Below, in pieces: positions 1 through 64,000 of a stretch of DNA of 64,000 bases. Position numbers and translations under genes: made by a program. The stretch lies in NCBI GenBank assembly GCA_034780895.1, contig JAUZTB010000078.1, positions 5,910,232 through 5,974,231 on the forward strand, written 5' to 3'. A model generated the notes under the pieces. That model ran no database searches. It was not told where the DNA came from and saw only the letters and a list, made by a program, of their open reading frames with translations. The DNA comes from Rhynchobatus australiae (Eukaryota). How positions within the stretch are numbered: position 1 is the first letter of the stretch; each line of letters starts with the position of its first letter.

Positions 1-252
1 GCTGTGACACTGTAGCATTCTGTTATTGTTTTTACCCTGTACTACCTCAATTCACTGTGTAATGAATTGATCTGTACGATCAGTATGCAAGACAAGATAT
101 TCACTTGTCGATGATAATAAACCAATTCCAATATTCAGTTTACACTTATGCATTGATTATTTATACACAAGTGCAACTAAAAATATTTCGATACAACATA
201 GGTAAAAGCAATTATATTAAAAGAACAAGATGAAAAGAACAAGAATACATAC

Positions 253-394
253 ATGCAAAAAGTCAGCAGTCTGCTTGTCAAGCTTGGATGCAATGAATTT
301 GAAAGTTTCGCTGTGGTATTTACTGTCCACATGGGCAGAAATGTCCTCATCTTCAAAGGTACGAAACTTACAGACAGAGCAAGCATACATTATC
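253..394 (-). CDS. AKAP8L: Gene A exon 9, first C2H2 AKAP95-type zinc finger
   Basis: [48 protein letters not shown]; tgtag| and |gtatgt; 142 nt. Confidence 0.95.
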
Positions 395-3300
395 CTACAA
401 CACAAAAAGATGCATGTAAAAGGTGAAAACCTCACATGTTGAACAACTTAAAAGTTGAGGAATTTGTTCTTACATCAATGGCAAAATAGTTCATTTTGGT
501 AGGTCAAATATGATGGCATAATGGTAGGACTCTTGGCAGTGCGGAGGATCAGAGGGATCTTGGTGCCAGTCCATAGGACACCCAAAGCAGCTGCAAAAGT
601 TGACTCTGTGGTGAAGGCGGCATACAGTGTATTGTCCTTCATCAATCGTGGAACTGAATTTAGGAGCCGAGACATAATGTTGCAGCTATGTGGACCTCTG
701 GTCAGACCCCACTTGGAGCACTGTGCTCAGTTCTGGTCTCCTCACTACAGGAAGGATGGAGAAGCCATAGAAAAGGTGCAAAGGAGATTTACAAGGATGC
801 TGCCTGGATTGGGAAGCATGCCTTAAGAAAGCAGGTTGAGGGAACTCGGCCTTTTCTCCTTGGAGTGATGGAGGATGAGGGGGGACCTGATAGAGGTATA
901 CAAGGCGATGAGAGGCATTGATCAGGTAGATAGTAAGAGGCTTTTTCCCAGGGATGAAATGGTTGCCACAAGAGGACATAGGTTTAAAGTGCTGGGGAGT
1001 AGGTATAGAGGAGATGTCAGGGGTAAGTTTTTTGTTTACTCAGAGAGTGGTGAGTGCATGGAATGGGCTGCTGGCAACAGTGGTGGAGGCGGGTACGATA
1101 GGGTCTTTTAAGAGACTTTTGGATAGGTACATGGAGCTGAGAATAATAGAGGGCTCTGGGTAAGCCTAGTCATTTCTAGGGCACGTTCGGCACAGCCTCG
1201 TGGGCCGAAGGGCCTGAATTGTGCTGTAGGTTTTCTATGTTCTATGTTCAATCACCTTTCTGCAAGACGGTCCCGATTTTTCTTTGGTTTGTTTGCCTTC
1301 TTCTTTTCTTGCATTGTGGGAACTAATTAAAACAAACCACAACATTCAGCACAAAAACATCAGCCAGTAAACATGCAGTTCCTCTACATTCACCTTCACA
1401 CATCAGTTGATACAGTTTGCCAGCCCCATCATAAAGATCTTTAGATCCACATCTATAACATTAGATGCAATCCCCTTTCTCCACTGGTCAATCTTTTCTG
1501 CTCCTGAAGATGCTACCCTCTCCAGCTAGGGAAGTGGCCAGTTTTGCACAAAGCTATTTAAACTATCCAAGCTCTGTAAAGAAAAAACATTACACAATAG
1601 AATAACGACCAGAATCAGAAACTCAGATTGATATTTCTACCCTAATAGAGCACACACTACTGCAAATTAAAAAAATACTTGGGGTTCAGCTGATGTTAAG
1701 CTACCCATTCACTGTGAACCTCCTCCTTATGGCTTAAGACATTTTGAGATTTATCCTTGACATAAGTATCCCAAGCCCCCTATATCTAGACTCATTTCTG
1801 AATTAACTGAAAGAGTGATCCATTTTTCATCTTTCTTGATTTGGTAGTTCAAGGAATTTTTAAAAGTTAAACTGTGATAAAAATCATGTATTGCTTCAGA
1901 GTACTTCTTGCAAAAATCAAAGACATCCAACGTATTACTTCTTTGCATTTCACCGCCACATACCATTACTCACAAACTCTTAAAATAATAATGGAAGTGT
2001 TTTAATGAGTTGCTATTTGTATATTGCAACCCAGTTATGCAGCAATCACAGAAGTTTGTGAATTTACACCATTTTAACACCACTGGTTGCAAAATTTGCC
2101 AGCTGGTGGTTGAATAACAGTAAACAAAAGACATACACAAGTAAGCTCATGGGGATGTCAGAAGTTCTGATTTTTGATCACTTGTTCAATAAATTCTCAC
2201 AATTTATGTATAATTAAAAAAAACAACTCTTGATACGTTTCTGCCACTCTTCCCAGATGGAGTGCTGAAACATGGAGTAAAGGAAGGAAAATGTGGTGTG
2301 CTATTGACAGGGTATCAGAAGGGACGATGTCACAAAAATTGATCTTACAGCGCTTTGGTTTCTTGTCTGCAGAATCTTTGCCATCACCAGTCTGGAATTA
2401 AAATAAAAAGATCATTTTTAAACTCTCCTAAGGTGATTGCTCTACTCCCATCATTTAAAGAATATATTAGAAACAGTGTTCAAGTAAAACACATGAAGGT
2501 AACTTTCAAGAATATTCACTAGATTATTCCACATAATCAGTAAGCCTAGGCATATCACAATTTAGACATTTATAACCAGTAGAAGTCCCTTGGTTGGCAG
2601 TTAAAATTGGATTGATTTATACAACAGACTTCTAATGCCACTGACAATGTCTGTTGCTCTCCTCAACTACAAAACAAGTATCCAATTACAGAAATATAAT
2701 GCACCCTTGAAAAAGGTAAACATATTTGCATGATGCATTTCACATTTAACTACTTAAAAATTTGTTAAGCCTGTAAACTTTATTCCTCAGAATTTCGCCA
2801 GTGTGACGGTGTGGTGCAAGTATCGACAGCAAAGCTGCCTCTACAATGAATCCTATTTTTACACCTGAATTTCACAGTAATTTCATTGGCTGCATTCACA
2901 GAAAAGGTAATGACCACTACAGGTCCACTGAGCATATTGTCCATCACAACACAACTAAGTGCTATTGCCCAGTCTTTGATCATCCACCAAATGATGGAAT
3001 CACAGGAAATTGATTATACAGGTGGCTTTTTGGCCTCACGTGTCTGCATCAGTCCAGTGAAAAAGAGCTCTGCAGCCTAACCCCACAACAAACTCCACAG
3101 TCCCAAGGTCAGGGGTATTCAAACACACACCCATGTATTGTTCAAATGCGATTATGGTTTCAGCACCCTCCACTCTTTTAGGCACAGTTTCACATCCCTA
3201 CCACCCTCCGAGTGAATTAATCCTTCCATCAATCACAAAACGAAGGTTCACATACAAATCGATTCTAAAATTTTCCCATCTCTAACATTAACTAATTATC

Positions 3301-6300
3301 CTGTAATTACTTGGTTTATGTCCATCACACTTTTTAAAATGTGCATTAATAATCAAACCAAGCCTTTTACTTCGGTTGGCTCTCTGCTACCTTGGATATT
3401 CAGCATGTTGTTTAGATACATTGGATATTTAATACTGGTATCTATCCAAAAGTTGCCTTTCACTCCTCCACCACAGGATGGCAGAAGCAAGCTTATACAG
3501 ATGGAATAACAGGTGGAAACAGCGAACTCCTCTCAACAGAGTATAAGCCAGCTAAATTTTGCAAAACCATGCACAAAATAATTCAAATGTACCAAAAGCA
3601 TTCGGTCCCTCTACCATACAGAGGACAAGTTCTGTCTGAAGATGCATGAAATAACAAATGGCATCCAGGTATTACTTACACCGCCATCACCAGACTCAGC
3701 GCCATCATCTTCTGCTGAAACAAAAGATGAGACAATTAGATATCAAAACCAATAACACTGGATAAATAGGGCAGTATTTTAAAATTAAAATAGAATAATT
3801 GATAAAATAAATATTAGTAGTTTCTCAAACTCAATACATGTCATTCTCTGTAACAAATCTGAGAGTTGAAGCAATAGCAAAATATTCATGCACAATTCAA
3901 AATCATGCAAGCTAAGTACATCATTTATTGACTAGCTCTATCATAAACCATAAGGAGGTTTGTAGGCTCCAGCAAAATAACACAAGTTAGACTATCCCAT
4001 AGCTATCTAAATAGTCCAGTGATAAAGACATAATCTTAGTTGACTACTGGTCTATACAGGATTTCACAGCAGAGTCTAACCTTGTTTGCCCCANNNNNNN
4101 AATGAACTTCCAAAGGTCACTGTATAACAATTAGGAAGGAATCCAATCATCTTTTCCCCTTTCTACTGGGGTGATGCAGCTCCTATCTTGCATCAATATT
4201 AGGACAAGTTAGATTAAAACAAACCATGGTCAAACCTACTTAATGGACAACAATATAATGAAATTTCTAGCCCACAACTGCAACTTTGAACCCAGCATTG
4301 ATCAACACTATCGAATTGCAAAACTACTAGTTTTGTCTTACTTGCCCACCTTGCTACTCTGCCAAAGCTCAAATGAGAAGGTCTCTTTTGGAACCAGGTG
4401 CCAATGTGTGTTACCCATATAGCATATATTTAAAAAGAGGAAATCAGTGAAAAACTACTAAAAAAATTTAAAATGCAACTAACTAAAATATTCAAGAGGC
4501 CAGACAGTGTACTTAAATACAGCAGAAAGTTTCAGGGATACACCTATACCATTATGCACAAATACTTCCCCTCTCCAAGTCTGGAGGGTGGGCAATATAT
4601 AGGGCTTTCCAAAAAACCCTTGAATGCTGTTTCGTTAACTTTTTTGGAAATGTCCCCATGTGAAGGTAACAGAGAGGGAATTGAGCTAAACTGTGTTGCT
4701 ACATGCAATCAAATAGCTTGCCAACCATACCCAAGGTCAATGATTTCAAGGTTCCAGAAGAGACAAGTGAATGGAAAGAACTTGGTTGAGGTGGGATCCA
4801 AGCATACCTGCATCAGATCCATCTTCAGTTTTTGCCTGTTTGTTCTCTGGCTCATCGGTACTACCCGTAGATGTTTTCCTCTTCCTACCAAAGCCCGCAT
4901 CCCTTTTCTTCATCTGTTAAAAATCAAAGACAGTTCAATTCCCACAAATTAGGCACCCGTTATTTAAAGTCACTTAAATAAGCACACCAAACAATATCTC
5001 CCATCTTGCATGAAGGATGTGTACAAGCCATCTTTCAACACTCCAGTTTTTAATGCTGTGCCCTCCAAAGAGAAGGCAAAATAAATACAATTTCCATCTC
5101 CAATAAATTTGGTGCCCTTTTTCAATCAGGGCTTCTTGACAATGCCTGTGCACCATTAACATATCCACAGTAACTGAAGTTGACAAAAACTTACATTTCT
5201 AATGCACATAACAAATATTCCAAAGCCCTCAAATCCAATGGTCACTGCCCCAAGGCAAGGGCAACTTGAAATACTGAATGCTGTACTTAGAGGATCTAAA
5301 CCGCCAATGTTTTGGACTGACTGTAGAAAATATTATATAATTCCCTATTGTATTTCAGTATCATCCACAACAGACAGTTACCAAATAAGTGTTTGATAGT
5401 CACTTTATAATTTTACAATACCCATCTTACTTCCATACAATATTCTGGATCTGCCAGCTTACGTTTGTGATGAGTCCTATTCTGTCACCACTTTTGAAAG
5501 ATCTCATGAACATAGCTGTTTCCCCAGTTACCCATAACGTAGCATATCTGATGAGCAATGTCCTCAACAAACCTCCCATGACCAAGAAACATAGTACGTC
5601 ATGTCATTATCCAGCTACTGCTTGAAAAGTTAGTTGGCACAAATATGGAGGGAATCGACATGAGAAAAGTTAAAATAACCAATATCCACAATTATTATAT
5701 GAACTTAGTACTGCAAAATCTTATTACAAAAATTCTGTCAAATGCTGGAGGTGGGGAACACATATTCAAGTCAGAATAGAAAACACATTCAATTTTCCTA
5801 ACGAAATCAAGCACATTTTAACTGTATTGTACAATGGATTACACTTGATCAATACGTTAACTTATTGAGTATCCAGTAGGTTCTACAATAAATTAGAGAA
5901 TCAAGCTACTTAACTTGCAACTGCTAGATCACAAGCCAAAAATTAGCAAGTCTTCTGGTACTAAACACAATTTCACTAAATAATAGGGCTGTTAAAATAC
6001 TTTAAAAACAGCCCAAATTAAGCTAAAGTAGTAATTTTCTTGGATCTTTCATTAATACACAATTCCTGTAAAACAGAGGACAAAGTACTGCAGTGCAATT
6101 ACCAGCACTTTAATTCATACATACTAATTACAAACCAAGCATCAAACTGAAGTGTAAGCAATGAGTGCAAAGTGGGGCTGACCACTGAATATAACGAGGA
6201 GGCAGCAAGACAAGAGACTGTAGAATAGACTGAGTACACAGTTATACTCCCAAAGGAAATGAGAAGAAACGACAAAATTGAATACAAACATAGACTGAGA

Positions 6301-9300
6301 AATTAATATCATGAGAAATGGCAAATTGTAAAGGCAATTTAAGTTTAAGACAGTAACACATTTTCGTTTTTGTCTCATGGTTTTGACGGAAGCTCAAACA
6401 ATTGTGAACCATATGTATATTTTTCCCACAAAGTCACTGCAGTCTAGCAGAATCTCAGAGGACTGAGAAACAGCAATCATGACACCCATCTTCAAAGCCA
6501 AAATGGTGCAGATCAAGAGTTAAATATGTAAGAGCTTGGCATGATTGAAAGCATCAAGCACTGTGAGGAGCATGAATCTGCATGCTTTCTTTTAAGAATG
6601 GGAAGTTGTGCCAGATTTATAGATTCCTTTGAGTAGCATCTGACCAAAAAGTGGAAATAGTGAGGGTCGCATTCCTAGATATTCAGAAGCCATTTTGATA
6701 TTAATGATAGTCACTAGTAATATACTTTTTTTTACAATTTACACAAATGACTTGGATGGAAGCACCAAAGGCATGGATGCCGAATTTGCTGGTGACACAA
6801 ACACAGGTAGGAAGTTGACAAGAGGACATAGTAGACTATAAAGGGATGCAGTATAGACTAGTTAACTAAGTGGACAAAAAATATCGGTAATAGAGTATAA
6901 GAGATCCCCAGGTTATGGAAGACCCGATATCCAAAAATCTGACTTTACACAAATTCTCTCAGACTCTGCTCTCAGGTATAGTATCAAACCTCTTCACCAG
7001 GAAACAATGGAGGGATCACCCACAGAAAAAGCCAACGCCTTCTCCGAACTCTCCTCTCCTTCAGGTAAGATCGAATGTCATGAACCCCAAGCCACCCCTT
7101 GTGGCATACACTTTCTTTTATTGAACTGCTGATAGTTTTCTTGCTGATTAGCAGATCAGCTCCCCCATCACTCTATTTGGGCTGCATCAGACAAACATTT
7201 GTCATAAGACTTGTTACTAGCAAGTGAACTATCACCTATGATGACTTTCCCCAGTCTACTCTTTGCAATTCAGTTCCCAAGGGCTGTCAAGGCTAAGATT
7301 TCACATTACAGTTTTGGGGGTAATTTTGTTGGTTTCCAATTTACAGAAAGCTCAGATAATGGTCAGATCTCAGGAACGAAACCCTTACATAACCCAGGAC
7401 CCCCTGTATAATGAAATGCAGAGGAATGAGAGTCCCCAGTGCACGAGTCATCAAAGGCTGGTTTGTAAATACAGCTAATAATCAGGGGAATTGAATAAAA
7501 GTAGGGAGGTTATTTTGGATATTGGTAAGAGCATATGGAGTACTGTATTCAGTGCCTTTATTTAAGGAAAGAACATCTAGGGAGGTTTATGAAATTGATA
7601 ACTGAAATGGGCGGGTCTTATGAGGAAAGGTTGAATATACTAGGTATATCCACTGGAGAGGGGCTTGATCGAAATATACAAAGATGCTGAGGGGTTTGGA
7701 AGGGTGGCTGTGGAGAGGAAGTATACTGTAGGAGAATTTTGAACTAAGGGTCACCATTTAAAAATATAGGGTCAAACAATTAAAGACAGACTAGGCAAAA
7801 TTTATTCTCTCAAAGAGGGTCATGAGTCTTTGGACCTTCTTCCTCAAAGGAAGAAATAGATTATTTCCAATAAGAGAATGAAAGGGTAATGTAGGTGGAA
7901 ATGCAAAGTCAAGATTACAATCAGATCATCTTTCACCTTATTAAATGGCAGAGCAGGCTTAAGGAGCCAAATGGCATATTCCTGATCCAATTCATATGCA
8001 CAGGAGCCTACTATAGAGATAACAAAAAGTGGCACACTCATAAGATAGACGGCAACGTATTAAACTAGATTAATAAATGATTAGTCTGCAGACTGCCTGG
8101 TATCTGTCTGGCCCAGGAATAACAGTACACCATTCAAGCAAGTCCCATTATTTAAATTGATCATGGCTGATCTGTACTTTTAATTTATGTTTTGTATGTT
8201 TGTTTTTTTTCTTGTGAATGCTGTTCATATGATGCTAAGTGCCTGTGATGCTACTGCAAGCGTTTCATTGCACCTGTGTATACATGTACTTGTGCATATG
8301 ACAATAAACTCTACTTTGAACTTTCAAGTCCATTCAACCACCTTTGTTCCATAATATTCTGTAGCCTTACCACTGAGCCTGGTTTCCCAATCAAAGCCCA
8401 ACCATGCATATCCCAGGCCATCCCCGGGTTATGAAAGCCTGACTTATGGACACCCTTACATATGAATGATCTTCCATACCACTAAAATTCAAAAGTCCAA
8501 TGTACACACAAACAGCAGAACTAGTTTCCACTCTCTCTCTCTCTACTTTTAGCAATTGTTCTTTCTTATCAGTCTTGTATGCTTTTGCTGCCATACGTTA
8601 CAATACTATGGTGGTATGATTACCATACTAAGTGATTTTCATGTATTTTCCAACTTATGGACATCTGTAAAAAAAATACAACCTGTTCATTATCTGGGGG
8701 TGGCCTGTATTTTCCGATAGAGCATCCTGGCTCAATATTTTATCCAATTCAGGACGAATTGTATAGCACCACCATACGTTTTCCATTCTTGATCAACAGC
8801 AATGCACATGCAGCTCACTCCACTTTTGGTACTTGGGCTCTAGTCTGGACTGGCAATTGTTGGGTCAGATTTTCTTTTACTCTCTGTCTTGTATGACAAT
8901 ACTATGTTACCAAATGACACAGAGTACCACAAGATTCAACATAGAAGCTTGGATCATTTATAATCATTTGTCATTTATGAAATTAGTCATGTCCCAATAA
9001 TACTAAATTTAAAGCAGTTGATGACAAAAAGGAAGATGCAATTTGATAAGAGAAGGTAATGAGATTTGACAGAAAAGAGATTGAAGTCAATTAGAAACAA
9101 AATATGAAGATACATGTGGTATCATAGTTAGCTTTTAGCATCATAGCAAGATCTCTGGACCGATGGACAAATTTAACAATAAATGAGTTTTCTAGGCTTT
9201 TAACCACAAAGCTGGAATGCATAGCCACATAGGAACAGATTTTAGGCTCAAAAATAAATAAATTAATTAATTNNNNNNNNNNNNTATTTGAAGCACTACA

Positions 9301-12300
9301 TACAATGTTGGTCTCCAATGATACAGGTGATGGAAGTATAAAAAGAGGTTCAATGCTGACCCCAAAATCTAGAAGATCAGCATGTGAAGGAAGATAGACA
9401 TTGGAATCTCAATATTTGAAATAATGAAAGGTTTGGACAACTGTGATATTCAAAATTAAACGCTGGACAAATTACATTTGAAAATGCAGGAATTATTTAA
9501 AACAATAGCAAGAATAAGAATGTACTCCTGGTATAGAAGGTGGATCAAAAAAGCCCACAGTGGACTTGCAGAAATTCACAAGATTCATATCAATGAATGA
9601 GATTTAGGGCAGTGGAAATACATTGAGAGAAAACAGAAATGTGCAAGACGGATCGAAGATGCATCCAGCCCGATAATGTGTTTTCATAGAAGAAATGGGT
9701 CATCATCATCAGAAATCAGGACTTACCCTGATGCCACTGCTAAGCACCCCAAAACAAATACTGAAAGCTTTGTAATTTAAAAAAATCATCGCTAGATTCA
9801 GAAAGGAAGCTGATCACATTTCTGAAAATTGTTTCAAATTTGAAACGACAATACTACAACTCCTAAACTACTAAAAGAATTGCTGCAGAGAAATAAATTA
9901 TACAATCCCATTAATTTCTGCGTGCAAATAATAATCAATACATTTGATATTTAGGTAACTGTTTCAAAAGGAATGATACCCTTACATTATCAACTAACAT
10001 TACACATACTCAACAGGCAGACCTCCAGTTCACCAAGAGAAATAGTACCACACTGCTTATGTACAAAAATTACCTCCTACAGTCCTTTTCAAGGGCACAA
10101 AATCCAATTTTACTCTAAAATTGGTTAATATGACAATTGAAATATATTTGCTGCTTGCATGCTAGAAGTGAAAGACAAAAGATCAGAAACACACTTCACA
10201 TCATTTTGTATTATCAGTCTGTGGAAACACTAGAAGCAGCAATTTAAATAAGTTTGATACAGCATCTAGGGCTAAATAAACAATACGATCCTCAATTTAA
10301 CAGTATGAATACACTAAAAAAGGAAATGCTCATTTTTACATTCGTCAAAACCATAAAATCTGTCTTACAAGTTGCCTTTAAGTTTAAAGGGTATCCACGT
10401 GCTCATACCCTGGGTTTAATAAGTGATCTTTAGTTGATTTAATACTAAATTCAGGTACTGGAAATTAGTATTGCTCAGTATTACCTATTCTCCAAACATT
10501 AGTAACGAGTACACAGAGTTCTGCCTTTCAACAATGGGATTAAAAACAGCTAAAGGCTGCCATTGTATTTTTAATGCTGCCCTCATATGCAAAGCATCTC
10601 AACAAAATCACATTGGCTCACTTCAGCATAAAAAAAAATTAAAATTCCTATCCTAATCCTAAAAAAAAAGGACCACTTGCCTGTAATAATAAAACAATTA
10701 AAAATTTCCATTCCCTCATTTTTCCTAATCATTACTGCTTAAAATAAAAGTATTAAAAAAAGGTACTTACGCCTCTGATTCGAATCCTGTCTCTCCTTCG
10801 CTGTCTGCCACCTCCTAATGGTCTTCCCGATCCCTGAACTCTGAACAGGTCCATGGGGATAATGTTTGGGGAGAAGAGCGAAGGGAGGTTCCTGGTGGAG
10901 GAGGCGGTGGCGGCGTTGTGGCCCCTGCCTCCCATCGACAGCTCATTCCAGCGTGCAGACATTCGCCCGGAACTTGCAGGTGACATGTAGGGGTCGTTCC
11001 GATTGGGTCTGTTATATGGCCGGTCTCTAGACCAGTTCTGGCCCCACTGGTTAGTAGGGCCGTATGGGTCACGTGCTCTGTTCTGGAACTGATCTTTGCG
11101 GGTCCCGTAGGAGCTGTCGTAGTGGTCATAGCGACCTCCATAGGAATCGTTATAATCGGGCCCATATTCACTGTAACCGTAGCCAGATCTGTACAGATCA
11201 CGGTCATTCAGTGAAGACCCGGAGTCGTAGGACTCGTAAGGTGTAAACCTGAAAGAGTCGCACAGTAAGCAAGGAATCTGGTCAGTAGCTGGAAAGCATG
11301 ATGGCACAAGTCTGCCAAGTTGTGACAGCAGACTAAAAACTAAACAACAGTTTCGGCTAATCACAGAACATATGTGATTTGCAATAATAAGCACTGGCTG
11401 AAATGGCCAGCCTTTAACAAATACTTCTAATGCAATTACTAAACTAGAGCAAATGGGACTCTGCAAAGTTTAACTACAAAATTCCTTTTGTTTTTGATGC
11501 AAGTTCTCTAGTTTTGTTTTGGCAGTGCTGTCAGATGTGTATACACTGCCACTTATTAGCATGTTGCAATACAATTAACAGCAGAATGGAAAAATCCACC
11601 ATTCTTTGGATTTTAGCCATTTTAAAGTTATATGCCATGGGTAGGCAATGGTCAGGAAGGTGGGGGATGGTGGGAGGTATGAGGAATAGAGTGGAGGAAG
11701 GCATTACAGAAGCTATGTACTCAATGGCAACCTTAAAATGACGAAACAAAATTTTGGCTTCAATATTCTTACATTGGGCATTACCTTTTAAGAACCAGAT
11801 CTCGTCCTTGAAGTCAGCAGAAACGATGGGGATTTTTCCACCATGCTACATATTCTATGCCACCAAGTACAAATATTACTTCAGATACCCTACTAACGCA
11901 CCATTTACATTGCCAATCTGAAACAAATTCAAATCCAGTTTCACAGGAAGCTTAAAGTGCAATTCATTTCCCTATTTTAAATGCATTATGTTTCTAAATG
12001 CATGTGATATAATGAATTCAGAACAATGGACAGAAGTGGTGTGTAGAGTATAAGCAAGGCTGGACTTCCATCAGTAACTGATCTGATTGTGAAAATGGGG
12101 CTGAAGCTACGCCAGGTTCTTTGAGCACATGCAGTACAAGTAAATTGTGGTGTGCAGAGCATCAACCTTTCAAACATTTAAGTGGCTTCACCCCATTATA
12201 TGCCATGGGACAAGTTTCTAATTTCAAATTTCAGTCAAATCCAGTATGGGTAAGGAGGAGCCAGATTTGTCCAAAATCTGGGGAAACTATCACCCTGCCC

Positions 12301-15300
12301 TAATTATCAGCGATACCACAAAGAAAATGTTGAATTCAAGCAGTTGTGTCTCCACAAAATGATATTTGGCAACTTGGCAAGACAGTACTCCTATCAAATA
12401 TTTCTTAACGTTCCTTAAGACAAATCAGCCTTTTTTGGCAAAGTTTTGCTTTGTTTTTCCCTGCAGTGCAATAGCCAGTGAACAAGATGTGGAGGTAGGT
12501 GGGCTGTCTACAAACTGTGCCTTGTGTATCAGGTAAACATCTCTTTTTTTAAAAAAAAGTCCCCAAGTACAGGTAAAATTCAGTGCCCATAACCAGCTCT
12601 CCTGCCTTCCCTCTGAATGTGTTTGAAAGATATATGGTTCAAATCGGTTGCCTCTGTGCACGTTGGGGTCGTCAGACCTCGCGGGCTTCCAATTCTTGCA
12701 TGGGATGTAGGTGTTGCGGGCAAGGCCAGCATTTATTGGCCATGTGACGATGGTGGTGATTCACTTCTTTAAACCACTGCAGTGCTGCTGGTGACATTGC
12801 TGTTGGGTGTGGAATTCTGAGATTTAGACCCAGTGGCGATGAAGGCAAAATGTTTCCAAACCGGAGACGTTTGAGATCTGGAGGGGAGCTTGTGTCCACA
12901 TGCACCTGCTGCACGTCCTGGGGAGTAAAGATTGTGGGTTTGGGAGGTGCTGTTGGAACAGCCCAGGTAGGTAACTGCAGTGCATTTTGTAAATGGTGCA
13001 CAATGCAGCCACTCTGTTCTGGTGGTGGATGGGATCCAATCAAGCCGGCAGCTTTGTCTTAGATGGTGTCAAGCTACTTGAGAGTTGTCGGAGCTGTGCT
13101 CATCCAAACACGTGGAGTATTCTCTCACACTCCACATGTCAGGAGTATGGAAAGGCATTGGGGTCTCTGGAGATGAGTCGCTCTCTACAGAATACCCAGC
13201 TCTGACCCGCTCTTGTAACTGTAATGTTTATGTGACTGGTCCTGTTGAGTTTGTAGCCAGTGATCCACCTTTGGATGCTATGGTGGGGACTTGGTGTAGT
13301 AACATTGAATTTCTTGGGCGTGCAGTTAGTTGTTAGTCTGGGTGATCTCCAAGGAATGAAAGGAATCGCGAGTGCCTTCATCAACACACACAAAATGCTG
13401 GAGGGACTCAGCAGGTCAGGCAGCATCTTTGGAGGGAAATAAACAGTCGACGTTTTGGTCAGACCCTTCATCAGGACTGGAAAGGAAGAGGGGAGAAGCC
13501 AGAATAAGGAGGTTAGGGGGAGGAGCACACGCAGGCAGGTGATGGGTGAGTCCAGGTGAGAGGGGGGAGGTAGGAACGGGGAGATGCAAGAAGCTGAGAG
13601 GTGATGGGGCTGAACCTTCTTCTGGTTTCTGCCCTCTTCCTTTCCAGCCCTGCTGAAGGGCCTTGACCTGAATCGTCGACCGTTTATTTCCCCTCCATAG
13701 ATGCTGCCTGACCTGCTGAGTTCCTCCAGCATTTTGTGTGTGTTGCTCCAGATTTCCAGCTTCTGCAGAATCTCTTGTCACGAGTACCTCCATTACTAGT
13801 TGAAAAGAAAGAACTTTATTTCTGTTGCAGCTGCTTCGCAAGCTCTCAGGAAGCCTTGAAGTTCTTCTCTGCTCGCAAGTTTAAAATGTTGTCACTGTTA
13901 CAGTGCAGGCGATGCACCTGTACATGTGGTCTCTTGGACTGGCTTTGATCATCTGNNNNNNNNNNNNNNNNNNNNNNNNNNNNNNNNNNNNNNNNNNNNN
14001 NNNNNNNNNNNNNNNNNNNNNNNNNNNNNNNNNNNNNNNNNNNNNNNNNNNNNNNNNNNNNNNNNNNNNNNNNNNNNNNNNNNNNNNNNNNNNNNNNNNN
14101 NNNNNNNNNNNNNNNNNNNNNNNNNNNNNNNNNNNNNNNNNNNNNNNNNNNNNNNNNNNNNNNNNNNNNNNNNNNNNNNNNNNNNNNNNNNNNNNNNNNN
14201 NNNNNNNNNNNNNNNNNNNNNNNNNNNNNNNNNNNNNNNNNNNNNNNNNNNNNNNNNNNNNNNNNNNNNNNNNNNNNNNNNNNNNNNNNNNNNNNNNNNN
14301 NNNNNNNNNNNNNNNNNNNNNNNNNNNNNNNNNNNNNNNNNNNNNNNNNNNNNNNNNNNNNNNNNNNNNNNNNNNNNNNNNNNNNNNNNNNNNNNNNNNN
14401 NNNNNNNGAAGTATTTGGCTGAGATGTATTAAAGATCTATAGTCATGAAGCACGTTGAAAATGGTTTACACGTACTGGCAAGAATGCCAAAAAACATAAA
14501 AGGCTTTCCTATATGTGAACTGAAGTGGGCGAGTCTGCCCATTAAGCTAATCAATTAGATTGTGAAACAGCTACATCATAACTTCAATAACTTGCCTGGG
14601 TTCCATTACTCTCAACATACTTGCCTAAGAAAACCACTGCTATTTAAAAACAAAATGAACCTATCCCATTTTCCTGATGCTCAACAACACTTGTTTCTCC
14701 AACTACCTTCTGAATTTCAAGACACAGGCTTCACCCAACTGTATTTGTTGTCCTTTCATTCATTTAAGGCACCCTATATTACAAGACTTTACCTTGTATT
14801 TCAAAAAATTCTAAACACAAAGTTGATGGTCATGCAATTATTGTGGAAAGTAGCAACTTTAATAATTAAAATTTATAGGATGTATTGTTCAAAAGCAATC
14901 TAGTTATTCATTTTGAAAATAAAGTGAGAGCAATTTACTAATTCAGATAATGAATCATCAATTCTCTCAGAACAGAAATCTGATATTAGTCCACAGTTAA
15001 AAATATTGATCTTAAATATCAAAATACCAGCAAAACTTTAATTCTACTGAATCAAAAACCGCCCATTCAAAATGTTCATGGAATGATCAAAGTTTCAACA
15101 GAAGCTTATTTAAGTCAAACACCCATTACTCCAAAAGCAAACTGTAATTCTGTATTTGTTCCTAGCAATGAACTTCTTACAACTTCCAAAAGTCTTCCAT
15201 ATCAAATGACCCATGTGTCACACTGAAAATATAACCAGCATAGAAGAGGCAATTGATAGGTGAACGGTAGATTTTAAACACAGCAAATATTCTAATCATG

Positions 15301-18300
15301 AAAATACATTTTTCCAGCATTTAGAAGTTTGCTATTAAATATTTTGATTTTCTTTAAGCAACTGTAACTCTCCAACAAAAATACACTTAGAAAATGATTT
15401 CTTGTGAGTGCAATGCCTTTAAAAAGAATTTGTAAATTACATTACTCTTCCTGTTTGCTCCAGCAAATACCTGTTGTCCTGGTAAGTGTCTTGCATCTGA
15501 TTTTCAGTCTCTAACTGAGAAAGCATATCCAGGCGCTTGTTGATCTTAGCAATGATGGTGTCTGTGGCTGAATTTTTGGGAAGTTCCCAGGACTTGTTGC
15601 CAGCATTGTAGCCATAATTTGTTGCAGTGCTGGGTATATTATCTTGGGTATAACTGTAATCATAGCCATCATATTCTGAAAATGAAATAAAACATTTTTT
15701 GAGAGATGTACAAGCTTTAGATTTAAAAACTCTCTCCAAAATTTAAACATTTGTCCTGAAGCATCAGAATTTTGAAATATATACCCATTTCCCCCCAACT
15801 GTATTGGATTATCATTCAAGCATCTTGACTTTTACTAAATATCACAATATACTAATGGTTCATACACTAAATCCCTAATGGCTCAGAACAGAATACATTT
15901 GATTCTTCTCAGTGTAATGGCAAATTTAATGCAATAACATAGTAAACACAAGAACATTAGTAGTAGGACATTCAGCCATCATGTCTGCCCACAATTCTGA
16001 TCTTTTACCTCAATGCCACTTTCCTACACTGATACTATATTCCCTCAATTACCTTAATATCCAAAGATTTATCACTTCTACACTAGATATACTCAGCAAA
16101 TGAGCATTCATAACTGTTGTGGGTATCAGAAGCTTCACTATCCTGAGTAAAGAAATTTCTTCATATCTCAATCCTAAGTGGCCAACTTCCAGACTGCGAT
16201 ATTCTAAGCACTCCAGCCAGGGACAACGTCACAACTGACCTACTCTGACAAAGCCTGTACCAGTTTTGTATGTCACCTCTCATTTTTCTAAAACTCAGGA
16301 GAATGTAGGCCCAGTTTGCCTAATCTGTTATAGAATATCTGCCCCCAACCCCCAATATTCCATGACTCAATCTGGTAAACTTTCAATGCACTCCCTCCAT
16401 CACATGTATCATCCTTTAGATAGGGAGACCAAGTCTGTGGTCAGTATACCAGGTTCATTTTCACCAGGACCCTAAATAATTCCAGTAATATGATGTTACT
16501 CAAATCCTTGAAGAACAATAGACTGCATCTTCCTAACTCTTTGCTGTAACTTCACATTAACTACCAGTCATTCACGTACAATGACACCCAGGTCCTTCTG
16601 AACACCAATACCTACTTCTGCTCATATTTTCTTACAATTTCTCAGTTTACAACCTCAATTTTTTCATCCTTCTATCATAGTGGATGATCTTACATTTTCC
16701 CATATTATAATTCTAGAGCGATGCAGCACAGATGAAGTCCCTTCAGCCTACTGGAATCATGCCAACTATCAATCACCCATTTTTACACCACTCTTCACAC
16801 TAACTCATTTTATTCTCCCCACATTCCCAACAATTCCACCCCAGATTCTACTGCTCATGTACACAGTAGGGTCAATTTATGGCAGCCCATTAACCTATCA
16901 ACCCACATTTTTGGAACAGCATGAAACCAATGTGGTTATGAGGAGAACACACAAACGCCACAGTGATGGCACCGTGAATCAGGATCGAACCAGGGTCACT
17001 GGAGATGCGAGGCTACAGCTCTGCTAGCTGCACAACAGTGCCACCTACTTGCCATTTTCTCAGTCAAACGACATTTCCCTGAAGTCCCTCTGCATCCTCC
17101 ACACAGTTCACACTGCCACCCTGCTTTGGAGCATCAACAAGCTTAAGATATAGCTCCCTTAATCTACATCTAGATTGTAAACAGCTGGAGCCCCCAACAT
17201 CAGTCCATAAATTGAAGCAGTCCATGCATTAATCACAGCCTACCACAATACTTATTCCCACTATTTTTTGTCAAATTTTCAATCCATATCATTTTACTAC
17301 ACCCATTCCCAGTCCAAATGCACCACATTCAATGCATAGCCCCCACATCCATTCTGCTAGTTACAATCTCAAAGAACCCTCAATAAATTTGTCAAGCAGG
17401 GACTTCCCGTTCATAAATCCACAATGACTGCCCAAATCAAACTGGTCAACTATCTTTGCAGTACCAATATCACATGTGTATCCTTCTTTAGATAGGAAGA
17501 CTAGTTCTGTGCACAATATGCCGGGTGCAGGTTCCACAAAGAGCCTATATAATTTATTTTAATAATAGACCATCATTTTTCTGCTAGTTTAGAGCTTTCC
17601 CTGCTTCTAACATCAGAGTATAGCAATCATGATACTGATATCACTACTAGCAAATGTACAGGTCTGCATGAAATTATTATACTTGCTCAATACCTGCTAC
17701 TGCAATTCAAATAAGCAGGAATGTAACAAGCTGCAGAAAGTAGTGGACTCAACCCAATACGTCATGGCACCGGCCATGCCATCTTTTCGCAGCTACAATT
17801 GGGCAGGAGGTACAGAAGCCTGAAGTCCCACACCACCAGGTTCAAGAACAGCTACTTCCCTTCAACCATTCGATTCTTGAACCAACTGGCAAAATCCTAA
17901 TCACTGGAGTTTAGCAACAATATGAACACTTTGATCACTTTGCACTAAAATGGACTTGGATTTTTTTTATTCTAATTGTGTTTTTCTTATAAATATTGTT
18001 ATAATTTACGTTTAATTTATGTTTTTCTTGTGAATCCTGCTTATATGATGCTATGTGCCTGTGCTGCTGATGCAAGTAAGTTTTTCATTGCACCTATGCA
18101 TACGTGTACTTTCAACATTTTGACTTTTAACAATTAATTGTTTAAAATTAGTAAGAAATTCACCAAATATACACAAACACATTTCTATGCCACAATACAA
18201 TATGGTCCTAAACTAAAATTCAGATTGTATTGTCTATCTTTTGCAGGCGTCAAATTCAATTGCATTGCTAGTTTCCATCATGGTGCATGTTTAAACTTTC

Positions 18301-21300
18301 AAGATAATTCACATCTACTGTGATGAAGTGCTTTGAGAGGTCGGTCATGGGTAGAATTAGTCCTTCCTGAGCAAGGACCTGAACCCGCTGCAATTTGCCT
18401 ACCACTGCAACAGGTCTGCAGCGGACACAATCTCACTGGATCTCCACTCAGCTTTGGAACACCGAGACCATAGCAAAACATATGTCAGGCTGTTGTTCAT
18501 CAAATACAGCTCAGTGTTCAATGCCATCATTCCCTCAATACTAATCAACAAGCTTCAAAATCTGGGCCTCTGTACCTCCCTCTGCAAATGGATTCACGAC
18601 TTCCTTGTTGGGAGACCACAGTGTGGATCAGTTGTAACATCTCCTCCTTGCTGACAATCAACACAGGTGCACCTCAAGCATGCGTGCTCAGCCCACTGCT
18701 CTACTCTCTCTACACTCATGACTGTGTGGCTAAGAACAGCTCAAACACCATCTGTAAATTCACCAATGACATCACTGTTGTTGGCAGAATCTATGATGGT
18801 GATGACGAGGCATACAGGAGTGAGATAGATTGGCTGGTTGAGTGGTGTTGCAACAACAACCTTGCACTCAACATCAGCAAGACCAAAGAATTGATTGGTA
18901 TTGGTATTGGTATTGGGTTATTATTGTCACTTGTACCAAGGTACAGTGAAAAACTTGTCTTGCAAACCGATCACACAGGTCAATTCATTACACGGTGCAG
19001 TTACATTGAGTTAGTACAGAGTGCATTGAGGTAGCACAGGTAAAAACAATAACAGTACAGAGTAAAGTATCACAGGTACAGAGAAAGTGCACTGCAATAA
19101 GGTGCAAGGTCACAACAAGGTAGATCGTGAGGTCATGGTCCATCTCATTGTATAAGGGAACTGTTTAATAGTCTTATCACAGTGGGGTAGCAGTTGTCCT
19201 TAAGTCTGATGGTACGTGCCCTCAGGCTCCTGTACCTTCTACCCAGTGGAAGAGGAGAGAAGAGAAAATGTCCTGGGTAGGTGGGGTCTTTGATTATGCT
19301 GGCTGCTTCACCAAGACAATGAGAGATAAAGACAGAGTCCAAGGAGGGGAGGCTGGTGTCGGTGATGCACTGGGCTGTGTCCGCAATCCTCTACAGTTTC
19401 TTGCAGTCCTGGGCAGAGTAGTTGCCGTACCAAACCATGATACATCCAGATAGGATGCTTTCTATGGTGTATTGGTAAAAGATGGTGAGAGTCAAAGGGG
19501 ACAAATCAAATTTCTTTAGCCTTCTGAGGAAGAAGAGGCACTGGTGAGCTTTCTTCGCCGTGGCTTCTACGTGATTTGATCAGGACAGGCTGTTGGTGAT
19601 GTTCACTCCCAGGAACTTGAAGCTGTCAACCCTCTCGACCTCAGCACCATTGATGTANNNNNNNNNNNNNNNNNNNNNNNNNNNNNNNNNNNNNNNNNNN
19701 NNNNNNNNNNNNNNNNNNNNNNNNNNNNNNNNNNNNNNNNNNNNNNNNNNNNNNNNNCATTTGCACATCCCTCCCCACCACTGGAAGTATCTACATGAAC
19801 CTCTGAAGGCAACATCTATCATCAAAGATCCTCACCATCCAGGCCATGCCATATTCTTGCAGTTACCATCAGGCAGGAGGTACAGAAGCTTGAAGTCCCA
19901 CACCACCAGGTTCAAGTGCAGCTACTTCCCTTCAACCATTCTGTTCTTGAACCAACCTTCATAACCCTAACCACTACCACAATATACCAACACTAGGACC
20001 ACTTTGCACTACAATGGACTTGGTTTTCTTTTGTTCTAATTGTGTTCTTTCCTGTATGATGTTTATGTTTTTTCTTGTGCACTGATGCAATAAGACTGAT
20101 GTTGCTGCAAGTTAAGTTTTTCATTGCACCCATCCATCCATGTACTTGTGCACATGACAATAAACCAGACTTTGACTTCATCACATAAACCTGCTCTGCC
20201 ATTCAATAAAATCAGGGCAAATCCAATTTTGATCTCAACACGACCTTCCTACTATCCCCTCAGATCCCTCGACTCCGAGTGGACTAAGGGTCTGTTAATC
20301 TCTAGAGGTCTTTGGAAAAGAAAGTTCCAAAGATGTACAACCCTCAGAAGAAATTGCATAAATTAATGACCCTTATTCCAAAACTATATTTAGATACTCC
20401 ACCAAGGGGAACCACCCTCTTAGCATCCACTCTTTCAATCACCCACAGGATCTTGTAAGTTTCTAAATCACTTCACACTCTTGTAAAGGACCGTGAATGT
20501 AGGCCTGACTTGCTCAAGCTTTCTATGTACTTTGCCCCTTTCATCCTACAAACCTAGTTGAATTCCTTCCACAATTCCAATGCCAGCACATTGTTCCTTA
20601 AATATGGAGACTGTACACAGTATCCCACATGCTTCTACACTCCATCTCCCTTGCAAGGCCAACATTCCATTAACCTTCCCAACTACTTGCTGTACCCAAC
20701 TTTCTACGTTTCATATATTAGGACCCTTATATCCTTTTGCAGCACAACATTCTGTAGTATTACTGTTTAAATAATTTCTTTCTTCAAAAGTGAATAATCT
20801 CATTATCTTTTCACACCTAATACTCCACCTGCCCACTTCTTGCCCACGCACTTAAATCCACCTACATCCCTTTGCAGGTTGCAATTGCCTTAGAACTTGT
20901 TAATACACCTAATTTTTGTATCAGTAGCAAATTTGGCTACAGTACAGTACACAACTCAACGTCAATGTATTCAATACATTTTGACTATATCCCTAGGTCA
21001 ATCCAATAGAACTGCTAATAAGCAGTAGAAGCACAGTATGTCTTCTTAAGCACTTTATAACACAATATGCATTCATGAGTCAACGGGAAGTCAAAACTAT
21101 CAACACAGTACAAATACAGGTCACTCATTTTAAGACCTACAAGATACATCCCACTTACCTTGTGAATTGGTGGCTCCAGTGTTCCAAGAATCGCCTGTTC
21201 CATAGCCTAAAATAATATAACCAAGAACATTTAAATAATGTCAATATTACAATACTTGAGAACTGTGAATAATCTATGATGCATACTAGTTGATAAAATG

Positions 21301-24300
21301 TTAATTCAAAAGATTGTGATTTCCATTCTAGCTCTATTGTCAACTGCACACTGATCTTCCCATTTATCTGTTCCTTCTTTACATCCAGTGCTACAGAAAA
21401 TTTAATTCTCTAATTAGTCATTATACAATCATATCCAGGTAATCATCAACTCAAACTCATTTGTTAGAATCTATGGCATGACTTTTTATATTATGAATAC
21501 TGTCCATTCAGATACATAATAATTTTACCCTTCTCCATTTATTCTTAGTTTAACTAAAGACTCTAAAGTCGCCTACATTTTCGCTCTCTGCTTTCTTAAA
21601 TAGCAATGCTATATTTGGTTCTTCAAATCTGCTGGAACTGTTCCAGCAGCACAGAATTTCAAAAACCCCTCACTACTGCATTTTTTAGTTCCTACAGCCA
21701 TGACTTTTGGAACCCTGGAATGCAGACCATCAGGTCCAGGGATATGCCTGGTTTTAGTTCTATTAACAGATATCACTAACCATTCTCCTCATGGTCATGG
21801 CCCATTGGTTCCCCCCATTTCTGCCATGTGCATCTTCTGGAGTGAAGACAAATACAAAATCTATATCTTGCCTCCCCATTATAATATCTTCTACCATTGC
21901 CTCATGGAACCAAAATTTAATTTCACTACTTTTTACATAAAGATAGAAGCCCTTTCATTTTCTTTACATTTCTGTGCACTCCATCTTTTCATTAATGGTT
22001 GCTACTTCTTCAAACTCAGCCAATCTTCAGGTCAAAATAAACATCTCCTTAAGATCATCTGTAAAATAATTTCCTCAACAAAACTGTAGACTAACAAGTT
22101 TGCAATTTATTCAAAAGCTTGTTATTTCTCCAAGGACAAAAACCTTTTTAATCTAATTTCTCCAACCACCTTAAAAAAAGTACCCCTTTTCCTTCATAAT
22201 TAACTTTATTCAATTTATAGACTATATTTCTTAACTGATTGGGATTTTCTTGATGACAAAATTATGACATATCATCATGATTTTTCCCTAGAGGACCCTT
22301 ACTATTACAATCAGAAGTAGAGTCAGTGTGGATAGAACTGAGGAACTGTAGGAGCAAAAAGACCCTAATGGGTATTATCTACAGGCCTCCAAACGGTGGC
22401 GTGGATATTGGGTGCAAGCTGAATAGTGAGTTAATGTTGGCATGTGGCAAGGGTAATGTCACAGTAGTNNNNNNNNNNNNNNNNNNNNNNNNNNNNNNNN
22501 NNNNNNNNNNNNNNNNNNNNNNNNNNNNNNNNNNNNNNNNNNNNNNNNNNNNNNNNNNNNNNNNNNNNTCCCAAGTTACTTCCAGGACATGCTATTACAG
22601 GAAAATAACTGCCAAATGAATTCTAAATGCTTCTTCAAGACTACTTCGGTCAAGTTATGACCATGACCACTCTACACAAAGTCTCTCCTGATTATTTTAG
22701 TTTTTTTTTAAAAATTCTTGTTTAATTTTCTCTCCAATTGTTGTTGTTGATGGGATTGTAAACCACTCCAACAAGTGCCCTGTCACTCATCTCTCAGCTC
22801 TTCTGAGCCAAGGTACTTCCACACTGCTGCTCTTAGGTTATTTCCACTCAATCTTTCCACCTTATCTGTTCTTTCTTAATATCCAGTATTACATCCAGTA
22901 ATATCCAGTTGATTATCATATATCTATATAATTATTAGCACAAATTCATTTATCAACTTCACTGGCATCTTATCTATACTTTGTCACAAATGCATTGTCC
23001 AGTCAAATGTACAATCTTAACTTTAGCCTTCTACTATTTCCTTAAATTTACTTTATCTAACACTAATCCACTATTAGTGTTACACTCTGTCCCTTCTCAT
23101 CTGTCATTATCTAACCAGCTATATTACTCTTACCTTATCCTTTCTCTTTAAATCAGTAAGATTTCCCTCAACTGAACACTGTCACTACTGTTTCCCACTC
23201 CAACAGCTTAAAACTTCATCTAAAGCTCCATTACCCTTTGGTAACTGTTCTCAGCCATCCCAACAGAAAAGCTGTCTCTTGCCCCAATGCTACTACCAGT
23301 ATTCCATGAATAGAAACTCTTTTTGCCCACACTACCTTGCACACATCCTGTGTTGAGCTCTCTGATCTGTTCAAATCTATGTCAATTTATGTGTAACTGA
23401 GGTGATAATCCTAAGATCAATACCCACTGAATTCTCTGTTTAAAGATGCTTCCTAGTCCCTCATGTTTTAGCAGACACACATTCCTAATTTTACCACGTC
23501 AATGGTTCCAACATAGACTTAAAAACTGTATCCTCCCTTTCCCACTCAAAGTTCTTTTTCAAGCCTGAGAAGATTGATGAATCCCTGGCATCAAGCAAGT
23601 ATTCAGCCTTTGAGATCACCCCTCCCAAACACCAAAGTCTTGGATGCAGAGAATAGTGCTCAACTCCCTGACTATACCATACTTACTACTACACTCTTGT
23701 GCAATGGTTGCATTCCCCATCCTTTCTTGTCTTTGTTCACATTTGCATAGGCAGCAAGCACCAGTGAACGAAGTTAATTGCTCAGATTTGCATTTTCACA
23801 TGCTAGGTTCCCATAACCATTTAATTAACCAGCCAACCCATACATTTCTGGGACGTGGGAGGAAACCAGAGCACCCAGGTGAAATCTGTGCTGCCAAAAT
23901 TCAAGTCATTATGCAACCCATGGGGCATGACTGCATCTGTATCAAATGGTCCAATGCACCCTTTTACTCCTATTGATGCTCGCAATGACTGAAGCTTGAA
24001 CTCAGGCTTAACATCACTAGACCAAAGTTCCTCAAATTGTACAGAATTACTATTATAGCTTTACAGCATCTCTTATTGGTAACACAAATTTCTATATGTT
24101 CAACACATCACCCATAAAATGTTTGTATTAATTAGGTAAACTTGCTATTCACCAGATGTCTTTTTAATTGGTTTATCTACCAAAACTTAGTTATACCAAA
24201 ACTTGACAAGATCCCACATAATCAGTTAATCAAGAAAGTTCAGATGCATGGGGTCAGTGGAGAATTAGCTGTGTGGATCCAGAATTGGCTTGCCTGCAGA

Positions 24301-27300
24301 AGACAAAGGGCGGTGGTTGAAAAGACTTATTTGGGGTGGAGGCTAGTGGTGTTCTGCAGGTTTGTGCTGGGACATCTGCTGTTTGTGATGTACATAAACA
24401 ACCTGGATGAGTATATTGATGGATGGGTAAGTACGTTTGCAGACTATACCAAGATTGGCGGAGTAGTGAATAGTGTGAAAGACTGGCAACGGATACAGAG
24501 TGATATAGATCAGCTGCAGATGTGGGCAGAGAAATAGCAGGTGGAGTTTAACCCAGATAAATGTGAGGTGATGCGCCTTGGTAGAACTAATATCAAGAGA
24601 GAGTACACTCTTAAGGGCAAGACCCTTAACAGTGTTGAAGAGCAGAGAGACCTTGGGGTGCAAGTCCATGACTCATTGNNNNNNNNNNNNNNNNNNNNNN
24701 NNNNNNNNNNNNNNNNNNNNNNNNNNNNNNNNNNNNNNNNNNNNNNNNNNNNNNNNNNNNNNNNNNNNNNNNNNNNNNGTCACATGCACCGAGGTTTTGC
24801 TGCCATCCATACAGATCATTTCACCACATCACTACATCGAGGTAGTACATGGGAAAAGCAGTTACAGAGTGCAGAACATCAACCCAGTGCACCAACTGAC
24901 CAACACGGAGCTCAGTGCTGGGCACGTTGACCCAGGAGAGAACACCGGTGGTCTTGGAGGGGGCTTTGCAACAGTACAGGCGGTCCCCTGCAGATCAAGT
25001 GCAGCCCGGTGGTTGGACATGGGATGTCTCCAATGGAAGGAGAAAACTGAGAATAAGTTGTTTTGATTTTCTTCCTTTTTTCATTTTTTATTCCTATTTT
25101 TGGTCACTGTAGAAGGGAACAATTTGGCCCAACGAATGCATCCAGGTTTCCATCCCATGATTTACTCTCCCTGTAACCCATCTCTCTCACATCCCCATCA
25201 CTCCCACCCTGACTCAGACACAAGGTGTGTCCTGGGTCCAGGACAATCCACAGAACCTAAACCACCTGCCTGGGCTCCCCTGGTCATTCCAGCGTTTGCA
25301 GGGTTGTGTTCTGGGGATGTCGGGGAGGAGGTACAGGAGTCTGAAGATCCACACACAACGATTCAGGAACAGCTTCTTCCCCTCCGCCATCTGATTTCTT
25401 AAGGGCAAGAACCTTAACAGTGTTGAAGAGCAGAGAGACCTTGGGGTGCAAGTCCATGACTCATTGAAAGTGGCCACACAGGTAGACAGGGTGGTTAAGG
25501 CGGCTTATGGAATGCTTGCATTTATTAATTGAGGTATCGAGTATAGGAGTCAATAAGTTATGATGCATCTCTATAGAACTCTGGTTAAGTTGCATTTATA
25601 TCACATGCAACTCTGGTCCCCTCTCTATATAGGATGTCGAGGCTTTAGAGAGGGTGCAGAGGAGGTTTACTAGGATGCTGCCTGGATTAGAAGGCATGTG
25701 CTATCAGGAGAGGCTGGACAAACTTGGGCTCTTTTCTCTCGAACAGCAGAGGCTGAGGGGTGATCTGTTGGAGGTATATAAAATTGAGGGATGTAGATGT
25801 AGATAGGGTAGAAAGTAATTTTTTTCCCCCCCATTATTGAGCGATCCAATATCAGAGGGCATGCATTTAAGGTGAAGGGGGTAGGTTCAGAACAGACGTG
25901 AGGGGTACATTTTTTTTATACTGAGAGCGTGGTGGATGCCTGGAATGTGTTGCCTGATAGGGTGGTCGAGGCAAACTCAGTCAGGGTTTTTAAGGACTTG
26001 GATGGGCACATGAATGAGGGGAAAATAGAGGGATATGGGCATTCTGTAGGTAAGAGGGAATAGCTATGTCAGCACAACATTGTGGGCCGAAGGACCTGTT
26101 CTGTGCCGTACTGTTCTATATTCTAAAACTTAGTCAATTTTATCTACAACTATAATGCAAGAAAGGACACCAATGGAAATGAAATGCTAGACAAAAATTG
26201 GATATATTGCCTATACCTTTCATAAAGCACAAATATTGGATATGCAATGTTTTATCCTCCCTCTCCACCACACATCCCCTGTTTAGCTTGCTGATCTATT
26301 CAAATCTATGTTAATTTATGCCTGACAGATAATAATCCTAAAGTTATTTTCTGGATTCTCTGTTTAAATATGCTTCGTGGTTCCTTAAGATCTTTCAGCA
26401 GACCCACACTCATGTCATTTAACCCATGTAATTGGTTCCTATATACACTCTAAAAATTGCATCCTCCCTTTCCCACTCAAAGATCTGTTCCAGCTGACCA
26501 AAATCCCAACTGTTATTTTTCTAGTTGCTGGCCTTCTGACCACTGAAAACTGTTTCTTTTGTACTACAAGTTATTTTCCACTCAAAGAGAGAGCAATCCC
26601 AGCTCTTCATTACTAAAACCACTCATCCCAGATGTGATTCTCATAAATAAAGATTTGAGCCTTATAATTATAATTTCTATCATGCAGTACCAAAGAAGAA
26701 TTGCACTGTCAGAGATGAGACATTAAAATGTAAGCCCCATCTGCTCCATTAGCTTGATAGGAAAGCCCCTAGGACATTATTTTAAAGAACAGTACAGATC
26801 TTGTGGGTAGCAACAAGATCTTGTGAATAACAGGGGGTCCCGGGTGACTTACTGGCCAATGAAGACATATTCATTCTGTGGAAGTGGGCACATCTCACTC
26901 AGCCACCATTATCACTGAGCACATGACATGTATAAAGCAATGGCAGAAGATAGCAGCCCCATGGATTTAACACCCATTTAATAATGTCATAGTTGATCTA
27001 ACAGAGGCACAGAAGGCTGCAGAGGCGAGAATCTGGAGCACCAAACCAACAACCTGCTGGAGGAACTCAGCAGGGTTTTGACCTGAAACGTTGACAATTC
27101 CTTTCCTCCTACAAGAGAGAGGCAGTTAAGAGTCCAGTGCACGTTCTGGCAAGGGTGAAAGGCAGAGACGGCAAAATTAGGGAATCTTGGATGAGAAAGA
27201 ATTGATTTGGAAAAGATGGAAACATATGTCGGCACAACATTGTGGGCCGAAAAGACTGTACCGTGCTGTGCTATATTCTAACCCGCCAAGCCTGGCCTGC

Positions 27301-28262
27301 TGAGTACCTCTAAGCATTTTGTTTCTTTTTCCACCTAGATTCCAGCATCTGCAGTCCTTTGTTTCCCCACTTTCACTTTCCTTCACCATTAAGAACGGCC
27401 GAGGAACATCGTGCAGAGAGACTGTGCGCCAAGTACAAGCCACTTCCATCCTCTGGCTGACTGAAGGGAGCTCGCAATCTTCAGCAAAGTCAGCCCAGGG
27501 AATCCTTGTTTTCCACCCCCCCAGCCCACTGGTGGACAGACAGGACAGGCGGCGGACCCGCGTGCGCGCGCACGGCGCTCCCGGGGGGCGCGCGCGCGCG
27601 ACCCGAACAATCCACGCCGATGAGGTGCCGCCATTTTGTAGCCTCTTGAAAAGTGTTTTTAAAAAAATGTTCTCCCTCAGGACTCCGAAGGTGCACCGCT
27701 TATAATCCGTCGGTGGAATCGGTCGTCGTGCCCCCGCTCACCACGGGATGAGGAAAAATATCCACAGATCCGCGGTAAAGAAGGGATTTTACCATCAATA
27801 TGCAAACCACCTACACGACGACTGATCAAGATTTAATTCACCTATAACGTTTCGAAATCCAACGCTTGTTTTTAACGGATTTCTAAAACTTTCACTTAAA
27901 AATTCCGTTTAAACAAAAATACGACACGAGTTCCTGTAAACCTAATGCGGTGGGTTTGATTGTCACGCCCGTTGACCAATGGGGTGGAAGCATTCGGCAG
28001 CCTGCAGTCCCTGAGCCAATCGGAGCCGCTTGGGCGGGATCACCGCCGCCCATCAAGTTAGGTTGGTCTCACGTTTAAAATGACGCGTCCAAGGCGGAAA
28101 TTAAGGACAATTATTTAATCATCCCTCCCCTCTCCCATCGTCAAACAATCGCATCTTTTAAAAAGCATCATTTAAGAAAGGATCGGCTCAGAAACGGGAC
28201 AAGAATGTTGGAAAAATTTAAACTAAACCGCTTCGCCGTTTACCTGAGTACCAAGAATCCAT
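253..28262 (-). CDS. AKAP8L: Gene A: AKAP95-family (AKAP8/AKAP8L-like) protein; first 9 coding exons, 3' end outside window
   Basis: Spliced minus-strand exons 28244-28262, 21159-21206, 15471-15675, 10771-11248, 4808-4913, 3680-3714, 2349-2391, 1256-1322, 253-394 join in frame with GT-AG boundaries (1143 nt). Motifs [36 protein letters not shown] and zinc finger [23 protein letters not shown] match the AKAP8/AKAP8L family. AKAP8 vs AKAP8L orthology is uncertain. Confidence 0.88.
489..1249 (+). mobile_element. CR1 LINE 3' fragment with (TTCTATG)n tail
   Basis: [20 protein letters not shown]...[10 protein letters not shown] and RGDLIEVYK peptides; microsatellite tail. Confidence 0.9.
1256..1322 (-). 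CDS. AKAP8L: Gene A exon 8 ([23 protein letters not shown])
   Basis: 67 nt; peptide nearly identical to gene B exon 8; attag| and |gtgatt. Confidence 0.9.
2349..2391 (-). CDS. AKAP8L: Gene A exon 7 ([14 protein letters not shown])
   Basis: ttccag|ACT...CGCT|gtaaga; 43 nt like gene B exon 7. Confidence 0.85.
3680..3714 (-). CDS. AKAP8L: Gene A exon 6 ([12 protein letters not shown])
   Basis: gtttcag|CAGAAG...GGT|gtaagt; phases 1/0 fit neighbours. Confidence 0.8.
4808..4913 (-). CDS. AKAP8L: Gene A exon 5 ([35 protein letters not shown]), basic NLS-like
   Basis: tttaacag|ATG...GCAG|gtatgc; paralogous to 51947-52061. Confidence 0.9.
6540..8000 (+). mobile_element. Degenerate CR1 LINE RT/3' region, interrupted by a MITE
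   Basis: Decayed NDLD/FAGDT-like RT segment and CR1 3' UTR similarity; boundaries approximate. Confidence 0.65.
6900..7409. mobile_element. Tigger/pogo-like MITE nested in the CR1
   Basis: Imperfect TIRs gatccccaggttatg ... cataacccaggaccccctg, TA flank. Confidence 0.55.
8414..8707. mobile_element. Tigger/pogo-like MITE
   Basis: TIR caggccatccccgggttatgaa vs reverse complement caggccacccccagataatgaa; TA after the right end. Confidence 0.65.
10771..11248 (-). CDS. AKAP8L: Gene A exon 4 (Tyr/Gly/Arg-rich region)
   Basis: Within ORF 10753-11466; tttcag|G TTT ACA ... AGA GGC|gtaagt; RDLYRSGY and [11 protein letters not shown] motifs. Confidence 0.93.
12700..13330 (-). mobile_element. Old non-LTR (L2/CR1-clade) retrotransposon 3' fragment
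   Basis: Minus-strand peptide [31 protein letters not shown] resembles a LINE ORF2 C-terminus. Confidence 0.55.
13382..13778. mobile_element. Penelope-like-derived palindromic element
   Basis: Long inverted arms (caacacacacaaaatgctggag...gtcgacg / cgtcgac...ctccagcattttgtgtgtgttg); same sequence family at ~27010, 29790, 33310, 37530, 38040, 39760, 40090, 63350. Confidence 0.7.
13956..14407. other. Largest assembly gap (N-run); many ~100-N gaps elsewhere
   Basis: Run of Ns. Confidence 0.99.
15471..15675 (-). CDS. AKAP8L: Gene A exon 3 (EYDGYDY...[16 protein letters not shown]...DNR)
   Basis: ttcag| acceptor and |gtattt donor; conserved family motif. Confidence 0.92.
16740..17045 (-). mobile_element. 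Degenerate tRNA-derived V-SINE
   Basis: Similarity to the better-preserved copy at 47360-47655. Confidence 0.55.
17715..18125 (+). mobile_element. Rex1/Babar-type LINE 3' end
   Basis: [20 protein letters not shown] motif plus a 3' UTR shared with 8190-8325 and 19870-20177. Confidence 0.75.
18440..20177 (+). mobile_element. Rex1/Babar-type LINE RT fragment with an opposite-strand related insertion (~18895-19657)
   Basis: [47 protein letters not shown]; nested minus-strand copy ([22 protein letters not shown]) with an (ACCAAT)n tail at ~18892-18916. Confidence 0.85.
21159..21206 (-). CDS. AKAP8L: Gene A exon 2 ([16 protein letters not shown])
   Basis: ttttag|GCTATGGA...CACAAG|gtaagt; 48 nt, paralogous to 48412-48459. 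Confidence 0.85.
22315..22468 (+). mobile_element. CR1 endonuclease-domain fragment
   Basis: [22 protein letters not shown], an APE-type motif; ends at a gap. Confidence 0.75.
24200..26125 (+). mobile_element. CR1 LINE RT and 3' end, interrupted by a gap/insert
   Basis: [30 protein letters not shown] peptides; gttctatattcta tail. Confidence 0.88.
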
Positions 28263-28450
28263 TTTGATTTCGTTAAATTCAAAAAAGCCCTTGCCCCGCT
28301 CCTGGAGAATTTTCTAGCTCCGGAAGAACCGCCCTCCGCCGCCGATTGGTCTCCCCTTTGCGTCGACGCGAGGGGCCTTTCGTTTCTGATTGGATATCGG
28401 GTATGTCGTTCAAAAGACGTAAAGGGTACCTATTTGCATAATAGTATCAT
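27540..28450 (-). promoter_or_regulatory. CpG island / promoter and 5' intron of gene A
   Basis: High CpG density; CCAAT boxes (minus strand) 28345-28349 and 28389-28393, octamer ATTTGCAT 28432-28439, ETS CCGGAAG ~28320, YY1-like CCGCCATTTT ~27628-27637. Confidence 0.75.
28244..28262 (-). CDS. AKAP8L: Gene A coding exon 1 (MDSWYS-G)
   Basis: aaaATGGATTCTTGGTACTCAG|gtaaac in a CpG island; 19 nt, phase 1, same size as gene B exon 1; resembles the AKAP8 N-terminus MDQGYG. Confidence 0.8.
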
Positions 28451-28759
28451 TGTCTCAAGGATCAGCGACCAAGCTTATTTCACTCAGCGACAACTTCCAC
28501 TTCTGTGGAGTCCGTATCATGGCAAAATGGGTTATAGTTACGTGAAATATTACAAGGTTGAGGCGTGATCAAAGAGGAAGGATTAGACTTCACATCTATG
28601 CTCTCTTGTCCTCTGCCTCAGGTCCACGTTTCCATCTTATCCTCGTTACTCCAAGTGTTCAGAAGGAGGTTCACACTTCTGCACGAAGAACAGTCTTCAC
28701 TCGTCCAAATGGTGCACTTCATCTTCTGAGACAAACCTTAGCTTTAAGGTTTCCAACCA

Positions 28760-29885
28760 GAGGAAAATAGCCACTTGAGGTTCCCCTTGTCCTTACCTAT
28801 AACCCCACGAGCCTCCACATCCAACATAATTCGCCGCAACTTCCGGCACCTCCAACGGGATCCCACCACCAGGCACATCTTCCCCTCCCCACTTCTGCTT
28901 TCCGCAGGGATCGCTTTCTCCGCGACTCGTCCACTCATCCCTCCCCAATGATGACCCTCCTGGCACTTATCCCTGCAATCATACTAAGTGCTACACCTGT
29001 CCCCACACCTCCTCCCTAACCACCACTCAGGGCCTTAGACAGTCCTTCCAGCTGAGACAGCGCTTCACCTGTGAGTCCGAGGGTGTCATTTATTGCATCT
29101 GATGCTCCTGGTGCAGTTTCCTCTACATCAGTGAGACTCAATGCAGATTGGTCGAACCACTTTCCCTGAGATTCCACCCACTCATCCCCATTCCACAGCA
29201 CCTTCCCCTGTAACCATAGGAGGTGCTACAATTGTCCCTTACTACCATCCAGGGACCTAAACAGCCCTTCCAGGTGAGGCAGATATCCACATGCACCTCT
29301 CCAAACCTGATCTATTGCATTCATTGCTCGCAACGTGACCTCCTCTACATCGATGAAACCAGGCATCGGCTCGGCGACGGTTTTGCAGAGAACCTGTCTT
29401 CAATGGCCATCCTGAACTTCCAGTTGCATATTTTCTCAACTCCTCTTCTCATTCCCACACCAATTGTCTGTCCTTCCTTCTTCACTGCCACTGTGAGGCC
29501 AAATGCAAACTAGAAGAACACCACCTATTCTGCTTGGGTAGCTTACAACCCAATGGTATGAACATAAAATTTTCCAATTTCAGATAACCCTCTGTGTTCC
29601 TTTCTCACTCCCACAATTCACCCAGGTTCTCTTTCTCTTTGTTCACCTTTTCCACCCCTGTCACCTCCCCCACCTGGATCCATCTGCCCATCTTTCGCCT
29701 CCTCATCTGGCTCCATCTGTCACCTACTGTAGTAACACCTCCCCCATACTTATATATACTGCTGATCTTTCCTCTTCACTCTCCTGAAACCTGATTCAGG
29801 GTCTTGATCTGAAATGTTGACACATCCCTTTTGCCTCCACAGATACTGCTTGCCGCACTTTCTTCCAGCAGTTTTTTTTTTGTAG
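28760..29885 (+). mobile_element. Penelope-like element remnant (two GIY-YIG endonuclease fragments plus 3' region)
   Basis: FTCESEGVIYCI.C..C.FLYISET and STCTSPNLIYCIHCSQRDLLYIDETRHRLGD repeated in tandem. Confidence 0.75.
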
Positions 29886-29899
29886 CAGGCACCAGTGAT

Positions 29900-30440
29900 C
29901 CCTGTCCTCCCATGTACTTCTTAAGACCTCCACTGCCAACAGCAGTCATCTCAAGGCACTTGAAAGGTACCATCCATCTTGTCTCTGCAAATTCACTGGA
30001 AGGATAAGTCAACCATTGGCCTCTTCCAGTCCAACATCCCAAGATCAAGTTCAACTCACTCAGCTCCGTAGGATAGGAGACTTCTGGTGATGGGCATACA
30101 AAAGACATGCACTCCATGAGCTCTGCCTTGGAAGAGATTACCAGTGGGACAGAGGAAAAATTCAAAACTGTGCTCAAAGCTTCCTTGGAAAATATACTAC
30201 ATTCCCAATGACTTTTGGGAATCTCTGGCCCATGAGCAATGGGGATAGTACTGAGAACCGTGAGGCCATGCATTGAAAATATTCAGAAGCCCTGCATAAA
30301 CAGCAGAAGAGCACCCCACCCCACAAACTACCCACCTACCTGCCTGGCACCACCTGGGCCATCAATTCCCACACTGGCACTGCAGAACACACAAACTGGA
30401 AATGGAAGCAAGTCATCCTAAATCCTGAAAGACTGAAGAA
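29900..30440 (+). mobile_element. RTE-clade LINE 3' fragment
   Basis: Decayed GQRKxFKxVLKASL...WESLAH-like segment; related pieces at 38280-39250, 41920-42480, 43160-43640. Confidence 0.6.
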
Positions 30441-30904
30441 AAGTTATTTGTAGTAACATGTCTTTACTAGTCTACTCAAATCCTCTTGCAATAAAGACAT
30501 ACTATTTGTCTTCCTAATTACCTTCTACATGTTAGCTTACAAAGACTTGTTTCCAGAGGCATCAGGTCTCTTTGAAAATCCACATTTCCCAATATGTCAT
30601 CATTGAAAAGATACACTGCTTTCTGTTTTGTGTGCTTAAGTAGACAAAGCTCACTCTTTTCCACATTGTACTCCATCTGGCATCCATTAGCCCATCTCAT
30701 TTATGTCCCCTAAAAATCACTTTGCATCTTTCTTCCCATTTACAATCCCACCTAGTTTTGTAAGTATGACCGGGCAAACTTTACATCTTTAAGTCATTGG
30801 AAATACTAGCAATTCAGCAGCATCTGCAGAGAGGGTGCTAATGTTTCTTATTGTACAGCTTATGGTGTCAGGCGAAAAATGCCCTTTAGGTTATCTGTAG
30901 TTTG

Positions 30905-31590
30905 TGTTACGAGTCAGGTTACTATTTGGTGAATGTCCCTTTAAGGCATCTGGACAGTAGAGTAGTGGTGTGTGTGTGTGTGTGTGTGTGGTGTCGTCAG
31001 GACAGCAAGATTATAACAATGTGCTGGCTGTTTTGCTCAGTGAGTTGAGAAGAGAGAGACAGACACTGACACTGACTGCTGGTGTCTGTATCGATGAATG
31101 AAGAACAATAGCTGTGTTTGTCACTACAATCCATGTATGCATTTTTGGAGCAAACAATTGGAGTCCACATTGTCGTTAACCTGTAATGGGAATCAGGTAT
31201 TTCTGTGGGCAGCTACGTATCGAATGCCTTCGGGGTGGCAAACACTTCGGAACAAAGCAATGGAGATCATCAGTGATTGAGGTGTCATATGGGTTCCATT
31301 GCGGAACATGTGGATTTTGTAAATTCGCTCTACATTTTCTCTTCAAGTCAACGGTAGTTTTGCAAAAGCCTTTGTTCACGTTTCACCTGATGACTTACTG
31401 AACAGAGCTTTGAGAACTATTCGTAGACTTGGAAGTTTGGGAATTTGCCACACACACACTTTGAATTTAGTTCTGGGGATTATGTCTGATATCTAACGTT
31501 TTTACTTATTATTACAAGTAGTTATTAATAAAATAGTTTCTAATACTTATACCTGACTCAGTGTGTTTCTGTTGTTGCTGGTTCGTAACA
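30905..31590 (+). mobile_element. Solo LTR (686 bp) with 5-bp target site duplication
   Basis: Termini TGTTACGA...TCGTAACA (perfect 8-bp inverted repeat), flanked by GTTTG on both sides; internal AATAAA 31527-31532 and a (TG)n run. Confidence 0.85.
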
Positions 31591-31659
31591 GTTTGTCTAA
31601 GCAAGGTCTTTGAAGGGCACCAAATTGTGTATTACATTAAATCACTTATTTAATTTACA

Positions 31660-32670
31660 GTAAGGGGAGCGCACGGCTGGCATGCCCACGTGACCTCCCC
31701 GGCTCCGGGCTCGGATCACGTGACTCACCCAGCCCGGAGCGCGTCTCACGTACCCCGCCCTCCCCGGCTCATTTGACGTCATCAAGGCCCGAACATTTCT
31801 TACAGAAGCGGGATCACAATGGACGGTCGCTACGGAGGTTAGTGTGCTCGGGATTTTCCCTTTGCTGATTTTCATGCATCAATAAAGCACACAGTTGTGT
31901 TATGGAAAACAAGTCACAAGTATTGCTGCTGATGTCGCTGCGACGTGATCGCTGCAAATAATTCCTCGATTGGGACTGCCTTAGTTACTGGCTTATATTT
32001 CCTCATCTGATTGGCTGAGCCGCTGCCAGAGCTCCATGTGATTGGTTAACGGCGCTGTCTATCACCATCCGCCAGCTTGGCTCTCTCCCTACAGAGCTGG
32101 GGCTGACGCGTTTATCTTTTACTCGTGTGGTGTTTAAAGTCAACGAGATCACACGGGCGTGCATGGAAGATGCCGTTCCGAAGTAGAACTGATTTCCTTA
32201 TGATTAAAACGTGGATCTTTCTGCGTGCGATGGTGTGCGTGGCACGCGCTTTCCACGTGTGGTTGCGAGTTTAAATGACGTTTTTTTAAAAACTTAATTT
32301 TATTTAGGCTGGAGCCCTGGATTCGTGTGCTTTTGATTTATTTTAATACGGTGTGTTGGTCCCGGGGATGAGAGGATGATCACTAGAGAGGAGCTCTCCC
32401 GCCCCCTTCCTCCGGCAGTCGCTGGCTCCAACGCCACAAAATGGCGTCGGGCTCCTTCCCGCCCCCGCCCCGGGCGCACGCGCGCTCCCGCACTCGCGCA
32501 CGCGCGCAGGGGCGGCGGGGTCCCGAGGCTACACATGGCGCACCTTTTGGAGAGTCTCGGTCGCTTCCCTCCATGCCGACGCTGCCTCCACCCCACTCTT
32601 ATAAATCCTTGGCCCTGCTAAAACTGCGGACGGAGACCCTCTACCTGCAACGGATGCCCCCCCCGCCCTC
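31660..32670 (+). promoter_or_regulatory. CpG island / promoter and 5' intron of gene B
   Basis: E-boxes CACGTG at 31687 and 31717, full CRE TGACGTCA 31774-31781, GC box, intronic ATTGG pair, YY1-like AAAATGGCG ~32438. Confidence 0.78.
31819..31837 (+). CDS. AKAP8L: Gene B coding exon 1 (MDGRYG-E)
   Basis: acaATGGACGGTCGCTACGGAG|gttagt in a CpG island; 19 nt, phase 1. Confidence 0.8.
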
Positions 32671-35600
32671 TGTAAGAATCCTGTTAAAATATTTTCTCAT
32701 ACTAATTATTTTAGCCAAGATCGTATCAGGACACACAGCAGGAACATGGAACACTACAGCACAGTACAGGCCCTTTAGTCCACAATGTTGTGCCGACATT
32801 TTATACTGCTCCAAGATCCAGCTCACCCTTTCCTCCCATATAGCTCCCCCCNNNNNNNNNNNNNNNNNNNNNNNNNNNNNNNNNNNNNNNNNNNNNNNNN
32901 NNNNNNNNNNNNNNNNNNNNNNNNNNNNNNNNNNNNNNNNNNNNNNNNNNNCCCCCCCCCCCCCCCCCATTTCTCTATCATTCATGTGTCTATCTAGGAG
33001 TCTTTTAAATGTCCCTAATGTATCTGCCCCACAACATCTATTGGCAGTGCGTTCCATGCATCCACCACTCTTGTGTAAAAAAAAACTTGCTCCTGACATC
33101 TGCCTTATACCTTCCTCCACCTTAAAATTAAGTCCCATTGTGTTAGCCATTGTCGGAGTGGGAAAAAGTCTCTTGACTGTCCGCTTGATCTATGCCTCTT
33201 ATCATCTTGTACACCTTTATCAAGTCATCTCTCATCCTCCTCCTCTCTAAAGAGAAAAGCCCTAGCTCACTCAACCTATCCTCATAAGACATGCTCTCCA
33301 ATCGAAATGTCAACAGTTCCTCTTCCTCACACCCTACCCCCAAAGTTCCTCCAGCAAATTGTGTGTTGCTCCAAATTTCAGCATCTGCAGACTCTTGTGT
33401 CTCCATATATTTCTGCCCTGCACTCATTTTCCCTGTGCTCTTACTCTTTTTTGAGCCTCCAGCAACTTGTGTCTCAATCGGATTGATACCAGCAAGGTTG
33501 TCTTTTTTGGCCATTCCCAATTTCCTTAAGGTGCTGGTGGGCCTTCCTTGAAGCATTTATTGACCAATGGGGCATTTACAGTTCCTGTGAAATGAGCATT
33601 GGTGGGCATAGAAGCTGGGAATGCTCAGCTGGTCAGGCACCATCTATAGAGAAGGAAACAAGTTGAGCATATTAACATACATGCTGCAACCATAGAAGGA
33701 GATCATTCAGCTCAGCAAATACAAGACTCAGCAGAGCAGTCCCACCACTCTTGTAGCACTGTAATTTATTCACAGTTGTCCACCAACTTTCCTTTTTGTA
33801 TCTTTTGCTACTTAAATGAAGCAACAATTTATAGCAACTAGTCACCTACCTGCACGTCTCTGGGTTTGGAAGGAATCTTGAACAGCTGGAGTAAGCTCAT
33901 AGGAGAACATACAAACTCCAGATAGCCAACACCTGAGGTCAAAGTTGCACGCAGATCTTTGGAGCAGTGCTGCCACTCTGATATCCCTAATTGTTTCTCT
34001 TTCCACTGATAGCATTTGACCTGCTGACTTCTGTAAACTTTTTAAGATTTTCTGCATCCCAAATTTTTTTTTTGTTTTTTGATTACTGTCTGGCAATTGG
34101 ACTTCAGGAAAGCATTGCAGCTGCTCTGTACATGCTTATTCAATGTGGAGAGCAGTAACTTAATTGCAATGATTTTCCAACCATCCATAAATCACTATAA
34201 TAAAAACAAAACTCGCTAGAAATACAACAGGATAGACAGAAAGAGAAACAGTTATGTTTGTAAATGCCCAGTCAATTTGAGAATATGGCTGTCTTGGCTT
34301 CATGATATGCTGTACAGAATTTAATTGTCCTTTAAATATTTAAATAAATATTTATCTAATCTTCCCCTTGCTAGATTGAAACATGTCTGGTATCAGCATC
34401 ACTTATTGAAACGGAATTCAATGGTCAGTTCTATAATATCTCCATGGCTTGAATCCCTCTCCATAAAGAGAAGAAACAATATCCAGTATTGCAAAATATA
34501 TCTATCCTTGACCTGTAGTTTGGGTGTTTTAAATGTGACATCATTGAGGGAAATTGTAGTTGCATCTATGCTACCAAAGAACATGGATGATTTTGGCGAT
34601 AAAGTTTGTGCTGGACTGCTTTTGTAGTTTTGTTGATTGCACTTGAATTTCATCCAGTTTACTTAAGGATTGTACTTCATTGATTTTTTAGCTGGTGTGA
34701 TCTTTGTCCCTTTGTCTTATGCATTCAGAACTGAAAGAGACATTGGCATTGCAAATGCAATAATTGACCATTCAGACTGGTATCTGAGAAGTATTAATGT
34801 TGTTTGAAGCAATATTCAGATATGGATGTAGAGTATGCTTAGCAGATGTAATATGCTTCCCTATTTGAAATTCCCCAGATGCTTTAATTATCCCTACAGC
34901 CACACAATGTCACAGTTGCTAATTAAACAATGAGTAAAGATGAATAGAAATGAATGGGGATTATGCCCTATCCATCTATACGTTCCCAACTTTTAGGTAT
35001 CAACTGTTTCAAAAAAAAATTCTATTCAACCTTACTTGCTCTTAGCCAACTGCCTTTTGATGCATTATATTTTAATAGTCAACAGGAGAACCATTGTGGC
35101 CCAATCCTGAGTCCACATTGGATCTGGATGACATAGAACATTACGGGCCCTTCGCCCACGATGTTGTGCCAACCTATATAAATTTTATCCACATTCTATC
35201 TATCCCCCTCTCTACTTCACCTCCTATACCCCTCTATTTTTCTTTCATCTATATGNNNNNNNNNNNNNNNNNNNNNNNNNNNNNNNNNNNNNNNNNNNNN
35301 NNNNNNNNNNNNNNNNNNNNNNNNNNNNNNNNNNNNNNNNNNNNNNNNNNNNNNNCTATACCCCTCTATTTTTCTTTCATCTATATGCCCATCTAAGAGT
35401 CTCTTAAATGACCCTATCGTATCTGCCCCTACTATCCCACCCCCAGCAGTGCATTCCAGGCACCCGCCACTGTGTTTTTAAAAAAACCTATCTCTGACAT
35501 CCCTCCTAAACTTTCCTCCATGCACCCTAATCAGGTGACCTCTAGTATTGGCCATTACCATCCTGAGGAAAAGATGCTGGCTGTCCACTCTGTCTATGCC

Positions 35601-38600
35601 TCTCATAATCTTATATACATCAATCAAGTCTCTTCTCATCCTCCATCTCTTGAAGGAGAAAACCCCTAACTTGCTCAGCCTCTCCTCATAAGATATGTTT
35701 TCCAATTCAGGCAGCATTCTTGTAAATCTCTTCTGCACCCTCTCCAAAGCTTCCACATCCTTCCTATAAAGTGGTGACCACATTATTCCAGATGTGGTCT
35801 GACCAGTGTCTTATAGAGCTGCAACATTACCTCTCTGCTCTTGAACTCAATCCCCCAACTAAGGCTAGCACACTATATACCTTTTTAACCACCCTGTAAA
35901 CTTGCAGGGCAGATTTGAGGGATCTTGTTCTAGAACCCCAAGATCTCTCTCTTCCTCCATACAGCTAAGAATCCTGTCATTAACCATGTACTCTGCCTTC
36001 AAGTTAGATATTCCAAAGTGTATTACTTCACACTTCTCCAGATCGAACTCCATCTGCCATTTCTCTGCCCAGCTTTGCATCCTGTCAATATCCTGTTGCA
36101 ACCTACGACAACCTTCTGCAGTATCTATTACACCACCAATCTTCGTGTCATCTGCAGACTTACCAACCCACCCTTCCACTTCTTCATCCAAGTCATTTAT
36201 AAAAATCACAAAGAGCAGGGGACCCAGAACAGATCCCTCCGAAACCCCACTAGTCACTGACCTCCAGGTTGAATGCTCCCCTTCTACAACCACCCTCTCC
36301 TTTCTGTGGGCAAACCAATTCTGAATCCACATTGCCAATTTTCCATGGATCCCATACCTCATGACTTTCTGGATGAGCCTACCTTGGGGAACCTTGACAA
36401 ATGCCTTGCTAAAATCCATATATACCACATCCACTGCTCTACCTTTACCAATCTGTTTTGTCACTTCCTCAAAAAACTCTTAGTAGGCTCGTGAGGCATG
36501 ACCTGCCCATTACAAAGCCATGTTGACTGTCCCTTATAAGACTCTGCATCTCCAAATGCTCATAAATCTTGTCCCTAAAAATTCTTTCCAATAGCTTGCC
36601 CCCACTGACATAAGACTAACTGGTCTATAATTCCCAGGATTATCCCATTTACCTTTCTTGAACAATGGAACAATATTTGCCATCTTCCAATCCTCTGGTA
36701 CCACTTCTGTGGCCAGAGAGGACTCAAAGATCATTGTTAACACTCCAGCAATCTCTTCCTTCACTTCCCATAGTACCAAAGGATATATCCTATCTGATCC
36801 CAGGGACTTATCTATTCTAATGCTCTTTAGTAGCTCCAACACTGGTTCTTTCTTAACCTCAACATGCCCCAGCACATTTCCCTGTCCTTTGCTAACCTCC
36901 CCTTCATCTAAGTCCCTCTCCTTGGTGAACACAAGTAAAGTATTCATTCAGAACCTCCCCTACATCCTTCGCCTCCAGACACAATTTTTCCCCCATTATC
37001 CCTGAGCAGACCTACCATCACCCTAGTCATCCTCTTGTTCCTCACATATGTGTAGAACGCCTTAGGGTTTTCATTAACCTTACTTGCCAAGGCCGCCTCA
37101 TGCCCCCTTCTAGCTCTCCTAAGGCCCTCCTTAAGCTCCTTCCTGACTACCACATAACTCTGACTGACTGATTTTTGCTTCCTGAACCTTAAATAAGCTT
37201 CCTTCTTCCTCTTGACTAATTGCAACCTTCATTCCGATTTTGTTATTGTTAACAAGCAAGAGTCAAAAGTCAAAACTACTATGCGAAGGTCTGTGATTTT
37301 GGTGAAATTTAAAAGAAATCCTTTCCAACACTTGTAGTGATTCCTACCACTTTTTTTCATGGCTATTGTCCTGATTCTCAAACAGTTGCAAACCTGTATT
37401 CAAACTGTATTCATGAATTATAATAAGAGGACCTTTTAATTAAGATAGTATATGCAGCTTTGGAAATGGAGATAAAATTCAATGTTATCCTCAACCTTTG
37501 CGGATTAGAGTAATGCTTGTCACAAGAGATTCTACAGATGTGGGAATCTGAAGCAACATGTACTAAAAGTGCTGGAGGAACTCAGCAGGCCAGGCAGCCC
37601 CTATGGAGAGAAATAAACAGTCAACATTTTGGGTCGAGACCCTTTAGGACTGGAAAGGAAGAGGGCAGAAACGAGAAGCCAGAGTAATGCTTGTGCTGCC
37701 TTAAGTCACTTTGGCCTGGTGATTGTACATTAGTGACTTTGTATGTAGGACTTGAATGTTGAATGTTAATAGGATATTGAATAAAAGGCATCCCAGACAA
37801 GCCATTTTTTTTTATTCTCATGGAACTACACATGCAGATTTACCACCATAGCAAATAGGTTCCTAACCAATTTTTTGTGATTGCAAGTTGAAAATTAAAT
37901 CTACTACAGTGCTGATAGTCAAAGTTGAGCTTTGGAGCAAAACTATTCATGAAGTCTGTTTCCTACTTGAGAATAATTTACTTCCCTCATGAATATTTCC
38001 TTCCCTGCATTTGATCAGTATCATAAAGAAAGCTTTTTGACTTGAAACATTAGTTCTTTCTCTTTGCACAGATGCAGCCTGACCTGCTGAGTATCTCCAG
38101 CATCTTCTGTTTCTGTTTCAGATTTCCAGCATCTGCAGGAACAGTAACCATAAATACATAATTAAATAGTTTAATGCTTTGGGAATACTTTGCTGAAGTG
38201 AAGGGATTTGGTGTGGTGTGTGAGGGGAAGGTGTAGGGTATTGAAATTGAACTAATTTTCCAATATTCAGCCCTTCAGTTCTTTGGGGTTGAAGATAATT
38301 TACTTCCGCTGTAATTCTGTGGGTCCTGAGGTGACCAAGTAGTGTTGTGTGGGAACTGCAGAGTTTACTACAGGTGGACATGTGGTGGTTTGACTGGAAA
38401 GATGGGTGGGTTATTTGAGATGTGTGCTCCTTCTGTTTGGATATGATCCCCATATCATCTGATTATAGAGGCTTGGGCTGTCCTCCAGGCCGCTTCTCTA
38501 TTTTGAAATGTCTTGGTGCCACAGATTCCCGTGAGTTTTTGAAAATATTGCTTTTTTCAAGATTTTTAGAACACTTTACAAGGTTTCTCTGGCCTGCTGG

Positions 38601-41600
38601 AAGTCTCTTGCTACAACTGAGCACGGAGCAGAGTGCTTGGTAAGGGAGCTCGATGTCTGTCATGCAGATGCTGTGAGCCACCATCAGAGCTAGTTAAGTG
38701 TGTTCAAACACTTGATGTTGGCCCAGAGAGGGCTCTGGCAATGATTTGCCTGTACTGCCTATTCATTTAGAGGGTTTTGCAGAAACATTGGTGGGCTTTA
38801 GTTATGAGGTGCTTACTATACAGGGTCTTGGCCTTTGAGCCAACTTTCCTCTGGCTGAATGCTATAGTAATGCATTGGAGGAAATCACGGATTTCACCTG
38901 CTAAAAGTTGGCTCTGGAGATATAGAAAATGATGTGGTCGCCAGGATCACATTGTGGGCCCTGATTTTCCAAGGGGTGGAGAAGCCAGTGTTCTCTGGTG
39001 GGTGCAGGTTGATGAACGTCATCTGTGTACTGTACATTGACAGAGATTGGATAGTTTTGAAATGGAGACAATGGTTTGAATATATTTCTGTTTATTTTTT
39101 GAGGAGAGGAGCATAATTTCAGCAAGTAAAATTTGAGAAGAGGATTACTAGAGTTTAGGCTTGACCGCAGCCTAAACTGGGATTGAATCTGTGGTGGCCA
39201 CCTTGGTTAGCATCATGGTTTTCATGTCCTTGTAGAGCAAATTTGCAGCAAAATCTGAGCAAAGTCAAACTTGAGAATGATTCTCCATAATCCCCTTCAT
39301 TAAATAGAGTCAAAGGTTTTCATGAGGTTGAGAAAGGTTGTGTACAGCAATTGCTACTCTACTTTCTTGAATTTGTCATTTTCCTTGGATTTGTCACCAT
39401 CTGTAACTTGTCTTGTGTGACTGATGGAATCAACATCATGACTCTAGAAGGAACTTTTTGCCCACTGCGAAGTGGTGATTGAGCAGGATTCTTGCAATTA
39501 TTCTCCCTCAATTTATCACGTTCACACTTGCCTCCTTTCATGAATTTTGCTCTAAGCATTTTCACACTGAGCTGTGGGTGATTAATTACTGAATTGCCCC
39601 AGGTTCCTGGTACAGCAGTGGGGAGAGCAAGGGTTCATTGCCAGGTTCCTACCACAGCAGTGCTGTCAGTAACTGCTTCAGTAACCCTCATATCTTTAAG
39701 TTGTTGAAATAATATTTTTAACCCCTTGATGGGTGTGTAGCACTGAAATTGTGATCTGAAATCTGAAACAAAAACAGAAGGTGCTGATAGAACAGAGCCA
39801 GTCAAGCAACAACTGTGGAAGGAGAAACCAGTCAATGCTTTAGCTCAGCGAACCTTACCCAGTTCTGCCTAACTGGCTGAGTTCCTCCAACATTTCTGAT
39901 TTGTTTCAGATTCCAGAATCTTATTTGTATTCCACTACTATTGAGTTCACTTAAACCTCTTCCAGATATGCCTACTTTCCATTAGTTTCTTTCACACTGT
40001 TTGCCCTCAGTGGTTTCCACTTCTCTCTTGTCTCTCATTAAGTTCTGACCAAAACTCACTTCCACAGCTGGATTTCTTTTCCCCCAGTTCTGAGGAAACA
40101 TCACTGACCTGAAACACTGACTGGTTTCACTTTCCACAGATGCTGCTTACATGGCAGGGTTCTTCCAGCATTTCTGTTTTTGTTTCATTGTTCTTGAAAT
40201 GCTTCTTCCTATATTGGAATTTGACTGCCTGGATAAGCTCCTTGCATTTCAGCAGAATGAGACCTTGCATGGTGAAGAATCCATACTTTTTCTTGTATCT
40301 TTTGTTCTCTTTCCATTCACACCATCTGTTCATTGGATTGAGAGTATTTTGTTGGATGTTAGCCATCAGTTGCCTCACCTTGAGACACATATCCAAGTAC
40401 ACAGATAGCAGAAATCTAGCTGTGAAATTGAGCTGCAAGAAGAAATAAGAAAAGGGATATAGACAGCTTAAATGTCTTGAGACTGGCCTGTATTTCAAAT
40501 CCACCCCAGTCTGCCCTTATAGGCAGTCTTTCCACACTGAGCTGTGGATGATTAATTGCCCCAGGTTCCTGGTACAGCAGTGGGGAGAGCAAGGGTTCAT
40601 TGCCAGGTTCCTACCACAGCAGTGCTGTCANNNNNNNNNNNNNNNNNNNNNNNNNNNNNNNNNNNNNNNNNNNNNNNNNNNNNNNNNNNNNNNNNNNNNN
40701 NNNNNNNNNNNNNNNNNNNNNNNNNNNNNNNNNNNNNNNNNNNNNNNNNNGTACCATTTGTCTTTCTACCTATGCCTGCTCGTTTTCCTCCCATGTTTCA
40801 TGAACCAGCACATCAAGCTCCTTCTTGCTCCTGGCATTTAGTTTTCTGCCATTTGGAAAAAAAAACTTTTTATTTTCCTATCAATGTGAATGATCTTGCA
40901 TTTCCTCAGGTTATACTCCATCTATTGCCTTCTCCAGCCATTTAAGCTGTCTATATCCTTTTTCATATTTCTTCTTACAGCTCATTTTCACAACTAGATT
41001 TCTGTTATCTGCATACTTGGATATGTGGCATTGTGTCCTTCAGTACTATAGTTATTAATGTATTTTGTAAATAGTTAAAGTCTTAGTAGTGTCCCAGAGC
41101 ATAATTTCCACATTTGCAGGTGGTACAGAATCTGAAGGTGTACTGATCTCTGAATTTTAAATTTACTTGAAATGCCTAATGTAATCCCAGTTTCTTAAAA
41201 TAAGCCTAATCTAGAGAATAAATAATAGTTTCCAAATTCTCCAATCAGCGAGGCAACAATGTTATGGAGACTTCATTAATATTCCATAGAATAGAAAGCA
41301 GCTGTAAGTTACTTGCAGAAAAACAAGTGAGAATTCCAAAGGTTCACCACCCCCTGTCTGAAGACATTTCTCCTCATTTCAGTCCTCCTCTTGTTCCAAG
41401 ACTGTGACCCCTGATTCTATACTCCTCAGCTATGGGAAACATACTCCCTTTCAATTCCTGTTTTTAAAAAAAATGTTTCAATGAGATATTTCATTCTTGT
41501 AAACTATACTAAGTACAGGTCTAGTCTACTAAATCTCTCCTCATATGGAAAATGTTATATTCTCAGAATTTATAATATAGTAATAAAGAGTAAAGCAATT

Positions 41601-44600
41601 TGTCAACTGTAGCTCTTTGGTTAAGCTGCTCAATTAATCCTATTCCTCAGCTCCATCCCCTGTGACCTGTAAGTTTGTTCTTCGTGAAAAATTGTTATTG
41701 GGGCTCAAGAATTAGCTCTGACCTCCGCGTATTTATGGAACAGCCAAAATAATTGGACGGGTGTGGTTTTACTAGCAATACAAAATCACTTGTCACATTG
41801 GAGGAAAAAACACAAGAAAAGCTATGTGTTTTCCTAGTTTCCAAGATTCTACTACTAACCTATGCTGAATCTGCAGTGTAGGAAACTGCTTATAAAATAC
41901 TATTTTAATGGCAAAAGTCCCACAGTCACCATAGGCAGTCATGTGGAATTGAGCATGACTTACTTCCATTTTGGTTTTGTTGAATTCTGAGGGGATTGTT
42001 GAGGCCAGTTTGTGATCTCCAGACTCTTCAATGGATGAAACAGGGTGTCTGAAGGAATGGGAAGTTTCTGAGGTGCTCCTTTGATTTATACAGAGTTTCT
42101 GAGTACTACTGATATATGGGCTTCACGTTCTCAGTACCATCCTGAATGCTCCTCCTCCACTTTGAGCAGTTATGGGCCAGAAATTTTCAAGAGTAATTGG
42201 GAATGTTGCATCTTTTCAAGGAGCACATTGAATCTTTTCTTCCGTCCACCTGGTGGTCTCTTTCCATGACAAAAGTTTGGAACAGTGTACATGGGTTTCA
42301 TGAGTCAAATATGGGGCATGCAGACAATGTGGCCTGCCCAATCAACTGACTGTGTGTAACTAGGGCCTCAGTGATGGGGATATTGGCCTTGGAGAGGACA
42401 CTGACATGGCTCTCTGACCTTCCGGTGACTTTGGACAGTTTCGTAGAGACAGTGTTGGTGGTAACTTTTGCGCATGCTAAAGTGACTATAGGTTGTCAGT
42501 GTCATAGGTTGTCAAGGGCAATATAGATAGAGCTAAGTAACCTCACAAGCAGATCAGATTAAAGCTCATTGTGGTTGGTAATTAATTGGCTAACTAAATG
42601 CAGCAGCTCCCAGAAAATCCCCATCCTCACAAGTAGCAGGGTCACCATGAGTGCCAAAGACTGCAGTATTTACAAGCATGTTCAGCCAATAATGCCAATT
42701 AGATGATCCATCTCAACTCCTCCTGAGTTCCCAACCAACACTGAGACCAGTTTTCAACCAACTCAAATGCATTCCTTGTGATATTAAGAAATGAGTGAGA
42801 GTACTGGGTGCATCAACGGCTATGGGACAGACAACATACTAGCTGTAGCATTGTAGACCGGACCTCCAAAATAAGCTGTCCTTGGCAAGCTATTTCAGCA
42901 CAGTTACAATACTGGCTTCTACCAGACCATGTGGAAAATTGAAATATTGTTTGCAAACCTCCCAAGTAGCTGAACAGTGGCTCCCAGAATCATTGTGAAT
43001 TCCATATATCTGGAGAGATATTCAACATGATTCCCACTCAAATACGGATGAATTCAGAAATTCATCACTATTTCCATCTTGCATTCCCTTTATGATGACA
43101 TGCAAACCATGATCCTAAGTGATATCCCAACTCTTCTCGCAATATTTCTCACTGCTCTACGCCATCTCATCTTCAAAAAAAACTTCCTGCAAGAATGGAG
43201 CTAATCCAGAACTAATGGGAAAATGCTGAACCTACAGTGTCTAAGCTCCTGAAACAAGGGCACCCAAACCCCAGTAGTCCAACTGCAGTATGCAGATGAT
43301 GCTTGCATTTGCAGGTGGTCATAGGCCGAACTCCAAACCATTGTTGACTCAAAACATACAGGAGGATATCCCTCACACTCACCACCCATGAGACAAAGGT
43401 CCTGTACCAATCTGCCTCTGCTGTCCAGCATTGTCCTGACAAACAAAATATTCTTGGCAGAACACTAAAACAAAAAGATAACTTACATCAGTAGCAAACA
43501 TTTATGATGACATTCACCAGTGCTTTCAATGGACCAGCACAACCTTTAGTCAATTAAGGAAAAGGATGTTTGGATCAAGGTTTCAGACCTGGCCAAAGCT
43601 CATGGTCTACTGGGCATAAGTGATCCCCACTCTCCTACATATTTTACTATTTGGCATATATAAACATGTGGAGTGGTTGAGCCAGGTACATTAACAGTAT
43701 TTTAAAACAACTCTTGGAAGGTACATGGATAGGGAAAGTTTAGAGAGATATGGGCCAAACACAGGCAAATGCAACCTGCTTAAATGGTTGTCTTGGTTGG
43801 CATGGACTAGTTGGGTCAAAGGGCCTGTTTCTGTGCAGTATGACTCTAATTCCTGAATTCAGGACATCACTGGGCACCTCATCATTTTTAGGTATAACAG
43901 GTAATGCACCTGACAAGCTCTTCTGCACTCATTATTGAACCAGGGTTGATCCCCTGACTTGATAGTAATAATAGAGTCAGGAATATGGTAAGCCATGAGA
44001 TTGCAGTTTGTGGTTGTGTACATGCTCCAGGCATGACATTTTGCACTCCTAATTGAACCAGAATTGATTTCCTGGCTTAGTTGTAATGCTGAGAGGTATG
44101 CCCGGCCAGATTGTGGTGCTGTACATTTCTGCTACTTCCTGATGGTCCACTGCACTTTGTTGATGCCCATTTTAAAACTCCCAGATCTATGCTAAGGCTA
44201 TCTAAGTTAGCGCAAACATAGTGCCACCCAGTATGATACAGGGTATCCTTGGTATGAAATGCAACTTGTCTCCAGAAATATCGATCAATACTTATGGAGA
44301 CGATGTCTGCTGCAGGTAGGTTGATGAGGTCATGATCCTTGTGCTGATTCACTTCTAAACAGCTGCAGTCCCAATCTGGTGGCTGTGTCCTTCAGGACAG
44401 CCAGCCCAGTGATTTCTGGTGTTGCCAAGCCACTCTTGATGGGCACTGAAGATCCCCACCTCCCTCCTCCATCCCAAGATTATAATCTGTGCCCTTACTA
44501 TTTTTACTGTTTCTTCCAAGTGTTGGTCAACATGGAGGAAGATGCTGGTGGTCCTTTTGATTTGATGCCATGTAAATTCATGGGATTTGGAGATGACACT

Positions 44601-47600
44601 GAGAACAGCAAAAGGCGGCTACTTCCTGTATGTATGCTGCTGTGCACTGCCATTGGGAATGTCTCTAATAAACCTCTATGCAACCTACTTCTCATTGGAC
44701 ATAATTGACAACAAATTCTGCATATAATCATTTGAAGTGTAAAGCTTTAAGTTAATAACCCTTTATCAGGCCTATGAATTTCATTCCTGTGTTGGATGTG
44801 CTGTTTTTTAATGACATATCTGATTATTAGATTGAATTTGATTTAAAATTTACATTTCCTATGTAAACTGCTTGCCTCCTTAATTTGTATAGCTCCTGAG
44901 ATGTTCCAAATTAGATTGTGTAATTGTAATACTGCTGCTTTTTAAATTGCTTTTCTTCTCATTGTTGGAATTCTTTTCCTTTTCTGCAAGCCTCTCTTTG
45001 GGCTTGATTTCTGCTCCAACTGCTGTCTCCATTGACTGACAGTTGCTTCTCAATTTGTAGTCCAATTGTGACATTTAATTCTTTTTCACATAAAATTCAG
45101 CCTCGAAAGGCAGCTATCAACTTGAGGTCATGGGCTGAAGTCTGTTGTCTGCCTTGTCTTGAAATTCCCAGGGAAGCTGAGTTGCAAGTTAGATTTGGAT
45201 CTGGTTACCTGGTACCTTTAAATCTTTCACTCAAAACGGAAAGCAATTGCTGGAAAGAAGCAGCATTGTTGTGAAAGTGACATCAAAGCTGTGGCAAGGC
45301 TTGAGGGAGACTGGGTTTGAATTACTCTTGGGTTTCCTGTGACATCATTTACAGTTGGTTTGCCATCCTGATGTTAACCTTGTCCACATCCCTGATTTGT
45401 TTCCTAATATAAATTTAATTAATTTTGATTTTGTAGGTAGATCAAATCAAAAGTCTGTCTTTGCAAGTAATGTAGGCTACATAATATATTTATAATTATG
45501 ACTTGAGAGAAAGTGATAAGATATCTTTATTAGTCATATGTACATCGAAACACACAGTGAAATACATCTTTTGCATCGAGTGTTCAGGGGGCAGCCCGCA
45601 AGTGTCGCCACGCTACTGGCACCAACATAACATGCCCACAACTTCCTAACCCATACATCTTTGGAATGTGGGAGGAAATCCATCTTATGAGAAACACCTT
45701 TTACAATACAGAAAATAGTCTCATTCTTTTGCTCAATCTTGCGGCCATTTTACATATCTTTTACTTAACTATTAACGTCTTTCTCTGCTGGATAATACCA
45801 TGCAGAAGTAACATGTTTTTTTTCATTGAGTTATTTATAAGGCTCTTATCGTTTTGCCCTTTTGGGTAGTGAGGGGGGAAGTGAATAGGCTTATGTGTCT
45901 AACTCTCAAATACCAACCCATGCCCTCACATAACATGGCTGATGAAGACAAAAGCTTGGACTTTCAAATACAATTGACGTAAATAGTGATAAAATCACTG
46001 GAGCTCGTGATTAATGAATAAATTTGCTTAGAATTTTTGGGTTCTAGTTGTGTCCAGTTAAATGTGGAAAGCTGGGAGTTACAAGAATTGCCTTGCTTTT
46101 CCAGAATCTTGTATTTAAGAGTATCTTGTTGAGGAACTTAAGATATGGAAACATTAATATTTATGATGTTGGTGTACTTGTCCACTATCCCATCCAAAAG
46201 GGTTGGAATTGTCCACTCAAGTGAAATTAAAATGCCATACTAAATCTTAAGTATTTTTTTAACCAATCAACCATTGTGGCAGTAGTCTTCTTTAAGAAAT
46301 GTAGAAATTTGAAGATTTCATAAGACATTCCCTTACGCTTCCTGCTGTAGACTCTTGTTAATAAGGATGCCTCCGTTTGCTTGGTTGAAGGGACCCACAG
46401 CTGCTTGTTCTACTTGTTAAAGGTACAGGTCCCCTCTGGAGGGTGCCATATTGTTTTGGCTTATAACAAGAGATCAGAGCAAAAATTCGCAGAACTTTCG
46501 TGTCAAGTATTGTGAATGGTAGGTGCTGTTTGGCATACAACATTATACTGACCATGACGTTTAATGTATATTACCATGAACTAATTTAACATTAAGCAAC
46601 TTGAAATCTAATGGACCTTCATTCACTGAAGAGCCCTTTCTGTGATTTCATTATATGAAATATGTGCATTCTGAGTAATTGCTCTTTTTACTTCTGTCAC
46701 TTTTCCCTTTCTCTCTTGTTTTGCACTCCCTTTTGCCTTCTCTGCATGTTTGTATAAATCATTTCTATTGGTAGTCCGCAACATAATCGTTTGCTGTTTT
46801 AATGGGCTTTTCTGATGTATGTGAAATCATCAGCTGCAGTACATGATCTGTAAATTTAAGAAAAGTCATGTAACTTGCTGTCCTTTGCCCTCTGACCTGT
46901 CACAAGCCCTTTTGTTGTACCTGTTTTCCATTGAGTTTTTATGGGACGTTCACGGCATCCATGACAAGTTTTGTGGGCTAGGACTCATTGGAACAGCTTA
47001 GAAGTCCAAAGACAAAGAGTTCAGAGCAGGAGTGGAATGAAGGATTAAAGTGACAGGCAACAGGTAGTCCATCTTNNNNNNNNNNNNNNNNNNNNNNNNN
47101 NNNNNNNNNNNNNNNNNNNNNNNNNNNNNNNNNNNNNNNNNNNNNNNNNNNNNNNNNNNNNNNNNNNNNNNNNNNTCTGATACCTCTGGCTTGAGTGTTT
47201 CTGCTAGCTTCATCAGATTTAGATGACAAAGCTCTAAAGAATCTTTGGTATTTATGAATTGTCTAATTATATGTTAATACAGTTATGTCAACCTGTTTTA
47301 ATTGTCTACGGTTAACATTACAGTAATCTGGAAGATTTATTTACCAATGAGAAAACTATAAGATACGAGATATCTATTAGTCACATGTACATCGAAACAC
47401 ACAGTGAAAATGCTGCTTTTGCATAGAGTGTTATGGGGACAGCTCACAAATGTCGCCAAGCTTCCAGCACCAACATAGCATGCCCACAACTTCCTAACCC
47501 GTACATTTTTGGAATATGGGAGGAAACCGGAACACCCAGAGGAAACCCACGCAGACACAGGGAGAACATAGAAACTCCTTACAGCCAGCGCAGAAATTGA

Positions 47601-50600
47601 ACCTGGGTCGCTGGCGCTGTAATAGCTTTATGCTAACCACTATACTACTGTGTGGCCCTCTTTCTTCCCAGTGTATTCATTACACAGGCATATTCATCCT
47701 CTAGTCACGTTCGCCTTCTCAATTTGTAGATTTATTGGGCTCAACTTACATAACTCCCTTAATATCTGAAACTTTAACAAAATTCATTCTATATTTAACT
47801 TTTTGAAGTGTTTCTGTAATTTGTTATTCTACATGCTTATCTTCAATATATTTTGAATGGTTCTGGTAATCAAGTATCTCTTTCATTGTTTAACATGTGA
47901 TTACTGATGGAGATAAAAGCTTGTCAACTTCACCAGCCCAACCTTTTTATTTTATCTACACTTCAGTCCCCTGATTATCAAGGGTACAGGGCTATCCTAA
48001 AGATTTAAGTACCACTGATGTGTAGAAAGCAACACAGATCAAGATGACCTACAGTTAATCCTCTATCATTTGATCATTAACAGGGCTCAGTGCATTGCCA
48101 ATTACACCAGAATATATGGACAAGGAGGAATATTGGCTGGGATTTTTGTGGCCACCCTGTGGATTGTGTAGATATGTAATAGTTAAATTGAAGATAACCC
48201 TGAATTTGCCTACAATTTTCACCTGTTCAGTTTTTTTTAAAAGTTGTCTGAAAACAGCGTGACAGCATTCATTGGTTAGACTTGTTCGAACAGTGGTCAC
48301 ATGAGGAAGCAGTTGGTACCCTCAAATGATGTGGAGGAATATGAGTTTGGCGTTTTTGTGAAATTAGTTGATCTAACCAACACAGTAATTGTCTGGTTCT
48401 GTTTCTCTTAGAGTATGGAGAAGATGATTCTTGGAACACAGGAGGAGACGATGGTCAAGGTGATTATCTTTTAAATTTTATCACTATAATACAATATGCA
48501 GGCTTAGTGGGTTCAGAATTACCTGGTTTAAGATATTTTGCTTGTAGTTGATGCTATAATTATGTATCATAGTTGCAGGCATATGTATAGATTTTTATAC
48601 AATTCTTGACTAGTTTACACCAGCTAATAAAGTTGTTCGGTTTTATAATGTTGGCTTATCTGTGTAGAATGGGAATAATATTAATGAGCAACTCAATTTG
48701 TCAATAAGGATTAGCAGCTGTCTTGATGCTCACTACTGTGGGGATAGCGGTCTGCTGTGAGTTAGTGTAATTTAAAATACAATTCTTAACAATTAAAATA
48801 CAATGTGATGGGGTTATTGTCCCTTTTTTGTTTTCTGGCCATTGCCCACACCCTTCCAACTCATCTTTCCCTCCTTACCACTCCCTGAAAAAAAATTTTA
48901 AATAAAGATTTTTGGAAGGCCACTGAGCAGTCCAGCAGATTCATGAACTTCCCTTTGAAGATTAATTTGGAGCATCTTGGCCAGCATGGACAAGTTGGGT
49001 TGAAGGGCCTCTTTCCATGCTGTATAACTCAGAATCATTGAAAATATTGACCTGAGTGAAGGATTTGCCCTCATTGAATTAAGGTCAAGTGGCATAAAGT
49101 GGAATTGTATTCTCTCAATTGACAAAATAAAAACTGAGATTTTACTTTGGTACTCAGCAATGGAAGAATTGAGAACAAAGGGGAATTGGAACTAGATTTC
49201 TTTGATGTTAAAAAGGGAATCACTTGTTCCAAACAAGAGTACTGGAATTCTGCAACTTTCTTTTCCCTCTTTCTTTCTTCCATGTCAGCTCCCACTCCCC
49301 CTGCAAATTCAAAACGTTTTGTTGGATGAGAGATTTGCTAATTATGAAGTTATTGTTGGGTAAAGAGTAGAACTATTATGACTTGATTAAATTGTAGAAT
49401 AGAGTTGAATAGCTGACTGACTTTGTTCTGTTGCTGTGTTTGTTTTTCCTATGTGAATATCTGATTATATGTATTTTGTTCCTGTTAGGGTATGATGGCT
49501 ATGATTACAATTACAATCAAGATAATTCAGGAGATTATTCAGGAAATTATGGCTATAACTCTGACAATAAAGCTTGGGATACTCCTAAAAACCCTAACAC
49601 AGATTCCATCATCGCTAAGATCAACCAACGCCTGGACATGCTCTCTCACCTAGAGTGTGATAACACACCAGGTTCCTCTTCTCGGTCTTCAGGCCAATAC
49701 AACAGGTATCTTCTGGAAGGTCACTAGATGGTAAAATACTGTACTGAATAAGTCAAGAAATTGGACTTGGGACTGATGTGGCACTTTAAATTTAAATAGG
49801 CTAGCACCTGTGTCGGCTCTTCCTCCACCCCACCCCCTCTCGCCCAACCCCAAAGAGAAACTGGTGCTTGCCTATAGTATGGTGAGAAAACACTGGTTTA
49901 TACATTTTACATTTTAATGCTGCCATATATAACTTGAACTAACTCATTTAAGCATGGATACAACATAGATTTAACCAACATTGTTTAAACCTAAATTAAT
50001 CCACCTTATGTCTCACTTGGTATTTTGTGCCAGACATTCGAATCATTTTGAGACCGCCAGGATTGTCGGCATAATTGACCCTAGGTTTGGTTAATTGTTT
50101 TAGCAACGTGAATGGTTCTTCAAGGATTTTCATCTGCAATGCAACCTGTGCTTGGTAACGTGAAGAGTATAGATTGTAGTAACTTGTTATAAAATGCCCA
50201 GTCTTTCCAGTAATTAGGTTAAATTTACAGCAAATTAACAGATGTAATTCAGGACTGCAGTGAATGTTGGATAGTTGAATCATTTGTCTTTTAAAAGGGG
50301 CCAAAGTTTGTGTTTTTTTTTTCCCCATTCCCATGAGGAAAAATTGTAACATTGAATGTTTGGAAGCTGTTTGCTCCACTACTGAAACATATGCCATTTT
50401 GATTGCTCTAAGCCATCACTAGCTACTGTAGTTAGTAATTTAGACATTGTTACAGACAACAACATAAAACCACAAACACCATGATTACCTGAAATATCCT
50501 GTTTAGTCTTTAGTCTGCTTTCACTGATTGATTGGCAGGCTTGTGCCATCGTCCTTTCCAGCTACTGATTAGATTCCTTGCTTGCTCTGCAACTCTTTCA

Positions 50601-53600
50601 GGTTTGCACCTTATGAGTCCTATGACTCCAGGTCTTCAATGAATGACCATGATCCGTACAGATCTGGCTACGGCTATGGTTACGGTGATTCTGGACCTAA
50701 TTATAACGATTCCTATGGAGGTCACTATGACCACTACGACAACTCCTACGGGACTCGCAGAGATCAGTACCACAACAGAGCATATGGTAGCCAACGGGGT
50801 CAGAATTGGTCTAGAGACTGGGCTCCAAATAAGAGAGCAAACTGGAATGACCCCTACATGCAGCCTGGAAGTTCCAGGCGGATGTCTGCGCACTGGAATG
50901 AGCTGTCAATGGGAGGCAGAGGCTACAATGCTGCCTCCTCCACCAGAAACCTCCCTTCGCTCTTCTCCCCAAACATTATCCCCATGGACCTGTTCCGAGC
51001 TCAAGGCTCGGCAAGAGCGTTTGGTGGCAGACAGCGAAGGAGAGACAAGACACGAATCAGAGGCGTAAGTACCTTTCTTAAACACAAAAGAATTTTATTT
51101 TACTCAGTGGCCAGTGGGTATAATCAGTGAAAGATCAAAAAAGCCAAGTTGCAAATTTTTGTGCAGTGCCCATCATCCTTTTTAATATCAGATTAGGTGT
51201 TCATTCTGCTAACATGCTTGACTGTAAATATAATTTTCAAAGCTCCTTCCAGCTTTGGAAGAATTTATAGCTGCATTGATAAGAATTTGGTTAAACATTC
51301 AGGTTTTAAAATGATTGATTGTTTTTAGGATCATCTTCAAAGTAATTCATTGTGTGAAACATTTCAGTGTTTTGATTTGATTTAACACTTTACAAAAGTC
51401 TTGCTTTCTCTGTCACACGTCCCATCCCTCACAGAGCAGTACCTGAGTGAGACATGGCATTGAGTATTGACAAGTTTACAGCATTGCTTGATATTAAGGG
51501 ACTTTACAGATGAGCCTTGAACTTGGTTATAGCTGATTAACAGCTATTGCTGTCATTGCTATCTGAGGGGGATCAGCCTCACGTACAGGGATGCTGGGTT
51601 GGGGGAAAGCCTTCCTGCTTGGGTTAAAAATTGTTCTTTGTATAGTATGCTGTGGAAAAATACCTTTACAGTAGTGGAGAATATAACTTGACAGTCTAAT
51701 ATTTTGCATTTTCAAGCAGTGATTGGGTCCACCAGCATTTCCCTGGTTCTGATTTGAGTTACAGATCAACATGCTTCCAACAAAGTAAATACAGGATCTT
51801 ATAATAACCTTCTGTCTTCTGACCTCAGTTAAATTGAACCCAAAGAAACTCTGGAATTCGTAAAAAGTGCCCTTTTATTTGGCATAAGTAAATGCTTAAG
51901 AGTTTGGAATCTGATTCTAATGCAAGCTGTCTTTGTCTCCTATTAGAGAAAGAAGGTTATAGGTGGTCCAGGCAGGAAGAGGAAACAGTCAACAAGTAGT
52001 ACTGAAGACCCAGAAAACAAGCAAGCAAAAACAGATGATGATGATGGTGAAGATGATGCTGGTACTGTACATTTTTTTTTAACTTATTTGGATCTTGTAT
52101 CCTCTTGGCAATGGAAGGAGTACATGGAAGTTTGTCCACTTGTTTAAGCGAGTACGATTGCTGGACAGGCCCAGATGCAGAAAGTTTGCAGATAGAAACT
52201 TTATTGCAAAAGGAATGGAGAACAAAAGTAGAGAAACTTTGTTATTAACTGTAGAGTGCTTTGGTGAGGCTACTCTTGGTATTTGGCTACAGTTTTGGTG
52301 GTTTTATTTAAGCCTTGGAGGTAGTACAGTGAAGGTTCAATGAATTAAACTTTGGTACAAAGATTTTTTTTCTGACGAATGACAATTTTGCCTATATTCT
52401 TCAGAGTTTAAAAGAATAAGCAATGATGTAAGTAAAACAACTAATTCTGAGATAACTTGGCTATTCCGTGAGGTATTTCCCCGGTGGGGAAATTTAAAAC
52501 TAAAGGATATAATCTCAAAATGAGAGGCTGTCTGTTTAAGATTGAGATGAAAAAGAATTCACTCTCTTGGAGATTATGAATCTTTGGAGTTCACTACCTC
52601 ACATAGTTGTGAATGCTGAGTTGTGTATATTCAAAGTAGAGATATTTTTGTACCATGGAAAATGAGGGATTATGGAGATGAGGCAGGAAAGTGGAGCCAA
52701 CTATAGATTTTATTAAGTGGCAGAGCACACTCCAGAGCCATTTTGATTACGTCAATTTATATGCTTAAATACATTTTACAAGGAATGAGTTTAATATGCT
52801 GACTTCTGTGGTGCAGGGTGTTACATTTTGTAATTGGTTCCAAGTTATAGGATTGTGCTGTAGAGAATAATTTAGATCTTTCCATTCCACAGAGTATATA
52901 AATTGAGAATGTTGTGGTGTTATGTTCAGTAAGCAGACTGTGAAATATTTGTCTAGGATATATGCAAATTAAGTTAATCCTGTGAAATCAGGATTATGGT
53001 TAAAATTATGGTGGTTAGCGAAGAGATGTTACAATTCATTGGAAGAATTAGCACAATGTTATTTCTATAGTTAAAACCCTTCTGTGTTGATCAGATGTCA
53101 TAACCGCTCAAGCAATTGTTTTTGTTGTTTTTGTTTTAGAAGACAAAGAAGATGATGGAGTTGATTCAGTAAGTACTACTTCATTCGACCTTTATCCAAA
53201 ATTATTTAACCAGGGTGCGGATTCATTTTGCTGCTAATTAAACCTAAGAGGTTTGTTTGGTTGTTAAATGGAGAATTGTGATGATGATAGAGAGGAGACA
53301 GAAAATGCCTCTGTGTTACCCAACGTCTCTTTTGAAAGACTTGTGTAAACAATTGCATTTTGTCTGCAATCGTTGTATCTTTACAAACATGTTATTCTTT
53401 CACGGGAAGTAGGTATCACTCCAAAAGCCAACAATAATTGCCCATCCCTAATTGCTCTTGAATTGAGTGGCTTGCAAGATAACCTAAAGGTACAGTTAAG
53501 AACAGGCCCTGTTGTTTGGAGTTATCAAACTGAGGAAAAGGCAGCAGGTTTCCTTTCCTGAAGGGCAGTGATGATCCTTGTTAGTTTTTTGTGACTGCCT

Positions 53601-56600
53601 TGTGGTTTTGTGGTTACCATTTCTGTTGTTAGTTTTTTATTCCAGATATTAAATAGCAAGTTTGATAATTTCAGATTTACTCACATTAAATTCCCTATTT
53701 GTCATTTGAGTCTTATTAGTTTCATGCCTCTGACTGACTTGTCCAGTAAAACAAAACCTCAGTTGACACAGGTGTAATGCTGAGGGTGGTTTGTTGGCTA
53801 AGTAGATTTATTTTACTCATATAGCATTGTTTCAGTATATCAGGAGGAGCGTAGATACAGCTGAACCATATTCATCCCTTTGATGGCGCATCTGTGGTTA
53901 TCATATTTTCCTTTATAACGGTGCCCTCAAAAGTGTTGCACAGAATGTGAGGCATTTTGAACCATTGTGTGAACATAAAGTGGCAGATAAATCCCAGCTG
54001 AATTTTTGTCATGGTGTATAATTTTATTTGCAATAAATAACACTTATAAATGAGGTTGCAGAATCCTGGACCATTCCTTGTAGCTGTAACACCAATACAG
54101 CACCACCTTCAATCACCAGACTTTGTTAACCTTGGATTATCCGGTTCACATGGAAGTAAAACAGTTTGAATTGGTATTCACTCCCTCTCTCCTTGCCAGG
54201 CAGCTGATGACTTCAATTGTCGCTAATGAAAGGTCTTGCATAAAACTGATTAAACTATCAAAATGAATATTTATGAACGGTTGAGTTTTATCTCTCCATA
54301 GTACACTATTGTAATTGAAAATGTGGTACAGCATCATTATCGCGAAATTATATTTACTCTGACAGGGGTAAAGCAAAGGTACATGTAGTCAGACCTGGGG
54401 GTGTGGGGGGGGGTNNNNNNNNNNNNNNNNNNNNNNNNNNNNNNNNNNNNNNNNNNNNNNNNNNNNNNNNNNNNNNNNNNNNNNNNNNNNNNNNNNNNNN
54501 NNNNNNNNNNNNNNGGGCAGCACAAAACTCAGTAAGCGCCTGAAACTTTAAGATACTTGCATTTTTTTCTCAGGGCGGTGAAGACAAGGATCCAAGTGAG
54601 AAGAAGACAAAGCGTTGTAAGTTTGGTTACAGAACCCTGCAGAACTGTTGCATTACTGGCTAATTTCATTAATTAGTAATGTCAAAGTACCAAGATGCCA
54701 ACATATATAATGTGTATGTGTAAATGTTATTCTTCCTACTCATCTTCTTGCATGTTCACAAGAGGATGAGATTTGTGTTGTTTATCCCAGTAGAAGCGTG
54801 CCTGAATTAAAAGGAATTTGCTGTGATCCCTATATTTGTATAGATTGGGAGAGGTTGCCCTGATGCTGGGGGATATCCTGCAGTGGTCCTTTAATGCTTC
54901 CTGTATCATTGCCTTGAGAATCCTCAAAGATATATCACTGGCCTCCAATTTCTTGCTGACCACCTTCTACCTTGTCACTCATCCCAAGATACCACAGCCT
55001 CTAGTCAAATTATCTTACATCAGTCCTGGATGACAAAATTATATTGTATTAAACACCAAGAAGACCACAGCCATATTAGAAAAAAGGGATATTGTTTGTC
55101 CAAGAACAAAAATATCAAGGAATAAAATGCCCCAATCTTTAAAAGTTGCACCAGAGCTTAATAAGGCCATAAAGGGAGCAAAAAAGAACTAAAGTTTATT
55201 CTGAGAAGTGGAGAATTTATGCTACACCTACATTGACCCTTGGTTAGCCCATGTTTCTGGATATTGCACTAATTTCTGATTGATTGCCATATTAGAAAGA
55301 GAACATTGTAGCACTGGAAAAAGGTGAGTAGATTTACAAGAATGACGCCAGAAATGCAAGGTGCATTTCCCGAACAGGTGAAAAGGTTTGTTTCCTCAAG
55401 AAGAGGGGCTTGAATACAACGTGGCGATTTAAAATTTTGTACACGTACAAGTGTGCAACATGACTTGGGTTTTGTTTTAATACTGTAATATTGGTATTAC
55501 CCATGAATGTCTTTCATTGTTTTTTCAAACAGTTCCAACTATGCAAGAGAAGAAAAAGACCGGCAAGCCCAAAAAGAACCGTGACCGCCTTGCAGAGAGG
55601 TACTGCTTGGGGATAGTTCTAGCCAAGTTTAAGAATTGTTGAGAGATCAACATTACAGTTCATGTGTTTTAAAAATGTAATAAGCAGAGTTCTATACAGT
55701 GTACTTAAAAAGTCAAAGTTGACTATGATTTGGCATGTGACCCTCATTATCTCTCCTGTTTCTGCTCTTGCTTTCCTGAGTAGTAGAACTGGATGAGTTT
55801 GGTTATGTAGTCCTCATGAACGTGACAACTCTAGTAATTTTAGAGTTGCCACACTAGTGCTATGGAAGAGGTAACTCTGCTCAGAGCATTCATTTCTCTG
55901 GCAAAAGATTAGCAATGTTTGTGACGTGTAAATCTTGGATGCTTTGCCAGCCACCTTTATTTTAGAAACTTGTATTTGATATTGATTATACAAACATGGG
56001 TTCATTTGGTTAGGTACAAAATTAAATGTATTTGGGAGAGTAAGAAAACATTTCATTAGTTCATGAATTTGGCCAGTGCAGAATGAGTTCCTAAACTAGT
56101 TCTGCTTTGTTTCTTGCAGGATAACATATGCCTGTTCAGTCTGTAAGTTTCGTACATTTGAAGATGAAGAAATTGCTAATCACATGAAGAGCAAATTTCA
56201 TAAGGAAACTTTAAAATTTATTGGGACCAAGCTCAAACCTGAAACTGCTGACTTCTTGGATGTATGTATATTGCTGTGTTTTGAAGTTTTTGCAATGCAG
56301 GATATAAAAGTTGAGGCGTTCCCTTTTAAAACCTGATTATTAAATGGTTCCCTCAGTTTGAAATCTCAGTTGAAGGCTAGGTGACCTTGCCTAAATTATA
56401 ATGCTTGATTACATCTGTGGTCATAATACAATCTGCGGTCTCTTGTAACAAGTTGCTTTCTTTACTTGTTACTCTACTCCTCTACTCTCATAAAAGGGTT
56501 CAGTGATCATGGATTACTGCACAATAATTGTGAACTAAAACCTGGGCCATTGGTTACACTTAATGCAGAGACTAGTTAAGTATTCTCTTTGCCACTTCGG

Positions 56601-59600
56601 CTGATAACTGCTTTGTATTGACTAGGGATTGACAGACCTTCTGATTTGCTTGAAGTACTATTGTTAATTTATTGACTTAAGCAGCTGAGTTTCAAAACTT
56701 CTCATTTAAAATGTGACAAATTTTGGGAGTGTTGGTGATTTGAAATATGATGAATTTTTAAACCAATATTGATCATTGTCTTATCCTATCAAAACAAAAT
56801 TGCTTCCATGCATTTTAAACCGGTGATTCTTGTGCTTTCTGCCATGTGTTACGTTCATGAAAATGTAGACATGTTCAGACTTTTGTAGTGAAATTAATTC
56901 TTTAGAATACTCTTTGGTGATGAAGTAAGTATCCTTTGCCTATTGTGCGGTTTTGAGCTTTGTTAACCATAAGGCGCCATACTTGTCTGATTTTTACAAG
57001 CATGGACAGGCAACGCCTGCATTATGGTTGTTGGGTTATGGAAATTCTCCCTTAGAATTCACAAATCACTGCCCAAAAATTTGAGATACAGAATAAAATT
57101 TGCTCATGAGGAATTTATGGGGGGGCGGGGAGAGTAAGTAAATAAACACAAGATTTATTTTTCTTCAACTTGCATTTCTTGACACATACACAGATAACAC
57201 AGCGTGTTATGGAAAATCTCGATTTTCTGGGACCGTCACCGTCATAACGTGGGGGGTCGCCTATACATGTTCAGCAGCAGTGACTAGTGAACGTATGAAG
57301 ATTGACTTATTTCTTGAGCCAGTTGACTGATCAGCGCAGAACTGAGATCATTCACGTGCCCCATCCGGTCCATGTTCATCAACAATTAGTTGTAGCAATT
57401 GGGGGGATGCCTTTAACTTGTGAATGCTAATCGTTTTTATATTTTGCTTCAGGAATACATTTCAAACAAGAACAAGAAAACGCAAAAACGTCGAGAGCAG
57501 ATAGGAGATGAAACTATTCTCAAAAAGCAACTAATGCAGCAACACGACGTACTTCAGGGTATGCTGGAAACTAAAATATCTTTGGATTAATTTTGTTTAA
57601 ATTTCATTTCTACAGAGTATAAAATAGTTGTGATTTGCTCATAATTTTTTTCTGCAATGATTTGCCCAATTTCTTACAGTGGTGCAGGAAGCAAGCAATC
57701 TGTGAATGTGGAAAATGAAGAGTACAAGCATATAAGCATAAGGAAATAGTAGGAGTGGGCCATCTGGCCCTTCAAGCCTGTCCCACCATTTAATATGATC
57801 AACTCCTCTTCTGTGCCATTTCTCCATATCCTTCTATTCCTCTATGTATTCACTTTAAATACTTCTAGTGATCCAAAGGCAAAACTATAGCCCAGACATT
57901 GTAAAGGAGGGTCAGTTACTCCGCAATACTGTGATTTTATTCTTCTTGCTCCTTTCCTCTTCCCATCCTGATCAAGAAGTTTTATTCTGTTATTAGGTCT
58001 GAAATTCCCTTTGCAGCCACAAGGCTTGAAGGAGTGCCAAGCTTATGAAATTAAAACTCTACAAATACCATGCTTGAACTCTGGCATTAACAATCTGGAC
58101 GGTTGTTACTGGGTAGAATTTTACAATTGGTGTTAGAACTGGATTTATTTTCATTTTTGTAACTGTAAAGTAATGGAAATGGGGTGTCAACCAAAACCAC
58201 CCAGCAGAATATTGCACATGCTGGAAGTGTGAAATGAAACTGAACATGCTTGGGCTTTATCTGAAGTGGCAAACCGAATGAACATTTCAGGTGGATGACA
58301 TTGCTGTTATGAGGGAAGTTCAGTGACCTCAAAACATAGAACACTACAGCACAGAAAACAGGCCATTCAGCCCTTCTAGTGTGCCAAAACTTCATTCCAC
58401 TAGTCCCATTGACCTGCACCCAGTCCATAACCCTCCAGACCTCTCCCGTCCATGTGTCTATCCAACTTATTCTTAAAACTTGAGAGTGAGCCCGCATTTA
58501 CCATGTCAGATGGCAGCTCGTTCCACACTCCCGCCACTCTCTGAGTGGTTATTTATATTATTAATTATATATAATTAATAATGAATTAAAATTAATAAGA
58601 ATGAAATAAATTAATTAATAACATTAACTCAGGTTTACTTGTCTCCAAAAACTTGTGTCTGATAAAGTGGACACAGTATAACTGTTTGGGTGGAGGATTC
58701 CTTCAATTTATTAATCACGTTTTTTGTTTGACTATCACTGAATCTTGGTTCTGCGGCAGGTATTGGTATGGAGCAGTGCATGAAAAAGGTGGAGGCAGCT
58801 CACTGTATGGCTTGTGATCTCTTCATCCCAATGCAGACGGGCTTCATTGGACAACATTTAAGGTCAGCTGAGCACATCAGGAACCGCAAAGTAAGTGGAA
58901 CAGTATCAGAACAAACTTAGTGCAATACCATTCGTCCTGTGTAGTCTATCCCGGATCCCAGTAGAGCCATTCCATTACTCGTATTCTCCCCCTCATATTT
59001 TGTTTGCACCCCACACGATATTTTCTAACGCGTGCCCATCAGCTCCCCTTTGATTCTTTTGCCATTTTGTTATACTGAAAGATGATTTACAGTAAGCAGC
59101 TAGCCTACAGGTATGTCTTTGAGGAAACCAGAGTATCCTGGGGAAGCCCTGGTGGTCAGAAAAAGAATGTACAAACCCCAAATAGACGGCTCCTGAGATC
59201 GGGATTGAAGCCGAGTCACTGGAACTGTGAAGCAGCAGCACTAGCATCACTTGTGCACCTGTTCTCTTGCCACAACCACGCACCTCTCCCCACCCCAAAC
59301 TCCCATGGTTATCCCTGCTATATCGTACTGTTGTGTTCCTGCATTCATTTGAAGGGGGAAGTGGGTATAGAATGGACAGCTAGGCTCGAACTTCCACCAT
59401 TTTCCAGCGGATAAGGTGCTTTATCCTCTATTACTACTTGGCCTGTGGTTGCTAGAGTCACTTTAGGTTGGTTTCCCCATGGCTGCCAAGCTTGGAGAAA
59501 CTCAAACTGCAAGAAGATCCAGAAACGTTTTAATTGAAGTAGGGTTTCGTTGAGAAGTCTGCATGAAGTGCTATCAATATTTGGACAATGGGATCCATCA

Positions 59601-61253
59601 AAAATGTGGTTTAATCTCATGACTCTGTCCAAGCAGTGGATATTTTCCCAGCAGTAATGGCAACGGGACTTTTGCAATGGGGCATTATTCTCTTTGAAAT
59701 GATAAATGAGGGTAGTACTGAAACAACACAACTTTTATTCTTTTTGTTATCCATAAATTCTGACAGGCAGTTGAATTTTGCAGTTTGTTCCTATGTGTAT
59801 AATCACAGACTGGTTACAACACAGAAAGTGTTCTTTCAGCTCATTGAGTGTATCCCGGCTCCACACTAGAGCAATATAGGTAGTTCTACTCCTCTGCCTA
59901 ATAATATTTCGGGTGTTCTTTCTCATGCAGTGTTAGTTGCCAAGGAATTGGAAATTTCCATTGTTTAAAGAAAAATCTGGGGTAAATTTGATGAGTGAGC
60001 AACAGTGATAAGGGGTGTATATTTTGTGTACACTAGGTCTAACCAAGTTTCAGATTCAATTTTCAAACAAAGTACTCAAATATTTGCTTTTCTATAAAAA
60101 GAACATCTGCATGGTTTGTGAATTGTCACTTTTTAACAATGTTAATACTGTGTTTGCTAAACTTTCTAGGTTGCTCTTGAGAGAGCCAAAAAGGGTAGCC
60201 TGGTTATTGCTAAGAGCATCCTGAATAACAGCAACATTGCAACGATGTTNNNNNNNNNNNNNNAGGTAAGAATTTTATGTTGATATAGTGTCTGTTTTCT
60301 CCCAGTATGACAAGAATTTTGCAGTCAAGAAGTATGTTTTCTCAAATTGTGTTTGACCTGCAACAAATTTCTGTCACGTTATCCCAATAACCTGTTAACT
60401 TTGAGTACTGTTCCCTAAAGCATTATGCTTCCTTTGTTTGTGCTTGCTTTCATTGATATAACTTTATGTTCCGGCACCAACACTCATTTTGAAGTGGTTT
60501 GCATAAGCATATTTCAAGTGATATTGTAATATTTGCCTCATGCGAATGAAACTAGTTCTGAAATGAAGAAAGCATTTAGTTTTGACACCCAGGATTTCCG
60601 TTTGAATGGAGATTTTGCTCTAGAATTCCGTACTCTGTTCCTTGACGCTAGGGAAGAAAATCATGCCTCTTGTAAAAGGACTATAAAGCCTTACCTTCTG
60701 GATTGCACCCCTTTGTGGGTAACTGTGATTACCAGTCAACCATACTTAATTTTGCTCATTATAATTCCTTCAACAGGGTGAAAAACCATTCACTGATGAT
60801 CCAGATGACAAAGATGAAGAGGAGGGTGGAATGCATGAGGGTGAAGGTGATGGTGAGGGTGATGGGCTCAACGATAGTACCAATGATGGCGAGAAGAAAG
60901 AAGGGGAAGGTGGAGAAGGAGAAGGGGAGGGAGAAGGTGGAGAGGACATAGGGGAGGGAGAAGGTGGAGAGGGCGGGGAGGGAGAAGGTGACGGCGAGGG
61001 CGGTGAAGGTGAATATGGGGAAGAGAACATCACCATAGAGGAAGGAATAGATACATCTGAAGAACCAGTTAATACTATGGATGAGGAAATGGAGGAGGCA
61101 GAAGGAGACCCTGAAGCTGAAGTAGAAGACTTGGGAGAAGCAGACGATGATGCAATTGAAAGCAAGGACCCCGAGGAGTGTCTTGAAGCTGATGAAGATA
61201 AGATTCTGGAGGGAGAGGATGATGCATTACCATTTGATACAGATTTAGAGTAA
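31819..61253 (+). CDS. AKAP8L: Gene B: complete AKAP95-family (AKAP8L-like) protein, ~650 aa, two zinc fingers and acidic tail
   Basis: 13 exons (31819-31837, 48412-48459, 49489-49705, 50602-51064, 51947-52061, 53140-53168, 54574-54616, 55533-55599, 56120-56261, 57453-57558, 58760-58890, 60170-60265, 60777-61253) sum to 1953 nt in frame; motifs [32 protein letters not shown]. Confidence 0.92.
32740..33300 (-). mobile_element. CR1 3' fragment
   Basis: [29 protein letters not shown]; [11 protein letters not shown]. Confidence 0.85.
35130..37225 (-). mobile_element. CR1 LINE, ~2.1 kb RT-containing fragment with frameshifts
   Basis: ORFs with [54 protein letters not shown]. Confidence 0.92.
38280..39250 (-). 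mobile_element. Degenerate RTE-like LINE
   Basis: Minus-strand VQYTDD RT motif and decayed C-terminal segments. Confidence 0.55.
41920..44600. mobile_element. Cluster of old RTE, L2/CR1-clade and CR1 fragments
   Basis: LQYADDAC at ~43285 (+); AMGxDNI / [13 protein letters not shown] segment at ~42820-42940; CR1 tail 43660-43845. Confidence 0.55.
45515..45680 (-). mobile_element. V-SINE 3' half
   Basis: Close match to 47360-47525. Confidence 0.75.
47360..47655 (-). mobile_element. tRNA-derived V-SINE
   Basis: B-box-like ggttcaatt; V-core TCTGCGTGGGTTTCCTCTGGGTGTTCCGGTTTCCTCCCA; (tatct)-like tail. Confidence 0.8.
48412..48459 (+). CDS. AKAP8L: Gene B exon 2 ([16 protein letters not shown])
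   Basis: ctcttag|AG...CAAG|gtgatt; DSWNTG shared with gene A. Confidence 0.85.
49489..49705 (+). CDS. AKAP8L: Gene B exon 3
   Basis: GYDGYDY...[18 protein letters not shown]...YNR; GT-AG boundaries. Confidence 0.93.
50602..51064 (+). CDS. AKAP8L: Gene B exon 4
   Basis: Within ORF 50582-51130; [11 protein letters not shown]...[13 protein letters not shown]...RIRG|gtaagt. Confidence 0.93.
51947..52061 (+). CDS. AKAP8L: Gene B exon 5 ([38 protein letters not shown])
   Basis: tattag| and |gtactg; basic NLS-like cluster. Confidence 0.9.
53140..53168 (+). CDS. AKAP8L: Gene B exon 6 ([10 protein letters not shown])
   Basis: Long T-tract, tttag| and |gtaagt; phases fit. Confidence 0.8.
54574..54616 (+). 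CDS. AKAP8L: Gene B exon 7 ([14 protein letters not shown])
   Basis: ttctcag| and |gtaagt; 43 nt. Confidence 0.85.
55533..55599 (+). CDS. AKAP8L: Gene B exon 8 ([23 protein letters not shown])
   Basis: aaacag| and |gtactg; 67 nt. Confidence 0.9.
56120..56261 (+). CDS. AKAP8L: Gene B exon 9, zinc finger 1
   Basis: [48 protein letters not shown]. Confidence 0.95.
57453..57558 (+). CDS. AKAP8L: Gene B exon 10
   Basis: [16 protein letters not shown]...HDVLQG; ttcag| and |gtatgc. Confidence 0.9.
58335..58548 (-). mobile_element. Short CR1 3' end
   Basis: aacatagaacactacagcacagaaaacaggccattcagccc tail typical of the CR1 copies here. Confidence 0.7.
58760..58890 (+). CDS. AKAP8L: Gene B exon 11, zinc finger 2
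   Basis: [44 protein letters not shown]|gtaagt. Confidence 0.95.
60170..60265 (+). CDS. AKAP8L: Gene B exon 12 (contains a 14-N gap)
   Basis: [26 protein letters not shown]...; 96 nt keeps frame across the Ns; |gtaaga. Confidence 0.88.
60777..61253 (+). CDS. AKAP8L: Gene B last coding exon: GEKPFTD plus Glu/Gly-rich acidic tail
   Basis: caacag|GGTGAAAAACCATTC; open to TAA at 61251-61253. Confidence 0.92.
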   Translation, partial: GEKPFTDDPDDKDEEEGGMHEGEGDGEGDGLNDSTNDGEKKEGEGGEGEGEGEGGEDIGEGEGGEGGEGEGDGEGGEGEYGEENITIEEGIDTSEEPVNTMDEEMEEAEGDPEAEVEDLGEADDDAIESKDPEECLEADEDKILEGEDDALPFDTDLE

Positions 61254-61503
61254 CTTAGTGTGACTTCCTGAAAAGATGTGGACAAATGATTATGTTCCCC
61301 TGTCATTCTCCGAAGCTTATATTAGTTTTAACGTTTCTCATTGTTTGACTTGCAAGTAGATTTGTTATTGCTGTACTTGAGTTCCAGCTGATTGTTTCAT
61401 AGTTTCAAGAGTCTAGTAAATGCTCCCTATGTACTGTACTGAATGGCTTTTCACAATGATGTAGACCATAATCTCCCCTGAACCTTTGTGTGGAACATTT
61501 TAC

Positions 61504-61509
61504 AATAAA
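61504..61509 (+). terminator. Likely polyadenylation signal of gene B
   Basis: AATAAA ~250 nt after the stop, followed by GT-rich sequence. Confidence 0.65.
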
Positions 61510-63689
61510 CATTCTTTCTATAATCAGACTAATGTGGTAATTGTACTGTTCAGGGAAAGTTCTAATGAGCTCATGAATATGGTAATTGGAAGTTGTGGAA
61601 CGTTAAGGGCATTGTAAGTTAATTTTTAAAGAGAATGGCTTGTGTGTTAGAGGGCAGGATGATATGAATTAGGTAAACTAAGGAGAGAATGGTGAGAAAT
61701 TGGCACTAAATGTATTGAAACTTGGATCATGTAAATTCTTACAGTAGCCCTGCTGTTCACATATGCCAGTTTTCGATCAGTAATGTGAAAGCACTGTTTG
61801 GCCCACGTCTCTTATTTGACCAGAGTAATGGTAGTGTGATTAATTGGAAGCAGACAGTTGGCAGTTCCCATTGATCATAAGATCATTGCAAGTGAAAGAT
61901 GTGCATTTTCTATTTACATTGCAAGGATATATATCTGAAATACTTTGAAATCAGTTTGAATGTCATTGGAAAATTTACCTTGCTCATTGCAAGAAAAATT
62001 TAGAAAAGCAGGGAGTGGTATGGGTGATCAAAACAAAACTACAGACAGGCCTTTTGCAGGGGCACAGATGTATATCTATAATCAGATTATTAAATTATAA
62101 CCTATTGAGTAAGAAAATTGGAATCCCTAGAGGATTTTTTAAACAAACAACTTCCACACTACTTCTTTCTCACCCCCACCCCCACAAGGGGACTGATCTT
62201 GAACCGACATTTTATCAAACCTCTCCTCTGCCACTCTTTGTTCTAGTTACCACTGCACTCTAACTCTCTCACTACGACAGTGTCTGCCGATCCCTCAAGT
62301 CTGGAGAGGTGATACATTCCTGCAGCTGATACTNNNNNNNNNNNNNNNNNNNNNNNNNNNNNNNNNNNNNNNNNNNNNNNNNNNNNNNNNNNNNNNNNNN
62401 NNNNNNNNNNNNNNNNNNNNNNNNNNNNNNNNNNNNNNNTCATTAACTCTATATTTCTGCCTACCCGTGGCAGTGTTCCATTCCCATTTTTAAAATCAAT
62501 CTATCTCTGTCTTATCTGCTTCCACTAACCTTTGAAAAAGAACATTTCAAAAATTCATAATTTCCCGAGGGAAGAAATTCTATCTTTAAATGATTACCTC
62601 TGTTTCAAATGGATGACTCCTTGAAGGGAGTCCTGAATAAGTTCCCCTTCTAGTATCAAATTATTCTCTGCATATCATAGTGCTTAGTACAGTGTGCTGA
62701 CCAAATCCTCCTGGGCTGGATAATGCACCGTGTCTGTACAGTTGATTATGTGGTAAGTATTTTCACTTACATATTCTGTTTACCTAATTGGAAAGCAACT
62801 GCTGGAAATGTAAGTCATCAATCTGAAACAATAACTATTTTTCTCTCTTCACAACACTGGCTGGCTGCTGAGTGTTTCCAGCATTCTGTTTTTTTTAACA
62901 AAGGCAAATCTGACCTGTGATTTGCTAAGGAACTGAAGATTGGCCCCTCAACGGATTCACTATTTTATAAGACCATAGCTGACCTGATAGTCACTTCATG
63001 TTCCTGTCCACTCATCGTAACCTTTCATGCCCTTGTTTATCAAATATCAATCTACCTCTGCCTTGAATATATTCAAAGACCAGTTCCACACCCGTAGCAG
63101 TTTGAATAGAGTTATAAGGACTCACGATCCACAGAGAAAACACGTACTTCCTCTTTCTAAATGGTCAACCCCCTGTTGTTAAACAATAACCCTTTGTTCT
63201 AAATTCTCCAACAGAGGAAACATCCTTTCCACATTTGCCCTAGCTTATATTTTAAGGTAGTCGCTTCTCTTCTAAACTTCAGCGGATACAAATCTAGTCT
63301 GCCAACCTTTCCTCATTGGACAACCCACCCATTCCAGGTGGAGACATGAGACTGCAGATGCTGGTGTCTGGAACTTAGCAGATCAAGCAGCATCCATGGA
63401 AGCAAAGAAATAGTTGGTGTTTCAGGTCAGGACCCTGCATTGGGACTGAGCATTTTTTTTTGCACCCATTCCAGCTGCTGTGAACTGCATCCAATGCATT
63501 AACATTGTTCCTGAAATAAATAGACCAGTATTATACACAGTATTCCAAATGTTGTCTCTGCCCATATTGAATTTATGAATATAACTTTTATACTTTTGTA
63601 TTTAATTCCCTTAACAATAAACAATAACACTGTTAGTTTTCCTGATAACCTGCTATACTAGTATATTAGCCTCTGGTGAATCATGCAAT

Positions 63690-64000
63690 AGGGTAGCACC
63701 ATGCCCCAGCTAGTAGAGCTGGTGCCTCACAGCTCCAGATACCAGTGTTTAATCCTGACCTCAGTTGCTGTCTGTGTGGAGATGTACATTCTCTCAAGCT
63801 GCATGGGTTTCTCCTGGGTGTTCAGGTTTCTTCTCATGTCCCAGAGCACACTGGTTGGAAAGTTAATTGGCTCCTAGTATATAGGTGAAGTAGAATCTGG
63901 GGGGAGGTGCTGAGGATGTGGGAGAATAAGATGAGATTAGTGTAAAAATTGGGCACTTTTTGGTTAGTACCACCAAAGGACCTGCTTCTGTGCTGTAGGA
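63690..64000 (+). mobile_element. V-SINE with CR1-derived tail
   Basis: tRNA-like head, gtctgtgtggagatgtacattctc...gggtttctcctgggtg core, aaggacctgcttctgtgctgta tail. Confidence 0.7.

Follow-up and report, generated by a model that had tools for sequence, protein, structure and literature searches.

Why should one exon encoding a low-complexity domain be so much more alike in DNA between two inverted neighbouring genes than the exons around it? The question is raised by a window of 64,000 nt, the whole stretch of DNA analysed here (Rhynchobatus australiae, GCA_034780895.1, JAUZTB010000078.1, positions 5,910,232-5,974,231 of the forward strand), which carries the paralogues A and B (Table 1). 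The initial annotation read exon 4 and its flanks as a probable gene-conversion tract, with an RNA-level constrained element as the fallback.

The two genes and the similarity of exon 4

The models of both genes splice in frame and each gene has a CpG-island promoter of its own, with the start codon of gene B lying inside the island. The introns beside exon 4 measure 4.2 and 5.9 kb in gene A and 0.9 kb each in gene B. Every top protein match of A and B is named AKAP8-like, and exon 11 of gene B matches PF04988, the AKAP95-type zinc fingers, with 50.9 bits against a cut-off of 26.8. On these matches, A and B are AKAP95-family (AKAP8L-like) RNA-binding-protein genes; PF04988 places them among RNA-binding splicing regulators, a function taken from the mammalian homologues. 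They resemble the rest of the family (AKAP8/AKAP95, AKAP8L/HA95 and ZNF326; PF04988) in the zinc fingers and the N-terminal Tyr-rich domain, but cartilaginous fishes have an AKAP8-like copy, C, next to A and B, three copies in all, and the head-to-head A/B pair is specific to them. Family members regulate splicing (PMC5105168), and residues 101-210 of human AKAP95 mediate self-interaction and Tyr-dependent condensation, which is required for splicing control (PMC5105168; bioRxiv 10.1101/536839). An assembly artefact was rejected, as 14% of aligned exon bases differ between A and B and a named sawfish protein matches each of them (99.7% and 98.7%).

Table 1. Coordinates of the A/B locus and its exon-4 features within the window.
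Feature	Position	Strand	Remarks
Gene A, AKAP8L-like paralogue	253..28262	-	head-to-head with B; exons 1-9 in window, continues past its left edge
Gene A exon 4	10771..11248	-	478 nt, phases as gene B exon 4
63-nt near-identical block, gene A copy	10843..10905	-	sequence comparison
Gene A conserved intron-3 end	11249..11345	-	upstream AG 11290-11289, branch-point-like A 11282
Gene B, AKAP8L-like (AKAP95 family)	31819..61253	+	exons 1-11 modelled, last two placed approximately
Gene B conserved intron-3 end	50501..50601	+	matches A at 51/56 nt in its distal part and 35/40 in the proximal 40 nt
Gene B upstream AG; branch-point-like A	50560-50561; 50568	+	from sequence
Gene B exon 4	50602..51064	+	463 nt, phase 2 in, phase 0 out; Tyr/Gly/Asp/Arg-rich low-complexity domain
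Exon-4 5' segment	50602..50782	+	low silent divergence (6/44), although A and B have fixed amino-acid differences at 13 columns
Candidate hairpin in 5' segment	B 50630-50698; A 11221-11157	B +; A -	weak covariation support
Exon-4 middle segment	50783..50932	+	silent divergence 13/32, ordinary; 14 fixed A/B columns; chimaera B groups with B
63-nt near-identical block, gene B	50933..50995	+	1/63 nt differs from A
Conserved exon 3' end and extended donor	51023..51081	+	exact runs 51023-51047 and 51053-51076; A equivalent about 10812-10754

The top self-match of the window is inverted and pairs 10734-11363 with 50482-51108 (80.6% over 651 columns, E 7e-174), the longest exact A/B run being 48 nt. 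Measured between the two paralogues, with the 136 comparable codons of the other eight exons as background, silent differences were found in 23 of 113 exon-4 codons versus 55 of 136 (Fisher p 0.0009), and four-fold sites differed at 10 of 53 positions versus 22 of 42 (p 0.0009). Exon 4 has a pS of 0.28, a dS of 0.34 and a dN of 0.10; dS is not uniform across exons, reaching 1.25 in exon 3 and 1.27 in exon 9 and being saturated in exon 8. Realignment reproduced the single mismatch originally seen in the 63-nt block, as well as the spread of similarity beyond the exon: about 100 nt into the upstream intron, with identity at 88 of 102 aligned nt, and about 17 nt past the donor, where 17 of the first 20 nt match. 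Exon-4 differences had also been described as mostly single-base amino-acid changes with few silent ones; the former is correct (27 of 32 amino-acid differences), but the latter was overstated, since silent differences number 23 and third positions make up half of all differences (15/15/30 by codon position). The contrast drawn with exon 8 exists (12 of 18 degenerate codons with an identical residue differ silently), but exon 8 is the most extreme comparator, and the contrast with exon 9 alone (11/32) is not significant (p 0.10).

The low silent divergence lies at both ends of the exon (4/37 in the 3' segment), whereas the middle is as diverged as other exons, in a three-segment split that was chosen after viewing the data and is alone not significant (max-chi permutation p 0.18). 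The 63-nt block sits within codons 111-138, the only run longer than 11 codons in which A and B show no fixed difference. Identity in the upstream intron (86%) exceeds that of silent sites in the exon middle, and no alignable intron flank was found at the other eight A/B exon pairs. Taken against the genes' own other exons, these comparisons demonstrate statistically a nucleotide-level constraint over the terminal ~100 nt of intron 3, ~180 nt at the start and ~130 nt at the end of exon 4, and the extended donor, with the excess conservation at silent and flanking intronic sites observed between the paralogues and in one chimaera read-through.

Orthologues and the case for conversion

Fifteen A and 16 B elasmobranch proteins were compared at the protein level. 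Exon 4 contains 36 columns with A/B differences fixed across all 31 sequences, and its ray versus shark orthologue identity is 0.937 for A and 0.940 for B, so that the supposed paradox of a well-conserved disordered exon dissolves: in protein, few exons of these genes are better conserved. The same-species excess of A/B identity was +0.0001 (p 0.36, 14 species pairs), and AU tests on the exon-4 tree rejected a grouping of A with B within the window species (p 6e-35), rays (5e-4), elasmobranchs (6e-4) and chimaera (0.018). For the 5' and 3' thirds alone, stem conversions were not rejected (p 0.13-0.49); tests for local tree conflict in the 3' third gave AU p 0.08-0.29, and that third did not reject ray A+B (p 0.16). 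A/B indels in exon 4 are common to sharks and rays, some also to chimaera, which has both genes. As read from these proteins, the inverted A/B duplication predates the chimaera-elasmobranch split (421 Ma; Renz et al.), and strong purifying selection acts on the protein sequence of exon 4 in A and in B independently.

Conversion of the whole exon with its flanks, either ongoing or recent or as a single event in the elasmobranch stem followed by neutral decay, would account for dN and dS both being about threefold below those of exons 3 and 9. It is refuted at the protein level, however, by the trees and the fixed differences, and the shared indels and the modest longest run of identical silent sites (15 of 249, Sawyer-type p 0.21) also speak against it. 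The stem variant was modelled by placing the conversion immediately ahead of the shark-ray split, at 0.65-0.75 of the age of the duplication (306/421 Ma), and was rejected, as silent identity is too high for the whole exon (predictive p 0.003-0.011), its 5' segment (0.003-0.007) and its 3' segment (0.001-0.002), and the intron gave p below 0.001. We consider conversion on this scale extremely improbable; the trees and the near-invariance between rays and sharks support the fallback of an RNA-level constrained element instead. Recurrent conversion of short tracts between the inverted paralogues, surviving selection only where the proteins were already identical, is a better but still unlikely candidate, which would cover the 87-nt block of codons 111-138, the donor region and the intron flank. 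The genes are inverted neighbours 39 kb apart, the 63-nt block falls in the only long stretch free of fixed differences, GC3 is 0.62/0.53 in exon 4 versus 0.47/0.32 in exon 9, and the 3' third tolerates a ray A+B grouping. Residue-level hints point the same way: two A-type residues beside the block in both squalomorph B proteins, a short motif before the block that is present in elasmobranch A and B and absent from both chimaera copies, one private residue near the exon start common to both chimaera copies, and a residue near the exon end that A and B have in common in several rays; all of these may also be ancestral states or parallel changes. Short tracts leave unexplained the 5' segment, in which fixed differences lie at most 10 codons apart yet silent divergence is low, and also the chimaera third-paralogue match described below; the run of 15 identical silent sites is not significant, and lineage-specific variants inside the block (Narcine A, Pristiophorus B) were not copied across. 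On the protein data, the 3' invariant block may have undergone conversions that were short, local or ancient, of which there are faint hints; purifying selection rather than ongoing conversion probably explains the exon.

Exon-restricted conversion between tandem paralogues is known, for example in opsins and protocadherins, and in those cases sequences cluster by species. A and B are alike in being neighbouring paralogues with one low-dS exon, but their exon 4 clusters by paralogue back to the chimaera split, making the locus a warning case in which low paralogue dS in a single exon mimics conversion. Two corollaries of the initial annotation fared no better: homogenisation to keep the paralogues co-miscible gains no support from a set of sequences with so many fixed differences, and inversions seeded by the inverted repeats left no trace, as N-terminus, exon 4 and zinc finger derive from one paralogue in 75 of 75 scorable proteins (inversion-derived chimaeric genes, 0/75).

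What the constraint may act on

Because the constraint brackets both splice sites, it most likely concerns pre-mRNA sequence that governs the rate or occurrence of flanking-intron removal. The exon-4 similarity is accordingly best explained, in our view, as an ancient nucleotide-level and probably splicing-regulatory constraint around the exon for the Tyr-rich domain of AKAP95-family proteins, and action through splicing control is likely overall. Use of the upstream AG after exon 3 is predicted to add 40 nt and to meet a stop two codons in, in both genes, and read-on into intron 3 likewise computes to a stop in A and B. The chimaera third paralogue, known from a single automated gene model (A0A4W3I8S8), apparently extends into the intron ahead of exon 4. 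Its read-through matches A in 9 of 9 codons and B in 7 of 9 with a 1-nt offset, whereas none of the remaining 470 acceptor-like sites, of 472 in all, scores above 4; the match spans the last ~29 nt of gene A intron 3, an acceptor-proximal stretch common to three paralogues. A search for further intron read-through models gave 2 matches among 12 candidates and 8 among 9, all ordinary except A0A4W3I8S8. Between the first introns of A and B, the best local alignment was barely above shuffles.

Other targets of constraint fit less well. A conserved RNA secondary structure, comprising a long 5' hairpin, an intron hairpin and a stem closing the 3' segment, is distinctly unlikely: the A 5' hairpin (z -3.8) and the B 3' segment (z -3.9) fold well, but their counterparts in the other gene (z -1.2 and -0.6) do no better than shuffled sequence. 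With one placement of the gaps, the 5' hairpin shows two double changes from G-C to A-U (p 0.044 uncorrected), the lone nominal result among 24 tests, while compensatory and broken pairs over the whole block match the null (p 0.11-1.0), in covariation tests that, with two sequences, have little power. An 8-bp helix is predicted in both 3' segments, but one of its arms is hit by amino-acid changes in stingray A and chimaera B. The 64-kb window has 0 Rfam matches, and window z-score scans, consensus folds and a substitution-shuffling null revealed no consistent structure shared by A and B. Constraint on the DNA itself, through an exonic enhancer or internal promoter overlapping exon 4, is less probable still; for part of a gene body, the exon is rich in CpG (o/e 0.74 in A and 0.52 in B), and silent CpGs are common to both copies in 5 of 46 possible codons versus 0 of 44 elsewhere, but conservation stops ~100 nt before the acceptor and ~17 nt beyond the donor, includes the branch-point, pyrimidine tract and donor, and both genes already own promoters. 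Dual coding is hardly credible at all and was rejected: an open +1 frame of 130 and 140 codons spans most of exon 4 in the two genes, but about half of synonymous resamplings give an equally long frame (p 0.49 and 0.52), the two frames end at different places, and the intron conservation would be left unexplained.

Splicing control, the reading that we prefer, draws on annotated isoforms in which the exon-4 acceptor is spliced to alternative upstream donors, namely 18 B-type proteins from 15 elasmobranch species and 13 AKAP8L proteins of reptiles, caecilian and lungfish. It also finds a parallel in mammals. Detained introns are listed for mouse Akap8, Akap8l and Zfp326 and for human AKAP8 and AKAP8L (Boutz et al. 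2015, PMC4281565), although such introns are common (3150 mouse and 13308 human rows), making a listing alone weak evidence. Two in mouse Akap8 (chr17 32453612-32454011 and 32452729-32453131) flank a gap of 481 nt, a length that is 3n+1, as in ray exon 4, and near the caecilian and coelacanth AKAP8 estimates (478-502 nt); size, phase and exon order are the basis for assigning it to exon 4. For human AKAP8, the list gives a single detained intron, of comparable length. Detention is an RNA measurement, whereas the ray genes are known here from DNA. In mammalian AKAP8L, to which A and B are closer, the detained introns on the list look like downstream introns.

Intron 3 and/or 4 could be detained or retained, or competing splice sites used, and the resulting nuclear or stop-containing RNA would tune the amount of protein, a step that we infer from the mammalian Akap8 introns and the general rule for splicing-factor genes. 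The AKAP95-family proteins themselves would be the natural, putative trans factor for feedback. Such an element would be moderately surprising, since RNA-binding-protein genes are well known to carry conserved splicing elements. A conserved or ultraconserved element of ARGLU1 is reportedly linked to unproductive splicing of this RNA-binding-protein gene. The paralogues SRSF4 and SRSF6 share homologous unproductive splicing with a common poison exon (PMC4379411). The A/B element is like those of ARGLU1, SRSF4/SRSF6 and other SR genes in its RNA-binding splicing-regulator host, in conservation spilling from exon into intron and in being kept in paralogues; unlike in those genes, no poison cassette exon was identified and the constraint flanks a large coding exon. 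NMD or feedback acting through the A/B element would be putative, and its longest exact run, 48 nt, is between paralogues, whereas ultraconserved elements are defined by at least 200 nt of perfect identity between orthologues.

If correct, this reading would describe a new cis-regulatory element, more than 420 million years old, in a family of splicing regulators of which a human member supports tumour growth through condensates, and would provide exact sequence (the acceptor-proximal 100 nt and the exon ends) for testing how AKAP8, AKAP8L and ZNF326 levels are set. A literature search, mostly without subscription papers, found no account of conserved sequence, autoregulation or conversion at exon 4. 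More doubtful is a family-wide feedback switch predating the AKAP8/AKAP8L split and including a gene-B isoform, in which AKAP95-family proteins would control detention of the introns flanking the exon for their own condensate-forming domain. The cis-element would then have been kept in three cartilaginous-fish paralogues and in mammals, and cross-regulation of paralogues would buffer the total condensate-forming dose; in gene B, the conserved isoform could be made only via a 1-nt exon or re-splicing at the exon 2-3 junction.

Similarity of exon 4 between the two genes and its comparison with orthologues

The strongest self-match of the window is an inverted one that covers exon 4 of the AKAP8L-like genes A and B (see table), in which the 63-nt block described as near-identical in the initial annotation indeed differs at a single base. 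As had also been noted, the similarity reaches into the introns (88/102 nt upstream and 17/20 nt downstream), and exon 4 is the only one of nine exon pairs with alignable flanks. The dS value between A and B is 0.34 for exon 4, compared with 1.25 for exon 3, 1.27 for exon 9 and saturation in exon 8. Silent differences amount to 23/113 in exon 4 and 55/136 in the other exons (p 0.0009). The claim of few silent changes was overstated, given 23 silent versus 32 replacement codons, and the contrast is non-significant against exon 9 alone (p 0.10). By segment, silent changes number 6/44 over the first 60 codons, 13/32 over the middle part and 4/37 over the last 44 codons; this split was chosen after the data had been seen (permutation p 0.18) and is therefore descriptive, the whole-exon figure being independent of it.

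Coordinates of features in the window (gene A, minus strand; gene B, plus strand)
Feature	Gene A or unassigned	Gene B
Exon 4	10771-11248	50602-51064
Inverted self-match	10734-11363	50482-51108
63-nt block	10843-10905	50933-50995
Exon-4 frame open into intron 3	11249-11350	
Intron end matching sarcopterygian AKAP8 residues		50593-50602
Exon-3-less isoforms		48412-48459, 49489-49495, 50602
Replacement burst in elasmobranch B		49489-49560, 50602-50700
First-intron 10-nt motif	27638 (minus)	32437
First-intron CCAAT-like motif	28021 (minus)	32009
LINE-like fragments	508-1244, 24208-26125, 32950-33300, 35360-36400	
Exon before last		starts ~60170
Assembly gap		60250-60263
Last exon		60777-61253

The similarity had been attributed to a probable gene-conversion tract over exon 4 or, alternatively, to an RNA-level constrained element, and named orthologues were compared at the protein level. 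Among 10 A and 12 B sequences, ray and shark exon 4 share 93.7% identity in A and 94.0% in B, at least as much as most other exons, and A and B are 76% identical to each other, a value bracketed by those of exons 8-10 (72-88%). When each species is represented by a single protein (15 A, 16 B), 36 columns of exon 4, indels included, carry fixed A/B differences, and A/B identity within species is not above the between-species value (p 0.36). Separate A and B clades were recovered from exon 4 and from exons 8-11 alike, and the within-species clustering in exon 4 only that conversion predicts was not observed. In the exon-4 tree, elasmobranch B and chimaera B are sisters (support 98-99), and AU tests with 27 sequences rejected an A+B grouping for the window pair, rays, elasmobranchs and chimaera; published dates (PMC3692497) place the chimaera-elasmobranch split at 421 Ma and the shark-ray split at 306 Ma. 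The fixed columns, the two clades and the AU rejections all speak against the proposed tract: the exon-4 feature is real and is mostly not conversion.

On the 5' or 3' third alone, which are too short, AU tests did not reject stem conversions, nor a ray A+B grouping on the 3' third. Codons 111-138, inside which the 63-nt block lies, have no fixed A/B differences, and silent exchange there is invisible to protein data. Old local conversion is hinted at by A-type residues adjoining the block in both squalomorph B proteins, and by motifs common to elasmobranch A and B and others common to both chimaera copies, but each hint is also explicable as ancestral retention or parallel change, and the longest identical silent run is non-significant (p 0.21). 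The idea that the inverted repeats could seed inversions found no counterpart among 75 scorable proteins, isoforms counted separately, of which none was an inversion-derived chimaera (50 B-B-B, 25 A-A-A). Compared with chimaera B, which has stayed A-like, elasmobranch B shows a burst of replacements in the front halves of exons 3 and 4, after which it has been near-static for ~306 My.

Probable nucleotide-level constraint and the intron 3 acceptor

A decay model placed the last homogenisation as late as the fixed differences permit, at 0.65-0.75 of the duplication age, followed by decay like that of the other exons. It gives so few silent changes with a probability of 0.003-0.011 for the whole of exon 4 and <0.001 for the intron flank. 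Neutral decay after an old homogenisation was rejected, as its fit needs events in about the last quarter of the duplication age. The shortage of silent changes relative to the decay model, together with gaps of ≤10 codons between fixed A/B differences throughout the 5' segment, argues that nucleotide-level selection is needed at least in that segment. RNA structure is a lead only: two double changes occur in one hairpin, with p 0.044 when gaps are placed favourably and as a single result among 24 tests, and the A and B copies differ in how strongly they fold.

The conserved intron end holds a branch-point-like site 34 nt upstream of the acceptor and a predicted upstream AG, use of which would add 40 nt and bring a stop two codons later, in A and B alike. 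The automated chimaera model P0040 (A0A4W3I8S8), which belongs to the more distant paralogue C, starts upstream of exon 4 with residues resembling intron read-through. Allowing a 1-2 nt offset, these match the translated acceptor region at 9/9 codons in A and 7/9 in B, against ≤4 codons at the remaining 470/472 acceptor-like sites of the window. The acceptor-proximal ~29 nt would thus extend to a third paralogue, one that has clearly not been converted, across a separation of 421 My; this evidence is a single model, targeted searches having returned no further read-through model. In A, the exon-4 frame is open for ~75 codons upstream into intron 3 and is stopped in B; a dedicated search found no protein carrying the A-type extension. 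In caecilian and coelacanth AKAP8 (P0044, P0045 and P0046), exon 4 is preceded by three residues identical to those that the last bases of the ray intron would encode in frame, hinting that the acceptor may have slid upstream in sarcopterygian AKAP8.

Putative regulated intron removal around exon 4

In the mouse detained-intron list of PMC4281565, two Akap8 introns flank a gap of 481 nt; this length is 3n+1, as is ray exon 4, and resembles the estimates for the exon in AKAP8 of caecilian and coelacanth (478-502 nt). From the size, the phase and the exon order, we infer that they flank the homologue of exon 4. The list also holds Zfp326 intron 4 and Akap8l intron 11, and its human counterpart lists one AKAP8 and two AKAP8L introns and none of ZNF326 (PMC4281565); the listed AKAP8L introns appear to sit further downstream. 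The nuclear gradient-enriched transcripts, among which isoforms that retain an intron are abundant, include a mouse Akap8 isoform (PMC12487819). Splicing is stimulated by AKAP95, HA95 and ZNF326 alike (PMC5105168), and residues 101-210 of AKAP95 mediate its self-association and condensation (PMC5105168 and bioRxiv 10.1101/536839). Annotated isoforms join alternative upstream donors to the exon-4 acceptor. From the acceptor signals, the mouse detained introns, the isoforms and the splicing role of the family, we infer that intron removal around exon 4 is probably regulated, and the input would likely be self- or cross-regulation. The putative element would act much like the conserved sequences that accompany regulated introns in genes for splicing factors (PMC4379411 and PMC4281565). 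The available text of the family-evolution review PMC12203939 mentions no such element and the literature searched yielded no published description; it is probably a previously undescribed member of this class.

Across 15 elasmobranch species, 18 annotated proteins of type B keep the frame although exon 3 is absent. Plain exon-3 skipping in B frameshifts, and retaining the first base of exon 3, directly followed by a GT donor-like sequence, restores the frame exactly. The isoforms may therefore use an exon of 1 nt or be spliced again at the junction that is regenerated, although they could also reflect an annotation habit. Gene A is without that GT, and no exon-3-less A isoform was seen among annotated proteins.

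The gene pair and its surroundings

Genes A (253-28262, minus strand) and B (31819-61253, plus strand) lie head-to-head, each with its own CpG-island start; exons 1-9 of A, those inside the window, and 1-11 of B were modelled with in-frame splicing and matching phases, and the zinc-finger exon of B matches Pfam AKAP95. Homologues numbered 82 in the search, almost all of them carrying an AKAP8-like name, the closest named ones being from the sawfish Pristis pectinata (99.7% to A, 98.7% to B). In cartilaginous fishes the family is present as A, B and the AKAP8-like C, all three of which occur in chimaera, and the two AKAP8L-like copies are the product of a lineage-specific inverted duplication. 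Among named proteins on the same contigs, the three neighbours (two AKAP8L-like, one AKAP8-like) are all annotated under a single name.

The first introns of A and B share a 10-nt motif, which we take to be YY1-like, and a second, presumably CCAAT-like motif, at similar places of the CpG islands, and do not align beyond these two. Several decayed LINE-like reverse-transcriptase fragments, presumably of CR1/L2 type from their motifs, carry stops and frameshifts, one of them <100 nt from the A exon 8 donor. In B, the assembly gap breaks the exon before last, and the last exon encodes a long acidic Gly/Glu repeat.
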